Positions 1 to 64,000 of a stretch of 64,000 nucleotides of DNA are shown here, piece by piece. A model generated the notes under the pieces. That model searched no databases, was not told the DNA's origin, and saw nothing but the letters and a program-made list of their open reading frames with translations. Every line of letters starts with the position of its first letter. Within the stretch, counting starts at the first letter, position 1. Source of the DNA: Podarcis vaucheri (Eukaryota); NCBI GenBank assembly GCA_965113315.1, contig OZ220363.1. One strand, written 5' to 3'. The position numbers and the translations under genes were made by a program.

Positions 1-33
1 AGAGAGACCTTCTGTCCCTTTGCATTTCCATAG

Positions 34-595
34 CAAGAGAGAGAGGACTCGAGATGAGAAACCATCTATACAAGGCCCTGGCTGGCAGCTGCGCTACAAG
101 TCACTGGAGACACCAGCAGAAACTCATTGTCTTCTCACTGTTGAGGGGAAATCCAGAACCTTCAGTAGAAGACCCAACTGGAGAAAGGAGAGGGGACAGC
201 GAAGCTGTGGGAGGTACAATCAAGACTTCTCAAAATCTTGCAGCAGAGACCAAGTGTCTTCACTGGTGGAGAAAAAAGAGCTGCGCACCAGAGGAATCTC
301 GCCAACCAAAGAGGGAATGTATTTGAGAGAGGAGAAAAATGTTGTGGGGAAATGGACGCAGGAGCAGAAAAGTCAAGCCCATGACAGTGAGGAAGTAAAC
401 TTGGAGGTTAGCCATAATGAGCTCAGGGGGTCGGCCAAGTGGCAGGGTCGCCGTGGGATGCAGGATTGTAGGCAGTGGGAAAAGACCAAGGGTAGAGAAC
501 ATGGATCTTATATTAAAGTGCCAAGAGGCCGAGGACGCACCACATTGAACTCAAGGAGAGAGCTGCAGAGCCAAGAGACTGAGGATGGCTCCTAG
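34..595 (+). CDS. RNF25: E3 ubiquitin ligase RNF25 (AO7), last coding exon; the rest of the gene lies upstream of the window
   Basis: Acceptor tttccatag ends at 33 and the frame is open to TAG at 593-595. The C-terminus WQGRRGMQDCRQWEKTKGREHGSYIKVPRGRGRTTLNSRRELQSQETEDGS* aligns with the recalled human RNF25 end WQGPPPRRTRDCVRWERSKGRTPGSSYPRLPRGQG...RRESLGLESKDGS*. Tail-to-tail orientation to BCS1L matches human synteny. Confidence 0.88.
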
Positions 596-803
596 CAGGC
601 AGGAGTTGAGACTTGAGGGGCTTTTTCTAGGGGTGAACACAGGTGATTTTGTTGTGCTGTCAACCATTGGCCTGGATTGTAAGGAAAGGCAGATCTGTCT
701 TGAAATTCTCCTCTCGGCCATGGGCGGTTTATGTCTTGAAGTAGGGGTATATTGTCCTCAGAGATCAGAATTACTGTCTGTGGACTGTAGTAAATAACTG
801 AAT

Positions 804-809
804 AATAAA
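804..809 (+). promoter_or_regulatory. Candidate RNF25 polyadenylation signal AATAAA
   Basis: AATAAA about 210 nt after the RNF25 stop codon. Confidence 0.55.
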
Positions 810-3727
810 TGGTAGCCAAATGCTATTGCCCATGGGCAAACTGTAGGCTCTTACAGTGAATCAGCGCTGTGTAGAGGACTGTTTGAGGCTGAATCCCTGA
901 ACTAAAAGCCAAGCTTGAAAACTATTAAGTAACCCTGTTCTAAAATAGGTGCTAAAAATAGAAGGACTATAAGGGAGTACAGGTCTCCTTGTTTACTGTC
1001 CAGAACTATGGAGAGGACTTGCCATTAATAGTGTCACTATTTTTAGACATGCCTTATTGATGGTATTGGCATATGTGAAAAGAGTGGACTTGAATCAACA
1101 TTGACTTGGCGGCTGTTGACCACAGAGGGTTCTTTAAGCCCCCCAACTGTGGCCAGACTGAATGTTGGAGTCTCCCACTGCCTCATTGTAATTGGCTAAT
1201 GTTCAGTAGTGATTGACCTTGAACTGCAAACATCAAACATGCCTATTCTAAAGGGCCTTTAAATTATAAGAAGTCCAACTCCTTACTCACCCAGTAGTTG
1301 GATTTGGAGCTAGTATTGGCAACAAAGGCTTCAGCTCCAGGTACACCAAGGCTCTTGTCTTTGCCTGTTTTCACAAATGTGATATCCTGCAATGGTTTAC
1401 TAACTGTAATCCTGTCCAGAGTTCACGTGACTTATGTTTTGGGTCTTATCATCTTTGATTCGAGCCAAATTTGGTTTTGTTGGGGTGAGAAGTCTCTCAT
1501 GCTCAACTGGCTTTCCCCTCCCAACCTTATGGCTTTGTGTATGTGCATTCACCCACACACCATTCAAGAACAGCTCTACTCTCCATTTGGGAGGGTAATA
1601 CCAATGTACCTACCTATTTTTAGGCTACACAGTCCCTGTCATCTCCCTCAGCAAAATGCAGCCTTGTCTTCATGGGTATTTCTGCTCAGAGGAGGAGTCT
1701 GTAGCAATATGGAGTACATGTGGCCACTATGCAAACATTTTGAACAGACTTTCCTCCACTTGTATTTCTATTTTGTCACATATTTATGGCCTTCCTCCCC
1801 CCACAACAAATTTTACCCTAGGCTGTGTGAAAGTTCCCAAGCTGCTTAAATTCCTTATATGTCTGCAAGATGTCCCCCCACCCCTCCCCAAGTGAAGCTT
1901 TGCCAGACTTCATAATTTTTCTTTTCTGCTTAGCCACAGTAACATTGTAGATGTGTGACAACTTTACAGAGCACAGTGGCCAAAATGACCTTATAATAGA
2001 AGTGTGACTGATTTTAAACCAGTTCATGCTAGAGGCTAAAGGATGTCATTACTTATTTGCATGCGTGCACATATACCAGTTTGAGCAGTTCTGCCTATTA
2101 AAAGGATTGATGTGAGATTGATTTACCTCCCTGCACTGTGGTGAGGTGGAATTTGTGGTGATGTGATGCAAAACAGGAGTATTAAAAGCAATTTGAGTAA
2201 ACCAATCTATGATTCTCTTTCGTGGATAAAGAACATAGCTGCTGCTGTGCTGCGTGTGATGAGACCATTCAACATTAGAAACCATCTAAAAAGAGGCAGG
2301 GAGGTAATAACCTATGACCCAAGTAGTTTAGCTAAAATGAGGAACCTTTTGATTATAAATGAAAAACAATTGGGTTCTAATCTGGACATCTTTCTGTTGG
2401 ATTCACATTTTCTTTTTCTTTTCTTTTTTTTGTAAACTATTCTTCTAAGGAGAAAGGCTGCTTCATTTTGCACCACTTGAAACTTCAGCACAATAATGAA
2501 TGGTAGCCTACATAGAATATAAAACATGGGTAACACAGTATCTAGATCCTGATTGGCTTTTCTGGACAGGGTTATAATACCGACATAGGTCCAGGTCCAG
2601 GAATACCTAAAAGCTATACATCTTAGGGACTTGGGTCATAAAAACTGACCCAAAGGGGCTAATTGGTGAGCAAAGTGCATATAGCTCCTGTAGTGTGCAT
2701 TAGGTTAAAAAAGAAAGAGAAGGTAAGAGCTGGATGACAAGCTGCTTTATTAGAGTACACAAACTATTCATTTGAGCTTGGATGGATTATTTCAGATTAC
2801 CTGTTAAACTGAGCAGTCTTCCTGATTTGCTTGAACCAAACATATGCAGATATACAATGTCTGACTCTGCCCTATTGAGCAGCCATCTTGATCTGAAGGG
2901 AGGTTATACAATGATAAACACTCATCCTGATGTGTGGAGGTTATATATATTTCCATCTATATATATTTCCATCTTTTATACCACACTTTTTCATGCATAT
3001 CCCAAATTGCAAAAAGTCTGGTTTTTAAAAGTGGATTTTGTTGCAGCAAAGCACTTATTCTACTTAATTGTATAGACTTATTTTTCTGATATGCAACTGA
3101 ATCCCTTCAAAATGTGTAATGGGAGGGTGCAATGTGAGAGGTATGGTAGAAGAGAGAGATGAACGTGCTCAAAACTGGAACAGGAGCCAAGCATTAGACA
3201 AGTAGGAAGGGATGAGGCTGGGAAATAAAGGGACAAGAGGAGCAATGGAGTGAGGGTACCATGTTGTGGGACTGAAGGTGAACAAAATACTGTTTGCCCC
3301 ATTTGCTCTCTAGGACTGCTGAGATCCTTAAAAAATAGCCATCACTATTAACAAGTGTTTGATTATAGGGCATACACAGCGTACTCATGGAGGAAACAGC
3401 TCCTTTTTTTCCCCATTCTGACATCCTTGGTGAATGGCTGTGCCTTCTTTGAGTAGGTCTCAAGGCTTCTGGATCTGTGCTGTTGATCACATCCTCTGCT
3501 TGACACACCTGGGTGTTGCTATAAATAGAAGTGGAACCACCCGCCTCAATGGCACTGACAGTACGTCCTAACCCAGCCTTCATGGAGAACCTCATTGTAA
3601 CCATTAATTCAGATCAAACAGACTTGGGCATTGTTAGAGATCTGGCAGTTATGTTCACAGTATACATAGCTTACTGCAAGGGTCCTTCTCTATTTAATAT
3701 TAATGTTGCACCCACACCCACACATAT

Positions 3728-4390
3728 TTGTTGTTTGTTGTTGTTTAGTCGTCTCTGACTCTTCATGACCCCATGGACCAGAGCACGCCAGGCACTCCTG
3801 TCTTCCACTGCCTCCCGCAGTTTGGTCAGCTCATGCTGGTAGCTTCGAGAATACCGTCCAACCATCTCGTCCTCTGTCGTCCCCTTCTCCTTGTGCCCTC
3901 ACTCTTTCCCAACATCAGAGGCTTTTCCAGGGAGGCTTTTCTTCTCATGAGGTGGCCAAAGTATTGGAGCCTCAGCTTCCGGATCTGTCCTTCCAGTGAG
4001 CACTCAAGGCTGATTTCCTTCAGAATGGATAGGTTTGATCTTCTTGCAGTCCATGGGACTCTCAAGAGTCTCCTCCAGCACCATAATTCAAAAGCATCAG
4101 TTCTTCAACGATCAGCCTTCTTTATAGTCCAGCTCTGACTTCCATCCATCACTACTGGGAAAACCATAGCTTTAACTATACGGACCTTTGTTGGTAAGGT
4201 GATGTCTCTGCTTTTTAAGATGCTGTCTAGGTTTGTCATCACTTTTCTCCCAAGAAGCAGGCGTCTTTTAATGATCATCTGCAGTGATCATGGAGCCCAA
4301 GAAAGTAAAACCTCTCACTGCCTCCATTTCTTCCCCTTCTATTTGCCAGGAGGAGATGGGACCAGTGGCCATGATCTTAGTTTCTTAATG
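3728..4390 (-). mobile_element. BovB (RTE-clade LINE), 5'-truncated 3' fragment
   Basis: Minus-strand peptide RVPWTARRSNLSILKEI...LRLQYFGHLMRR...LEKPLMLGKSEGTRRRGRQRTRWLDGI is the typical BovB ORF C-terminus; (CAA)n-like tail at 3728-3745. Confidence 0.92.
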
Positions 4391-4403
4391 TGTGTGTGTG
4401 TTT

Positions 4404-4610
4404 AATTTTTATTTGATTTTACGATACAAAATTATAAAAAAGATTTAAATATATAACCATATACAGAGATTCTTCCAAATCTCAGGACTTCCCTCCACCC
4501 CTTCCCTGGAGTCCCATTTTAAACATTTAAAACTGCGTCTTCTGCCATACTCTATTATATCAACCTATATTTTCCATAGTAATTGTTACACTACAAGTGT
4601 AATCAAAATC
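4404..4610 (-). mobile_element. Probable decayed L1/Tx1-type LINE 3' UTR fragment
   Basis: T-rich tail with tttatt followed by composition resembling the L1-like 3' UTR at 61350-61680; no peptide evidence. Confidence 0.35.
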
Positions 4611-5659
4611 CCGCCCTTAATGCTGCATATATACTTGGGAGTGGGACTTCTCAGAAAACATGCAGGGGGTTATGCTGCATGTGTGGCTGTTAATACAGCA
4701 AGAGCAAAGGGGCTCTTTTATTCCTATAAATATATCTCTTAACAGTCTGCAGTCACTTGGGAATCTGGTCAAGTGCTAAGGTGTGTACCTTACCATACGG
4801 TGCCTACATACGACTGCTTTTCCATGTGATTACAGGCACCATATGGTCAGCCTTAAAGTAGCCACCATGTAGTTCCTGGTACTCTGAATCCATTCAAGAG
4901 AAAGATCTTTGTTGTTAAGGCTCCTCCCGATGTCCTTTTTATTCCATGTTCATGATGATTTCTGCTCATGATGCTATCGAAGTGATCATGTGTAACTTTT
5001 CATACCACAAATGTGTTTGGGGCTGGGGCCGAGAAAGGCCACTTTTATTGCACTGTAGCTCCTGCAGACAGCAATAATAAGGTAGCATTGGGAAGCATCA
5101 CAGAACAACTGATAAGCAGAATAAATAATTCACCACTAATGTGCTATTATTGTGGCATGAACATATTGAACACATTGCTGAATACAACTACAATAAAACA
5201 CCAGTCTGGAGGAGGGACCTTTGACAAAAGCATCATCATTTGAAAAAAGACATACTTTCCAATTTATATTGCATATCATGCATGCAATATTATTGAATTA
5301 AATAAGTCACAACCAGATAAATGCATAAAATCTTTTCTTGTATATCTAGCATCAAGACAGAAATCTAATCCAAGTTTCTTATCCCTGTTTAAAAATAGGA
5401 TAATGACTGGCATTTGAGCTTCATTTTTTTCCAGTTTAAGGAGGCAGGAGAGATTTAGCGTGGGGTGCCCAGCTATAGCACACACACCCATCTCAGCTTT
5501 AGTCATTTATTTGATCAATTGCACACAGAGGAGGTATTCATTTGCAAGCAAGATCAAAGAGACATATGCAAGCAAGATGACAGATCATAACCTTTTTTCC
5601 CATTCCTGAGGCCATTCAAATCTGGATCATACTATTCATCCTCCCATCAACTTCCCTGC

Positions 5660-5665
5660 TATAAA
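5660..5665 (+). promoter_or_regulatory. TATA box of the OLFM4-like gene (putative)
   Basis: TATAAA about 45 nt upstream of an ATG that begins a signal-peptide-like exon ending in GTAAGT. Confidence 0.5.
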
Positions 5666-5811
5666 GTATGCACAACCCACAGTGCAAACATCACATACTC
5701 CAGTGAGGATGAAGACAATTCTGCAACAGCTGCTCTGTGTGGCTTCATTTGTAAGTATCTACTGTAGCTTCTGGCTGACCTGGGGTGGCAACACCTTGCT
5801 ACATTGTAGAG

Positions 5812-7268
5812 CAGTGTTTCCCAACCGGTGTTCCGCGGCACACTAGTGTGCCGCGAGATGTTGCCTGGTGTGCTGCGAGATGTTGCCTGGAGGGAGGCGG
5901 GCGAGTCCAAAAAAGGTTGGGAAACACACGCCAGCCGGGGTCTGCCTCCGCGTTGCATCAGCTTCCTCGCTCTCGGTGCTCTGCTTGCCAGCCTGGTGGC
6001 CTCTGCCCCGCCCCGAGACTGGAAGGGAGGGGCGGGGCTTCCACTGCGGCTGCGTCTCTGGCTCTTTCGACTCATTCCTCCTCCGAGTGGGCTTGAAAGA
6101 GCAGCCGATGGATGAATCGGCCGGCGACCCTGAAGCCTTGTGCAAAGTAGAGGAGGCGGAGAAGTGACGGCAGGGAGCTTAGGCGCCGCATCTGGCTCAT
6201 TGCGGGAAGTCAAGATGGCGGCGGGTAAGTGTGGGAAGCAGCTTTTTCCCTCCGCCGCCCCCCTCTCACCGGGAATAAAGGGGGCCCCGCTGGGGGGTGA
6301 CGTTGTAGAACGCAGAGTTCTTATTTTGGGAAGGTTTGAGGGGTCGGACTAAGCGGGTTGGGGGCTGGTCTGGGCTTCCGCTCCCTCCCCTCCCCACGGA
6401 GTGTACCTGCGGTGCAAGGAGGCGCTCTGAGCCACTGCTCTGGGAAAGGAAGGAGGGCGAGGCGGCCTGGCCAAGTGCAGGGGAGACCCGTAGTGGGGAG
6501 CAGGGGGAGGAGGAGGCACCGAGGAATGGAGGCGGGGGAGACTCCCTCGCTTTGCAGAAACTGCAAAAAACGAGGCAGGAATTGGGTTTGTTTTTGTAGC
6601 TCAGGACGTGCTCGTTTCTAGTGTGCCTAAGGCGGCCGCCCCAATTCTCCCCTAGCCCGTCTTTCCAGGTGCTGCCCCCCCCTCCACAAAGGGCCATAGA
6701 ACTGTAGAGTTGGCAGGGGTCCCAAGGGTCATCTGGTCTTAAGTTTCTCTTTCAAAAAGGAAACGTGGGTTAAAGCGGCGACGCCGCCCCCCACTCACTT
6801 TCCTGCTCTGGCTTCCCTAACAGTTTTCCGAGATGCGTCACTGGATCCAGCCCCCTTTTCCACAGGTGACACGGGGCTGGAGGGAGGGAAAGAGGGCTTT
6901 ACGTCGTGCATAAAGGCAGCCTCCTAGAAGCGCTCTGGGCCGGCGCCGTTTCGCCGAAGGCGCTGGAGGACCCCCACCCTCAGCTCCTTCAGAAAGGACT
7001 GGAGCAGAATAGCCCTTTCTCTTCTTCCCTAACCCTTGTCGTTGGAGGAGTCCCTCAGTCCCTCGCTTTGCTGCCTCCTCCCCCCCCACCCCCAAAGCCT
7101 GGAGGTTCCCCGGCAAGGGGGAGGGAAAAAAATTGAAACTTACACTTTCGTGCGTCCCTCCCGGCGTGACGCTGCGCGCTGACGTCACGGGGCTGTAATG
7201 GTGGTGTGCCTCGAGATTTTTTTCATCAAACAAGTGTGCCTTTGCCCAAAAAAGGTTGGGAAACACTG
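5812..7268. mobile_element. Non-autonomous hAT (Charlie/Buster-type) DNA transposon with GC/CpG-rich cargo
   Basis: Perfect 15-bp TIRs CAGTGTTTCCCAACC (5812-5826) / GGTTGGGAAACACTG (7254-7268); GTGTGCC subterminal repeats at both ends. The 8-bp flanks TTGTAGAG and CCTTAGGC both have the central TA of Buster-type targets but do not match each other. No transposase ORF. Confidence 0.85.
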
Positions 7269-7688
7269 CCTTAGGCAACATCCACACCATACATTTGAAG
7301 CACATGGCTTCCCCCAGAGAATCCTAGGAAATGTGTTTTGTGAAAGGTACTGGGAACTTTAGCTCTGGGAGGTGTAAACTACAGTTCTCAGGACACTAAC
7401 TGCCCAATTTCTGGTTGGGCCTCTGGTTGATCTCAGTGATGGGCTGAGATATAAGGGCTCAGGCAGGCCTTAAGATATCCTGGACCCAAGTTGTTCAGGG
7501 TTTTGAATTGTTGTGAAAACTGCAGGTTCTTTTCACACATAGCACATCTTTATTGTATGATGCTTAGCTGGGGGGTAGGATTTGAGAAATAAAGGCATGC
7601 CCCCTTAGCACCTTTGAGATATTTCCCAGCCATTCAGAAGCCTTGGAGAAGATCCAGCTATTAAGAACAATCAGTCAGTGTCTCTGGG

Positions 7689-7811
7689 TCATAGAATTAT
7701 AGAGTTGGAAGGGACCGCAAAAGTCATTTAGTCCAACTTCCTGCAATGCAGGATCTTTTTGCCCAATGTGGGGCTTGAACTCATGCCCCAGAGATTAAGA
7801 GTCTCATGCTC
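7689..7811 (-). mobile_element. tRNA-Lys(CTT)-derived SINE with CR1-like tail, 5'-truncated
   Basis: Minus strand gagcatgagactcttaatctctggggcatgagttcaagccccacattgggca resembles the vertebrate tRNA-Lys-CTT 3' two-thirds, followed by a CR1-type ...cccttccaactctataattctatg tail. Confidence 0.7.
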
Positions 7812-7845
7812 AATCCATACAATAACAAGAGAGGTAATTGTTTAC

Positions 7846-7849
<4 letters not shown>

Positions 7850-7904
<55 letters not shown>

Positions 7905-7905
7905 T
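7850..7905. repeat. Compound microsatellite (CT)n(GT)n
   Basis: Seen directly. Confidence 0.95.
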
Positions 7906-8321
7906 TGTGCATGCTTTAGCCTCTCTCATTCAATCACTCATGAAGCTGTCAAACACATCTACTACCACAACACACAGGGAGACGCTGCAGTAGAAAATTG
8001 CTTGGGGCTGTTCAGTTAAACATGTGCTAATATGTTTCAGGTCTCCAATGTCTCCAGTATTGTGTGGGAACTAGAAATGTTTGACGAGAACAATGTGTTG
8101 TTGACACATAGGGAAATAGCCACTCTCAAGAAACAACTGGCCGATTGCGAAGACTCTGTTACAAATCCCAATTCTGGCCTCTCTCCCTCTGGAAACTGGA
8201 CTCCAGAGTTTGGTGAGTCCTACCGTGTGATTGTGGGCTGGAACTTCTCCTTACATTGGTTTGTCTATAAGCTACATTATCATCATCATCATTATCATCA
8301 CCATTATCACTGTCACCAGTA

Positions 8322-8665
8322 TTAATATTTATTTGTTGCTTTTTTCACAAAAGTGACTGAAAGCAGCTTGCGCTGTAAAAACCACCATTAAAAACAAATC
8401 TAAGAAAAAGAATAACATCACGGCATAAAATGCTCATTGTATATAAAAGAGCAGATCCAAGTCAATCTGCCCCACTAAAAATGTGAGTGGAAGAAGACAC
8501 CACAAACATAGTTAAGTACTCTCCCAAATGAAGGGCCAAAAGCCTAGGAGAATTAAAAAAATGTTTTTGCCTGGGACCTAAAAGCAGATAACGAAACCTG
8601 GGGAAAGCGCTCTACAAACGGGGAGCCACCACTGAGAAGGCTTGCTTTATTCCGGACACCCCACA
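8322..8665 (-). mobile_element. L2 LINE 3' fragment (decayed)
   Basis: Resembles the reverse complement of the L2 3' end at 38390-38660 (…gggagccaccactgagaaggc); adjacent (CAT)n tail. Confidence 0.55.
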
Positions 8666-10770
8666 AACTTAACCCAGCTTCTTCTCATAACTGGCACATC
8701 CTCAGCGAGCTATTTGAGGAACTACCTGACCCAGGAAAATTTTATGGTCATTTAAACCTTGAACTCTTTCACTAGATCAATTCTCAGCCTGTACCGGTAG
8801 AGATCAGGGTAAAAGGAATTTCCTAATAATTACTGGATTACCTCCCACTTAATAGTTATTTATATTATAAAGAGGCCTGCAGAGCCCTTCTGGTGCCACA
8901 GGGTCCCCCCGCCATTTGACATTAGACTTGAAAGAAACATTCTGTTGCACTTACTAATAGAATGTAGCATGTGCTTAGTGCTCACAGCAGTTCTCAGGTT
9001 TGCAAATGATCCCAAAAGGGATGATGACCACCTGCTTTAGTGAGAATTTTGGAAGGCAAACATGTAATGAACAGCTGATCAATGACAGTACAGAGGAGGA
9101 ATTGGGAAGCATTATGCAGAGAAAACACAGCGGGGCAGAGGAGTCTGGGTTGGGGGCCTGACCTGTTTTCTAAACACAGTGGGATAAAACTTGGCAAAGC
9201 TTTTGAAACCAGCAGAATGCCTAACATGGTCACAGAAAACAAAGATGATTTAGTTACTTATCTTGTAAAATTTATGCACCTCTTGATTATAAAAAAACAA
9301 CAACCCTCAGAGCAGTTTGAAGGCAGAGAAAAACTTGTCAAGAGGCGCCACAAACAAAAGTAATTCCCTTTCTATTCCCTGGCAGGTAACTGCGACAACA
9401 AGGTGTTGATAAACGTTAGCAAGCCACTTATAGTGAAACTCAACTGGCGAGGTTTAAGCTACAAATTCGGAGCTTGTGGAAAGGACTTTGCTGTTGGAAA
9501 CAAGAATGCTGACGCATACTGGGTTGCCCCGCTCAACACAGACGAGCGTTTGTTGGAAACCTACCGCATCTACAACTCCTATTCCGACCTGCTGCTCTAC
9601 AAAAGCCAAATAGAGAAAAGCCTTTCTCAATTTGTTGGGTTCACCTGGAACTACATCAACTGTGGGCAGGGAAGCGGAACTATTTTGTACAACGGCAGCT
9701 TCTATTACAACTGCTACAACTCCAGGAACCTGTGCAAGCTGGATGTGGCAACCAGTAAGGTCCACCGCAAGACCGTCGAAGACGCCGTGTTCAACAACTG
9801 GTACTCTTATAGCTGAATCTATTGGCAGGACTTTGATTTCTCCGGGGATGAGAATGGACTGTGGCTCATTTACTCCATGGAAAAAAGCAAGGGGAAAATA
9901 TCAATTGGGCAGCTGGATCCCAATACTCTGACAATAGTCAAGTTATAGCAAACCTCACTGTACAAGCCTAAGGCAACCAGCACCTTCATGATCTGTGGGG
10001 TGATGTATGCCTTGATGCAGGTGAGTGAACACAATGAGAAGATCTTTTACAAATATGACACTAACACAGCCACAGAAAGCTCTATGGACATCATCCTGGA
10101 AAACCTCACAGGCACACCGCAAAGCATAATGTACAACCCCAATGACCACAAGCTATACATGTACAATGATGGCTACCTGGTCAGTTATGATGTGATATTC
10201 CGACGCGTACCCCTGTTCCAAAAGAGGAGCGTGGTCAGTGTGAAGAGCCAGATACTTTTGCAATGGTCAGTAAAAACCACTTCAGCTCACAAGACTTTGC
10301 CATAGCCTGAAAGAGAAAAAAGGCCAGGCACGCACAACATTTACCTATTGGCAAATACATATTTTAAATGGTAAAAGTCTTGATTGTAAGGCCAGCAGAC
10401 AGATTCTATCTTTAAAGGGTATAATTAAACAAGCCCTTTTCTTCACAGTGGACTCAAGTGTCTACCTGTGTGAAGAGAACATGTCACAGGGTTGGCTGCT
10501 CTCACCATTGAACCTCCACTGCCTTTCCCTCGCACCAAATGATTCTGGCAGTAACAGGATTAGGGCTTTGGTGTGGAATCTGCTATAGATCATGCCACTG
10601 AGTAACTAGGAGTTCATAAACAGCAGACATATACCCTGAAATCACCTTGCGTGTGTTGTGTTTGTGTGTGTCTGTCCCCTCCGCCTAGTTATGACACCTT
10701 TTGGGCCTCTCCTCAGGTGTTAACATTTGCCATCTGGAGGACATAAGTTCCACAACACCTGAGCTTCACA

Positions 10771-10824
10771 TTTATTCATTTTCAAGAGTTGCATTGTAGG
10801 AGTTATGTTGGGTTGCTCTTTATT
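10771..10824 (-). promoter_or_regulatory. Candidate BCS1L poly(A) signals
   Basis: Minus-strand AATAAA at 10819-10824 and 10771-10776, downstream of the stop at 10974. Confidence 0.55.
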
Positions 10825-10973
10825 TTCTTTACAAAAAGGTGGCCTCACTGAGGTGGACATGTGGATGGCATCATCCTCATGATTATCTCATCCCGCCTAA
10901 ACAAATCCATGCAAGCAAACAACCCTTTTCCTGGGGAAGCCATATGCAAAGCGGTCTCGGGGTTTGTTCAACG

Positions 10974-13900
10974 TCAGGATATAAGAGCTTGCACGTTCTT
11001 GAGGGCTGCGTCCGGATCCGCCTTGTATAGCATGAAGTGGCCTTGAACTTGCGCGGCACTGATCTGATCAGAGGCAGACATGGCCTGTTTGGCAAACTCC
11101 TCGGCCGCAGCTGCTGGCTGGTCTGGGTAGAACCTCTGGAACATGCGCCCGAGCTGCCACTCTGAGCAGTATCCCACGTACTGCTTCAGGTCCACCCGGC
11201 CAGGGCGAACTAGGGCTGGATCGAGCCTGCAGGGAAAGAGAAGAAGACAAATGAGACTCAGCAAATGCTCAGGTGGGAAATCTGGTTCTCTATGCTCCTC
11301 TCACTTGGGGTATCATCTCCTTGTTCTCTCTCCAACCCCAAGAAGATACAGGGCTAGGGGAATCTGCTCTCCCCTTTATTTTTTTGAGCTACTCTCTAAA
11401 AGGCTATAAAGTAACAGTGCCTTGTAATTTAACTACACCCACGTCTTGCTGCACTCACCCATCATGCTCCTCTTTCTCCATACCTGCCAAGTTACCCATC
11501 CCCTCCTACAATCTCAGAGGAGTCTGCATGGAACCAGGAACAGTAAACAAGGACAGAACCAGATCTTCAGCTTCTGTGTTAAATGCTGCAAACCAGCATG
11601 ACCAAAGGAGCCAGAAGTCCATATGTATATATACCCCAGACCACTCCCTAGCAAGCATGACCCCAGCGTTACCCAAAGCCTTACCCAGCCAGTTTTAACT
11701 GGCTGACCCTGTCTGCTGAGCATTTGCTCTTCTACCCTGCACATGACTCCTTCAGCACCAGGCTTACATGGCTGGCAGAGTCCTGTGCTTGTGGGAGAGG
11801 ATGTGTCACAGGTCTTGGAGACTACAAGAGCCCCAAGATAAGATTCTCTTCCGTCTTCTTCTATAGTATAATCTTCTGGAACAGGAAGTGTGTCTTCATT
11901 CCTGCTGCCTTCCTCCTTTTTATACTTAAAATAGTTACCAGCTGGTCCCCAGAAAGGCAGACTTTGCCTCATAAAGACAGCACTTCCAAGGGGTGGGACA
12001 CAAACTGCCCTCCTCTGTTACTCACTGCAATCTCCTTCTTGACTGAGTTACAAGGAAGCTCATGGAGTTGCCTTGTGTGAGCTAGGGATGGACGGATCAG
12101 TTTATTTGGGGTCCATGTCCAAAGTGTTACAGGTGTTAAGTCTGCTCTGTTGCTTTTCCACTTTAAGATCTGTAAATTTTTTATTTAAAAAATCCATACA
12201 AAAATTCGTATTTAAAAATGCATTTTATTATAAATGCATATTTAAATAGTATTTATCACAGGGTATGCATCTCTAAATGCATTTCCTCCTAGAAAAATAA
12301 AAATAAAAATCTTAATGCATTTTGGGAACCAAGGACTGTATTGCAAAATTTGGAGGAGCTGAAGGATAATTGTGAATTCGTTTGGGAGATACAAATTTGG
12401 CTAGCTTGCTTGAAAATGCAGACAAAACAAAACTCTCCTCCACCCCTAGCTTGTCTTCACCTCAAAAACACCAATGGAGACATCTTAGGCACTGTGTTAC
12501 TTGAGGAATCCTTGGTCCCACCAAGGGAAGTGAACCCTTTGGATCGAACTGGCCTACCACCAAAGGGACTCCATTTGCAGGCTTCCTCCCAGCCACTGAG
12601 CGGTGAAGTAGGCTGATTTGCTGGAATACTGGTCCTGTGTGTGTGTGTGTGTGTGTGTGTGTAGCTGTTTCCCTGGCAAAACAACAGTCCTGCTCCTGTC
12701 TGCGTTTGGGCTACCGAGGGATTCAAAAACCTGTCTCAGGGGATACCTAGCTTCTCCTCGTGGCATGCTTTGGCACCGAATGTGAGAGGGTTGAGTGGAA
12801 TGGGTTGGGCGAGGTTATCATGGTGTTAGTGTCCTCACCACATGCCGGCTGGTGGTTTCAATGCGTCACCAGTGTGGGACTTCATGTTGTGAGGGGAAGG
12901 TGATGAAGGAATTTCTCTATGGGACTGTCAGTTGTTGCTACATTGTTTCCTCCCCCTCCCCCTTTCCCCTTCCTACTTCTGTTACAACAGTTTTGATTTA
13001 GCTGCTGGAGGAACGTAGAATCCTAAACCACTGTAGACTCCAGCCTATCAGCCACTACCTTCCTTGGGTGCCATTAAATGATCCTTCCCAAGCAAACTGT
13101 TATCTTCTGCAGCTAACAACCTCTCTATCTGCCCCATTTTCTGTGCAACGCTTCTGACCTGTCCACATGATTGGTGGTCATGAATACAATCCTTGCTTCG
13201 GAGGAAGCCACACCATCCAACGCGTTGAGAAGGCCACTGAAAGTCAGGCGTCCCATGCCTTGGTATGCGCTGGGGTCTGGAGGGAAACACAGCGGCACAG
13301 AGACAACTCAGAGGGAGACACTATAGGTACAGTTGTGACCAAGGGCTGCCCAAATTCTGTCTTGGTTTATAGCCTTCCAGGGGAAGGGCAACAATCCCAC
13401 TGTTGTGGTCTTATGTCACAGTAGTACCAGCTTTATGTTCCCTGCCTGATGTGCAGTGGCTTGCGAAATGTTCCTGACACACTGCTGTCCAAATAGATAC
13501 ATGAAGGGATCAGAGAAAATCGTGCCACCTGGTGGCAAAATGCAAGTCGATAGAAAGCAGGACAATAAACAGTCAGGATCCTATGTCCAAAGAAGGCTGG
13601 CAAAAAGAAGTGCCTCTAGGATCTCTGCTGGCGAATCTCTTCCACAGTGCAAAAGCTGTAAACTTGTCCCCAAGCGCCTGTCTTGTTTCAAGTCTCTCTT
13701 TGTATATGGATAACTGAATTGGAATAGGTGTCACATTAAAGCCTGCAGATAATTATTTATCATTATATTTATTCAATCTATTGGTAGCTCGCTACGTAAA
13801 AAGTATTGAAGTAACTCACAAAGTTTTAAAGACATAAAGCAAAAACAAAAACAAAAAAACCACTCAATAAGAAGAAAAGAGAGCAATACGTTGCATTTAA

Positions 13901-16900
13901 AAAGAAACTGTACCAAAATCCAGAGAACAGACACAGTAAAGAAGCAGGGGGGAAAACTTGGCAGCAAAGCCATCCAGCAAATCATCACCACCATCTGTCA
14001 AATACCTGAGTTAAGTTTTTACCTGGTGCCAAAAGAATTTTAATGATAGCCCCAAGAGGACCCCACTGTGAAGAGCATTCCACAAGTGGGGAGCCCTGAC
14101 TGGAACACCCTCTTCCTTGTCACCACACTCCAGACCTCCCTCAGAGTGGACACCAGTAGAGGATCAAAAAATGAAGGGTCTGGGTAGGTTTGTAAGGGAA
14201 GACATTTTCCAAAAGACATTGGTGTCCTGAGTCATTGACCCCTGTTTGTCAGTACCAGGTCACCAACCCGAATCCCATTGCAAAGTGCAGCTTGGAGGAA
14301 GGAGCTACTATTCAGCTCTCATTCCCCCCACTCTGAATGAACAATTAGCTTGGGAAAGTTGCTGCAGTGCAGCACTTAATCAGGATGCCTCCACAGAGTT
14401 ACAACACAGGGGTGATGAACGCTTGGTCCCAGCTCAGTCAGAGGCAGCAGAAAAGGGCAGCCTGGAACAAAAGAGTGGGGAGGCGCCATCTGCCTGTCAC
14501 TCACTTTCGGCAGCAAGATCCCGGCTGACGAAAGCAGCATCCACGTCCTCCAGGAGGATGATGCTCTGTTGAGGAGCTACGCTCAGGAGGTGGTTAAGAC
14601 GATCATCAGAGAGGCTGCGGTCGCTCAGGCTCAGGAGACAGATGCTGTACTCAAGTTCTCCAGCAAGGGCTGTGCTGTGATAGACAGAGAACAATGTTTC
14701 CGCTGAAGAAAACAATGACAACACCTTGTGCAAAGCTAAGCAGGGTAAGCTGTAGGGGAGTGATTCCTGACCAGGAGCTACACAAGTGCCCAGGGAGGTA
14801 CCCTCAGAGACTGTATCCATGGGCAAATCCTTTGAGAAAAGGGGGTTTTTTGGAAGGAAAGCTGAGGACATGGTACTCACATGAAACTGCTCTTTCCACA
14901 ACCTGGGGGCCCGTACAGCAGGTATCCTCTCCGATAGGGGATTCCTACAGACAAAGAGGCTAGTCAAAAGGCAGAAAACGCAGCCTATTCCAACTTCTTT
15001 TGAAATCTGAGCTACCATCTCACACCCGAGAATAAGAATGAGCTGATCGATGATGCCTTGAGCTCACCCCATAGTGGCCAATTCCAGTTGCTGAGAAAGA
15101 AATATATTGCACAGGGCCCTGACAGAGTACCCAATATCCTGCCACCCTAAAGGTTTAGCACTACTTTAACCCACTTGGCAAAGAGTTGATACAAAGTATT
15201 GTGGCAAATGCCAGAAACTTAGTAAACATTTGGTTTATCAGTACTTGGCTGTGCAGAGACGAGCCAGGACAGTCTCTCTCGTAGGAAAGTAAGGGATAGT
15301 TCCTAATTCTCAAGGCCTGGGACTATGCAGGGGCTGTTGTAGAGACAGCAATGAGGTTAGAAGAAGCTTCCCACTACACTCATGTCAGAGATGAGTTGCG
15401 AGTGCTAGTGGAGATAAGAGTCCGGGAATCCAGCCATATTTACAAGATTTATTGCTTCTTTCGTGCTATGTACAATCAGCTTTGAAAGTCCGTTCCGGTC
15501 ATGGCAAGTCAGTTGCCTCGACTAAAGTTGCTTTCGGTTTTCCCCAGCATAACCACCTCCTAAGCCCAACCCCCCCTCCTTCCTCTCTTACGAGAGTGGC
15601 TTGGCCCTGGAAGTGCCTTCCCCCTCTCAGATTCATTGCCTCCTGACAGCCTGTCGTCTCCTTCCTCGTCCGAGGAAGAACAGCTACTAATTAATGGAGG
15701 TTTGTCTCAATACGTTTCCATTCTCTCCCCCTTCTCTGCCTCCCATTCCCTGACAACTCATAAGAAGAGAGAGGTCCCGCTGCCCTCATAAGAACAGAGA
15801 GACATCAGCACAGTTGGGAGTCCAAAGCAGGAAGAAGGCGCAGGCAGGTTGGAAATGACAGGGATGCAGAAGGCAGCAGAGATGCCTTTGGGCACAATAG
15901 CAGAGGACATTGAGAATGATAATCTGGGCTAAATAATGGGATATGCTGGCTCTGTAAGTGGCATCCCACCTGCCTTAATTTAGCTCATAAAGGAAAAGCT
16001 CAGGTTGTGAGGGTATCTGAATGTCGCTCCCTGAAAAGTAAACTCACCTCGATCAATGTACCACTTGGGGTTACCAGTGAACTCTTGCACATCCCGCACA
16101 ATTCTCTCGGACACTCCTTTCTCAAGCACTACAGAGGTGAGCGGACGCCGACGTCGTGGGAAACCAAATGGCCGCCATTCAGCTCCCATGGCTGTGTACA
16201 TGACCGTCTTTCCTTCTTGCTGCCTCAGAGCCAATTCTTTGGCTGCAGAGAAAGGAACAAAGCTGAGGAAAGGGAGCTAACTGCACATCTGGATACAGGT
16301 GGGAAGGAGGAAGAGGGAAATCGCCTGTCTGCTAAATATAACAAAGGAAGGATGCAAGGAAGCATCACCAAAGAGAATGTGTCAGTTTGGAGGGTAGCCC
16401 CAGCTCTAAGTAGGGGTACTTAAGGAACTGGAGTTCTGTGAATTCTGATGCAGAGTGATATAATTTGTACCTCCTGGAATCAGGTGCAGAACAGAACATA
16501 ACTAGCCATCAGACTTTGGCCTTCTCTAAATTTTGAAATACAGTTTTCAGTTCAAAAAATGCCCAACGGCCTGAAAAATGCATAATTTGGAATAAAATAC
16601 ATTTAGAAGTGCATACAATGAGCTACAATTGTAGCTACTTCATAAAAATATATTTAGGTATGTATTTAAACATGATTTTTTCATATTTATTTTTTTAAAT
16701 TGTAGATTAATGCAGAAACAGGATGGAATGGACTTACTAAAGAACACATGTAAAACAAACCTGGGTCCAGAAATAGACTGATCTATTCATCCCTAGCGCC
16801 AACATCATCATTAAATGTATTACCCATCCTTGCCAGCCTACAACCAAGGAGAGCTATTGTACCTTCCTGCAGGATGTTGAAGAAAACTTCTCGGTTGCTA

Positions 16901-17469
16901 CCGATTGCTGTGAAGGTGACAGATTCCCAAGGGGTGCCCGTATGCAGGTCAATCATTTGTTTCTCCCGGTTCCGTTCAATACGGATCCACTTCCTTTTAT
17001 ACCTGGAAGCAGAGCAGGGAACATGTGAACAGGAACTGGTGGTGGGGAGACAACTGGACGAGCAAGCATGCAATATTCATGACCACCACTTCCTTATTAG
17101 CCCTGCAATACTTCTGTCCATCCCAAAGACATTCCATGGCCTCACTTACCAAATGAAATGGTTCCCAGGGCTGGGGATAAAGTCAAACTTGGTACTGATA
17201 CGGCCACTCTCATGCTGCAGGTATGAGGTCTCCACGCTCAGGTGCTGGGTGTGCTTTGCATGGTGAGAGATCCAGCTCAGCAGCCAGTGGTAACTCTTGT
17301 CCTTGCTTGGCACCTCTAGGGTGATCATACAATGCCGCCTGAAAGCCACCAAGCCAAGCTGTGCCCCTTTACGGGCCAGGGCCAAGGCTGTACCTACACC
17401 CACCAGGCCAAAGCCTGCTCCGAAGTATGGATTGTCCTTCAGGGCCGAGACAAAGTCAGAAAAGGGCAT
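10974..17469 (-). CDS. BCS1L: Mitochondrial AAA chaperone BCS1L. Coding exons 17150-17469, 16863-17002, 16048-16242, 14881-14944, 14505-14674, 13159-13276, 10974-11226 (1260 nt, 419 aa)
   Basis: [27 protein letters not shown]-terminus, Walker A GPPGCGKS, Walker [19 protein letters not shown]. All introns are GT-AG with consistent phases, and the length equals human BCS1L (419 aa). Non-coding first exon probably about 19717-19770 (donor gtgagg), spliced to the acceptor at 17526. Confidence 0.98.
12636..12662. repeat. (TG)n microsatellite
   Basis: Seen directly. Confidence 0.95.
13755..14240 (-). mobile_element. L2 LINE 3' fragment (decayed)
   Basis: (TTA/TTTA) tail and gttttacctggtgcc...agagcattccacaag...ggagcc, similar to the reverse complement of the L2 at 38390-38480. 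Confidence 0.5.
15383..15755 (-). mobile_element. Solo LTR (Gypsy-type, 373 bp) in a BCS1L intron
   Basis: TGTCAG...CTGACA termini; perfect 5-bp TSD ACTCA (15378-15382 / 15756-15760); minus-strand AATAAA at 15448-15453. Confidence 0.85.
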
Positions 17470-17648
17470 TGTTGTGGGTGGGGAAATAACTCCAGTGCTA
17501 AAGAGCCATTCCCAGCAGCATTTCTTCTAAACACCATAACAACACATGGAGAGGAAGAGAAAAAAAACAACAAATTAATTATGAAGTTATGGGTGGCAAG
17601 TATATTGGTTACCAGAAGACAAGCTTTATTGACAAATTCTCTTTAACC

Positions 17649-17781
17649 CAGGTGTGGGGAACTTTGACCCTCCAGATGTTGCTGATCTACAACACCTTCC
17701 CTGGCCATTGGCTATGCTTGCTGGGGCTGATGGGAGTTGGAGTTCAGCAACATCTGGAGAGCCAAAGTCTCACCACACCTG
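17649..17781. mobile_element. Short palindromic hAT MITE (cagatgttgctg...actacaactccc family)
   Basis: TIR CAGGTGTGG / CCACACCTG; 8-bp TSD ctttaacc/ctttagcc. Related copies at about 37101-37397, 40670-40790, 44178-44297, 50300-50490, 52040-52155, 56857-56971 and 62221-62347. Confidence 0.75.
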
Positions 17782-18435
17782 CTTTAGCCTCTTTCATGCT
17801 ACCTTATTTTAGCAAAATAAATACCCTGGCAGATCCCTCCCCACTGGAAAACCAGAATACAAGTAATTATGCATACATACTCACAAATTCAGCTTCCTTC
17901 TCTATAGTAGTTTGAAAGATTGCAAAGCAAGGCTGCCACCATTTTGGCTTGTGTAAAGAAAACTGGATATTCCCTAGCTTGCTTTTGTTGGTGTAATCTG
18001 GAAAAATTGGTGAAATTGCACTCCGTGCTTGGGCCGTGTCTTCAGCAGCCCATTCCCCATTCTGTTAAGTTAGCACACCGGCTTCACTGGGTGGCTTAAA
18101 ATAGTCGAAGGCTAAATGCCTGGAGCGTCTCTCATTCATCTTCTCTTTCTCTAATGTGTGTATGTGCAAAGATGGGTATAAAGCCAAGGCTGCAGCAGCA
18201 TTGGCAGGAGTATGAGGTATTCACTGAGAAGAGGCTTTGCTCAGTGCAAGGTACCAGCAGAGAAGCTGAAGGTTACATGCTGTGTGGTTCCGTATAGCAT
18301 GCTGAGCTTGTTAGGATTCTTGCTCTGTGCTTGCAGTCATGGGATTGTTTTATGTTACATGATGGTGTATGTTTTCATTCCACATTGTGGGAAGTGGTGG
18401 AGACAGAGCTAGCGTGGTAAAGTTTTACTTCTAAT

Positions 18436-18676
18436 TAGTCAAACCTCGGTTGTCGAACATAATCCATTCTGGAAGACCGTTCAACTTCCGAAACGTTCGA
18501 TAACCGAGGTGTGGCTTCTGATTGGTTGCAAGAGCTTCTTGCACTTGAGCAGAAGCCGTGTCAGATGTTTGGGTTCCGAAAAACGTTCAAAAACCAGAGC
18601 ATTTAATTTCAGGTTTTCAGCATTTGGAAGGTGAAACGTATCATAACGGAAGTGTTTGGGAACTGAGATTTGACTG
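18436..18676. mobile_element. Tc1/mariner (Tigger/pogo-like) MITE
   Basis: Degenerate TIRs agtcaaacctcggtt / aactgagatttgactg; internal ggaagaccgttc..cttccgaaacgttc shared with the copy at 43876-44130. Confidence 0.65.
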
Positions 18677-19549
18677 TGTAGTAGAATAGTTCATGATGTA
18701 CCAGCATCTCTTAAAAGTTTATGTAGCTAGGGTGTTTATACTTATCTTAAACACAATAAACACTTTATACTTTGAATTGAACTGAATGGGGAAGAAGTCT
18801 TCTTAACCAGGAATTCTATCTGCTTTCTCCACATCATGCATAATTTTATATAACATGGTCCCCTTTACCTGTTCTTTTCCTGAACTAACGTTCCCCCCCA
18901 CCATTGTAGTTCTTTATCATAGGGAAGTTGCTCTATTTGGACTGCCCTTTTCTAGCTCAAATGCTTAGGCATGCCCAATGAAGTTTTTGATTTCTTGGGC
19001 AGACCCCCTCCCCATGCTACCACAATCAAATTTTGAAAGGTCACTCAAAAGTAGCTTGTTGTGTGACCCAGAAAGCTAGCTATCGGTATTTGAGAAACAT
19101 AGCTCAGAAACTAGTTACTGCGCCAAATACATGTGCACCAAATAGTAGATCAACCATGTTTTGCAGCTCATAATCACTTTGAATTTCTTCTGTTTGTGAG
19201 TTAGCATTTTGTCTGCTCTGTGGAGCTTGATGTTTATTTCCAATAGCATTTGTGGAAAGTAGAAACTGAAATGATGCTCTCTGAACAATTTCATTACTTG
19301 TGTGTGTGTCTTTTTGGAAAGTCAGCCACAGCCCAAATGTTGTTTGCTGGTCTGGAAACATTTGCCTACCACGACTAGAGATAGGAAGATTTATAATACT
19401 TTTCTCCACACTTTTAAAAGGGGTGCGATGCTGAGGAGGAAACCTCTCTATGGGGTTAAGTCCCATTGAGTCCAATGGAACTGACTCCCGGCTGAAATGA
19501 TGCAGGGTCTCAGGCTCAATTTCCTGTCTCGAAAGGAGAATCGTCTGAA

Positions 19550-20480
19550 CCCGCCACCCTTTTCTCTTGCAGCACTTAATCGCCCCCATAGCATCAAGAG
19601 GGTCCTCTCCTGCGTGCCCCCTTCCACACGCCCGGCATAAAGGAACAACACCCGCAGACATGGACTATGGAACACGCTCTCCACGCATTAAAGTTCGCCT
19701 CCCCAATAGACCTCACCTCCAGATAGCGCCTCTCTTGCCTTGCTTTTCTCTATGGTTCTTTTGACCGGAAACAATTCTTTTCTCTACTCTATCGTCCCCT
19801 TAGATATAGAGATATGAAAATGTATAAAGTTATAAATGTATATTGGCATAAATATCTTTTGATGATGATTCTCTACAAATGCATAATGGCAGTCGTTTTG
19901 ACATCTTCGGGGTGAATCCTCTGTATATCTTGCAGTAGGAACGAGAATTCGATCCTAAATCAGAAGTAACGATAAGGGTAGTGTGCAACTCTTATCTTTT
20001 TCTATCTCTACGATAACCTCCAGCTTCAAAAGGCGGAAGTTGAACCGAAGTCAGCATTTCCTGTGCTTATATGTGACAGCAGAGCGGACGCGTTTTCCGG
20101 CACTCTATGGTCCCTGAGGGAGCGTTACGTGTCTGTATTTTTTCCTTCGCGGTTGCGCCATCCCAACCATTTGCCTGCCTGCCTGGGTTCTGGACTTGCG
20201 AGGTGAAGATTAACCCCTTTAAAGCGGTTACGGCAATCCCTGGAAGTCGCTCTGGAAAGCTTCCCTTTATGGTGCCGCCTCTGGTCCTGGAACGTCAGTC
20301 AGCAGTTACCATAGAGTTGCGGGGTGGGAGCGGGCTCTGGGCGGCACAAAGGGGGGAGGGGGGACGCTCTTCCTTCGGTGGGGGGGTGAGTGAAAGGAAG
20401 AGCTTTTGTTTTGTTTTAATTGGGGAGGGGCTGTGGGGCTCCTCGTTGGCCTAGGAAGGCGGTGGGCAAGCAAGCCAAAG
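19550..20480. promoter_or_regulatory. Bidirectional CpG-rich promoter of BCS1L (-) and ZNF142 (+)
   Basis: CpG enrichment; ETS/GABP-type motifs CCGGAA 19765-19770, GGCGGAAGT 20032-20040 and TTCCGG 20095-20100; divergent splice donors at 19716 (-) and 20386 (+); head-to-head arrangement as in human. Confidence 0.75.
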
Positions 20481-21104
20481 AGGGAAAGGGAAGGAGGTGC
20501 CCAGTGGTGAGTTGACTTGGGTGGGCCCTCCAAGACTCTCACGGCATAGCTGTCAACTTTTCCCTTTTCTTGCAAGGAATCCTATTCGGAATAAGGGAAC
20601 TTCCCTTAAAAAAAGGGAAACGTTGGCAACTATGTCTCACGGGGTGCAAGGAAGGCAAAAGGTGCTCCCAGAGACTCATTGGCCCCCTAATGCTGTTGTA
20701 TGTGTGCTTTGTAATGGGGTTGGGGCGGGCAGGTCATGGCCTGAAAAGGAAGGGGCCCCCACAGGGCTAAGCTGAGCCCTGGAGTTGGTTACTGGCCATT
20801 CTGCCTCAGGCATCCTCGTTCATCCTTTCCCTTAAAATATCCGTGATTTTTCTCTCTTTCTCTTCCCTTGCACTTCAGAGAGCAGTAAAGATGGCCCAAG
20901 CCTGGCACTGGGAGCCTGAACGGCTGCAGAAGAAGCCCACCAGGAGAAGGAGAGGAAACCGGGTGTGTAAGTTCAGCCTCATTGTCTTAAAGCCCACTTC
21001 ACCACCCAGTCAGGTGGCCAGATTCCTGCAGGGCTGCTTTACCCCAACTAGTTGGGATCACTTGCCAACTGCTATCCAAAAACATGCAGGAGAGGGGATA
21101 TGGT

Positions 21105-21420
21105 AAGATGTGTATAAAACAATGCATGGTGTAGAGAAGGCAAACAGAACCATGCTTTTCCCCTTCCCTCCTAATACTGGAACCTGGGGTCATCTAATGG
21201 AGCTGAAGGATAGGAGATTCAGGATATACAGAAGGAAGGACTTCTTTATACAGTGTGTAATTAAGGTATGGAACTCACCGCCACAATATGTAGTGGTAGC
21301 CAATAACTCGTGTTACTTTAAGAAGGGAGCTTGACAAATTCACAGACAATAAGGCTATTAGTGGCTTCTAGGTGTGATGGCTGTATTTTGCCTCTAGGTT
21401 CAGGGATATCATGTTTCTAA
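21105..21420 (+). mobile_element. CR1 LINE 3' fragment
   Basis: Peptide VYKTMHGVEK...TWGHLMEL...RFR..RRKDFFIQCVIKVWNSPPQYVV...FKKG is the typical CR1 ORF2 C-terminus. Confidence 0.85.
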
Positions 21421-22725
21421 AGGGGGAACAATAGTGGGCGAAAGTTTGGCAGAAGCTGACAGAACTTTTAATTCTAAATGGGCAGTGCCCTTCATTTTTT
21501 CTGGAAGTTTTGCTAATCGTAGAAATAACTATATCATCAAGCATACATGGCACTTGCATATCTAGCACGCTGTTACTTATGTTAATTTGGTCTGGAATCT
21601 TTCCTCTAAACAGTCTTGGGCATGATTATCTACAGATGCATGCCAAAATGATTAGGTAACATATTTGTGAGTTTTACTGTGTGCCAGTAGGCAGTTCTGT
21701 GTGCTGTTCTTACAGGAAGCAAATTCAAACCCCCAAAATGTATGTCCCAGTGAGTGTCTAATCCTGGAAATTAGCTTTTCATCCAGTTACAACTGCCCAT
21801 CTCTGAGCCAGGTTTATCTGGAATAAATGCGGTGGAGTTCAGCTCTATGTGAAACTATTACCAAAGTGTTTAGACTCCAAGTTTTGAAGAAAGAATTCTG
21901 GAGCGAGTGTTCCTATTGATTAAAGTACTGGGCCCTACACAGGAAAAATTAACATACCTTTACCAGCTAGAGTGAAAAAGAACAGCTTGGATTTATATGT
22001 ATAATCTTGTACAGGAAGAAGTCTGCAGGATTGTAGTGTTGGGCTCTGCTGTGTTGCTAAAGCAGAACATTCTGCATATTGGTTCTGGGATGTAAAATGT
22101 TTTGCAGTAATGGAGATGCTTTTAACTGAGCTAATAGAAGACAGTAGACTGTGCTGGCCCGTGGAAGTAGACTGGCAAAACCTCTTCAGGCTGTGAGGGT
22201 GGGCTGCAAATAACCCAATAAATTGCTGTCTTACCTAATGGTAGAGCAAGCCCCATTATGTTTTGACAGCCTAGATGCAGCGATAAAGACTATTAAAGTG
22301 TTTTCAGCTCTAAATTCTTCAGCAGTTTGCCTTAAGCCCTCCATACGGTTGGGTTTTAGTCTATTCCAGAGTTGATTGTAAAAACCACTGACATAGCTGC
22401 ATAAACTTTCATCTTTCCTCTGTGCTTCTCTTCTCCAGGAAAGTAAATCTGTGAATATCCTGAATTTTCCCATCCTGAACCAAATACTGTCCTGTTGAGC
22501 TTTCTACTTAAGCAGACATAGTTGCCAACTCTAATAGCTGCCTAATACTAACAAAGCTAACAGTTACTATTGGGCATTACAAAACCACCCCATACTCATT
22601 TATTTGAAAAACTTAATCCTTGGTTGCTTCTCTTCAGGACAGCAATGGTACCATTTTCTTGCTATGTTTTTAACAGGAGCTGTACCCCACTTTATGTCAT
22701 GGTGCAAGGCTACACTGAGGAGTGA

Positions 22726-23430
22726 ATGACAATGAGCACAGGAGCAGTTACAACGGAACCTGTGGGAGGAGACAAGATGAACGCACTATGCCAGGAGCTC
22801 TTGCTACCCGGCTCAACAGATGCAGGAAATGAGAACAGCCATGGCATCTCCAGTGAGAACTTAGTGGTGGGACAAAGCTTGCTTTTAACAGAGGCTTCTG
22901 TGGTAGGAACAGAAACTGCTGGTGTTGAAATATTTGTAGAAGCCGTGACTAGCAGCATGTCCCTCAGCAATCCTGGCAGCACTACAGGTATGTTGTGCCC
23001 TGATAGGTCTTCGTAACCATGTAAGAATGAACCACTTTGTCACTGTCATCTTTTACTGTGAGTGGTTTCTGTCATGTAGCATTTGTATTGTAAAGGAGCA
23101 GCAGAAAGAAGCCTTAGGATCTTAGGTCTGGTACAAAAGGCCAAGAGACCTGTGAAAGAGTAGCCTGGCTTTTCTGCACCTGATGCTGTATTCTGTATTT
23201 TAACAGCACAAGTGCTGAGGAGCATGAGGGGTATAGGAGATGGGAGAGTGCAGTGCGGTGCCTTGGAGCACGTCAAGAGCATAGGATTTGCAGGGTACCA
23301 TATTTACAGCAAAGTAGGGTGGGACGTTTAATGAAGGAGAAGACACCACTTACAGGGATGTTTAGGTGGTGGCATGTGGGAAGGGGGCTTAGGTGTTGAG
23401 GAGTTGGAAGCTTACAAGGGGGTGATTGGC

Positions 23431-23486
<56 letters not shown>

Positions 23487-26400
23487 TTATTATTTATATC
23501 CCGCCCATCTGGCTGAGTTTCCTCAGCCACTCTGGGCGGCTCCCAATCAAGTGTTAAAAACCGTACAGCATTAAATATTAAAAACTTCCTGTAATGTATA
23601 TGGGTTGCTCGTGTGTAAGTTGCCGCCTCTCCAGGCTTTGTTGCCTTGCTAAACCTTTCAGTCTGGGCAGCCCTTCACTTCGTGTCTGCCTCAGTCGCTA
23701 GCAGAATCCGTCAGTGGACGTTTCTTAAATCTTTTCCAACATAAAAGTTGTTTGACACCCAGTCTCCTCCTACTCTCTCTGTGCGGAAGTCTTCTGCGCA
23801 GGGTGGGCGTGGGTAGCGGAGGACCCGTGCTCTCCCCGCTGGTGTCCGGTGAAGAGTCCTGGAGCCCTCTCGCCGATTCCCCCATCAGCCCCTCTATATC
23901 CCTGGTGTTGCGCTGATTTGCTTCCCCATCTGCGGAGCTGCCTCTCTCCCTGCTGGGCCCTTCTCCAGCATCATTTGAGAGCCTTCCCTCCGCCTCTAGC
24001 TCCGATGTCAGTTCCCTGACACTTCCCTAAACAGGGCTGCCTTCAGATGTCTTTTAAAGATCCTTCAGATGTCTTTTGATCTTTTAAAGGAATTTAAGAG
24101 GCAAGATTCATATACGTGGTACACACTGAGACAGGGACACGTTTGAAAATTAAGCACTTGTCCTACCATTCAAATCAAAACTGGTGATCTTTTCCTGTGA
24201 AAATGTTTGGGTGTGGTTCTAAACACCTGATTCATGGAGAGTCGTCCCCCCCCCCCCCGCTCCAACCCATTTGAATTGAATCCTGTGTTCTGATAACAGT
24301 TCTTATAGATGACTCTCCACCTATATGCTGATGGCTGTGACAGAGCTTTGGAGAATCCTTGCTTGTAAGCTGACACAATTTTTAGTAATTTTTGCCTTGG
24401 ATGAGATTTGAACTGAAGCATGAGGTAGGTGTGTGTGGATTTTTTTCTACCTTATTCTCAGCTGTTTTTTAAATATCTCCTCACAGAGGTCTTGGTCAAA
24501 GTTGTGGAGCTCTATTTCTGCGAACGGTGTGGGCAGAGCTTCTCTGACCCCGGCCTGCTTTCCCAGCATCAGTGCATTGAGCTTACCAGAGGACAACTTG
24601 CAAGCATCCCTCAACTCCAAGAGCTACCACTGGGCCTTACAAGCCAGAGCCTGGCTGTCTCTGGAGAGCAGTCGGCAGTCCATGAGGCACAAGCGCAGGG
24701 CTTGCTGGATAGAAGCAGGCAGGACCCTGAATTCTGTACCGATCCCCTCTTGTGCCCTGTTTGCCAGGTGGAGTTTGCCTTGCCCACTGAGCTGAAGGAG
24801 CATTTCAGGGACCACCAAAAACCTACGGGTCCCCAAGTCTGCTTTGAGGAAGGCTGTCATTTCAACTCGGAGGATCGCAAGCAACTCCGGGGGCACCTGC
24901 GGCACGTCCACCAGGTGTGCCCAGTCACCTGCACCTACCGTGGCTGCTCGCTCTTGTTCCGAAGCCGAGAGGACATGGACCTTCACCGCAGAAGCCACTT
25001 CCCGTTTCACTGTAGGCTCTGTGACTTCATCAGCGGCAACACCAAGCAGTTTGGGCAGCACCGACACAGCCATCTGCAGGAGGCCACACAGCAGGATGTG
25101 GAGGCAGCGCTGGAGACAGGAGCAGTCGCTGAGAGCACTGAGCACAGCTTCACTGCCATAGTGGGGAAGCGGCTCGCCCATCATCTGCTTCTAACATCAG
25201 GTACTTGGGGCTGAGGAAGAGACTAGGGTGGGCAGAAGGGGGGGTTCTTTGTAGTGATGCCAGCCACCTACTTCTTAAAACCCCCACTGGATCCTAGGGG
25301 TCTCTTAACTCACTTTTGTGACAACTTCCACTTCACTTAGAGACAATGCCATAGGCGGAGGTAAAGGGGTGAAGCTCCATTAGTCAGCCGGCTTTGTGGA
25401 ATGATATTATTTGTGGATGTGGAAAATTATAGCATGAAAAGATGGTGGTAGATTCTGAATGGTGAACCATAGCTGGGAAAAGGATTTGAAATGGTGGGAA
25501 AGTTGGGGAAGTGCAGTAGCCGAGAGCAGCTCTCCCTTTGAAAATGCCCAAAGTTTAATCCTCCTCTCTGTCAAACCATGAAGGTCTTATTTCCACTTTT
25601 TGTGTGTCTTTTAACCCTCTTTTCTAGTTCCTGTTCTACTTCCCTTTGCCTGGTTCTCAATATGCATTTATTTGCATGTTATCATTTGCTCACCTCAAGC
25701 CTTTTCTCTATAAAAAAATGGAGTCCCTGGTTTATATTTCATTTTCTTTCCAAGGAAGGGAAGAACCACTGAGCAAGGCTGAGAATTGCTTGGAAGTTCA
25801 GAGTGGTTGGGATGTGACTGAAATGGAGCCTGGCCTGGGGGCACATGTTGGTAGCAGTCATGTGCCTCCTGAGGACTCAGGACCCAAGGAAGACACAGGG
25901 GATGAATTTCAGGAGGAGGAGGAGGAGGAGGAGGAGGAGGTGGTGGTGGAGAAGGAGAGCTTTGAGAAGAAAGCATCTTCTAAAAGAACAAAGGCTCAGC
26001 TGATCAAAGGTAGAGACTTGCATTCATTTGCGAGCAGTACAGTTTCTGGCATTTCTTAGAAAAGCTTTGACAGACAGCAAATGCACAGGCATATTACAGC
26101 ATGCCCTATATTTGAAGAGGGTCTCCCTGCCTGAACTGGTTGTTTTCTTTCCCGAGTTCAGAGGCAAACTACTTCACACATTAGTTCCCACTTCTGCTTG
26201 GAAATCTATTTGTGATGCTTTCTTTTCTTTGGAGTGGGGTGGAGCATTGAATGCAATGGCTATTCTCCAGTGGGTGCTAACTGATTCCCAATTATCCCTA
26301 AATCTCCTGAGCTACTAGAAGCTCTTAAGCATAGGGTGGGGTTTTTAGATAAATTTTATATCTGTATAAAAAAACCCTCTACTGTTATAGGCCATTGCAG

Positions 26401-29400
26401 TAATTTTTTATTGTAGGGTAGAGAGAACATGGGAAGAGATTGCAGTTTGGAGCAACGGTTATTGCTAGAGATGAGAGGCAGGCAAAATAGACTTCTGGAG
26501 CATGACCAAAGGCCCTTTTATTCATTCCTCTGCACTTAAGACATGCTCCTCTCATTGCAGAAGGTGCGGTTGAGGACTCCAAATACCTGTTCAAGACCCA
26601 CATGTGTCCCGAGTGCAAGCGTTGCTTCAAGAAGCGGACTCACCTGGTGGAACACCTTCACCTCCACTTCCCTGACCCCAGGCTGCAGTGCCCAAACTGC
26701 CAGAAGTTCTTCACCAGCAAGAGCAAGCTGAAGATCCACATGATGCGTGAGAATGGGGAGAAGGCCCACCGCTGCCCACTCTGCCACTACAGCTCTGTAG
26801 AGAAGAATGCCCTCAACAGGCACATGGCCAGCATGCACGAGGACATCTCCAACTTCTACTCGGACGTCTACTCCTGTCCTGTGTGCAAGGAGACGTTCAA
26901 GCTCAGCCATGCCCTCAAGGAGCACCTGAAGACCCACAAGGCAGAGCCCAAGCAGCTGAGCTGCTTCCAGGCCGACTGCAGCTACAGCACCGAGGACCGC
27001 AAGGACTTCCTGCGGCACGTCAGGGAGGCACACTACATCAAAGCAGTAGAGTGCAAGTACTATGCCTGCTCCCTTCTCTTCCCCACCGCGGAGGTCATGG
27101 AAGCGCATCGCAAGACGCACTACGCCTTCCACTGCCAGCAGTGCGACTTCATCTGCTCCAACAAGCACGTCTTCCGCAAGCATAAGAAGCAAGGCCACCC
27201 GGGGAGCGAGCAGCTCCAGTGCAGCTTCTGCCCCTTTGCCACATTCAACTCTGTGGAATTCCACGACCACGTGGGCAAGATGCATGCCAGTGAGAAGATC
27301 CACAAGTGCACCGAGTGCAACTTTGCCACGGCGCACAAGAGGGTCCTCATCCGCCACATGCTGCTCCACACAGGCAAGTTTGCTTCCCTGCATGGGGACT
27401 CCTAGGGAAGCTCTGGAACGTGTCTGCTTGTTTGCTTGTCCCCTTTGTCTCCTGTTGTCTCATAGTGCTCTGAACGGCAGGTCTGTAGTCCTAATTTTCC
27501 TACCTGCTCCTACTTCTTTAGTTCGACCCTTTTCCACTATGAGGTCAGTTGCCTTATTTGTATACTGCAGGACTAGGGAGACCTAGGTTAATATTCCTAC
27601 TCTCGGAAGCTTTCACTGGGTTTTTCTTGGGTCAGTCACATATTCTCAGACTTAACTTGCCTCACAGGGTTTTTGTCGGGAGAGGTGGGAGCTGAGGTGG
27701 GAACTACAGGTGCCACCTCGTGCTCCTTAGAGGAAAGGTGTGAAATAATGAAATTCATACCTTCTAAACTTGAAAGGAAGCTCCTTCCAGACCTCTACTT
27801 TGATCATTGTGATGAAGGGAGACTTTAGATATAGATTGAGCACCCACAGGTTAGACTTGTTTTTCTTGTACAAAATCCTGGCCTTCTGGGGCCCCCTTCA
27901 TGCAGGTTCTGCCCCCACACCTCTTGTTGAAAGACCTAGATTCTGTACTGGAAAGGGATTGAGATTCTTTAGTAAAATTTAGGCAGATTTGCCAGATTTC
28001 CGAACTTTAGTTTGCCAACAGAATTTCAGTTCTGGTTGTAGAGTTCAACAGTCTTCAGTATAAAGTTAGATTCCCTGACTAGACTTTTGGGGTTTGCAAT
28101 TTTTGGCAGCCCATTCCCCATTTTAGTTGCAATTTCCCATCAGCCTTTCCTTTTCCCAGCTAGCAGCCTTGGATACAGCTAGGTGAAGGTGCTTAGGGCA
28201 CTGTCGCATTTACCTGCCCACCCCAACCTCCCAGCAAGCCCCTCCAGAGCAGGAAGGTCTGGCAAGCAAAGGGCAGGAATGTGGAGAAGGACTTTCTAGT
28301 TTGTGGCCCTGCATGGCAAAGGCACTCGTCATGGTGATGCAGCGGCCAAGCAGCCCTAGCCTTTCTCCCCTCTTTGGAGTGAGAAAGAAGCAGGGATTGC
28401 TGCTTAGCTGATGGGATCATTGCCACTCACCTCTACACTTGCACTGTGGGAAGGCATGCTTGTTGCTTGTTAACGCTAACTTGAGGGCAGTGCCACACAT
28501 GGTTGAAACTTGGGCGGCATCCATACACAGTGACAGTATAGCAATACAGTGGTACCTCGGGTTACATACGCTTCAGGTTACATACGCTTCAGGTTACAGA
28601 CTCCACTAACCCAGAAATACTACCTCGGGTTAAGAACTTTGCTTCAGGATGAGAACAGAAATTGTGCTCCGGCAGCACAGCGGCAGCGGGAGGCCCCATT
28701 AGCTAAAGTGGTGCTTCAGGTTAAGAACAGTTTCAGGTTAAGAATGGACCTCTGGAACGAATTAAGTACTTAACCCGAGGTACCACTGTATGCTGTGGGA
28801 AGGAAGTGCTACTGTTTATTTTGCGGGGGGTTTTTTGTGGGGCGGGGCAAAGTAGGGCCTCGTTTTAAATTGAAAATCTGCTGCCCTCAAGGGGCACTGC
28901 GGGCAGGACTGTCAATCCACAGCTTCCAGTTTGCTCTGTGACTTTAGGAGAGAAGCCTCACAAATGCCAGCTGTGTGACTTCACTTGCCGAGACGTGAGC
29001 TACCTTTCCAAGCATATGCTGACCCACTCTGACGACAAGAACTACATGTGCACTGAGTGTGGCTATGTGACAAAGTGGAAGCACTACCTGAACGTTCACA
29101 TGCGGAAGCACACGGGAGATCTGAGGTACTGAGAGACCCCCTTCCCATTCCCCTGGCGTGTGTCCTGTATCAGGAAGTAATCTGTATGCAGAGCTGAGGC
29201 CTTTCTCCTTCCACGGCCTTGACCCACTCTTGTTTTGTGTGCAACCAGGTATCAGTGTAACCAGTGTTCCTACCGCTGCCACCGGGCCGACCAGCTGAGC
29301 AGCCACAAGCTGCGCCACCAGGGCAAGTCCTTGATCTGCGAGGTGTGTGGCTTTGCTTGCAAGCGCAAGTATGAGCTACAGAAGCACATGCAGGCGAAAC

Positions 29401-32400
29401 ACTCCCAGAACTACCAGTCTCCCGTCTTCCAGTGTCAGTACTGCAGCTACCAGACCAAATACAAGCAAGCCCTGCTCAACCACGAGAACTGCAAGCACAC
29501 CAAGCAGAGGGAGTTCCGTTGCGCCCTGTGCCCTTACCGCACCTTCAGCAATACCAGCCTTTTCTTCCACAAGCGCAAGGTCCACGGCTATGTGCCCGGT
29601 GACAAGGGCTGGCAGGAGAACTATGCCAGCAAGGAGTTGGAGGTCACCTCGACGGAGGTGCTGCTCAGTTACAACCTGGCCATGACCCTCCATGCGGAGC
29701 CCAGTCCCTCCCTCCCCAGGAGGCATGACAAAACCAAGGCCCTTGTTTCAGAGGTCCAGGAGGAGGATGGCCCCCAGGAGACTTTCATCATGTCTCTCTT
29801 TGGGAGTGAAGGCAATGCTGAGACCGGGAGAGAGGAAGTGGTGGGAGAGCAAGACCATAGTAAGACAGATGCAGCCCCTTCAGAGGAACTCTCAACCAAA
29901 GCCTTTCCGAAGGGCTCAGAGGAATCAGGCAGTATTGGGAAGCCCCTTCCGACTTGCACACTGCATCTGGAGACCCTGTGCAGCTCTGACCCAGAGCAGC
30001 TGGTTGAGGAGATGCCCGCAGCAATGCCAGACAGTGGGACGGCCCAGAATTGTAAGGAGGTGGAATCGGCCTATGAAGCATTAGGCTCCAAGGACTCCCT
30101 CCTCCTGGAGGACAGCGAATCTGCTCTCGACGACATCCCTGACTTTGAGGAGGAGGCAGAGGTCCATGAGGATAGAGAGATGGAGCTGGAGAAAGGTGCT
30201 GGGTCAAGGACTGTTGAAGAGAACAAAAAAGATGCTCAGCAGGATCTGGGGGACAGTAAGGGTGATGGGCGGGACTCTGAACTTCAGCAGGCACCACCCA
30301 GCCCTGAGCAGGGTTTGGGGTGCAAAGAACCCAGTATACAGGAAGCTTGGCCAAAGGGGTCAAAGCAAGATTCTCTTCGACCTGTTACTGGCCACGAGAC
30401 TCTCCTTGCCCCAGAAGATATGCTTCCTCCCTCTGAAGAAGGCTCCGATTCAGAATCTGTGCTGAAAGCTCTAAGGCGGCAGGACAAGGAGCAAGCGGAA
30501 ACCCTTGTCCTGGAAGGCAGGGTGCAGATGTTGGTGGTTCAGTCCGAGAGCCGCGTCTTCAAGTGCGAGAAATGCTCTTACATCACCAGGAAGGAGAAGT
30601 CAATGCTGGTGCACTGCAAAGCTGGCTGTCAGGGTAGGAAATGCCCCTTGGTGTGCCAGGAGTGTGGGGCCATTTTCAAGCAGCAGAGAGGCCTGAATAC
30701 CCACCTCCTTAAGAAATGTCCGGCCCTCGTGAAGAAGACTGGCGGGAAAGCAGCCTGCTTAGACCAGCCTGCTGCAGTACAGCCCAATGACAAGAGCCTG
30801 GAAATAGCGGAGGCTAAGAAGAATGGGACAGGAGCCCCGGACGAGGAGGTGAGCAAGCTTCAAAAGGCTTCCTGGGATGCAGAACTGAGGCCTGTGGATG
30901 CTGAGTCTACAGCCGCTGTCCTTCCCAACACACAGTCCTTGGCCATCAGTTTGCAAGAGAAGCCATCTCAGGATGTCCCTGAAACCATGGTAGAAGAACA
31001 GTTGCCAGAAGCTACCGCTGACACAGCTAGCAATCCCTTGGAGAAATACTATGTGGAGCAGAGCAAGTTCCACTGCAAAGCCTGCTCTTTTGCCTGTTCA
31101 CGGGTGTCCACCATCCGCTCCCACGTAGAGGACGGCTGCCGTGGCTCAGAGCAGTTCTGCTGCCCGTTGTGCTCTAAGCCGTTCCGTTCCAAGAGGGCCG
31201 TTAAGATCCACCAGTTGGAGGGGCACGTTGAAGCTCATCCCACCCAGCTGCTGGAAAGGACCAAGCGCACGGCGGACTCAGAGGGTGGAGATCAGCAAGC
31301 AAATGGACAAATCATCTGTAAAGATATGGGTCGGGCCAATGAGCCAGTGGGAGCAAGCTGTCCCCGCCCTGTGGCCACACACAAGAAGCGGCACTTCTCC
31401 TGCCCCTCCTGCCCCTTCACGTGCCACCAGGAGCGTGCCCTGAAGACCCACAAGAAGCGGGGCTGCCTGAAGCTGGGCGAGTTCCGCTGCACGCTGTGCC
31501 CTTTCACTTCCAAGGCTGCGGCAGCGCTCCGACTGCACCGCAAACTCCACCGCAAGTACTACAGCAGTCGGCCGCAGCTGGCCTGCCGCCAGTGCGACTT
31601 CACCTGCAAGCAGGTGCGCTGCCTGCGCCAGCACGTGCGCATCAAGCACGAGGGGGAGAAGCCCCACAAGTGCCCTTACTGTGAGTTCAGCACCACCCGG
31701 CGCTACCGGCTGGATGCCCACCAGTCCTTGCACACGGGCGTGGGCCGCATCGCCTGCCCCACCTGTGGCCAGACTTTCGGCACCAACTCCAAGCTGCGTA
31801 TCCACCGCCTGCGGGTCCACGAGAAGAAGCCCACCCACTTCTGCCCGCTCTGCGACTACAGCGGCTACATCCAGAACGACATCACCCGCCACGTCAACAG
31901 CTGCCACCAGGGGGAGCTGAACTTTGCCTGCGCCCACTGCCAAGCCCGCTTCAGCTCTGAGACGGCCCTCAAGCAGCATGCCCTGCGCCAGCACGAGGAG
32001 AAGGTCTCCTACGCCTGCCCTCGCTGCGCCTTCGTCTGCCACAGCGAGGCCACCCTCAAGTGCCACGTCCAGAAGCAGCACCCGCACCTGGAGTGCGCCA
32101 CCTGCAAGGCCACGCTGGCCACCCGCGAGGAGCTGGAGGAGCACAAGAAGCTGCACTTCAGCCACCGCTGCGACATCTGCAGCTACGCGGCCAAGGAGCG
32201 GCAGCAGCTGGTGAGCCACTACTTGGAGGCCCATGAGCCCCCTGCGGCCAGCGAGAGGTTGCTCAGGTGCTCCTTCTGCGACTTCAGTTGCTGCCACCAG
32301 CTGGTCCTGGACCACCACGTGAAGGGCCACGGTGGCACCCGCATCTACAAGTGCTCCGACTGCGAGTACGCCACCAAGAACAAGCAGAAGATCACGTGGC

Positions 32401-34791
32401 ACATCCGCATCCACACCGGGGAGAAGCCTTACAAGTGCCACCTGTGCCAGTACGCCTGCGCTGATCCTTCACGCCTCAAGGTGAGAGCCATCCATGCTCG
32501 GGATGATGGTTAATAATGATTGCCTTGCCTGATTTGTCCACTCCCTGCCCAATATGTACCTATCTGTTTTCCCTTTTGGAGGGACTTAACTTTAGCTCCA
32601 TTTGTTCTGGTTTTAACTTCCTGTTATAAGATTTAATTGCCACCAGTGGAGGCAAAACCTATCCAGTAATTGTCTAATACGATGACATTTCAGTGACAGA
32701 CCATATGAAACATCTGTTGCTATCTGGGGGTTTTTCAGCCCAGCTAGACTGGCTGCTTCCAGTCTGTGATTCTGATCTCTTCCTCCTCTCTTGAAATCTT
32801 ACAACTCTCTCTTATGCTTCAGCCAGTCTTGCCCCTCTCCTGCATGCATTTTGAAAGGTGGAAATGAAAAACAAAAACAAAAAACAAAACTAAGGAGTGC
32901 CTCAGATGCGGTGGGTTAAGTCTGGCCTTTGTTACTGTGACTTTTCAGTGCCTTACTGTCCGTAGTATTCCCTCTCTGTCCTCGTGCAAGAGGTTGCCTG
33001 CTAGGACCACTGGTCCACTGGGTGAATTATTTTTTTCTTTATACAATTTATCTCCTGCCCTTCCTCCCAAAGGAGCCCAGGGTACCTGTTGATACATTTG
33101 CTTCACTGTTTAGTCTTCCTTGTTTCCTGGGTTCATAATAATGTTCCAGTCAAGTAACTGGATTAAACCACTTGTGAGGTTGGTGTCCCACATGTGTGAC
33201 CCCCCCCCATTTGTCTCCCTCTCTCTGCCCAGTATCACATGCGCATACACAAGGAGGAGAGGAAGTACCTTTGCCCGGAATGCGGCTACAAGTGCAAGTG
33301 GGTGAATCAACTGAAGTACCACATGACAAAGCATACAGGCAAGTGCTTGACTGGAATATGGAGATCTGGGCACTCAGGAGCTAGAAAGGGCAGCCTCTGT
33401 TCCTCTTGGGGGGATAAAGCCTTGCAGGGCCATGTGTTTTGTTCACATGATGTGAAGAACAGAACCTCTTGTAGCCTTCCAAAAGCTGTATGCAGAGGCA
33501 AACAGTTGGCATGGTCCAGATTTGATAGAGATTTCTTTCATCACAATTGGACTTAAGGGAGTAGGCACGGTGATCTGTAGATTCTTGAAGAAATGTGGCA
33601 GCGGTCTGTTCTGTTAAGAACTAAACAGATTATTGTTCCTTGTGAGATGGTGCTGGTCCACCAATGCATCTATTTTGGGTGGGGACATCAGAGTAAAGAA
33701 CTGACTGTAGCTTTTGGAAGTGTTGGTACACATCAATTTTTTAAATACGTATCTCAACGCAGGCATTCCTTACATGCTAACAAGTTTAGCCCATACCAGT
33801 TTCATGCCTGTCCCTGGGAGCGATTGTTGGACCCTTGCAGGCTGAATGGCACTCTTGCTTTCATTGTTCCATCTCCAATCCTACTGGTTAATAATGCACT
33901 GAATGCCACACTGATGAAACTTGGGCCGTGCTTAGAGTATACCCATTGAAATCAACAGGCTTAAGTTAGCCATGACCATTGATTTAATAGGTCTGCTCTG
34001 AGTCTGATACAACCGCTTATTTCCATTTGAGAGCGTTTCTGCCTGGTAGCATTTGGGCTGCTGAAGGAGTTTTCATTAGAATTTGGGGTATTTTTGTAGC
34101 CATAGTTCCAAGGCCAACATATGAGGCTGCAGTAACGGGTGGAGATTTGGGGACACTCCTTTCGCCAGGGCATGCACCATCCTGCAGAACATGGATGAGC
34201 GGCAATGTTGAGCACTGTTGAGGACACGTGGGCTGTGGCTTGGTTTTGATGGTCTGGCATCTCCCACCTGCTTCCAGTGTGTTGCTCTGTGCTTTCTACA
34301 CAGGGATCAAGCCATATCAGTGTGACGAGTGCGAGTACTGCACCAACCGTGCCGATGCCCTGCGCATCCACAAGGAGACGCGCCACCGCGAGGCCCGCTC
34401 TTTCATCTGCGAGCAGTGCGGGAAGGCCTTTAAGACTCGCTTCCTCCTCAAGACACACCTGAAGAAGCACAGCGAGGAAAAGCCGTACGTCTGCAACGTC
34501 TGCTACCGGGGTTTCCGGTGGGCAGCCGGCTTGCGGCATCACTATCTCACGCACACCAACGAGCACCCTTTCTTCTGCCGCTACTGCAGCTACAAAGCCA
34601 AGCAGAAGTTCCAAGTGATCAAGCATCTGCAGAGGCACCACCCTGAGCAGGGCGGGACGGAGGGGGATCTCAGCAAAGGGGTGGGCAAGGACCCTAGTAC
34701 ACTTCCTGTCCACCTGCATGATGCTCAGCTGGAGATTCCCCCCTCCAAGCACCCAGAGGTGATTGAGGCCCAGGTGTCACCGCATGGCTAA
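22726..34791 (+). CDS. ZNF142: Zinc finger protein 142. Coding exons 22726-22987, 24487-25200, 25755-26009, 26561-27373, 28948-29125, 29249-32480, 33233-33338, 34304-34791 (6048 nt, about 2015 aa)
   Basis: Motifs EVLVKVVELYFCERC, FKTHMCPECKRCFKKRTHLVEHLHLHFPDP, QAETLVLEGRVQMLVVQ and many C2H2 fingers match recalled ZNF142. Phases are consistent and the total is divisible by 3. Two donors are GC (27374, 33339). The exact start ATG is uncertain. Probable 5' UTR exon 20879-20966. Confidence 0.96.
23434..23486. repeat. (AAT)n microsatellite
   Basis: Seen directly; abuts an L2 tail. Confidence 0.95.
23487..24060 (-). mobile_element. L2 3' end fragment split by a solo LTR
   Basis: ttatttatatcccgcccatctggctg...gggcggctccc...aaaacttcc resumes after the LTR as ctaaacagggctgccttcagatgtc. 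Confidence 0.65.
23590..24021 (-). mobile_element. Solo LTR (Gypsy-type, 432 bp) in a ZNF142 intron
   Basis: TGT...ACA termini; perfect 5-bp TSD CTTCC (23585-23589 / 24022-24026); its removal restores a continuous L2 tail; minus strand begins TGTCAGGGAA like the LTR at 15383-15755. Confidence 0.85.
27565..27750 (+). mobile_element. Decayed tRNA-derived CORE/MIR-like SINE
   Basis: ggactagggagacctaggtt...ttgggtcagtcac...ctcagacttaacttgcctcacagggtt, similar to the copy at 61905-62110. Confidence 0.55.
28547..28788. mobile_element. Tc1/mariner (Tigger/pogo-like) MITE, young
   Basis: Perfect 18-bp TIR CAGTGGTACCTCGGGTTA / TAACCCGAGGTACCACTG flanked by TA duplications. Confidence 0.92.
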
Positions 34792-37100
34792 GTCAAACCT
34801 GGGGGGAAATGGACTTTGCACATTGAGACGACACTTTGCTGTGGTTTCCATGAACTGGAAGTGGGTGGAAGCCCTCAGCCTGGAAGCACCCGATGTGCCC
34901 GTCCAAGCTGTTTCAAGCCCGCTAGGGCAAACACTGGCCTCTCTAGGTCAGGCGTACGCCATTGTGTATGCTTTATAGTCATATCTGTACATGGGATGTA
35001 AAATATGTGACTGTATAAAAGGGATCTCCAGCTTTCTTTGCAATTTTGATGGTGTTGAATTCTTTGCTTTGTCCAATAGGGCAGTCAAGGTGAAGGTTGA
35101 GTGCTGGGAGAAGCAATACTTGATAGAAGTTGGGAGGGAGGATTGAGCCTGGCTTCTGAAGAAGGGTCTTGGGATGAGAATAGTTGCTCATAAGGTCCCA
35201 TGTTTTCTAATAAGTCTGCACTATTGGGAAATGGTCTTCCCTGCTGAAAGTTGGATTCAAGAACCTCAGGACAGAACTTTGTGATGCACAAAGTATATTT
35301 TTGTGCTACCAGCCTTCTGCCTGATGCATTTAAAAATGAAGTTACTCCTTTCATATCCATCTGGACTTAACCATCCAGGAGTTCTTTACCTTTACCATTT
35401 TTTACCCCAAACATTTGTGTTACTGTGGAATGATGTTCATTTTAATCAGACAGTGCTAATTTGCAAGAGCTGCTTTCTGCTTGCAGGAATTTCAGAATTA
35501 GCATGGAAGGTCTTGTATATACTTCTTGCCAGTGGCTGTAGTGGGAAAGGCTTGGCATTTTCTTCCTTCCTTCTAGGGAGTGCAGGGACACATGTCAATC
35601 TTACTTGGAAGTAATCAGTTTGTTCCAGCTTGCAAATGATGAGAGCATTTGATAAAGCCTCTTTATGACAGGCCAGGAGCACTTAGCAGGTTGCTGTCTT
35701 GGAAACCCTTATGACAAAGTGAGTTTATAGCTGCACTTAATTGATTTTTGACATCGTGGTACTGTGCCGCAAGACTTTCTGGGCAGCTTTACTAAACTTC
35801 AGGTTCACGTACTTTCCACCCCTGCAGTACTTTCTATGAAGATTGCTCATGATGTGTGTGTTCACTTTTGCTTAAAGGCAAGTTAGGTGCTGAGGCTGCA
35901 GAACACTGAGAGTTGTGAAAATTTTGAGCAATAAGGTCATGGCATACTTGTCCACTTTTTAAATTTCATGTGCGTTTACTAACTCTAGTGTACACTGTGA
36001 TATGCACAGATCAGACACTCGCCCATCCTTTATTTCCCCATAAATGATGTGTTTGAGACCAGGAATATTCATTCTGGGCAACAGAACTGGCACCAGGACC
36101 TGGAGCCATCCTTTGCCTCCTAGTTTGAGCTGCTACTCCAAGAGCTGTGTTTTGAGTGTGAGTGTGTGATGCACAAAAAGAGAGTCTCCCTCTTGTTCTT
36201 TTAAATGCATATGGTTGCTGTGAATGAAAGATGCCCGCTGCTTTGGAAACTCAGCTAAGCCCAGTCTTCCTCATTTTATGGTAAACTCCAGGGGTTTGTG
36301 TTTCTTCTTTTTCTGTAGCCCACAACATTTATGAAAGGCTTTGCAGCTTTGATTATGTCAGATTATGCCATGGAATGGATGTGTTCTAACAGAAAATTGA
36401 GTAGGTACTGCCATTTCCTAAGAATTGCAAATTTAAGGTTGATTTCTACTGCTGTGGTAGTCTTAAACATTGCTTTTTTGTTCCTGCATGCTCATGTTTT
36501 GTTTGTGGATTTCTCATTTCTCATGGGAAATGGGATGCTGGACAACATAGGACTTCTTTGCTTCTTTTCTATAGCTCTTCATTTTCCCTGTGTTTTAATC
36601 TTTATTCCCAACCTTCAGTTAGCCAAAATCTAAATTGTGCAATGAAACGAAGCCATGAAAATGTGCATAAATTACCCCATGGCAGAATTGTATGTCTCCT
36701 CAGCTCCCCGCTTTACAGTGTTTGAAACTCCCAGCATTCTAGGCACACCTTGCAACAGGGAATTTCAGACCATTTTTAACTTGTCTTTTTATTATTTTGA
36801 TAAAACCAATTTGCATATGTAGGGTCTCGGCCCTTTACAAAGGAGGCAGTATTTGGGAAGTAAATGACATTCCATGCATTGCTATAGACATTTTTAGACA
36901 TATATTGCATCTGTAAACATACCTGAGTTAAACAAAGATGTACAAGTAGGAGGGTTGTGGCTAGAGAACAAGACAAGCTGACTGGATGCATAGGCATGCT
37001 GTAAACAGGCAAGCTAGCTTGCAGGTAACTGTGTCACATCTGTCACAGCCAAAGTGCTGTTTCCACATGAATTAGGTTTTTGCTCTGTGAGACTCTAGCC

Positions 37101-37397
37101 CAAGGGCAGCCAACCAGGCACTTTCCAGATATAGTTGAACAACATCTCCCATCATCAGCAGCAGATAGCATGTTCAGTGGCCAGGTATGCTAGGAGTTGG
37201 AGTCCAGCATTGAGGGCATCATGCTGACTATCCCTGATCTGGGACTGGCAAAGTGCAACTGGCCTCCAGTGGGGTGCATACAGGGTGTACTTCAAATGAT
37301 GAGGGACTACAACTCCCATCATCCCTTGTCAACCTGGCTAATGGTAAAGGATAATGGGAGTTGTAGTTCAGCAGCCACCACATTGGCTGCCTCACTG
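37101..37397. mobile_element. Composite hAT MITE
   Basis: Perfect 8-bp TSD CTCTAGCC (37093-37100 / 37398-37405); ends ggcagccaa / ttggctgcc; two internal palindromic units. Confidence 0.65.
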
Positions 37398-37764
37398 CTC
37401 TAGCCCATTTAGACTTAAGATGGAGGCAGCTTTTATAGTATCAAATTCCTCTTCTCTTGGCTATCTTAGAGTTGCGGTGAGTTATCCTGTCTTTTGATTT
37501 TTCAACCAGCAGGCCTCTGTAGTTCTATCTGCTATTTCTGCTTCCCAGCAAAAATCATTCCACACAAAAGGGTTGCCTCTCAGAGGCAGAAGCCTGTGGC
37601 TGCTATGTGGAAGTTGTACACGCACTATTTTGTGTGACTGGATAATTTAACAACTGAGCACAAAAGCACTGGAGTATACCTACTGCGAGACCAGACTAAA
37701 TGGTAAGGAGCTGAGCCATGGCTATAGGGGCAAGCAACCTTGTTGTTTTGCCTTGGTAATGGAC

Positions 37765-38675
37765 AGGATGAGAGCAAACAAACTGAAGCTTAATCCACCT
37801 AAGACTGAAGTACTGCTAGTGGGTGATTCCCTACACCGGATGGATGGGAGGTTCTTGATGGGGATGCACTCCCTCTGAAGGAGCAAATACATAGCTTGGG
37901 GGTACTTCAGGGTCCTTTGCTGTCGCTTGAGGCTCAGGTGGCCTGAGCAACCCAGAATGCCTTCCATCAGCTTGGGCTGATGGCCCTACCCCTATGCCCC
38001 TATCTGGGCAGGGATAGCCTAACTTCTGTCATCTATGCTCTGATAACCTATAGGTTAGTTTATTGCAACGCATTATATGTAGGGCTGCCTCTGAAGATGG
38101 TTCGGAAACTTTAGCTGGTGCAGAATTTGGCAGCCAAGTTGCTCACTGGGGCAAAACAGGTTGAGCATATTACTTCAATCCTGGCCTGAGTGCACTGGCT
38201 GCCAATTAGTTTCCAGGCCCAATTCTAAGTGCTGGTTTTGACCTATAAAGCCCTAATCGGCTGAAGACTGCAATACCTCAAGGACTGCCCCTCCCCACAC
38301 GAACCTACCCAAACAATGTGATCATAATCTGAGGCCTTTCTTTGTGTGCCTCCACAAGAGGCTAATAGGGTGTCAACATAAGAACAGGCCTTTTCTGTGG
38401 TGGCTCCCTGTTTGTGAAATGCTCTCCCCAGGGAAGGCCACCTGGAACTTAGGTGCCAGGTGAAAACATTTCTCTTCAACCAGGCATTCAAGTGATTAGC
38501 ATTCTGTAGCCTTTTAAATGTACGGTGTTTGTGGGAGGGGAATTAATGGTTTGCTTTTGTTTACGTTTTATTATGCAGTTTGTATTCTCATTTTGTATTT
38601 TTCTATTGTGAACTGCCCTGGGATTTTTGGATGAAGGGCGGGAAACAAAACTAATTAATAATAACAGTAATAAGA
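37765..38675 (+). mobile_element. L2 LINE 3' portion (ORF2 C-terminus and tail)
   Basis: Degenerate peptides RANKLKLNPPKTEVL and HIT.IL..HWLPI.F.AQF.VLVLTYKAL, typical of L2; tail ...gtgaactgccctggga...gggcggg...(TAA)n. Confidence 0.85.
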
Positions 38676-40494
38676 ATTGTGCCACTGGGTACATTTTTTG
38701 AGGAAGTGCTGCGGGTACCAGTCACAAAATGGCTGCTGTAGGAATGTGGCATAACAGAAAATGACTACCACATGACTAAGAGAACAGACAAGGAGGACCA
38801 CAAATGGTACAGATAGCCCAGCCCCCCCCCCAATCATTAGGGGGAGGAGGACACCAAAAGCATGTACAATCCGGTATCTAATGAAATAGGGTTGAACAAG
38901 AAGCTCAAACAGTCTCTTGCACATTATGGATTTTTGAGATGTTTGCTGAGACCTTTTTTGAGCACCATAGGAACTAGTTGATGCACTGTCACCTGTGGGT
39001 TCTGTGTTGGTGACCATTGTTCCTATCACATTTTTGTGGAGCTAGCATCTTAATTGCATCAGAAGAAAGGCATTATGTTTATGGAGGCTTTGAGAATACC
39101 AAGGCATTCCTGCCGTGGAAGAATTCTTACTGAGGAGTCAGTTGTATGCATATTGTTAGTACTGATGCAGAAAAAGACAAGCTCATCTATAAGAATCTTA
39201 TCACTTCCTACTTGGAGTTGATTTAGAGGATGATTCGAGTCTAGCCAACATCTTTCTATATAAAGGCAGAATTAGACTGTCAGAGCTCCTTGGCCAACAC
39301 ATACTTGACAGGAAGCCAATGGTTATTGAGCTGAGAAAAGGAGTTGTTGGCATTCCTTCTATCTTTATGGCAGTCTTCAAGGAATCAGTGGGATAAGTCC
39401 TTTCTACTCTTTCCCTGAGGGCTGATAATTATAGGCACACACTGTACATTATTTGATGGCTTCTACCTAGCTGTGCAAACTGTCTCCATTGGAAAGTATT
39501 GTTAGCGGCTCTGTGGAAGGCTTTCCATGTGCGATGTCAGTTTCCCAGATGCATCTTGTCAAATGTTTGCTAAGCGATAAACATCCATATATACAAGCAC
39601 CCTATTAGCTGCTAACTGGGTGGTGGTAACGGGAGGGCTACAGCTAGGAGACGAGGAAGGGAAAATCTTGCAGTATATCAGTACCATTCAGATTGGGCAA
39701 GGGGAATAAATAGAGCAGGGTTTCCCCTTTCTCATGCAATCTGCAAGGAAAAAGAGCAGGTGGTCCAACAGCTTAGCTTCTTCCTGTCTCTTTTGCTCAG
39801 TTAGAAAGAGGAGATGCCACAAGAGTCAACACCGGAATCCTTTCTCGCTTCTCTCAGTTATTGCCAAATCTTGTCAGGAGCATCCAGGAAAAGCTTGATC
39901 AGCCACCTTCTGATGCTACTTTAAAGGTGGCCAGCAGACTGGACCTACTTCTGGGCCCAGATCAGGAGAGTTGCCCTTGAAGACAGGTGGAAAAACAAAG
40001 CCCTTTGGAAAGACTTGATGGTTGGCTGACGTTATTGAAAGAAATTCACTCTTCCTTTTGAATATCGTTAAGTCTGCTTTGGGGTAGGTCCCATTTGTGG
40101 CTGCAGTAGCCTATCCTGCCCTTTTTGCACAACGGAGGTAGATTTTAAAACTGAACCATACAAGTGGACAGATATAGTGGGAGGGTCTGGGAACTGTGCA
40201 AATCACAATAGTTTAAATTCTTTCTTTAAAAAAATAGCAGCAAAATGATACAAAACTGTTGGGTTGGGTTTTTGTTTTGAAAAAAAAATAATAATATATA
40301 TATATATATAGTAGTGCAAAGTAACTTTTCAGTCCAGTGCTGTGTAGGAACAAGAGAGGCAGGCAGATGGAGTGGGGTATGGCATCCATTCTTAAGACAA
40401 CTCTTGTCACCTTCCCTCCCCCTCCCCCTCCCCCCACATTCTCCAACCTAAATGGGGCAGAGAGGGAAGAGCTGTATTTGGAGACACAGTTGCT

Positions 40495-43400
40495 TTAGTC
40501 ACTCTCTGTTGACAACTCCCTGATTTGGATATGGACAAATAGGGAGGCTGGTGGGATCCCCGTCCCATCCTTGGAAAGAAGGTGGATGTGGCGGTATCCT
40601 GCATGGGAGACAAAAAAAAAAAGAAGAAGCCACGCACAGTGTTTGAAGCTGCCTTGTGTTGAGTTAGGCCAAGGGTAACCAACCATGTTGTTGGGCTCCA
40701 GCTGCCATCAGCCTCAGCCAGCACGGCCAATGGCCAGCAATTGTGGGAGCTGTACTTCAACAACACCTGGAGAGTCCCATGCTTGCTATCCCTGAGTTAA
40801 ACCACTGGTCCATCCAGCCCAACTCTGCCTGCTATAACCAGCAGAGCCCTGGTGGGATCCTAAAAACACACACAAACCAGGGCATGCATAGCCTGTGCTC
40901 TCCTGCTGACCTCTAGATAATGCTACAGGCAGAGATATGGGTGTAGCCAAGGGGGGATTGGGGGGCAGCCACTGCCCCCCCAATCCACAAAAAATATTGA
41001 AAAGCATTGAAAGTACATTGATTGAGGTTCCTGGCCACACCCATGGGCAGAGAGCACATTTGTCTCTATAGTCAGCTTTTCTTGGCTGTCTCTTGAATTT
41101 CCTCTGAATGGTTACAAATTGTGGGTTTCTCCCATTCCTTTGAGTAGATTTATATATATATATATTCTGCTTGTCCTGCAGCAGATGCATTTATTCGGTT
41201 GATCACAGCTACAGCCTGTAGAAGTGTGTATTCTAGCACCAATACAGGGCCCAGGATTTCTCTTCTCCACTAGATGGAGGCAACATGAGCTCCCTCCCTC
41301 CCCCTACAAAAAATAAAAATTAATGTATGTACATGGGATGGAAATGCAAAACTCTGCAGTGTGATCTAGGAGCAGCTACAAGTATGGTAATAACTAATAC
41401 TAAGGAAGCAAACCCATTGATTCTGAGGATGGAATCATACATATTCCTGCCCCCCCGGCCATCCTGCAAAGTGAGTTGTACTTCTCATGGGGGAGAGTTA
41501 ATTTGTGTGTTGTGATAAACGTCAGGCCTGCTTTGGGATTAAAAGTAAAAAATAAATAAAATAGAATTCAGGGAGCAGCTGTATAGGTTTAAAAGGGCAG
41601 CATCTTTAACTGCATCTCAATCAAACTGATTGATTGAATCCAAGCTTACAATGCACTCCTGATTCCACTTACCTGGGTAAGCCTCACTGAACTCAGTGGG
41701 ATTTACCGGTACTTCTGAGAAGACATGGTTAGAAGGGCCCTGGTAGCCATTAAGGGCTCCTCCACACTTCCACTTGTCTTGTGCCTGGAAAATAGGTCCA
41801 AGTGGCTATTCCTTTGCCCCACTGCTTTCCCCTGGAAAACATGCTCTTTACTGCTGAATTGGAACAAATGGCAACTCAACGAAAACCTGATTGCTGTTTG
41901 GCTCCATTTACCAGTAAACCACAGGTTTCTCCAGGGGAAAGTGGCAGGGCAAACGGAGGTGTGGATGAGCACAGAGTCTGGATCTAATCCTATGTACTTT
42001 TGTGCTGTGCTGTAATCATAATATCCATGTGCTGATTTACTGAGTTGTTACAGTCTCTGTTGAAGGGGGTAACTTAGTCTGCCTTCCTTATGTACGCAAA
42101 TAACTGTCTCTGGCTAACCTTGACTGACCTGCCAGGGATGCATTCGTCTCTTGATCTTGGTAGCAAACTGGCACAAGATAATCACACCCCACAGGGCTAA
42201 GAGGGAGATGCTCACCTGCTTTGACACTAGTAAGAGGTAGAGTGTACTGTCCCACAAAGTCATTCCGAGATGCCTTGTCATAATCCTCCACCACAAAGCG
42301 CAGAAGTGCCAGCTCTGGTACCCAAACCTGGAACTGAAAGGCCTCATTCCACTGTGGGTTAAAACCTATCCAGGGATATTAAAGTGAAAAGAGGGTGTTG
42401 TCACAGCACATAATCTCTATGTGTCCCCCAGCCTCTCTCCATCTTCACCTCCATAAAATCTCACACAACTTCCCTCTGCATTGCTGCTTCTGAGATTCCT
42501 AAACTGCTCTGGTCAGTTTATTGTCTAACCTCAAAAACACCTGCCCTCTTTGCATCACTTTTCTACCACTCTGAATGGTCCAACTGGGCTTTTAGCATTT
42601 TCAATGCCCCAGGAAAAAAGAGAGAAGATGCCTTTAAGTGGGAAACCAATGTCCCCACTGTGGAAGGACGTGTGGATCCAGAATTGGTCTCCACAGTCAC
42701 TTACGGACTCATTGTTAAAACTATGTTTATGGAAGACAATCTTACTCAGCTACGAGTGGTTGCCAAAGAAGAAGGAAGAAGATATGCATATACTATTGTG
42801 GGACCTTGGTGGAGAATTTACCTTTTTTGCAAAGTTCAACTTCCTTTTCAAAATGACTATGCAAGTTTCTACCCTGCCTGGGTGTGAAGGAAAATAGGAA
42901 AATGTAATGGAGAATGGACACATGTTAGTCATGAGGTGAAGCTTCACTTATGTCAATGGGGCAAATCGGCTCATTTTGTTTTATTTTAATGTATTTATGG
43001 GCTGCTCTTTAGGTAAGACATTTCAAACTGGCTAAAATAATAAATACAATACATAAGAACAGCATAAGAACATCATCACATACCAATCCACTGTTTTCAA
43101 AGAGGCTTAGTCATACAACTCACATTTGCTGGATTGTGCCCAGTGTGGTAGGCCACAGACATGGAAACCCAAGGCTTCCAAAGGTGGCTCATATGCCCTA
43201 CACAAGAGTTATTTGCTTCTTTGGGGCTCCAAGTCCCCCTAATAAATCCTTCCCCTGTTACCTGTTTCCACCTCTGCTGCTTCCTTGTACTTTACCACCC
43301 CAGTTCTTACCAAAAACAAAAACATCACAATTTAAAACCATGCCTGACATGCCTAGTATTTTAAGGACATTCATTCCTATGGAAGAATTTGGTTTTGTAA

Positions 43401-46400
43401 AATGTAGAATCTGAGTTCCCTTGGCACAGATAACACCAGGATATTCATTCATCCTTAAGTAAATAAGAATGAGGAGCATCCATGTTGACACATGCATGAG
43501 GTCCACATAAAACCCCATCTCAGCAGTTCTTTACAATGACCAAGAGAATTGCCTCACCGTTATCATCAATATATTTGGTCTCCTGCTTGGCACTATCAGC
43601 AGGGATCCCATGAATCTCCACTCGCACTAGTGGATCGATGATGGAGCCTTCTTTGCTGTTGGGCATCTTGGGGAGTTGCTGCCCACTAATGATCTGGAAG
43701 AGAAGGTTATGGTGAGCATAGAAGAGCAGTCAAGTCCATATGTGCAAACAGCAATGTGTCAGCAACTGCACCCTGCAACTCACGCAGCTCAAAACAGTGA
43801 CAAAGGAAGTTGGTCACTTTGGCATATAAGCCCAAAGACACAAAGGACTTGGAACAACACTCTGCCTGCTTGATACAGTGGTACTGTACCTTGGTTTTTG
43901 AATGTAATCTGCTCCAGAAGACCGTTCGAGTTCTGAAACGTTCAAAAACCGAAAACTCAAAACGGAAGCCTCAAAATGGAAAACTCCATTGGGAAAACTC
44001 AAAACGGAAGCTGTGTGGCATGTTCGACTTCCAAAAAGTGCTCAAAAACCGAAGCATTTACTTCCGGGTTTACGACGTTTGAAAACCAAAATGTTCATCA
44101 AGGAGACGTTCGAAAACCGAGGTACCACTTTATCCCAAACTCAGCTTTCCCAACAGAAGTTGATCTTTGACTCAACCAGGTATAGGGAAACTTTGGCCCT
44201 CCAGACATGGCTGACCTACAACTCTCATCAGCCCCAGAAGCATGGCCAGTGGCCATGTTAGTTCAGCAACATGAGAGTCAAATATTCCCCACATCTGCAA
44301 GTAGGATAGTAGCACTGAGTAGCTATTAAAAGATAGCAGGGTAGATAAAGCCTCTCTCTAGGTCGGACAGAAATTTTCCAAGATGGGGGCCACATTCTCT
44401 CATGGACATCTGGAAGCTTCTTATTCCAATAAGCTTTTCTCTAAAATCCTAAAAGCCCTGTTAGGTTAAGGTATGGGCAACAAACTCACACAGTACCTTA
44501 ATGGCTATGTTCAGGGGGCTACCATTCTCCCTGCTTTGGGGGTTCTCAGGACTGAAGGCTGTCTCTGGGTCTTTCATGAAGCTCGGCTTTAACACGTAGC
44601 CACAGCGGCCATTTTTACTGAAGAGCCCATCGCACAAGTCCATCTCTGTACCAGCCGTTTGAAAATTCAAGGCCACTGGGAGGAGGAGGAGACAGGAATC
44701 TTTCAGACCAGCAGCAATTGGAGGCAAACAAGAGAGCAGTCTTCTAGCTCTTTCTAGCTTCTTCCATACAAGGCATCTTAGAAATTCAAATTAAAGCCCA
44801 AACTGCACACTGTGGAGAGAGGGCCATCAACCCACATCTCCCTAATAATGGGGGAGAAAACATGACATATCATTGTCTTAGTGTTTCCCTCCCTACACCC
44901 ACTTTCACTGGCTGCAGCTTGTCCCATTTCTGGATCTCTATCTTTCCTCAGTTCCTGCCTTTCGAATCTGCATTTGCAAGCTTGAAGAAAGCTGAGGAAA
45001 CCAACATTCAGAAGAGTTGGGGGGAAAACCCTTCCCCCATATAAGAACAGCCATGCTCTAAAGCCCAGTTTTGACTGCTAAAGCTTGGCAATAGCAGAAT
45101 AAATAACTATTATTTATAAAGCACCACTTTGAACACTCTGAAGCACACTGTATATTTATTTTACATCTTGCCTTTCTGAACCCAGTGTGGCATACATATG
45201 GCTCCCAAACAGTCACCCCCAGACCTGCAATGTCGTAACCTTATGTGCCTTCAGATGCTGGGATCAGGTTTACTTACTTACTTACAATATCCAAGGGTGG
45301 AACAGCTTGGTACTTCAGCAAAGTTTGCTGAGACACAAATGCAGGAGGGGATTTCCAGGAGAGGATCAGTGTAGTAGGAGTAGTTAACCCTTCCCTAGAT
45401 TGCCATCTTGCCAAAAATACTCCTTGGCATATGACAACTTGTCCCCCTCCCAGAAAGTAGGATTCTGAGGCTAGGCAAATGAAGGGGAGGCAGCATTTGT
45501 GGGAATAAGTGAATAAATATAGCCCTGTTGGCTCAAACCAAAGGCCTGTTTAGTCAGCCTCCTGTTTCCCACAATGGTCAATCAGATGTGCAAGTGTGTG
45601 CTCTCTGTCTCTCTGTCTCTCTGTGTCTGTGTCTGAGTCTCCCTCTCGTTCCCCAGTGACTGCTAGTCAGAGGAAAGCTGCTGCTGATTCTCAGGTAGCA
45701 GTCAGACATTATGACTCATAGCCATCAGTAGCCTTATCCCCCAGCAGTTTGTCTAATCTCCCTTTTAAAAGCCATCTAAAGCCCCATCTGCACTTAAAGC
45801 AGTATCGCGCCACTTTAGTCCTGGCTTCCTCCACACACACACACACAATCCTGCACTCTGTTCAAGGTGCCAAGAGATGCTAGGAGACTCTATTCCGCTC
45901 ACAATCCCCAAAGTTCCGGGGGAAGAGGGTCTGATGGCTAGACCACTCTGGGAGCTGCAGCTCTGAAAAAAACAACACAAGGGTGACTTCCTCACCCACC
46001 CACCCCTTAAATCCTTCTGGGGCTGGCATACCCAGCTGGCACCCCACATTCCACATTGCCTGGGGGTTGTAATTGGAGGAGTCCGTCCGCAGACCGCTGG
46101 GGAAGATGCGTGTCAGCTGCCAGGCATTATGGCGGATGAAGTCATTTCCTGCAGGAGGTAGTTAGCACACCAAAAGTTTAGAAATCTGGTATTTGGGGAA
46201 CCCCCTCTCCAGTTATTAGTGCTTGGAGAATGTGACCCTCTGCAACTAAGTGATGTGTGTGTCAGAGAAACAGTTTGCATCCAGTTTACCTAAAATGTAG
46301 ACAGAGAACATGGAATTTCTAGCTGGTTAGTTGAAATTAGGGTGCGCACCCCACCCCAATGCGTGTGTAGGTCTTCACAAACTGCTTTCTGGGAATTTGA

Positions 46401-49400
46401 TGCAGAATTAGAGTGGCTTTGCTGCCTGCTTACAAGAGGTTGTTTGCTTCCACTATGCTGTGCCGGTATGTTCTCTGACCCAAAGGAAACTGAATCAGGG
46501 AGGGCTGCCTCTGACTTTCTGACTGCTTGGCAATATGGGGCAAAACATTAACATCTTAGTGTATGTTGGGGAGGAGTCAGAGGAGTCACGGGCCCGCCAA
46601 TGCACATTCCTAATGTCTTGCCTGCTGGCTGCCTCCATCCCCGGTTTCTCACCAGCCTCTCGGATGAGCTTGCGGGCCTTGGATTCAGCAAAGGAGGACA
46701 TCTCGTAAGACTTGTAGTGGCTGCGGGAGTGCTGGAAGCTGTGAAAGGGCACACTCTTGCAGTAGACAATGCAGTCAGAAAGCTCCTGGGAGAGGGACTG
46801 TTTGGCCTTCTGCAAAGAACGTGAGACCAACTTGTAAATGATGACCATGTGTACTGCAGACACGGGTGTAAGGTTGAGTCCCACACCTGCTAAAAATAGA
46901 ATCAAAATATCAGGCTTTGTGGGGGGAAGGCTCCTTTTGCCTTTAACTGGTGGAGGCAGGTAGAGTTTTGGCCCTGGGAACTTTACCTGTCTTTTGTTAG
47001 GAGGAGTCATAACTCAGCAGGGAGCCTATGCGCTTTGCATCCCTGGCATTTCCAATTTTTAAAAAGACTAATTTAAAACCCTGCCTGGGAGCTTGGAGAG
47101 AGCTGCTAGTCAGAGAACCCAACGGACCAGTGGTTTGACTCACATACAAAGGCAGCTTCACATATTCCTGCGATAGGAGAAGAGCCCCCTTTCGCTCCTG
47201 AGAAAGAGCCACCAACTCCAAATGATTCAAAGGCTGTAGTGCAGTGTAAGAAAGTTTGCTTTCTCTCCAGATCAGGGTTTCCGGGTTTCCCAGTAGAATC
47301 AATGTAGCTCACATTCTATCAAAAACTAACCTGTATGTGTGTATTGTCGTCAGTCACTCCTGCTTTTGCGGGCAGGTACCTCCCACCTGTCGGTATCTGG
47401 CAGGTGAGGTTCAAGTGCATATCGCTCTACCACACTAGTGCAACCATTTTTTAAAGCAAACAAACCCCGGACTTTTAGCAGTTGGGGAAATGATGGGGAA
47501 ATGCATTGAAATTGAGGGATGAGCAAACGATTAATGGGAAGACGTATCAACACTTGGCTGGCAAATTGTTGCATAACCTCCCCACAAACACATTATAATG
47601 AATGCTCATAAAGACTGGACGTACCTGAACTGCTATGTGAACTTTGTGCCGGCAACTCCAGGATGGATCCTCAAAACATAGCTGCCACTACCTCTAAAGA
47701 GCCAACTAACCAGGGTTTCCATGTACCTTCTCTTTCTTCTTGTCTTCATTGCGCAGGACTTCTTCCTCTGCCTCTGGTCCCTCTTCCTCCTCTTCCTCCT
47801 CTTCCCGCTCAGGCGGCTCATCCAGATGCCCATTCAAATAATCCTCCAGGTGTCCAATCTTCTTCCCTTTCAGGATGATCTTGCCCTTCAGTTCCTGCAT
47901 GAGGACACAGGGTGGGTCATATCAGGGCAGACATGATGGTGCTTTGAGTTCAGGCGATGGGGAAGGGCTTCTAGCCAACACCAGCTCAGCCAGGCTGTCC
48001 TGTAAAACTCTGCCTTGCTCCACAAGTATGACAGCCTCTTAAATATGCTCACAGCAAACATCCTGCTCAATTAAAGGTCCCCCGATGTCCTTTTACTCAA
48101 TCTTTCACCATGATTTTAACAAAGTGTCCCCAATACTTCTCCCTCCAATACCTCTGTTCCTCCAGTGCTCCTTTCTGCCTTTAATTCTCTTCTTGAAGTT
48201 CCCTTTAGTGGTTCTGACAAAAAATGGTTTAATTCCCACAATAGCTCCTTTGGAACCCCCTCCAGTCCCTTCATCTGCCTTAACCTTCACCCCTCACCTC
48301 TGGCTCCTCCCCTTCCTATGGCCACCATTTCAATACATCAGACTAATACGTAAAAGAATTTGGGTCACCTGAGAGTTAAAATAACAGTCCTAGGATTGCA
48401 GTCAAGCTCTGTACGACCAGGTTAAGGAAAGACAATTGACAACACCATGTCCCCACCTCTGGTGAAGGCAACTGCACTGGGACACGTCCATCAATGGTGG
48501 TGGTGAGGAGCTGATCTCCCAGAATCCCCTTCAGCTGCTGGGCCATGATGTCCTGCTGCTCTATGCTGCAGTGGTTCTCAAGAGACAGGATAATGGGGTA
48601 TTTAGAAGCCTGGGAGAATGGAGACATAAGAAGTTAGAGGCAGTAATAGCCCTAAAGTGTGGGAGGTTGAAGGTGGAGTTTGATGACATAATGAGGGGAA
48701 TAGAACTGTTTGAGGGATAGCGAGCCACCCTTAGGATTCCTGGAGACCAGACAAGTAGGATAGAAAGAAATGAAGCCACTGCTGGGATGTGGCAAAACTA
48801 TGGAACCACAACCATTTGAAACAACAAGAAGGAAAGATGGTGTGCCCTATTTAAATCTAAAAAGGGGAGGGGTTTGGGGACAACTGGAACTAAAATTAGG
48901 CTCTCACAACTTTGATGTGCCGTCTGGAGGTTGGGGGAATTTAATCAAAAGCGACACCTTGAATTTGGCTGGATAACAAATTAGCAGCCTTCACAATTCC
49001 ACCCTGCTGACCCCATCCCTTGTGGCAGAAAAGTCCAACCTACCCGGAAGGCATATTTATCGAGGGTTGTCACAACTTCCCGGAAGGGGATCTTAGAGGT
49101 AAAGGTATGGCCATGGTAGACAATGGGCTCCCCATTAGATCCGTCCCAACAGTCCACCTCTAGGCACCGGCAGCCCCGCTTCAGAGCCCTGCAGAGGAAA
49201 AGAAGGCAATTCATGAGCCCTTCTTAGCCTCTTGGTCTGTGAGTAGCACCCTTTGCTGCTAGCTTGAAACATGGGGGTGGGAGAATCACTTTTTACAATG
49301 CCAAATCCTTTGAGGTAAAAAGGCTCTCAGGTCATACTTTGCCTGTGCTTGCCTGAAACCAGCATTGGTTGCACCAGGCATCTCTCCACTTTGGGGGCAT

Positions 49401-52400
49401 TCAAGCTCAGTGCTTGAATATTAAACTGGAGGGGATGAAGACCAAGGTAATATAAAAGGAGAGGTCTGAGTGGGTCCCTGATTTACAGGGCGAAAGCCCA
49501 GCTTCCTTCCAACTTCATCACTGAAAAGGTACACACAGCAGCAAATCAAAGAATATCAAATGCTGGGTCACCTACTAGTTTTCCCTTGTCACCAGGGTTC
49601 AGCTGGGGTAAATTTTTTTTTAAGTGCTGCATGAATTTTCATGCATTTTATCCATTTATTAATCACCTTATTATTTCAAAATGGGCACTTCTGAAACTAC
49701 AAAACTCCTCCAGGGATTGAAGGGTCTTGGCAACATTACAGGAATGGGTGGGGAAGCCAGTCAGCACTGGACACAGCTATATTCTACTTGAAACTTGCGG
49801 AACCATTTTTCAGGGGAAATAATAAGTAGCATTTCCAGCTCAGCCCCTCCACTCTGTACACATTACATCCGTCTTCTCTCCAAAGGCAGGAAGTAAACAT
49901 TGTGGATAACATGAAAATGTGGGTACCTTTTTGTGAGCCCATAATTCACACTTTTCAAAAAATACACAAATTGAAACATAGTGCTTCTTTGACATTCACA
50001 TTTCTCTGAATTTTGCAGTGCAGTTATCCAACCATGTAATGTGTACAATAGTATAAAGTAAGCATAAAAACGCATATGTTCATGAAAATAGCACACCAAG
50101 ATGCATTATAGTAAGGAAAGTTGCTTTGCAAAAACCTAGATTAGGCAAAATTGCATACAAAATGTATATTGGAAGAAATCATCACTAAAATCCTGGTAGA
50201 TTTTCATGAAGACACTTAAAAAACATACAAATGCAAACTGATGTGGAAATATGATGTGGAACTGAACTTAAAAAAGAGGAATTGGGAGAAATTGACAGAT
50301 TCCTCCATCCTTAGATTTGCTGAACCAGAAAGTGAAGGAGAAAGTGGGAAGAGTAAAGCAGCTGTGGGAACATCTGGCCCTCCAGATGTTGCTGGACTAC
50401 AACTCTCACCACCCCTGGACATTGGCTATACTTGCTGCGACTGATGGGAGTTATAGATCAGCAACATCTGGAGAGCCAAAAATTCTGCACACTTTGAGTA
50501 AAGCCAAGTGTGGCTGTTCTGCCCTCACAAGGGTCAGTTGTTTAGTGATAGCAAACCTGTGTATTGGTATTAGGTAGAAGGAATGACAATGCTGCCCCTT
50601 TAAGAAAAGATAGTGCCTTTTAATGGATTTTGACTTCTTGTAACCCTACCCTAGAAGGCCTGTGGTTTCCAACACAGAAGCAATGGTTCTGGCAACTGGG
50701 CTCCAGGCCTGGTTCTGGAAGGCCCAGAATTCAATCCATACCACCAGTGGCTGACATCTCTGGCATTCTGGTGCCTTTGTCATGTCATTACTTTACTGCG
50801 GAGGAACTGCACTCTCAGGCGCAATAAGTGAGGAAAGTTTTTTTGGGGGAAGAGGTTGTAATGTTGAGGGAATCCAATCTATGGGAATCCAATCATCAGT
50901 GTGTGAAGCAATTCCAGTCAATGTTTTATAAAAAGCTGAGGAGATCTGGGGACTAGGCCTTGAGATGCAGATTTCTGGTAGGCTTTTCTCTTGCTTAACA
51001 TGTATTTGAATTTGCTCTATAGCAAGTGGTTTGGTCACCAAGCTTTGTGTAAAGAGCACATCTTACAAAGGTCATAATGGTGAAAGGTATCTTGTGAGTG
51101 GCTTTGTTATGGAAGTGAGTCAACTGCCTTTCGATTGTGATTACCTGATATATCCCTCGACGCTGCTTTGTCCTCTCAGCTGGTCCTCCATCAGGTATGT
51201 GTTGTGGGAGGAGGAGATAAAGTAATGGCAGAGGGGCTGAGACATATCCTGGAAGACCGTCCTGTGCTCAGGGTTGAAGATGGAGCCATCGGGGGAGCAG
51301 AGGTACATGAGGAACCCATCAATGCTCAGGATGTGGCGAGCCTTGGCTGTGGGAAGAGAGAGCCAGTTGGAGAGAGAACAATACTGAGGAGGAATTAGCC
51401 TCTGAAAAAAACAAAAGACACTGAACTGGACAAAGCCCATGAAAGAGGAGCCTTTGGAGTGCTGGGGGAAAGCATCAGTTTCTATGGCAATTGGCGTCAT
51501 GAAACTGATACAGGTGGTGATAAGTGCTTTGTGGAGATCTAGTGGGACAAGAGAGACACACAGATACCCTCTCCCCCTCAATGCCTGGGAGCTCCTATTC
51601 TGAGAGAGGATTTGGCACTATTCGAGGGCCAACCTGTGCTAACTGGGGGCACTTGTCCAGGTTGTGGGCCCGCCAGCTCTCCCCCCTCCTCCACCCCCAC
51701 CCCGCCAACCTGTCTCAGACGGCTCATATCTGTCAATCATCTCCATGGCGAGCTCATCAGTGCCAGCCCCCTCCATCTGCTCCTGTTGCAAGAAGTCCAC
51801 AAACTCCAACAGTGTCAGCTTTTTGCCATCCTCGGAGTACTCCTGGAACAACTCGAGCACCTCGTCCCGCTGAGTCAGTGCTTTGTAGAAGAGCACAAAC
51901 TCCTCCCCCTCCAGTGTACCTGTCTCTGATTTGTCGGCCATCTGCAAGGAATGGAAGGGTCTCTGACCAAGGGGGTCCTTTGCGCAGAAAGGAGAACATT
52001 GTGATAAAAGCAATGGGGCGAGGCAGAGCCAGCCAGTGTGAGGCCATCTAGATGGCTTGGACTACAACTCCAACCTGTCAGCTTGGCCAGTGGTTGAAGG
52101 ATGGTGATGGGAGTTTGTAGTCTGCAACATCTGGAGGGTACCACATTGGCTACACAGGACATACAGGATCAGAGGTTTACTCATTAAGACACTGCTGCTG
52201 CTACTACTACAGCACTAAATGTGCCCTAGCTGATGCACAGTACATCATAGCCATGTGGTCCTTGCCCAAGGAGCTTTAAACTACCATAAAATGACTATAT
52301 GGAGGCAGGAGTAGTAAAGGGTCGGGGATTAAATAAAGAGTGTGGGTAGGATGGGGGGCAGCTTCTGGATCTGGGATGATCCACCACTGCTCTTGCCAGT

Positions 52401-55400
52401 TTCTATTGTCAGCCCCCATTGGGGTCAACAACATAATAGAGAGACTTGGGGATGCCATGAGATGTCTCTGCACGTGACCTGCAGTGATTTCTGTACTATA
52501 TCACTGAGTTTGACTAGACAACAGACAACATACAGAGATGGGCAAGGAGCCACAGCCAGGTGGATGATGCTTTGACGGAGAGATATAATGACACTGGACA
52601 ACAGAATAGCCAGGTTTGGGGGCACAGCGTGTGAGCAAAGAAAAACAGAAGTGAATATATGTGCACCATGGTGTATCATGTGTGGAAATGAGGTGCTGTA
52701 GTATTTTGAAGAGCAAGCTCAGGGATTTCCCTATGCAACCCAGTACCGTAACTTCCCCACCACAGCACCCAAATTTACTTGGAAGAGCCGGAAGGCATGG
52801 TCTTCATTCATAGCCACGTTCATCATCCTGAGCAAGTGCTGCACCTCCTTGAAATTCATACGTCCATCCTTGTCCTTATCAGCTTTCATGAACCAGTCAC
52901 AGATCCATGTGCAGCCCAAGACATGGGTCAAGGAAAACAGTCTCATAGTGGCCGGGCAAAGCTAAGTCTTCAAAACTAGCCATAGCATAAAAGTGTACTC
53001 TAGTGTTGTCTAGCCAAGATGCTTCAAGAAACAGCCCTAGAATTTGGCAACTATTAACAATTGCATCTTGTTGAAATGCACCAACACGGGTTTAATTTTC
53101 ATAAGACTAAGCCCTTCATTCAAAATGTTACCTACCGTATTTATTGGCCAGTTCATTTATGTATTATTCTCCATTTAAAATCACAGAGTAGTTCACAGCA
53201 GAAATCAATAAAATACAACAACTGGCACCACCTTTCCCCGCCCATACATTCTATTCGGAATCTGTTATCTGCAGTTTTGCATGACTTCAAGTAGTGCTTA
53301 TAAAAAGAGGAAGAGCCAGAACCAAAGCAGACTGGAACAATGGGCAGTTCAGGCAAGACATGGCTGGGTAGTAGTGAAGAAAGGTTGGTTCATTGCAGGG
53401 GGAGGGACACGGTGTGACTGCAGAAGTAATGAATTGATAGGGAAGAACCACAGAAGAGATAGTGGAGACAGCTGAAGCTGTGAAGGAAAGGAGAGAAAGA
53501 GATCTAAGTGTCAGCAATTGAACACAGGAAATTACCTTATCTCAGGTCAGACCTACTGGCCCTCTAGTTCAGGATCATTTACGTGGGCTGACAGCAACTG
53601 TCCAGGATTTAAGGTAGGAGTATTTGCTAGCGCTACCTAGAGACACCAGAAATTGAACGCAGTATTTCTGTGTGCAAAGCTTGTGCTCTGCTACCAAGCT
53701 ACAGTTGATATCAACCTCATATTTGATATGAATCCTGGGTAGTATCTCCAGCATTGGAGAACAAATACAAAGTTGAGCTCTTGAGGTTAGCTTTTACAGG
53801 CATGGAAATGGACAGTGAATAATTCAACATAAGGATATTGATCCATCTTCTCCTTCTGGTCCATGTTAGTGACAATCTCCACAAGGCGCCGCAGGCCTTG
53901 GATCCAGCACTGAGCTTCCTCCGCTGAGCTGGCAATTAGGTCTAGATTGTTACGGCGCCCGTGGAAGACGACCGTGAAGCAGCATTCGGCTGGGAACTCC
54001 TCCGCTAGACTTTGCAGGACCTCCGACTGGTGTCCCTCACGCACAGTCTCCACATCACTCACTGAGACTTGGGAGAGAGGGATAACCGCCAAGAAACATC
54101 AGCCTTCATGCAAAGATTAGAGCTTAAGGTACAAAATTAGACCCTTGCTTCTTAGGTTGGGCCCCACACGAAGCAGCATCAGCATCCTTACCTAGCATTT
54201 ATCTATTCACATATTCAGCTTATTTAATCTGTCTGTCTATTCACCCAACTCTTTACTAGAGGTTCTATCCAAAGCAGCACTACGTGAAGATGCCATCAGC
54301 CCAAGGATTTCAGCTTGTGCAGTGGAACCCTCTCCACTTCTTCTCCCCCTGTGCATGCTCCTTAATACGTTCTAGGGGTTTTCCCCAACCCTCTGGAACT
54401 GATTTTGTGGGGTGCAGGACCCACATTGGGGGAGCAATGGGGTGTGTCCTGTTGCACAAGTGGAAATCCTAGCACTGATGAGATACGGTAATGGGCTTAA
54501 CTGTCCAGGGGTCCTCTACCTTTACCTTTACCTTTACCTTAGTTGAACAAACCCGTAAGAGCATAGAAATCTGCCTTATACTGAGTCAGATCATTGATCC
54601 ATTTAGGCCTGTATTGCCTATATTGGCTCGCCAGGATTTCAGACGGGGTCTTTTCTCAGTCCAATTTAGAGATGCTGGGGATTGACCCTAGGATTTTCTG
54701 TGTCAAAGGCAGATTTTTTCTGTCACTGAACTACAAGCCCTTCCTATCCTGTCTGTCCCAAGCTACTGTGCTGTCACAGAGTTTTGACCTCCGCAGATCA
54801 CAGGGGAAGAGATGAAAAAGCATTTTATTGGATCAATTAATGTTGGGAAATAATGTACATCCAGCATAAACTGATGGCGGAAGACATCTCAAAGGCAGTT
54901 GTGGGCAAGATAGTTTCACCCAGTGGACCATTAGCCTGGAAAAGTTCCAGCAGCAGGGTGAGCGTTCACAGAATCTCTAAGAGAAAATTAAACATCTCTG
55001 TGGATGACAGAACGAAAACATCCAGTACTAGAACAGATTATGCAATAGACAGAGGGAAGATGCACAACTTCCAGCACTCAAGATGAATCCAAATATAGTA
55101 TATTCTCTTCCAGCCAAACATATTTTAGTGACCAAGGTGGAAAATATAAATTGCACCACATGCATAAAAACTTCAATTAAATTAGCTGGCAATTTGATGT
55201 TCAATACCTGCTGCCTGAGGTCATCACCTCACTTATGTTTGTGACAGGATCAGTCCCGCTTCAAGTGTCACCATATATGAAAGTCAGGCTCAGTACACCA
55301 TGCCCAGTGCTCTTTTAGTTTTTAGACAGGCACATCTAAAATGCCTCTTGCAAGACATTCAGAACATAACATGCACAGATGCAGATGCACACAAACATTT

Positions 55401-57846
55401 CCCTTTGTAGTCCACATTGTGATGATCTGTTGCTGGATATCGGATGATGACAGGGACTTGCAAGTAAGTATTGGCAGCAGCTGGATGGAGAAGAAGTGTG
55501 TGCGCTTTTGTGTGTGTAGTTGAGGTAACCGTAAACTAACTGGTAGTTGTTGCAACAATGAGCTCACGTGTGTTTACATCCACTTGCTTTGATGTATACT
55601 AAGTGGCTTGCGTCGATGCTATGCTTATCTGTGAACCTTGGGACGCTGGGCTCTAGCCCCTGAGAGGGGAGAAGTCTTGGATAGCTGCCACCCATGGCCT
55701 CACTGGCCAGATGTGATGGGAGCTTCTGAGTAAACTGGTGTATGCTGTTTTGTACATAAAGGATGTCTACATGTTTGCTTGGGTGTGGACAAGCCATTGC
55801 CTTGCTGCAGTGTCCATCCTACATCTGTAAAGGCTGGGAGACCTGGCAGGCTGATTTGCTGTAAGTCTACACCTTCTTTTAATAAAGCACTAGAACTGAT
55901 AACTCTGGCGTTTTTTGACATCCTTCTTTGGTATCCTTGCAACCAACCACTCCCACAAGCTTTTCTTTCAGCTGGTGGATCAGGACAAGCAGTTCTTGCC
56001 AAGAGATTGAAGGTGGGCCTGAAGGTCAGATCCATTTGTATTGTTCCCAGAACATCCTGTTGGCACCCCGTGACATCAAGAGTCAGAGTTTTAACACCCC
56101 AGTCTGAAATTCAATCTAAATTTGCATTTAAATTAGCATTTATGTTATGGGCCTGTGCCCTGAATCTCTTAAATACCTGTTCCCCGGTGGAAGTCTGCTG
56201 CAGCCCAGCACTTTTTAAAAATCAAGCTAAGTAGTCCTTTGGCTTGGAATTGTGTGATTTTTGCATTCTGATCTCTTCCAATGACTGGTGTTGCCAGACT
56301 GTCATTAAACAGTTTCATGTGGGGGCTTCTGCAATCTGGACATGCTCCAACCCTTATGAAAGGATCCCCACATTGTGCTATATGCTTGCCTGAAAGTGCA
56401 AACTCAAAGACAAGGTGACATGGAAACCAGCCTTGCTAACCACCATTCAGAGCAGGGAGTGGAACTCACAGGCAGACTTGGCTTTGCCAGACATCTTGGA
56501 TTTGTACCAGACAGTCATGCAGTCATCTTGCAGCATGAAGTACCGGGGTTTCTTCCAGTTCTTGGACTTCACCTTGCGCATCATTGTCCCCTGTTGCATC
56601 TGCTCCAGGTTCTCATCCAGCTGAAGGCCTGAGCAGGAGATTGAGGGGACTGCATTTCATATCAGAAAGCGAGTGAGGGCCACCGCCCACCCAGGATGGG
56701 GAACACAAGGAATATTTGTTTGTGTTTAAGCATACAGATAAGGAACAGAAACTGATCCTATTGAGATGGGATGTCAAATTCAAGATAGAAAGACCCAGCT
56801 TCTGGAGGAAACATTATGCTCTGAATGAAACAGCCATTCCATATGATCCTTCTAAGCAGCCTACCCCAACCTGGTTCTCTTTGGTTGTTGTTGGACTACA
56901 ACTCCCATCATCCCTGTCCATTGGAGATGGAGTCCAACAAGATCTGGAAGGCACCAGGTTGGGAAAGGCTGCTGTAGGGCAAACATATTGATTCTACATT
57001 CAGATCTCCTTTTGCCTCCAGCAACAGTAGTCACATCCTGCCAGGTCCCCTATATTTCTCCCTTGGACTTAGAGGGTGTGTGGGATGTATTATTACTAGA
57101 GCAGTCAAGTACAACATTTTCCTTTTGTCTAGAATGGACACACAGAGGGATGTGGCTCCAGACAGGGAGGACTTCCTGTCAAACCTGCTATGGAGCTTCC
57201 TCCCCCTGTGTGTGGCCAGGTAGATGGGCGTGAGTGACCCTAGCTGACCAGATAAAAGGGCTGGTCATGCAACCATCTCACTATTACCCTCTTACTCTTG
57301 CTGGCTCTTAGCCAGCACATGGCTCAACCCACATAGGATGGAGCCTACAAGCAGAAAGTCTAAGATGTAGCTCAGACTTCTTTTCACTGTAACCACAGGA
57401 TACAGCCTGCCTTCACATTACTACTGTGAACTGAATGTGAGTAAAACTTTATTCTTACTTTTGCGTTATTATTATCTTAAGAGGGAGATAAAGGGGAAAC
57501 TTACCAGGAACAATCCAGACTGGATTGCTTAATTAAAGGATTCTAACGAATCATCAACTTGCTTCTGATAAGTCGCAAAAGGAATGTTGCTCTGCTGTTG
57601 ACTCACTAGCATGAGTGAGGAGGGATAATATCAAAACAATATATTCTCTCCTACCTTACTTAACATTCCCACAGGGAGAGGATGAGCAAGTGAACAAGCA
57701 CCACTGATGGCTGCAAGGGCTGTCACTCGGGAAAGATCTGCGGATGGCATTTTGGCAAAGGCCACCCAAAACCTGGAGGTAGCAATCTAGAGGTTCCCTG
57801 GAGACTCAAGAGAATACTCACGGACACTGTAGAGAACTGAAGTCAT
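40495..57846 (-). CDS. PLCD4: Phospholipase C delta 4. Coding exons 57822-57846, 56470-56628, 53839-54067, 52779-52908, 51710-51941, 51145-51346, 49044-49188, 48457-48609, 47727-47894, 46653-46809, 46032-46148, 44497-44675, 43558-43693, 42216-42365, 40495-40598 (2286 nt, 761 aa)
   Basis: PH domain ([11 protein letters not shown]), EF hands ([11 protein letters not shown]), X box ([25 protein letters not shown]), Y box ([16 protein letters not shown]), C2 domain ([21 protein letters not shown]). Phases are consistent once a U12 AT-AC intron is used. Position next to ZNF142 matches human synteny. Confidence 0.96.
40936..41045. mobile_element. 110-bp hAT (Tip100-like) MITE
   Basis: TIR (T)ATGGGTGTAGCCA / TGGCCACACCCATG; perfect 8-bp TSD GGCAGAGA (40928-40935 / 41046-41053). 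Confidence 0.8.
43876..44130. mobile_element. Tc1/mariner (Tigger/pogo-like) MITE
   Basis: TA-flanked CAGTGGTAC... / ...CCGAGGTACCACT ends; internal duplication of aaactcaaaacggaagc. Confidence 0.75.
52909..53838 (-). other. PLCD4: U12-type (minor spliceosome) AT-AC intron of PLCD4
   Basis: 5' splice site ATATCCTT at 53838-53831; branch site TTTTCCTTGAC at 52937-52927; terminal AC at 52910-52909; splicing gives in-frame ...KMDQ|WICDW... Confidence 0.93.
54478..54541 (+). mobile_element. Sauria SINE 3' tail fragment
   Basis: ...ggcttaactgtccaggggtcctct followed by an (ACCTTT)n tail. Confidence 0.65.
55509..55957 (+). mobile_element. Possible solo LTR of a different family
   Basis: TGTG...CACA ends, imperfect 6-bp flanks cgcttt/agcttt, AATAAA about 70 nt from the 3' end; boundaries uncertain. 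Confidence 0.35.
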
Positions 57847-58999
57847 GGTCCTTCTTCCCGTGGGTTGGCACAACAATCACCTAGAACACAGGAGAGTCAA
57901 TTGGTTTCAGAATTGCCATATCCCGTAATTTGACCTAGCATTTTCTGAAGACTCAGTATCTGATTTATTTTCTGATGTTTTGCATAAGCAATTCTAGTCC
58001 CACAATCATACAGAAGTGCCTTTTTATCTTTAATCGCCTTATCAGTCCTTTGATAGAAGTCATAAAAATATCTTAAGGTCAAGAAATTATATCTGGTAAA
58101 AAAAGGGGGGGTTTATTTGTTGCTGCTGCTGGGATTTATTTCCACAACCTCTTAGCATTACCATTAGCAGTGATAAAAATATATATTCTCTCTTCATAGC
58201 ACTTCAGGAAAATATCAGAATAAGCACCCTCATTTTGATGCAGTTTTCTCTCAGACATGGAGCCGCTGCGTACTTATCTGTGTGGTTCCACATATGTTTT
58301 CATACTTGCAATGATGTATCTTTTAGAAAATTTTCATTAAATTTCATGGTACATCCTGGTTAATCCGTCTTAATGCTCAATGCAATACAAAAAAATCTGG
58401 GATAATGATTTCTTAGGTTTGTCCACTAAGACTTGTTCTAACTGGGTCAGTGATCAAAGGTTTCTTTACTTTGCTAACCTATTAATACAAAAAGTGCCTG
58501 GTTTCAAAATACTGGGAGAGGGAGAGAGAGAGACAGGCCAAAGCACCACCAGTGACCAGTCAGATGCCTATATTGGAAGCCCACAAGCAGGAACTTCCCC
58601 TCCACCCACCAAGTTTTTATTAGGACTGCAGCACACAAAGAGAGAAGGCTTAACCTTTTCCCCCACAGCTACAATTTTAATTAAAATAGTCCCCAACCAC
58701 AGCAATTAGCTTTTTTGGGGGGGAGGGAGGAATTTGCTTCAGCGGCGACTTCTGTCTGGATCTCAGCTGGGAAACAAAACCAGCTCTCTTTCAACGCAGA
58801 AAACCTTCCCAACCCTATCAGATACAGAGATTTTTACTGGCCACTGGCCACTAGATGAATGGCCTGCTTTAACATCTGTCATTTTAAAAATGGGCAGCAC
58901 ATTTACCTATTTAACCCCCTTCAAACTCCAAAGCAATTTAGAGAAGGAGAAGGCTATTCTTTTTACAAAGGCTTTCTTTTTTGCAAATTCCAAACAGGT

Positions 59000-59117
59000 G
59001 GCTATGCTAGTCTGAGTGCAGCAAAATAAGAGTCTTGTGGCAGCTTAAAGACTAACACATTTATAATGGCATAAGCTCTTGTGGACCACAGTCTACTTCC
59101 ATCACATGCATCCATGA
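59000..59117. mobile_element. Penelope-like element terminal repeat remnant next to the assembly gap; related remnants at about 60057-60165 and 60485-60580
   Basis: ggctatgctagtctg...gcagcttaaagactaacacatttataatggcataagct...catcacatgcat resembles sauropsid Penelope termini; 60485-60580 (-) reads FKTKFCQETAELQFIRQL...GLNPD, like a GIY-YIG endonuclease C-terminus. Confidence 0.55.
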
Positions 59118-59270
59118 NNNNNNNNNNNNNNNNNNNNNNNNNNNNNNNNNNNNNNNNNNNNNNNNNNNNNNNNNNNNNNNNNNNNNNNNNNNNNNNNNNN
59201 NNNNNNNNNNNNNNNNNNNNNNNNNNNNNNNNNNNNNNNNNNNNNNNNNNNNNNNNNNNNNNNNNNNNNN
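59118..59270. other. Assembly gap (153 N)
   Basis: Seen directly. Confidence 1.
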
Positions 59271-61227
59271 CAAAAAATGCACTTCTCAGTCCCCCAAGCG
59301 ACAGAATGTTCCAGGACAGTCTTTCATGGGGTCTGTTTCCATGTGAGGAGTGAATAACTGGCAAACATGCAAGGAATACTAATTCCCAGAACAGCACCAG
59401 TCCACCAAAGCAACAGGATCTGCCCAAAATTACTCCATAAGAGCTAGTGGCAAAATCATTTTTCTCTTGCTAAATACAAAGCTGAAAAATTGTTTTTTTT
59501 CAGGCCCTACAGAGCAAAACATAACCCAAATCCCTGTAGCTGGAAGTAGTCACCAGCCATCAAGGGCCATTGAAGTAAGTTCTTTCCACCATCAAACACT
59601 ACAACAGCCTAGAGTGGAAAAAACCACCAGTTATGCATATGTAAAGAGTTCATTTGAGAAGCTGAAAGGTACTTCAAACAAAGGATAGTGTCTAGAGAGG
59701 GCACACATTTGAACAATCTTAACAGTTGCCTGGTATGTAGGGAAGGAGATGATCCAAGGAATACATGAAAGCAAATTTTCCATCAAAACAGTGATCTGGG
59801 AAAACCTAATGCTTTACCCTGGAGTTGGGGGTGGAAAGAAAATAAAATTCTTCAGCTGCTGAATACATAACAGAGAGCAATGGGGAAGGATCTCAATCAT
59901 GGCAGAAAGCTCTGGTTATTTGCTTTTCCTATATAATTTGGCAAAGTGCATGTCCAATCATTCCAATAATGTACCACTTCATTAAATTAGTCTGAGGAAC
60001 AGGCTTCCTGCAGTATCTTTCATTAAGGTAATCAAAGAACTGCAGCATCAAAAATACTAGCTGTGTTAGTTTGGTAGAGCACAAACAGCAAAGTGTTTTG
60101 TGGCTCCTTCAAGGCCAACACATTTACTAGCTTTTGTGCACCAGAGTCTGCTTTTGTCAGAAGCCTGAAGGGTAATCCTGAGACGTAAGACCACCCTGTG
60201 ACCTCTGGAACTGGCCTGAGACCTCTAGGTATAGGGCGGTATATCAATTCAATAAATAATCATCATCATCGTCATCCTGAATTAGCAAGCGTACTCTGGG
60301 ACAAAGAGATGTACAGGAGTGAGTTCAGACAGAAGTGAAATGCAAAAAGAACAGGCAGTAATGTTTACCTGAAAGCAAGATAGTTACAGGGTCCAATTAA
60401 CAAGGCAGTACTGGTAGTAAGACTAATGTTTTGTCATTGATAAGCTAATGAACCCATGTAGTGTGATGTCAAAACAAAATCAAGCCTACAATCTGGATTC
60501 AAGCCGCACATGGCTTGAATTAATTGCCTGATAAATTGTAATTCAGCAGTTTCCTGGCAGAATTTCGTTTTGAAGTCCATATTCAGACTTCATCCCAGCT
60601 TGATGCCGCTTTTGCTTATTATTGGCATTTCAGGAAAGGATGAGAAGTGGGCAGGGGACTGCGTCTCTGGAAATAAATTTGACCCTTGGTGGTGACCCCT
60701 CTTTAAATGCTGAACCTTTCTCCTCCTAATGTACCTAGGAGGGGTTTTTTTTGTATCCTCTCAAAAATGGACTCTTAGGCAAACAAGGTGCACTGGGGTA
60801 TCAAAATTATGGATGTGCATTTAATGGAATGAAGCAGCTGACTTCTGGGAAGAGGTAAAAGTCTGTAGAACATGCAGTCCTTTCCCCTGCATGATGGCGA
60901 AAGGCAAGTGAAATGCTTTGCCATGAGAAATCATCATCTCCATGCATAAGCTCATTCTTTCCCATTGCAAAGCCAATCTGTCTTCCCCACGGAGATGGCT
61001 ATCCAGAGAGAAAGGACAGAAAAGGATATGAACCTTGAGCAAGCCCCTGAACATGCGATCTTTGTGCAATGTGACAGCTGTGAGCTGACGCTGACCTTGA
61101 AACAGCTCAAGCAACAAATTATAGACCATGTCAGGAATTGCAAGTAGCACCCTAGGAGCACACTGGCCGACAAAAGTAGGTTAAATTAATGTTAGTTTCT
61201 CTTATTTTCCTTGCCTTGTCCAAGGTA

Positions 61228-61680
61228 CTACATGGAGATGGCGGAAATGACTGGCAGAATACGAGACCAGGGAGAAGAGCTTGTGGAAGAAGATTGGAGG
61301 AAATTTAAAAATTATTTACAGAAGCATTGTAAAATTTTTGAATGCTGATGACGTTGAAATGAACTGAAGGGGTTCTAGCAACAAGGTAAAATGTAAGATC
61401 GGATTGATAATAGATAAGTTAAATTGGATATGAATTTGCTGAACCAATTTTTAAAAGGGATACAAAAAAGGGAGGCGTGAGGAAGTCAGGAAAATAAGTT
61501 AACTAAAGATGAGAAATCAAAAAAAAAAAAGAGGGAGTTTTGTTTTCTTTTATATGTGTTTTTTCTTTTTCTTTTTTGTGTTTAATGTCTGTATTTTTGT
61601 ATTTTGTAATTTTGTATTTTTCTGTTTTTGTATTTTTCTGAACTTTTCTATTGATAAAGCTTAATAAAATATTATAAAAA
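61228..61680 (+). mobile_element. L1/Tx1-type LINE 3' end
   Basis: YMEMAEMTGRIRDQGEELVEEDWRKFKNYLQKHC* resembles squamate L1 ORF2 C-termini; T-rich 3' UTR, AATAAA and A-rich tail. Confidence 0.7.
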
Positions 61681-61904
61681 ACAAGGTGCTTTGTAATCAT
61701 TACTCTTAATAATTTACATAACACTTTTCATGTACAAAAGTGTGCCACAGTATTTTAAATTTATTGGTTCTCTCCTCCCCCAGTAATTTGAACCTGATAA
61801 TAATGATAATGATAGTAAGAGGTATTATCTGAAAGAGCATCCCACCTATTGACTGGGACCAGTGCTTTAAAAAATAAAAAAAATAAAATTAAATAGCCTA
61901 TCCA

Positions 61905-62110
61905 TGAGAGCTAGTGGGGTATAGTGGTTACAGTCTCAGATTTAGGTGGCGGAAACCTGAGTTGAAATCAGTGCTCAGCCATAAAGCTTACCGGGTGACC
62001 TTGGGCCAATCTGTCTCTCAGCCTAGCCTAAGCTCACAAGGTTGTCGTGAGAATAAATGTGGTTTGGGGTGAGGGGAGAGAGAGCAGTGTATACTGCCTC
62101 TTAGCTCTTG
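61905..62110 (+). mobile_element. tRNA-derived CORE/MIR-like SINE
   Basis: A-box-like gtggggtatagtggtt, B-box-like gagttgaaatc, CORE-like gggtgaccttgggcca...ctctcagcctagccta..ctcacaaggttgtcgtgag. Confidence 0.7.
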
Positions 62111-63175
62111 GAAGGAAGGAAATAATGTTTAAAATCTGATACGTAGAACCCATTTCCACACACTCCTTTTTAAAAATCACATCTCTTTGATAGGGAAAAG
62201 GTTTCCCACCATGTGCTAAGCCAGGGTAGCCAATGTGATACCTCTCCAGGTGTTATCGAACCACAACTCCCACTATCTCTATTCTTCGGCCAGACTGGCT
62301 GAGGCTTATGGAAATTGTAGTCCCCAACACCTAGAGAGCACCACACCTAGCAGCATCAATGTCTGCAGAGCACTGCCACTGTTCTAAGCCTTCCATTGGT
62401 AACACATAACAGACAGGATGATACTTTTAAGGAACCAGGATATCTGTGCCACTATTCAGCTTTTCTTACAAATCTGGCTAGATGTAGCCTCATGCAGAAG
62501 ACTCATACAGTAGATTGTTCACCCTCTCTCTCTCTTTTGGAAAGCAAATAAAATAAAACTTAAGAACAGGCACACAAAGGGGAACAGGTCCAGATGGAAG
62601 GGAGTTCTGTTGCAAATGACATCACAGACAATGTCACAGGGATGTCCATAACACTCACATAACAACATTCCACGCAGCAATAGCATCAGACAAGCTATCA
62701 GGGTTTGAGGGGGATAACCATGTACACACTGCATTGAACTCCTTGGAGAAGAGGTATAAATGTAATAACAAATGCACTGCATTTTCTCAGGCACAAAGCA
62801 GCACACTTCAGATGCTCAGGAATACAATGTAACACCACAACACAAACACTACCTTTAAGGCAGATATGTAGATTGTGTGCTAGATTTGGGAAGCACATAT
62901 CTTAAACTGCATAAAAATGATTGTGCAGAAGATCCTGAGGAATAAGTATTTCTTCCAAAGCCACTGCATAACTCTGTGTCTGTGGATTCCAGGATTCAGC
63001 ACTCTGCATAAAAGTGCGAAGGAGCCCCACTTTTGCTATATTCATTCTTCCATTGTGACCTCTGGAAATTGTCACACTATGGTGTTGTTTTCCTCCAGAA
63101 GAAATCGCCTTGCTTTAAAAACCTATTGGGCTGAATGCAGTATACCTTATCTGGAAATAATGGCTCATGTGCAGC

Positions 63176-63518
63176 AAAGGTTAAAGGTAAAGGGATCCCT
63201 GACCAGTCACAGATGACTCTGGGGTTGCGGCTCTCATCTCACTTTATTGGCCGAGGGAGCCTTTGCACAGCTTCCGGGTCATGTGGCCAGCATGACTAAG
63301 CCGCTTCTGGCGAACCAGAGCAGTGCACAGAAACACTGTTTACCTTCCCGCCGGAGCGGTACCTATTTATCTACTTACACATTGACGTGCTTTCGAACTG
63401 CTAGGTTGGCAGGAGCAGGGACCAAGCAATGAGAGTTCACTCCGTTGCGGGGATTCGAACCGCCGACCTTCTGATCAGCAAGCCCCAGGCTCTGTGGTTT
63501 AGACCACAGCACCACCAC
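63176..63518 (-). mobile_element. Sauria SINE (POM-like, lacertid type), near full length
   Basis: Minus strand has a tRNA-like head (ggtggtgctgtggtctaaaccac...ggcggttcgaatcccc), the body cagcttccgggtcatgtggccagcatgactaagccgcttctggcgaacc and an (ACCTTT)n tail. Confidence 0.88.
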
Positions 63519-64000
63519 TAAATCTTGTTGGAGTCAATGAAATAAGTTAATCCTAGCTCTGTACCTGGAATACTGAGATGTCTACAGGTATATGCATAGT
63601 CAGTTATCAGTGTTCACCATCCATCAAGGATAGAAACCTCCACCCAAATTATGCATCGGAAAATGCCTTTGTACCCTACTATCCATGGCATGCAAACTTC
63701 CATTCAGCAAAAGCTCAAAATACCTTCCTCTCTCCCCCTCCCTCTGTCCCAAGAAATGCTCTTCCTTAGATGATCAAACCTGTAAGAGTTTTCTCCTCTA
63801 AGCTGTCAGTGTCTAGATTCAGATTGCTCCATGCTATTTATGTCTATAAACAATCCTCCTCTCTTTATAATAAACCACATATTCTTCAAATCCAACATCA
63901 GGTTTATTCCTAACTCACCCTTGTATAAGTTGTCCCATGACATGCTGTGACTCAAACTAGCTAAAAACCCAAACATGTGTTCCTGCTGCGCACATGTAAT

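Follow-up and report, generated by a model that had tools for sequence, protein, structure and literature searches.

Two solo long terminal repeats (LTRs) on the minus strand of a 64,000-nucleotide stretch of the Podarcis vaucheri genome (the window) carry a similar short peptide motif in their U3, raising the question of whether it belongs to a separate LTR-encoded protein or is the tail of a Pol polyprotein, the two possibilities offered in an initial annotation made from the sequence of the window.

Results

The two LTRs in the window

LTR-A (15383–15755, minus strand, 373 bp) is a member of an older group, A, and is intronic in a BCS1-family gene on the same strand. LTR-B (23590–24021, minus strand, 432 bp) belongs to a young, high-copy group, B, and is positioned between the coding start of the BCS1-family gene and a plus-strand C2H2 zinc-finger gene. 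Both begin with TGTCAGGGAA and end in ACA, and both are flanked by 5-bp target-site duplications (TGAGT at 15756–15760 and 15378–15382 for LTR-A, GGAAG at 24022–24026 and 23585–23589 for LTR-B), confirming the shared start and the solo status initially assigned to them. The DNA of the two is otherwise mostly unalignable, as had been noted; a local alignment recovers the first 10 bases only.

In LTR-B the second frame is open for 109 codons (23694–24020, minus strand), exactly as first described, encoding an acidic, serine-rich spacer followed by a basic-LLCW-basic segment, with the Cys-Trp codons at 23736–23741 and a TGA at 23691–23693. LTR-A retains a broken remnant of the same coding region (15502–15754, minus strand) with its Cys-Trp codons at 15544–15549 and the family stop at 15499–15501. 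The two corrections that the annotation had introduced to read it are indeed required, as the frame has a stop at 15707–15709 and shifts within the G run at 15570–15576, leaving the acidic part and VGLRRWLCW in different frames. In the closest genomic copy of LTR-A (93%) 84 codons are open through the same motif.

An 11-mer in each LTR is complementary to the primer-binding site of copies of its own group (15513–15523 on the minus strand of LTR-A, matching the group A copy L061; 23705–23715 on the minus strand of LTR-B, matching the group B copies L165 and L166) and marks the predicted 5′ end of the transcript at the U3/R border. A polyadenylation signal, AATAAA, is present in LTR-A at 15448–15453 on the minus strand. 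Since the upstream pol is absent and the U3 lies upstream of the predicted start site, it is likely that neither solo LTR in the window gives rise to a peptide.

Element class and priming

LTR-A and LTR-B are confirmed as solo LTRs of related, self-priming Ty3/gypsy chromoviruses, so that the squamate Gypsy affiliation proposed at the outset was right. Pfam searches of the frames of L062 gave gag, reverse transcriptase, RNase H and integrase in that order, and the chromodomain PF00385 scored above cut-off at the integrase C-terminus in L061, L068, L119 and L112. TG...CA LTRs, the 5-bp target-site duplication and a polypurine tract ahead of the 3′ LTR are all present, and Gag includes a zinc-knuckle-like segment. 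Among 14 loci surveyed for the primer site, 6 of which gave no LTR pair, exact matches of 10–11 nt to the LTR were seen in L062, L165, L172 and L174 and matches with a single mismatch in L061, L166 and L171, while L170, whose 5′ LTR is truncated, gave none; the priming class is assigned here from this complementarity to the LTR. The primer-site and LTR sequences co-vary between groups. The GC content of the flanks was 0.440–0.456 across all five LTR groups, values that without a genome control are uninformative on targeting.

The LTR-coded tail is the end of Pol

In genomic copies an open frame passes through the integrase, the chromodomain, an acidic tail, the polypurine tract and the whole of U3 to end in a basic-x-Cys-Trp-basic segment, and in L068 and L119 Pfam identifies integrase zinc finger, rve, SH3 and Chromo domains along the single frame that continues into the LTR. 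The LTR-coded tail is the end of Pol, not a separate gene. As the frame runs through the tract and all of U3, the latter encodes the last 70–115 residues of the integrase. The tail beyond the chromodomain is about 170–220 residues long and consists, in order, of two acidic FxGF motifs, a tract-coded GxxVD, an acidic spacer and the basic-hydrophobic-x-C-W-basic end.

Among 72 chromodomain ends, from loci partly chosen by protein likeness to the tail, the LTR start was in phase with the chromodomain in 54, out of phase in 14 and not found in 4, and 32 were open through the CW. In copies chosen by DNA similarity alone the motif was in the Pol phase in 113 of 132 from five LTR groups (B 29/29, with L024, which starts at base 3, excluded; A 19/30; E 21/25; C 23/24; D 21/24). 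This phase is maintained although the U3 varies from 179 to 287 nt and the modal position of the motif differs between groups (B 281, A 206, E 287, C 185 and D 188). Counting against a functional role, copies without an in-frame tail are common: among junction copies, the G run of the tract puts the tail out of phase in 8 of 21 from group B and in 15 of 26 from group F. These frameshifts may be slips of assembly or of reverse transcription.

HIV nef and MMTV sag are separate accessory genes that overlap the U3 of the 3′ LTR. A comparable protein with an mRNA of its own, or a spliced one, would account for the long open frame in the U3 and for the internal methionine in LTR-B. However, the frame is continuous with the integrase and ends close to the predicted transcript start, which is downstream of U3, making an accessory protein exceedingly improbable; of the two possibilities raised initially, only the Pol tail is supported.

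Selection and the xCW motif

The LTR-coded part of the Pol frame has a dN/dS of 0.36–0.47 in four groups, well below one and the lowest of the frames, bearing out the suggestion that it is under selection, which is purifying. For group A the value is 0.39 (CI 0.25–0.58) as against 0.58–1.76 in the five other frames, and for group B, 0.48 (0.35–0.66) as against 0.53–1.07. Within group B, dN/dS is 0.15 for the integrase core, 0.09 and 0.07 for the first and second FxGF motifs, 0.56 for the LTR spacer and 0.08 for the CW core (L160 was excluded from all dN/dS calculations for a frameshifted stretch). We regard it as very probable that this is a Pol tail under selection at the level of the protein.

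The motif had been given as LCW followed by exactly 14 codons and a stop. The CW is invariant, but the residue before the cysteine varies (L, A, I or F in 24 tails of groups A–D; H, P or R in group E), and the conserved core is better described as large hydrophobic-x-C-W with basic residues on both sides; similarly, the 14 codons hold for groups A and B, while across 34 tails the distance is 6–20 codons. The motif window is strongly basic, with a charge of +5 to +11, and has an aromatic core in 34/34 tails. A classical bipartite nuclear localisation signal (NLS) has two basic clusters 10–12 residues apart; the bipartite pattern was found in only 21 of the 34 tails and the monopartite in 25. 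The PP1-docking RVxF motif, with the consensus [RK]x(0,1)[VI]x[FW], was also considered and was rejected, the pattern being in only 2/34 tails.

In groups A–E the Cys codon is 26–33 nt upstream of where transcription is predicted to begin, so a promoter element may overlap the motif. It could be that a simple basic NLS is the main reason for the frame to stay open, or that the open frame is just tolerated, with the invariant CW reflecting a core-promoter element in the DNA, TGYTGG, some 30 nt upstream of the start site. The U3 has to serve as a promoter too, TGYTGG is found at this spacing before the self-primer 11-mer in all five groups, and 24/24 tails agree at five of its six bases. A further point against the protein reading is that 11 of 25 group E copies have changes in these codons, mostly in one related cluster on C18. 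Nevertheless, dS in group B peaks at the motif core (0.81, compared with 0.25–0.40 in the rest of the LTR), the hydrophobic character of positions −5 and −2 is preserved through unlike codons in the 24 group A–D tails, and the Pol phase of the motif holds across the range of U3 lengths. A DNA element as the main cause of the conservation therefore seems unlikely.

In a tree built on the integrase without named reference elements, and with L105 excluded for having no open stretch, the xCW tail marks one clade (100/98), which includes group E at approximately 46% integrase identity. The tail is also found in two Podarcis muralis UniRef entries (P0004 and P0005), a Logan sequence (P0002) and an ENA sequence (P0135); the last carries a tract-like GGLEEGVDV, and its tail has no match in this genome and no close relative. 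A search of 1.84 billion proteins returned 6 matches, one of which (P0133) was dropped as a repetitive, unrelated protein. The LTR-B peptide matched no Pfam family, a search of PDB sequences with the tail profile was empty at E up to 10, and the ESM Atlas gave no usable match for the xCW end and scores of only 0.80 or less for the FxGF region.

FxGF motifs and an outside clade

Upstream of the LTR the tail has two FxGF motifs whose layout resembles that of the LEDGF/HRP2-binding motifs (TIMs) in JPO2 and MLL1. Of 14 tails, which are kin, 13 have two and the remaining one has a single motif, and fewer than 1% of residue shuffles yield an FxGF-type motif, the search pattern having been composed after the tails were seen. 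The linkers are mostly 8–9 residues with at least four Asp or Glu, and one review gives an acidic linker of 8–16 residues, with an obligate short hydrophobic helix ahead, as the TIM criterion (PMC9987994). The motifs align to those of JPO2 and MLL1 with E values of 0.004–0.02 and hhalign probabilities of only 2–9%. The sequence ahead of the linker fits the pattern of the hydrophobic helix, but an AlphaFold model of the free chain has no helix before the FxGF, and pLDDT is mostly below 50 in the tail. The genome holds two LEDGF-domain genes. Binding of the FxGF motifs to LEDGF/HRP2 is slightly more likely than not. FxGF motifs are absent from group E, which does have the xCW end.

In an outside clade the LTR-coded tail has RRSARL where the xCW clade has its motif. 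These are the first six residues of RRSARLSA, the nucleosome-binding consensus of HMGN proteins (PMC13347269).

The occurrence of this HMGN-like motif at the same place speaks against one alternative, in which the basic-x-C-W-basic end is an S-palmitoylated, amphipathic anchor taking Pol or particles to membranes, where they would assemble or pass from cell to cell. The invariant cysteine has aromatic and aliphatic neighbours and sits in a window of such positive charge, and is presumably similar to S-acylation sites. An anchor is nonetheless quite unlikely, as the motif is the integrase's C-terminus, not that of Gag or Env, and motifs in the remaining tail resemble ligands of nuclear chromatin factors. 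That the tail binds element RNA or cDNA in the particle and there acts as a chaperone or helps packaging, the tryptophan stacking on bases, would be consistent with the basic window and aromatic core of all 34 tails, but leaves the invariant cysteine and the FxGF pair unexplained, while Gag already has its zinc-knuckle-like segment; we consider this very unlikely.

Discussion

The best overall explanation is that the motif belongs to a U3-encoded integrase tail of self-priming Ty3/gypsy chromoviruses and that this disordered tail is probably a nuclear-import and chromatin-targeting arm of the integrase. The 3′ LTR copy of U3 would be translated within Pol and would stay on the integrase after proteolysis. 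The basic ends may act as an NLS and the x-C-W linker may bind a host factor, like the bipartite NLS and targeting domain of Ty1. The two FxGF motifs could dock on the TND/IBD of LEDGF/p75 or HRP2, biasing integration to H3K36me3 chromatin and plausibly taking over from methyl-lysine reading, the chromodomain having lost the third aromatic of its cage. Tentatively, and with more doubt than attaches to LEDGF/HRP2 binding, a squamate chromovirus lineage may have given up methyl-lysine reading by its chromodomain and come instead to mimic the host ligands of LEDGF/HRP2, its tandem JPO2-like motifs tethering the integrase to H3K36me3 readers and converging on the lentiviral cofactor through a host-like linear motif. 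The U3 would then be an evolvable cassette of targeting peptides, with an xCW host-factor motif in one clade and an HMGN-like nucleosome anchor in another.

The literature found says little on how vertebrate Ty3/gypsy elements target their integration. If the proposal is true, these lizard retrotransposons would exploit, by way of their FxGF motifs, the docking surface of LEDGF/HRP2, and the xCW peptide would point to a host partner. Protein-shaped sequence would also be present in thousands of solo LTRs of this genome that look non-coding, and LTR evolution and dating here would consequently be constrained by both coding and promoter function.

Like nef and sag, which had been cited as precedents, the lizard coding sequence overlaps the U3 of the 3′ LTR, but it is the end of pol. 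Plant CRM chromoviruses are closer: in the centromeric group A and in beet Bingo1-4/7 the polyprotein frame likewise extends into the 3′ LTR, where it encodes the CR motif, a proposed integration-targeting domain (PMC3059260, PMC3605345). CRM-A elements carry a tRNA-Met primer site and, instead of a chromodomain, the CR motif, whereas the lizard elements keep the chromodomain upstream, prime by self-complementarity, have a vertebrate host and encode a motif unrelated in sequence. With the Tf1/sushi group (Sushi-ichi, Amn-ichi/ni/san, Tf1) they share the Ty3/gypsy domain order, a C-terminal chromodomain, a primer site complementary to the LTR and an LTR start fitting TGTYANR; they differ in the long tail past the chromodomain with its FxGF motifs and LTR-coded xCW end, no description of which was found in the accessible text on that group (PMC6317226, PMC3601003).

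As in Ty1 integrase, the C-terminus is disordered and has a short conserved linker flanked by two basic clusters; Ty1, however, is a copia element whose 29-residue linker contains the AC40 targeting domain, with the partner shown by experiment, and the lizard tail has no sequence likeness to it (PMC7459421). As in JPO2, the FxGF motifs form a tandem pair. The comparison includes PogZ, which we take to be a transposase-derived host protein. In the TIMs of JPO2, MLL1, PogZ and IWS1, as described in the available text, a hydrophobic-F, an acidic Ser/Thr linker of 8–9 residues and FxGF are arranged as in the lizard tail, whose candidate motifs, in contrast, are on the integrase of a mobile element; in that text, lentiviral integrases are the sole viral case of TIM mimicry named (PMC9987994; constructs P0025-P0027, P0033). 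No account of this set of vertebrate motifs turned up in a literature search. The plant CRM elements already provide a case of Pol reading on into the 3′ LTR; what is new is the two FxGF motifs upstream of the LTR and the HMGN-like RRSARL ending in the outside clade.

The solo LTRs and their surroundings

The two stretches at 15383-15755 (LTR-A, of LTR group A) and 23590-24021 (LTR-B, of group B) are solo LTRs on the minus strand, as the initial annotation had them, with TG...CA ends and 5-bp target duplications. LTR-B is open from base 2 for the 109 codons claimed, and the coding frame of LTR-A is interrupted twice, by an in-frame stop codon at 15707-15709 and by a frameshift within the G run at 15570-15576. 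Only ten bases are shared in a local DNA alignment of the two, in keeping with the claim that the rest of their DNA does not obviously align. The LTR-B family is young and abundant, the best 40 of 3246 first-look candidates, which were those scored, showing 98-100% identity; the LTR-A family is older and smaller (42 matches, 73-100%).

The closest database proteins point to a squamate host, probably a lacertid. An intron of a BCS1-family ATPase gene (11001-17526, minus strand) contains LTR-A, on the same strand as the gene, and LTR-B lies between the coding start of this gene and a long C2H2 zinc-finger gene (24429-34791); from human synteny we take these to be BCS1L and ZNF142. As LTR-A carries an AATAAA signal in sense orientation within the intron, it could cause premature polyadenylation of the BCS1-family gene. 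Other host sequences are an olfactomedin-domain exon (9364-9816) and exons at 46495-51617, presumably phospholipase C-like. A short dispersed MITE- or SINE-like element with internal inverted repeats is present in several copies (17644-17787, 50354-50492, 56855-56973 and others).

Element class and priming

Group A copies with two LTRs encode gag, RT, RNase H, integrase, SH3 and chromodomain in the Ty3/gypsy order, confirming the proposed Gypsy-like assignment. A 10-11-mer within the element's own LTR is the complement of the bases that follow the 5' LTR, and the two co-vary between groups. Of the 14 loci scanned, 6 gave no LTR pair. L062, L165, L172 and L174 match perfectly, and L061, L166 and L171 carry a single mismatch; the match is missing from L170, which has a truncated 5' LTR. 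In Tf1 the self-primer 11-mer marks the 5' end of the transcript and, by analogy, the 11-mers at 15513-15523 in LTR-A and 23705-23715 in LTR-B would mark the predicted transcript 5' ends.

The Pol frame continues into the LTR

The peptide had been proposed to be either a cryptic LTR-encoded protein or a Pol tail under selection. The Pol-tail reading holds at loci L068 and L119, where the integrase zinc finger, rve, SH3 and Chromo domains and then the LTR-coded peptide lie in a single stop-free frame, and it is very probable that the peptide is a real, selected end of Pol. Among 72 chromodomain ends from loci L063-L162, the LTR start was in phase with the chromodomain in 54, out of phase in 14 and not found in 4, with 32 open through the Cys-Trp of the xCW motif (hydrophobic-x-Cys-Trp with basic flanks). 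Because this set was partly chosen by protein likeness, a second set of 132 LTR copies from groups A-E was chosen by DNA likeness alone; here the motif is in Pol phase in 29/29 copies of B, 19/30 of A, 21/25 of E, 23/24 of C and 21/24 of D, at modal positions 281, 206, 287, 185 and 188, respectively. The other two forward frames reach the motif without a stop in 1/132 copies (frame 1) and 12/132 copies (frame 3). The LTR-coded frame spans U3 and ends between the predicted start site and about 30 nt downstream of it. Counting against this reading, the tail is out of phase at the junction in 8/21 cases in group B and 15/26 in group F.

Selection on the LTR-coded tail

Pairwise Nei-Gojobori comparison of real open copies gave dN/dS values for the LTR-coded part of 0.47 (B), 0.39 (A), 0.36 (C) and 0.44 (D), and 8/9 internal gaps in the DNA alignments have a length divisible by three. 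The Pol frame has the lowest value of the six frames in A (0.39, CI 0.25-0.58) and B (0.48, 0.35-0.66); the copies were chosen as open, making stop counts in this comparison circular. The next-lowest, as expected, is the antisense frame sharing third positions (A 0.58, B 0.53). Across six group B copies, dN/dS is 0.15 for the integrase core, 0.16 for the chromodomain, 0.54-0.58 for the spacers, 0.09 and 0.07 for the first and second FxGF motifs and 0.21 for the LTR-coded end, with 0.08 (CI 0.02-0.23) for the motif core. Common ancestry of the compared pairs makes the confidence intervals optimistic. The claimed selection is borne out, at 0.36-0.47 for the LTR-coded part of the four groups and at 0.08 for the motif core of B.

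Cys and Trp are invariant in 24 tails (Cys codon TGC in 20, TGT in 4); position -5 is Leu, Phe, Val or Ile, using all four first codon bases, position -2 is Trp or Leu, and the run after Trp is 6-20 codons across tails. In groups A-E the Cys codon precedes the predicted start by 26-33 nt, so the Cys-Trp codons may overlap with a promoter element. Also counting against a selected Pol tail, motif codons are altered in 11/25 group E copies. Eleven group E LTRs at G000:C18:7070000-7512000 (L216-L219, L222, L224-L228, L230) share one flank, so an LTR-carrying segment is amplified in tandem there; most have lost the Cys. A second conserved LTR-coded motif at about codons 14-25, consisting of YRE-P-x-hydrophobic-ISS and then Ser and acidic residues, is found in groups A, C and D, locus L135 and protein P0135, and is absent from most of group B.

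Related tails

The xCW end is also present in Podarcis muralis UniRef proteins P0004 and P0005, in Logan P0002, in the more distant ENA P0135 and, in the same genome, in group E (L179, ...RKRKGFFHCWKKRK), whose integrase-chromodomain identity to A-D is about 45-49%. A 29-row integrase tree, rooted for drawing only, places the xCW-tail elements in a single clade (100/98), within which FxGF-bearing elements are nested as a clade (100/100). Outside the xCW clade, Pol of the young group F also enters the LTR, ending ...PRRSARLKAR, and in L177 and L191 it stops at the chromodomain. Group F (L233:5299-5645; L180, L188-L190, L192, L193, L197, L198, L205, L206) has open frames of up to 1564 aa and an HMGN-like RRSARL tail end. 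As the C-termini of a frog chromovirus protein (P0011) and an ENA protein (P0007) continue past a GGG-rich tract-like stretch, with neither FxGF nor xCW, Pol read-through may be widespread among the chromoviruses of vertebrates. The majority of internal-sequence copies of the lizard elements are concentrated on the 41-Mb contig C41 of G000, possibly a W-like repeat sink.

FxGF motifs and a possible role

Between chromodomain and polypurine tract, two matches to an F-acidic linker-FxGF pattern occur in 13/14 tails and one in 1/14, compared with any match in 0.15-0.95% of residue shuffles; the pattern was written after the tails had been seen and the 14 tails are kin. They match the motifs through which JPO2, PogZ and MLL1 bind LEDGF, as taken from the constructs of solved structures, and profile comparison aligned them in register (E 0.004-0.02) with probabilities of only 2-9%. 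Such motifs are defined by a helix, an acidic linker of 8-16 residues and an optional FxGF, which is described as essential for LEDGF and HRP2 partners in PMC9987994; the preprint 10.1101/624023, similarly, shows this for fly JIL-1. The genome has two LEDGF-domain genes, and the sequence likeness suggests the hypothesis that the tail mimics LEDGF/HRP2 partners. The third cage aromatic is missing in all FxGF-bearing chromodomains compared and the first in most, with the Y-W-Y cage intact in group F, P0007 and P0011; FxGF bearers being one branch, this loss counts as a single event, not as a correlation. AlphaFold predicts a folded chromodomain and a disordered tail with a four-residue helix just after the Cys-Trp.

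Building on the observed frame, the selection on it and the motif order, U3 in its 3' LTR copy would be translated as the end of Pol and retained on integrase, where the basic end may direct nuclear import, the xCW linker may bind a host factor and the FxGF pair may act as a tether. Among the points weighing against this scheme, a bipartite NLS pattern fits 21/34 tails. Group F has its HMGN-like motif (PMC13347269) in the corresponding position, which supports a role at chromatin for tails of this kind in general.

Comparison with known elements

Host-factor binding by the linker would be analogous to that of the Ty1 integrase tail, as outlined in PMC7459421. Self-priming, with a primer site complementary to the element's own LTR, is shared with the Tf1/sushi group, of which it is a trait (PMC6317226). 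Sushi LTRs are modelled in PMC3601003, in whose main text the terms 'ORF' and 'reading frame' are absent. No report of the xCW tail, or of FxGF on a retrotransposon integrase, was found in the open-access literature, covered mostly by listings. In plant CRM group A and some beet Bingo elements, Pol is described as extending into the 3' LTR and as having a role in targeting there (PMC3059260, PMC3605345), and the tail of the lizard elements is a new form of this known arrangement.
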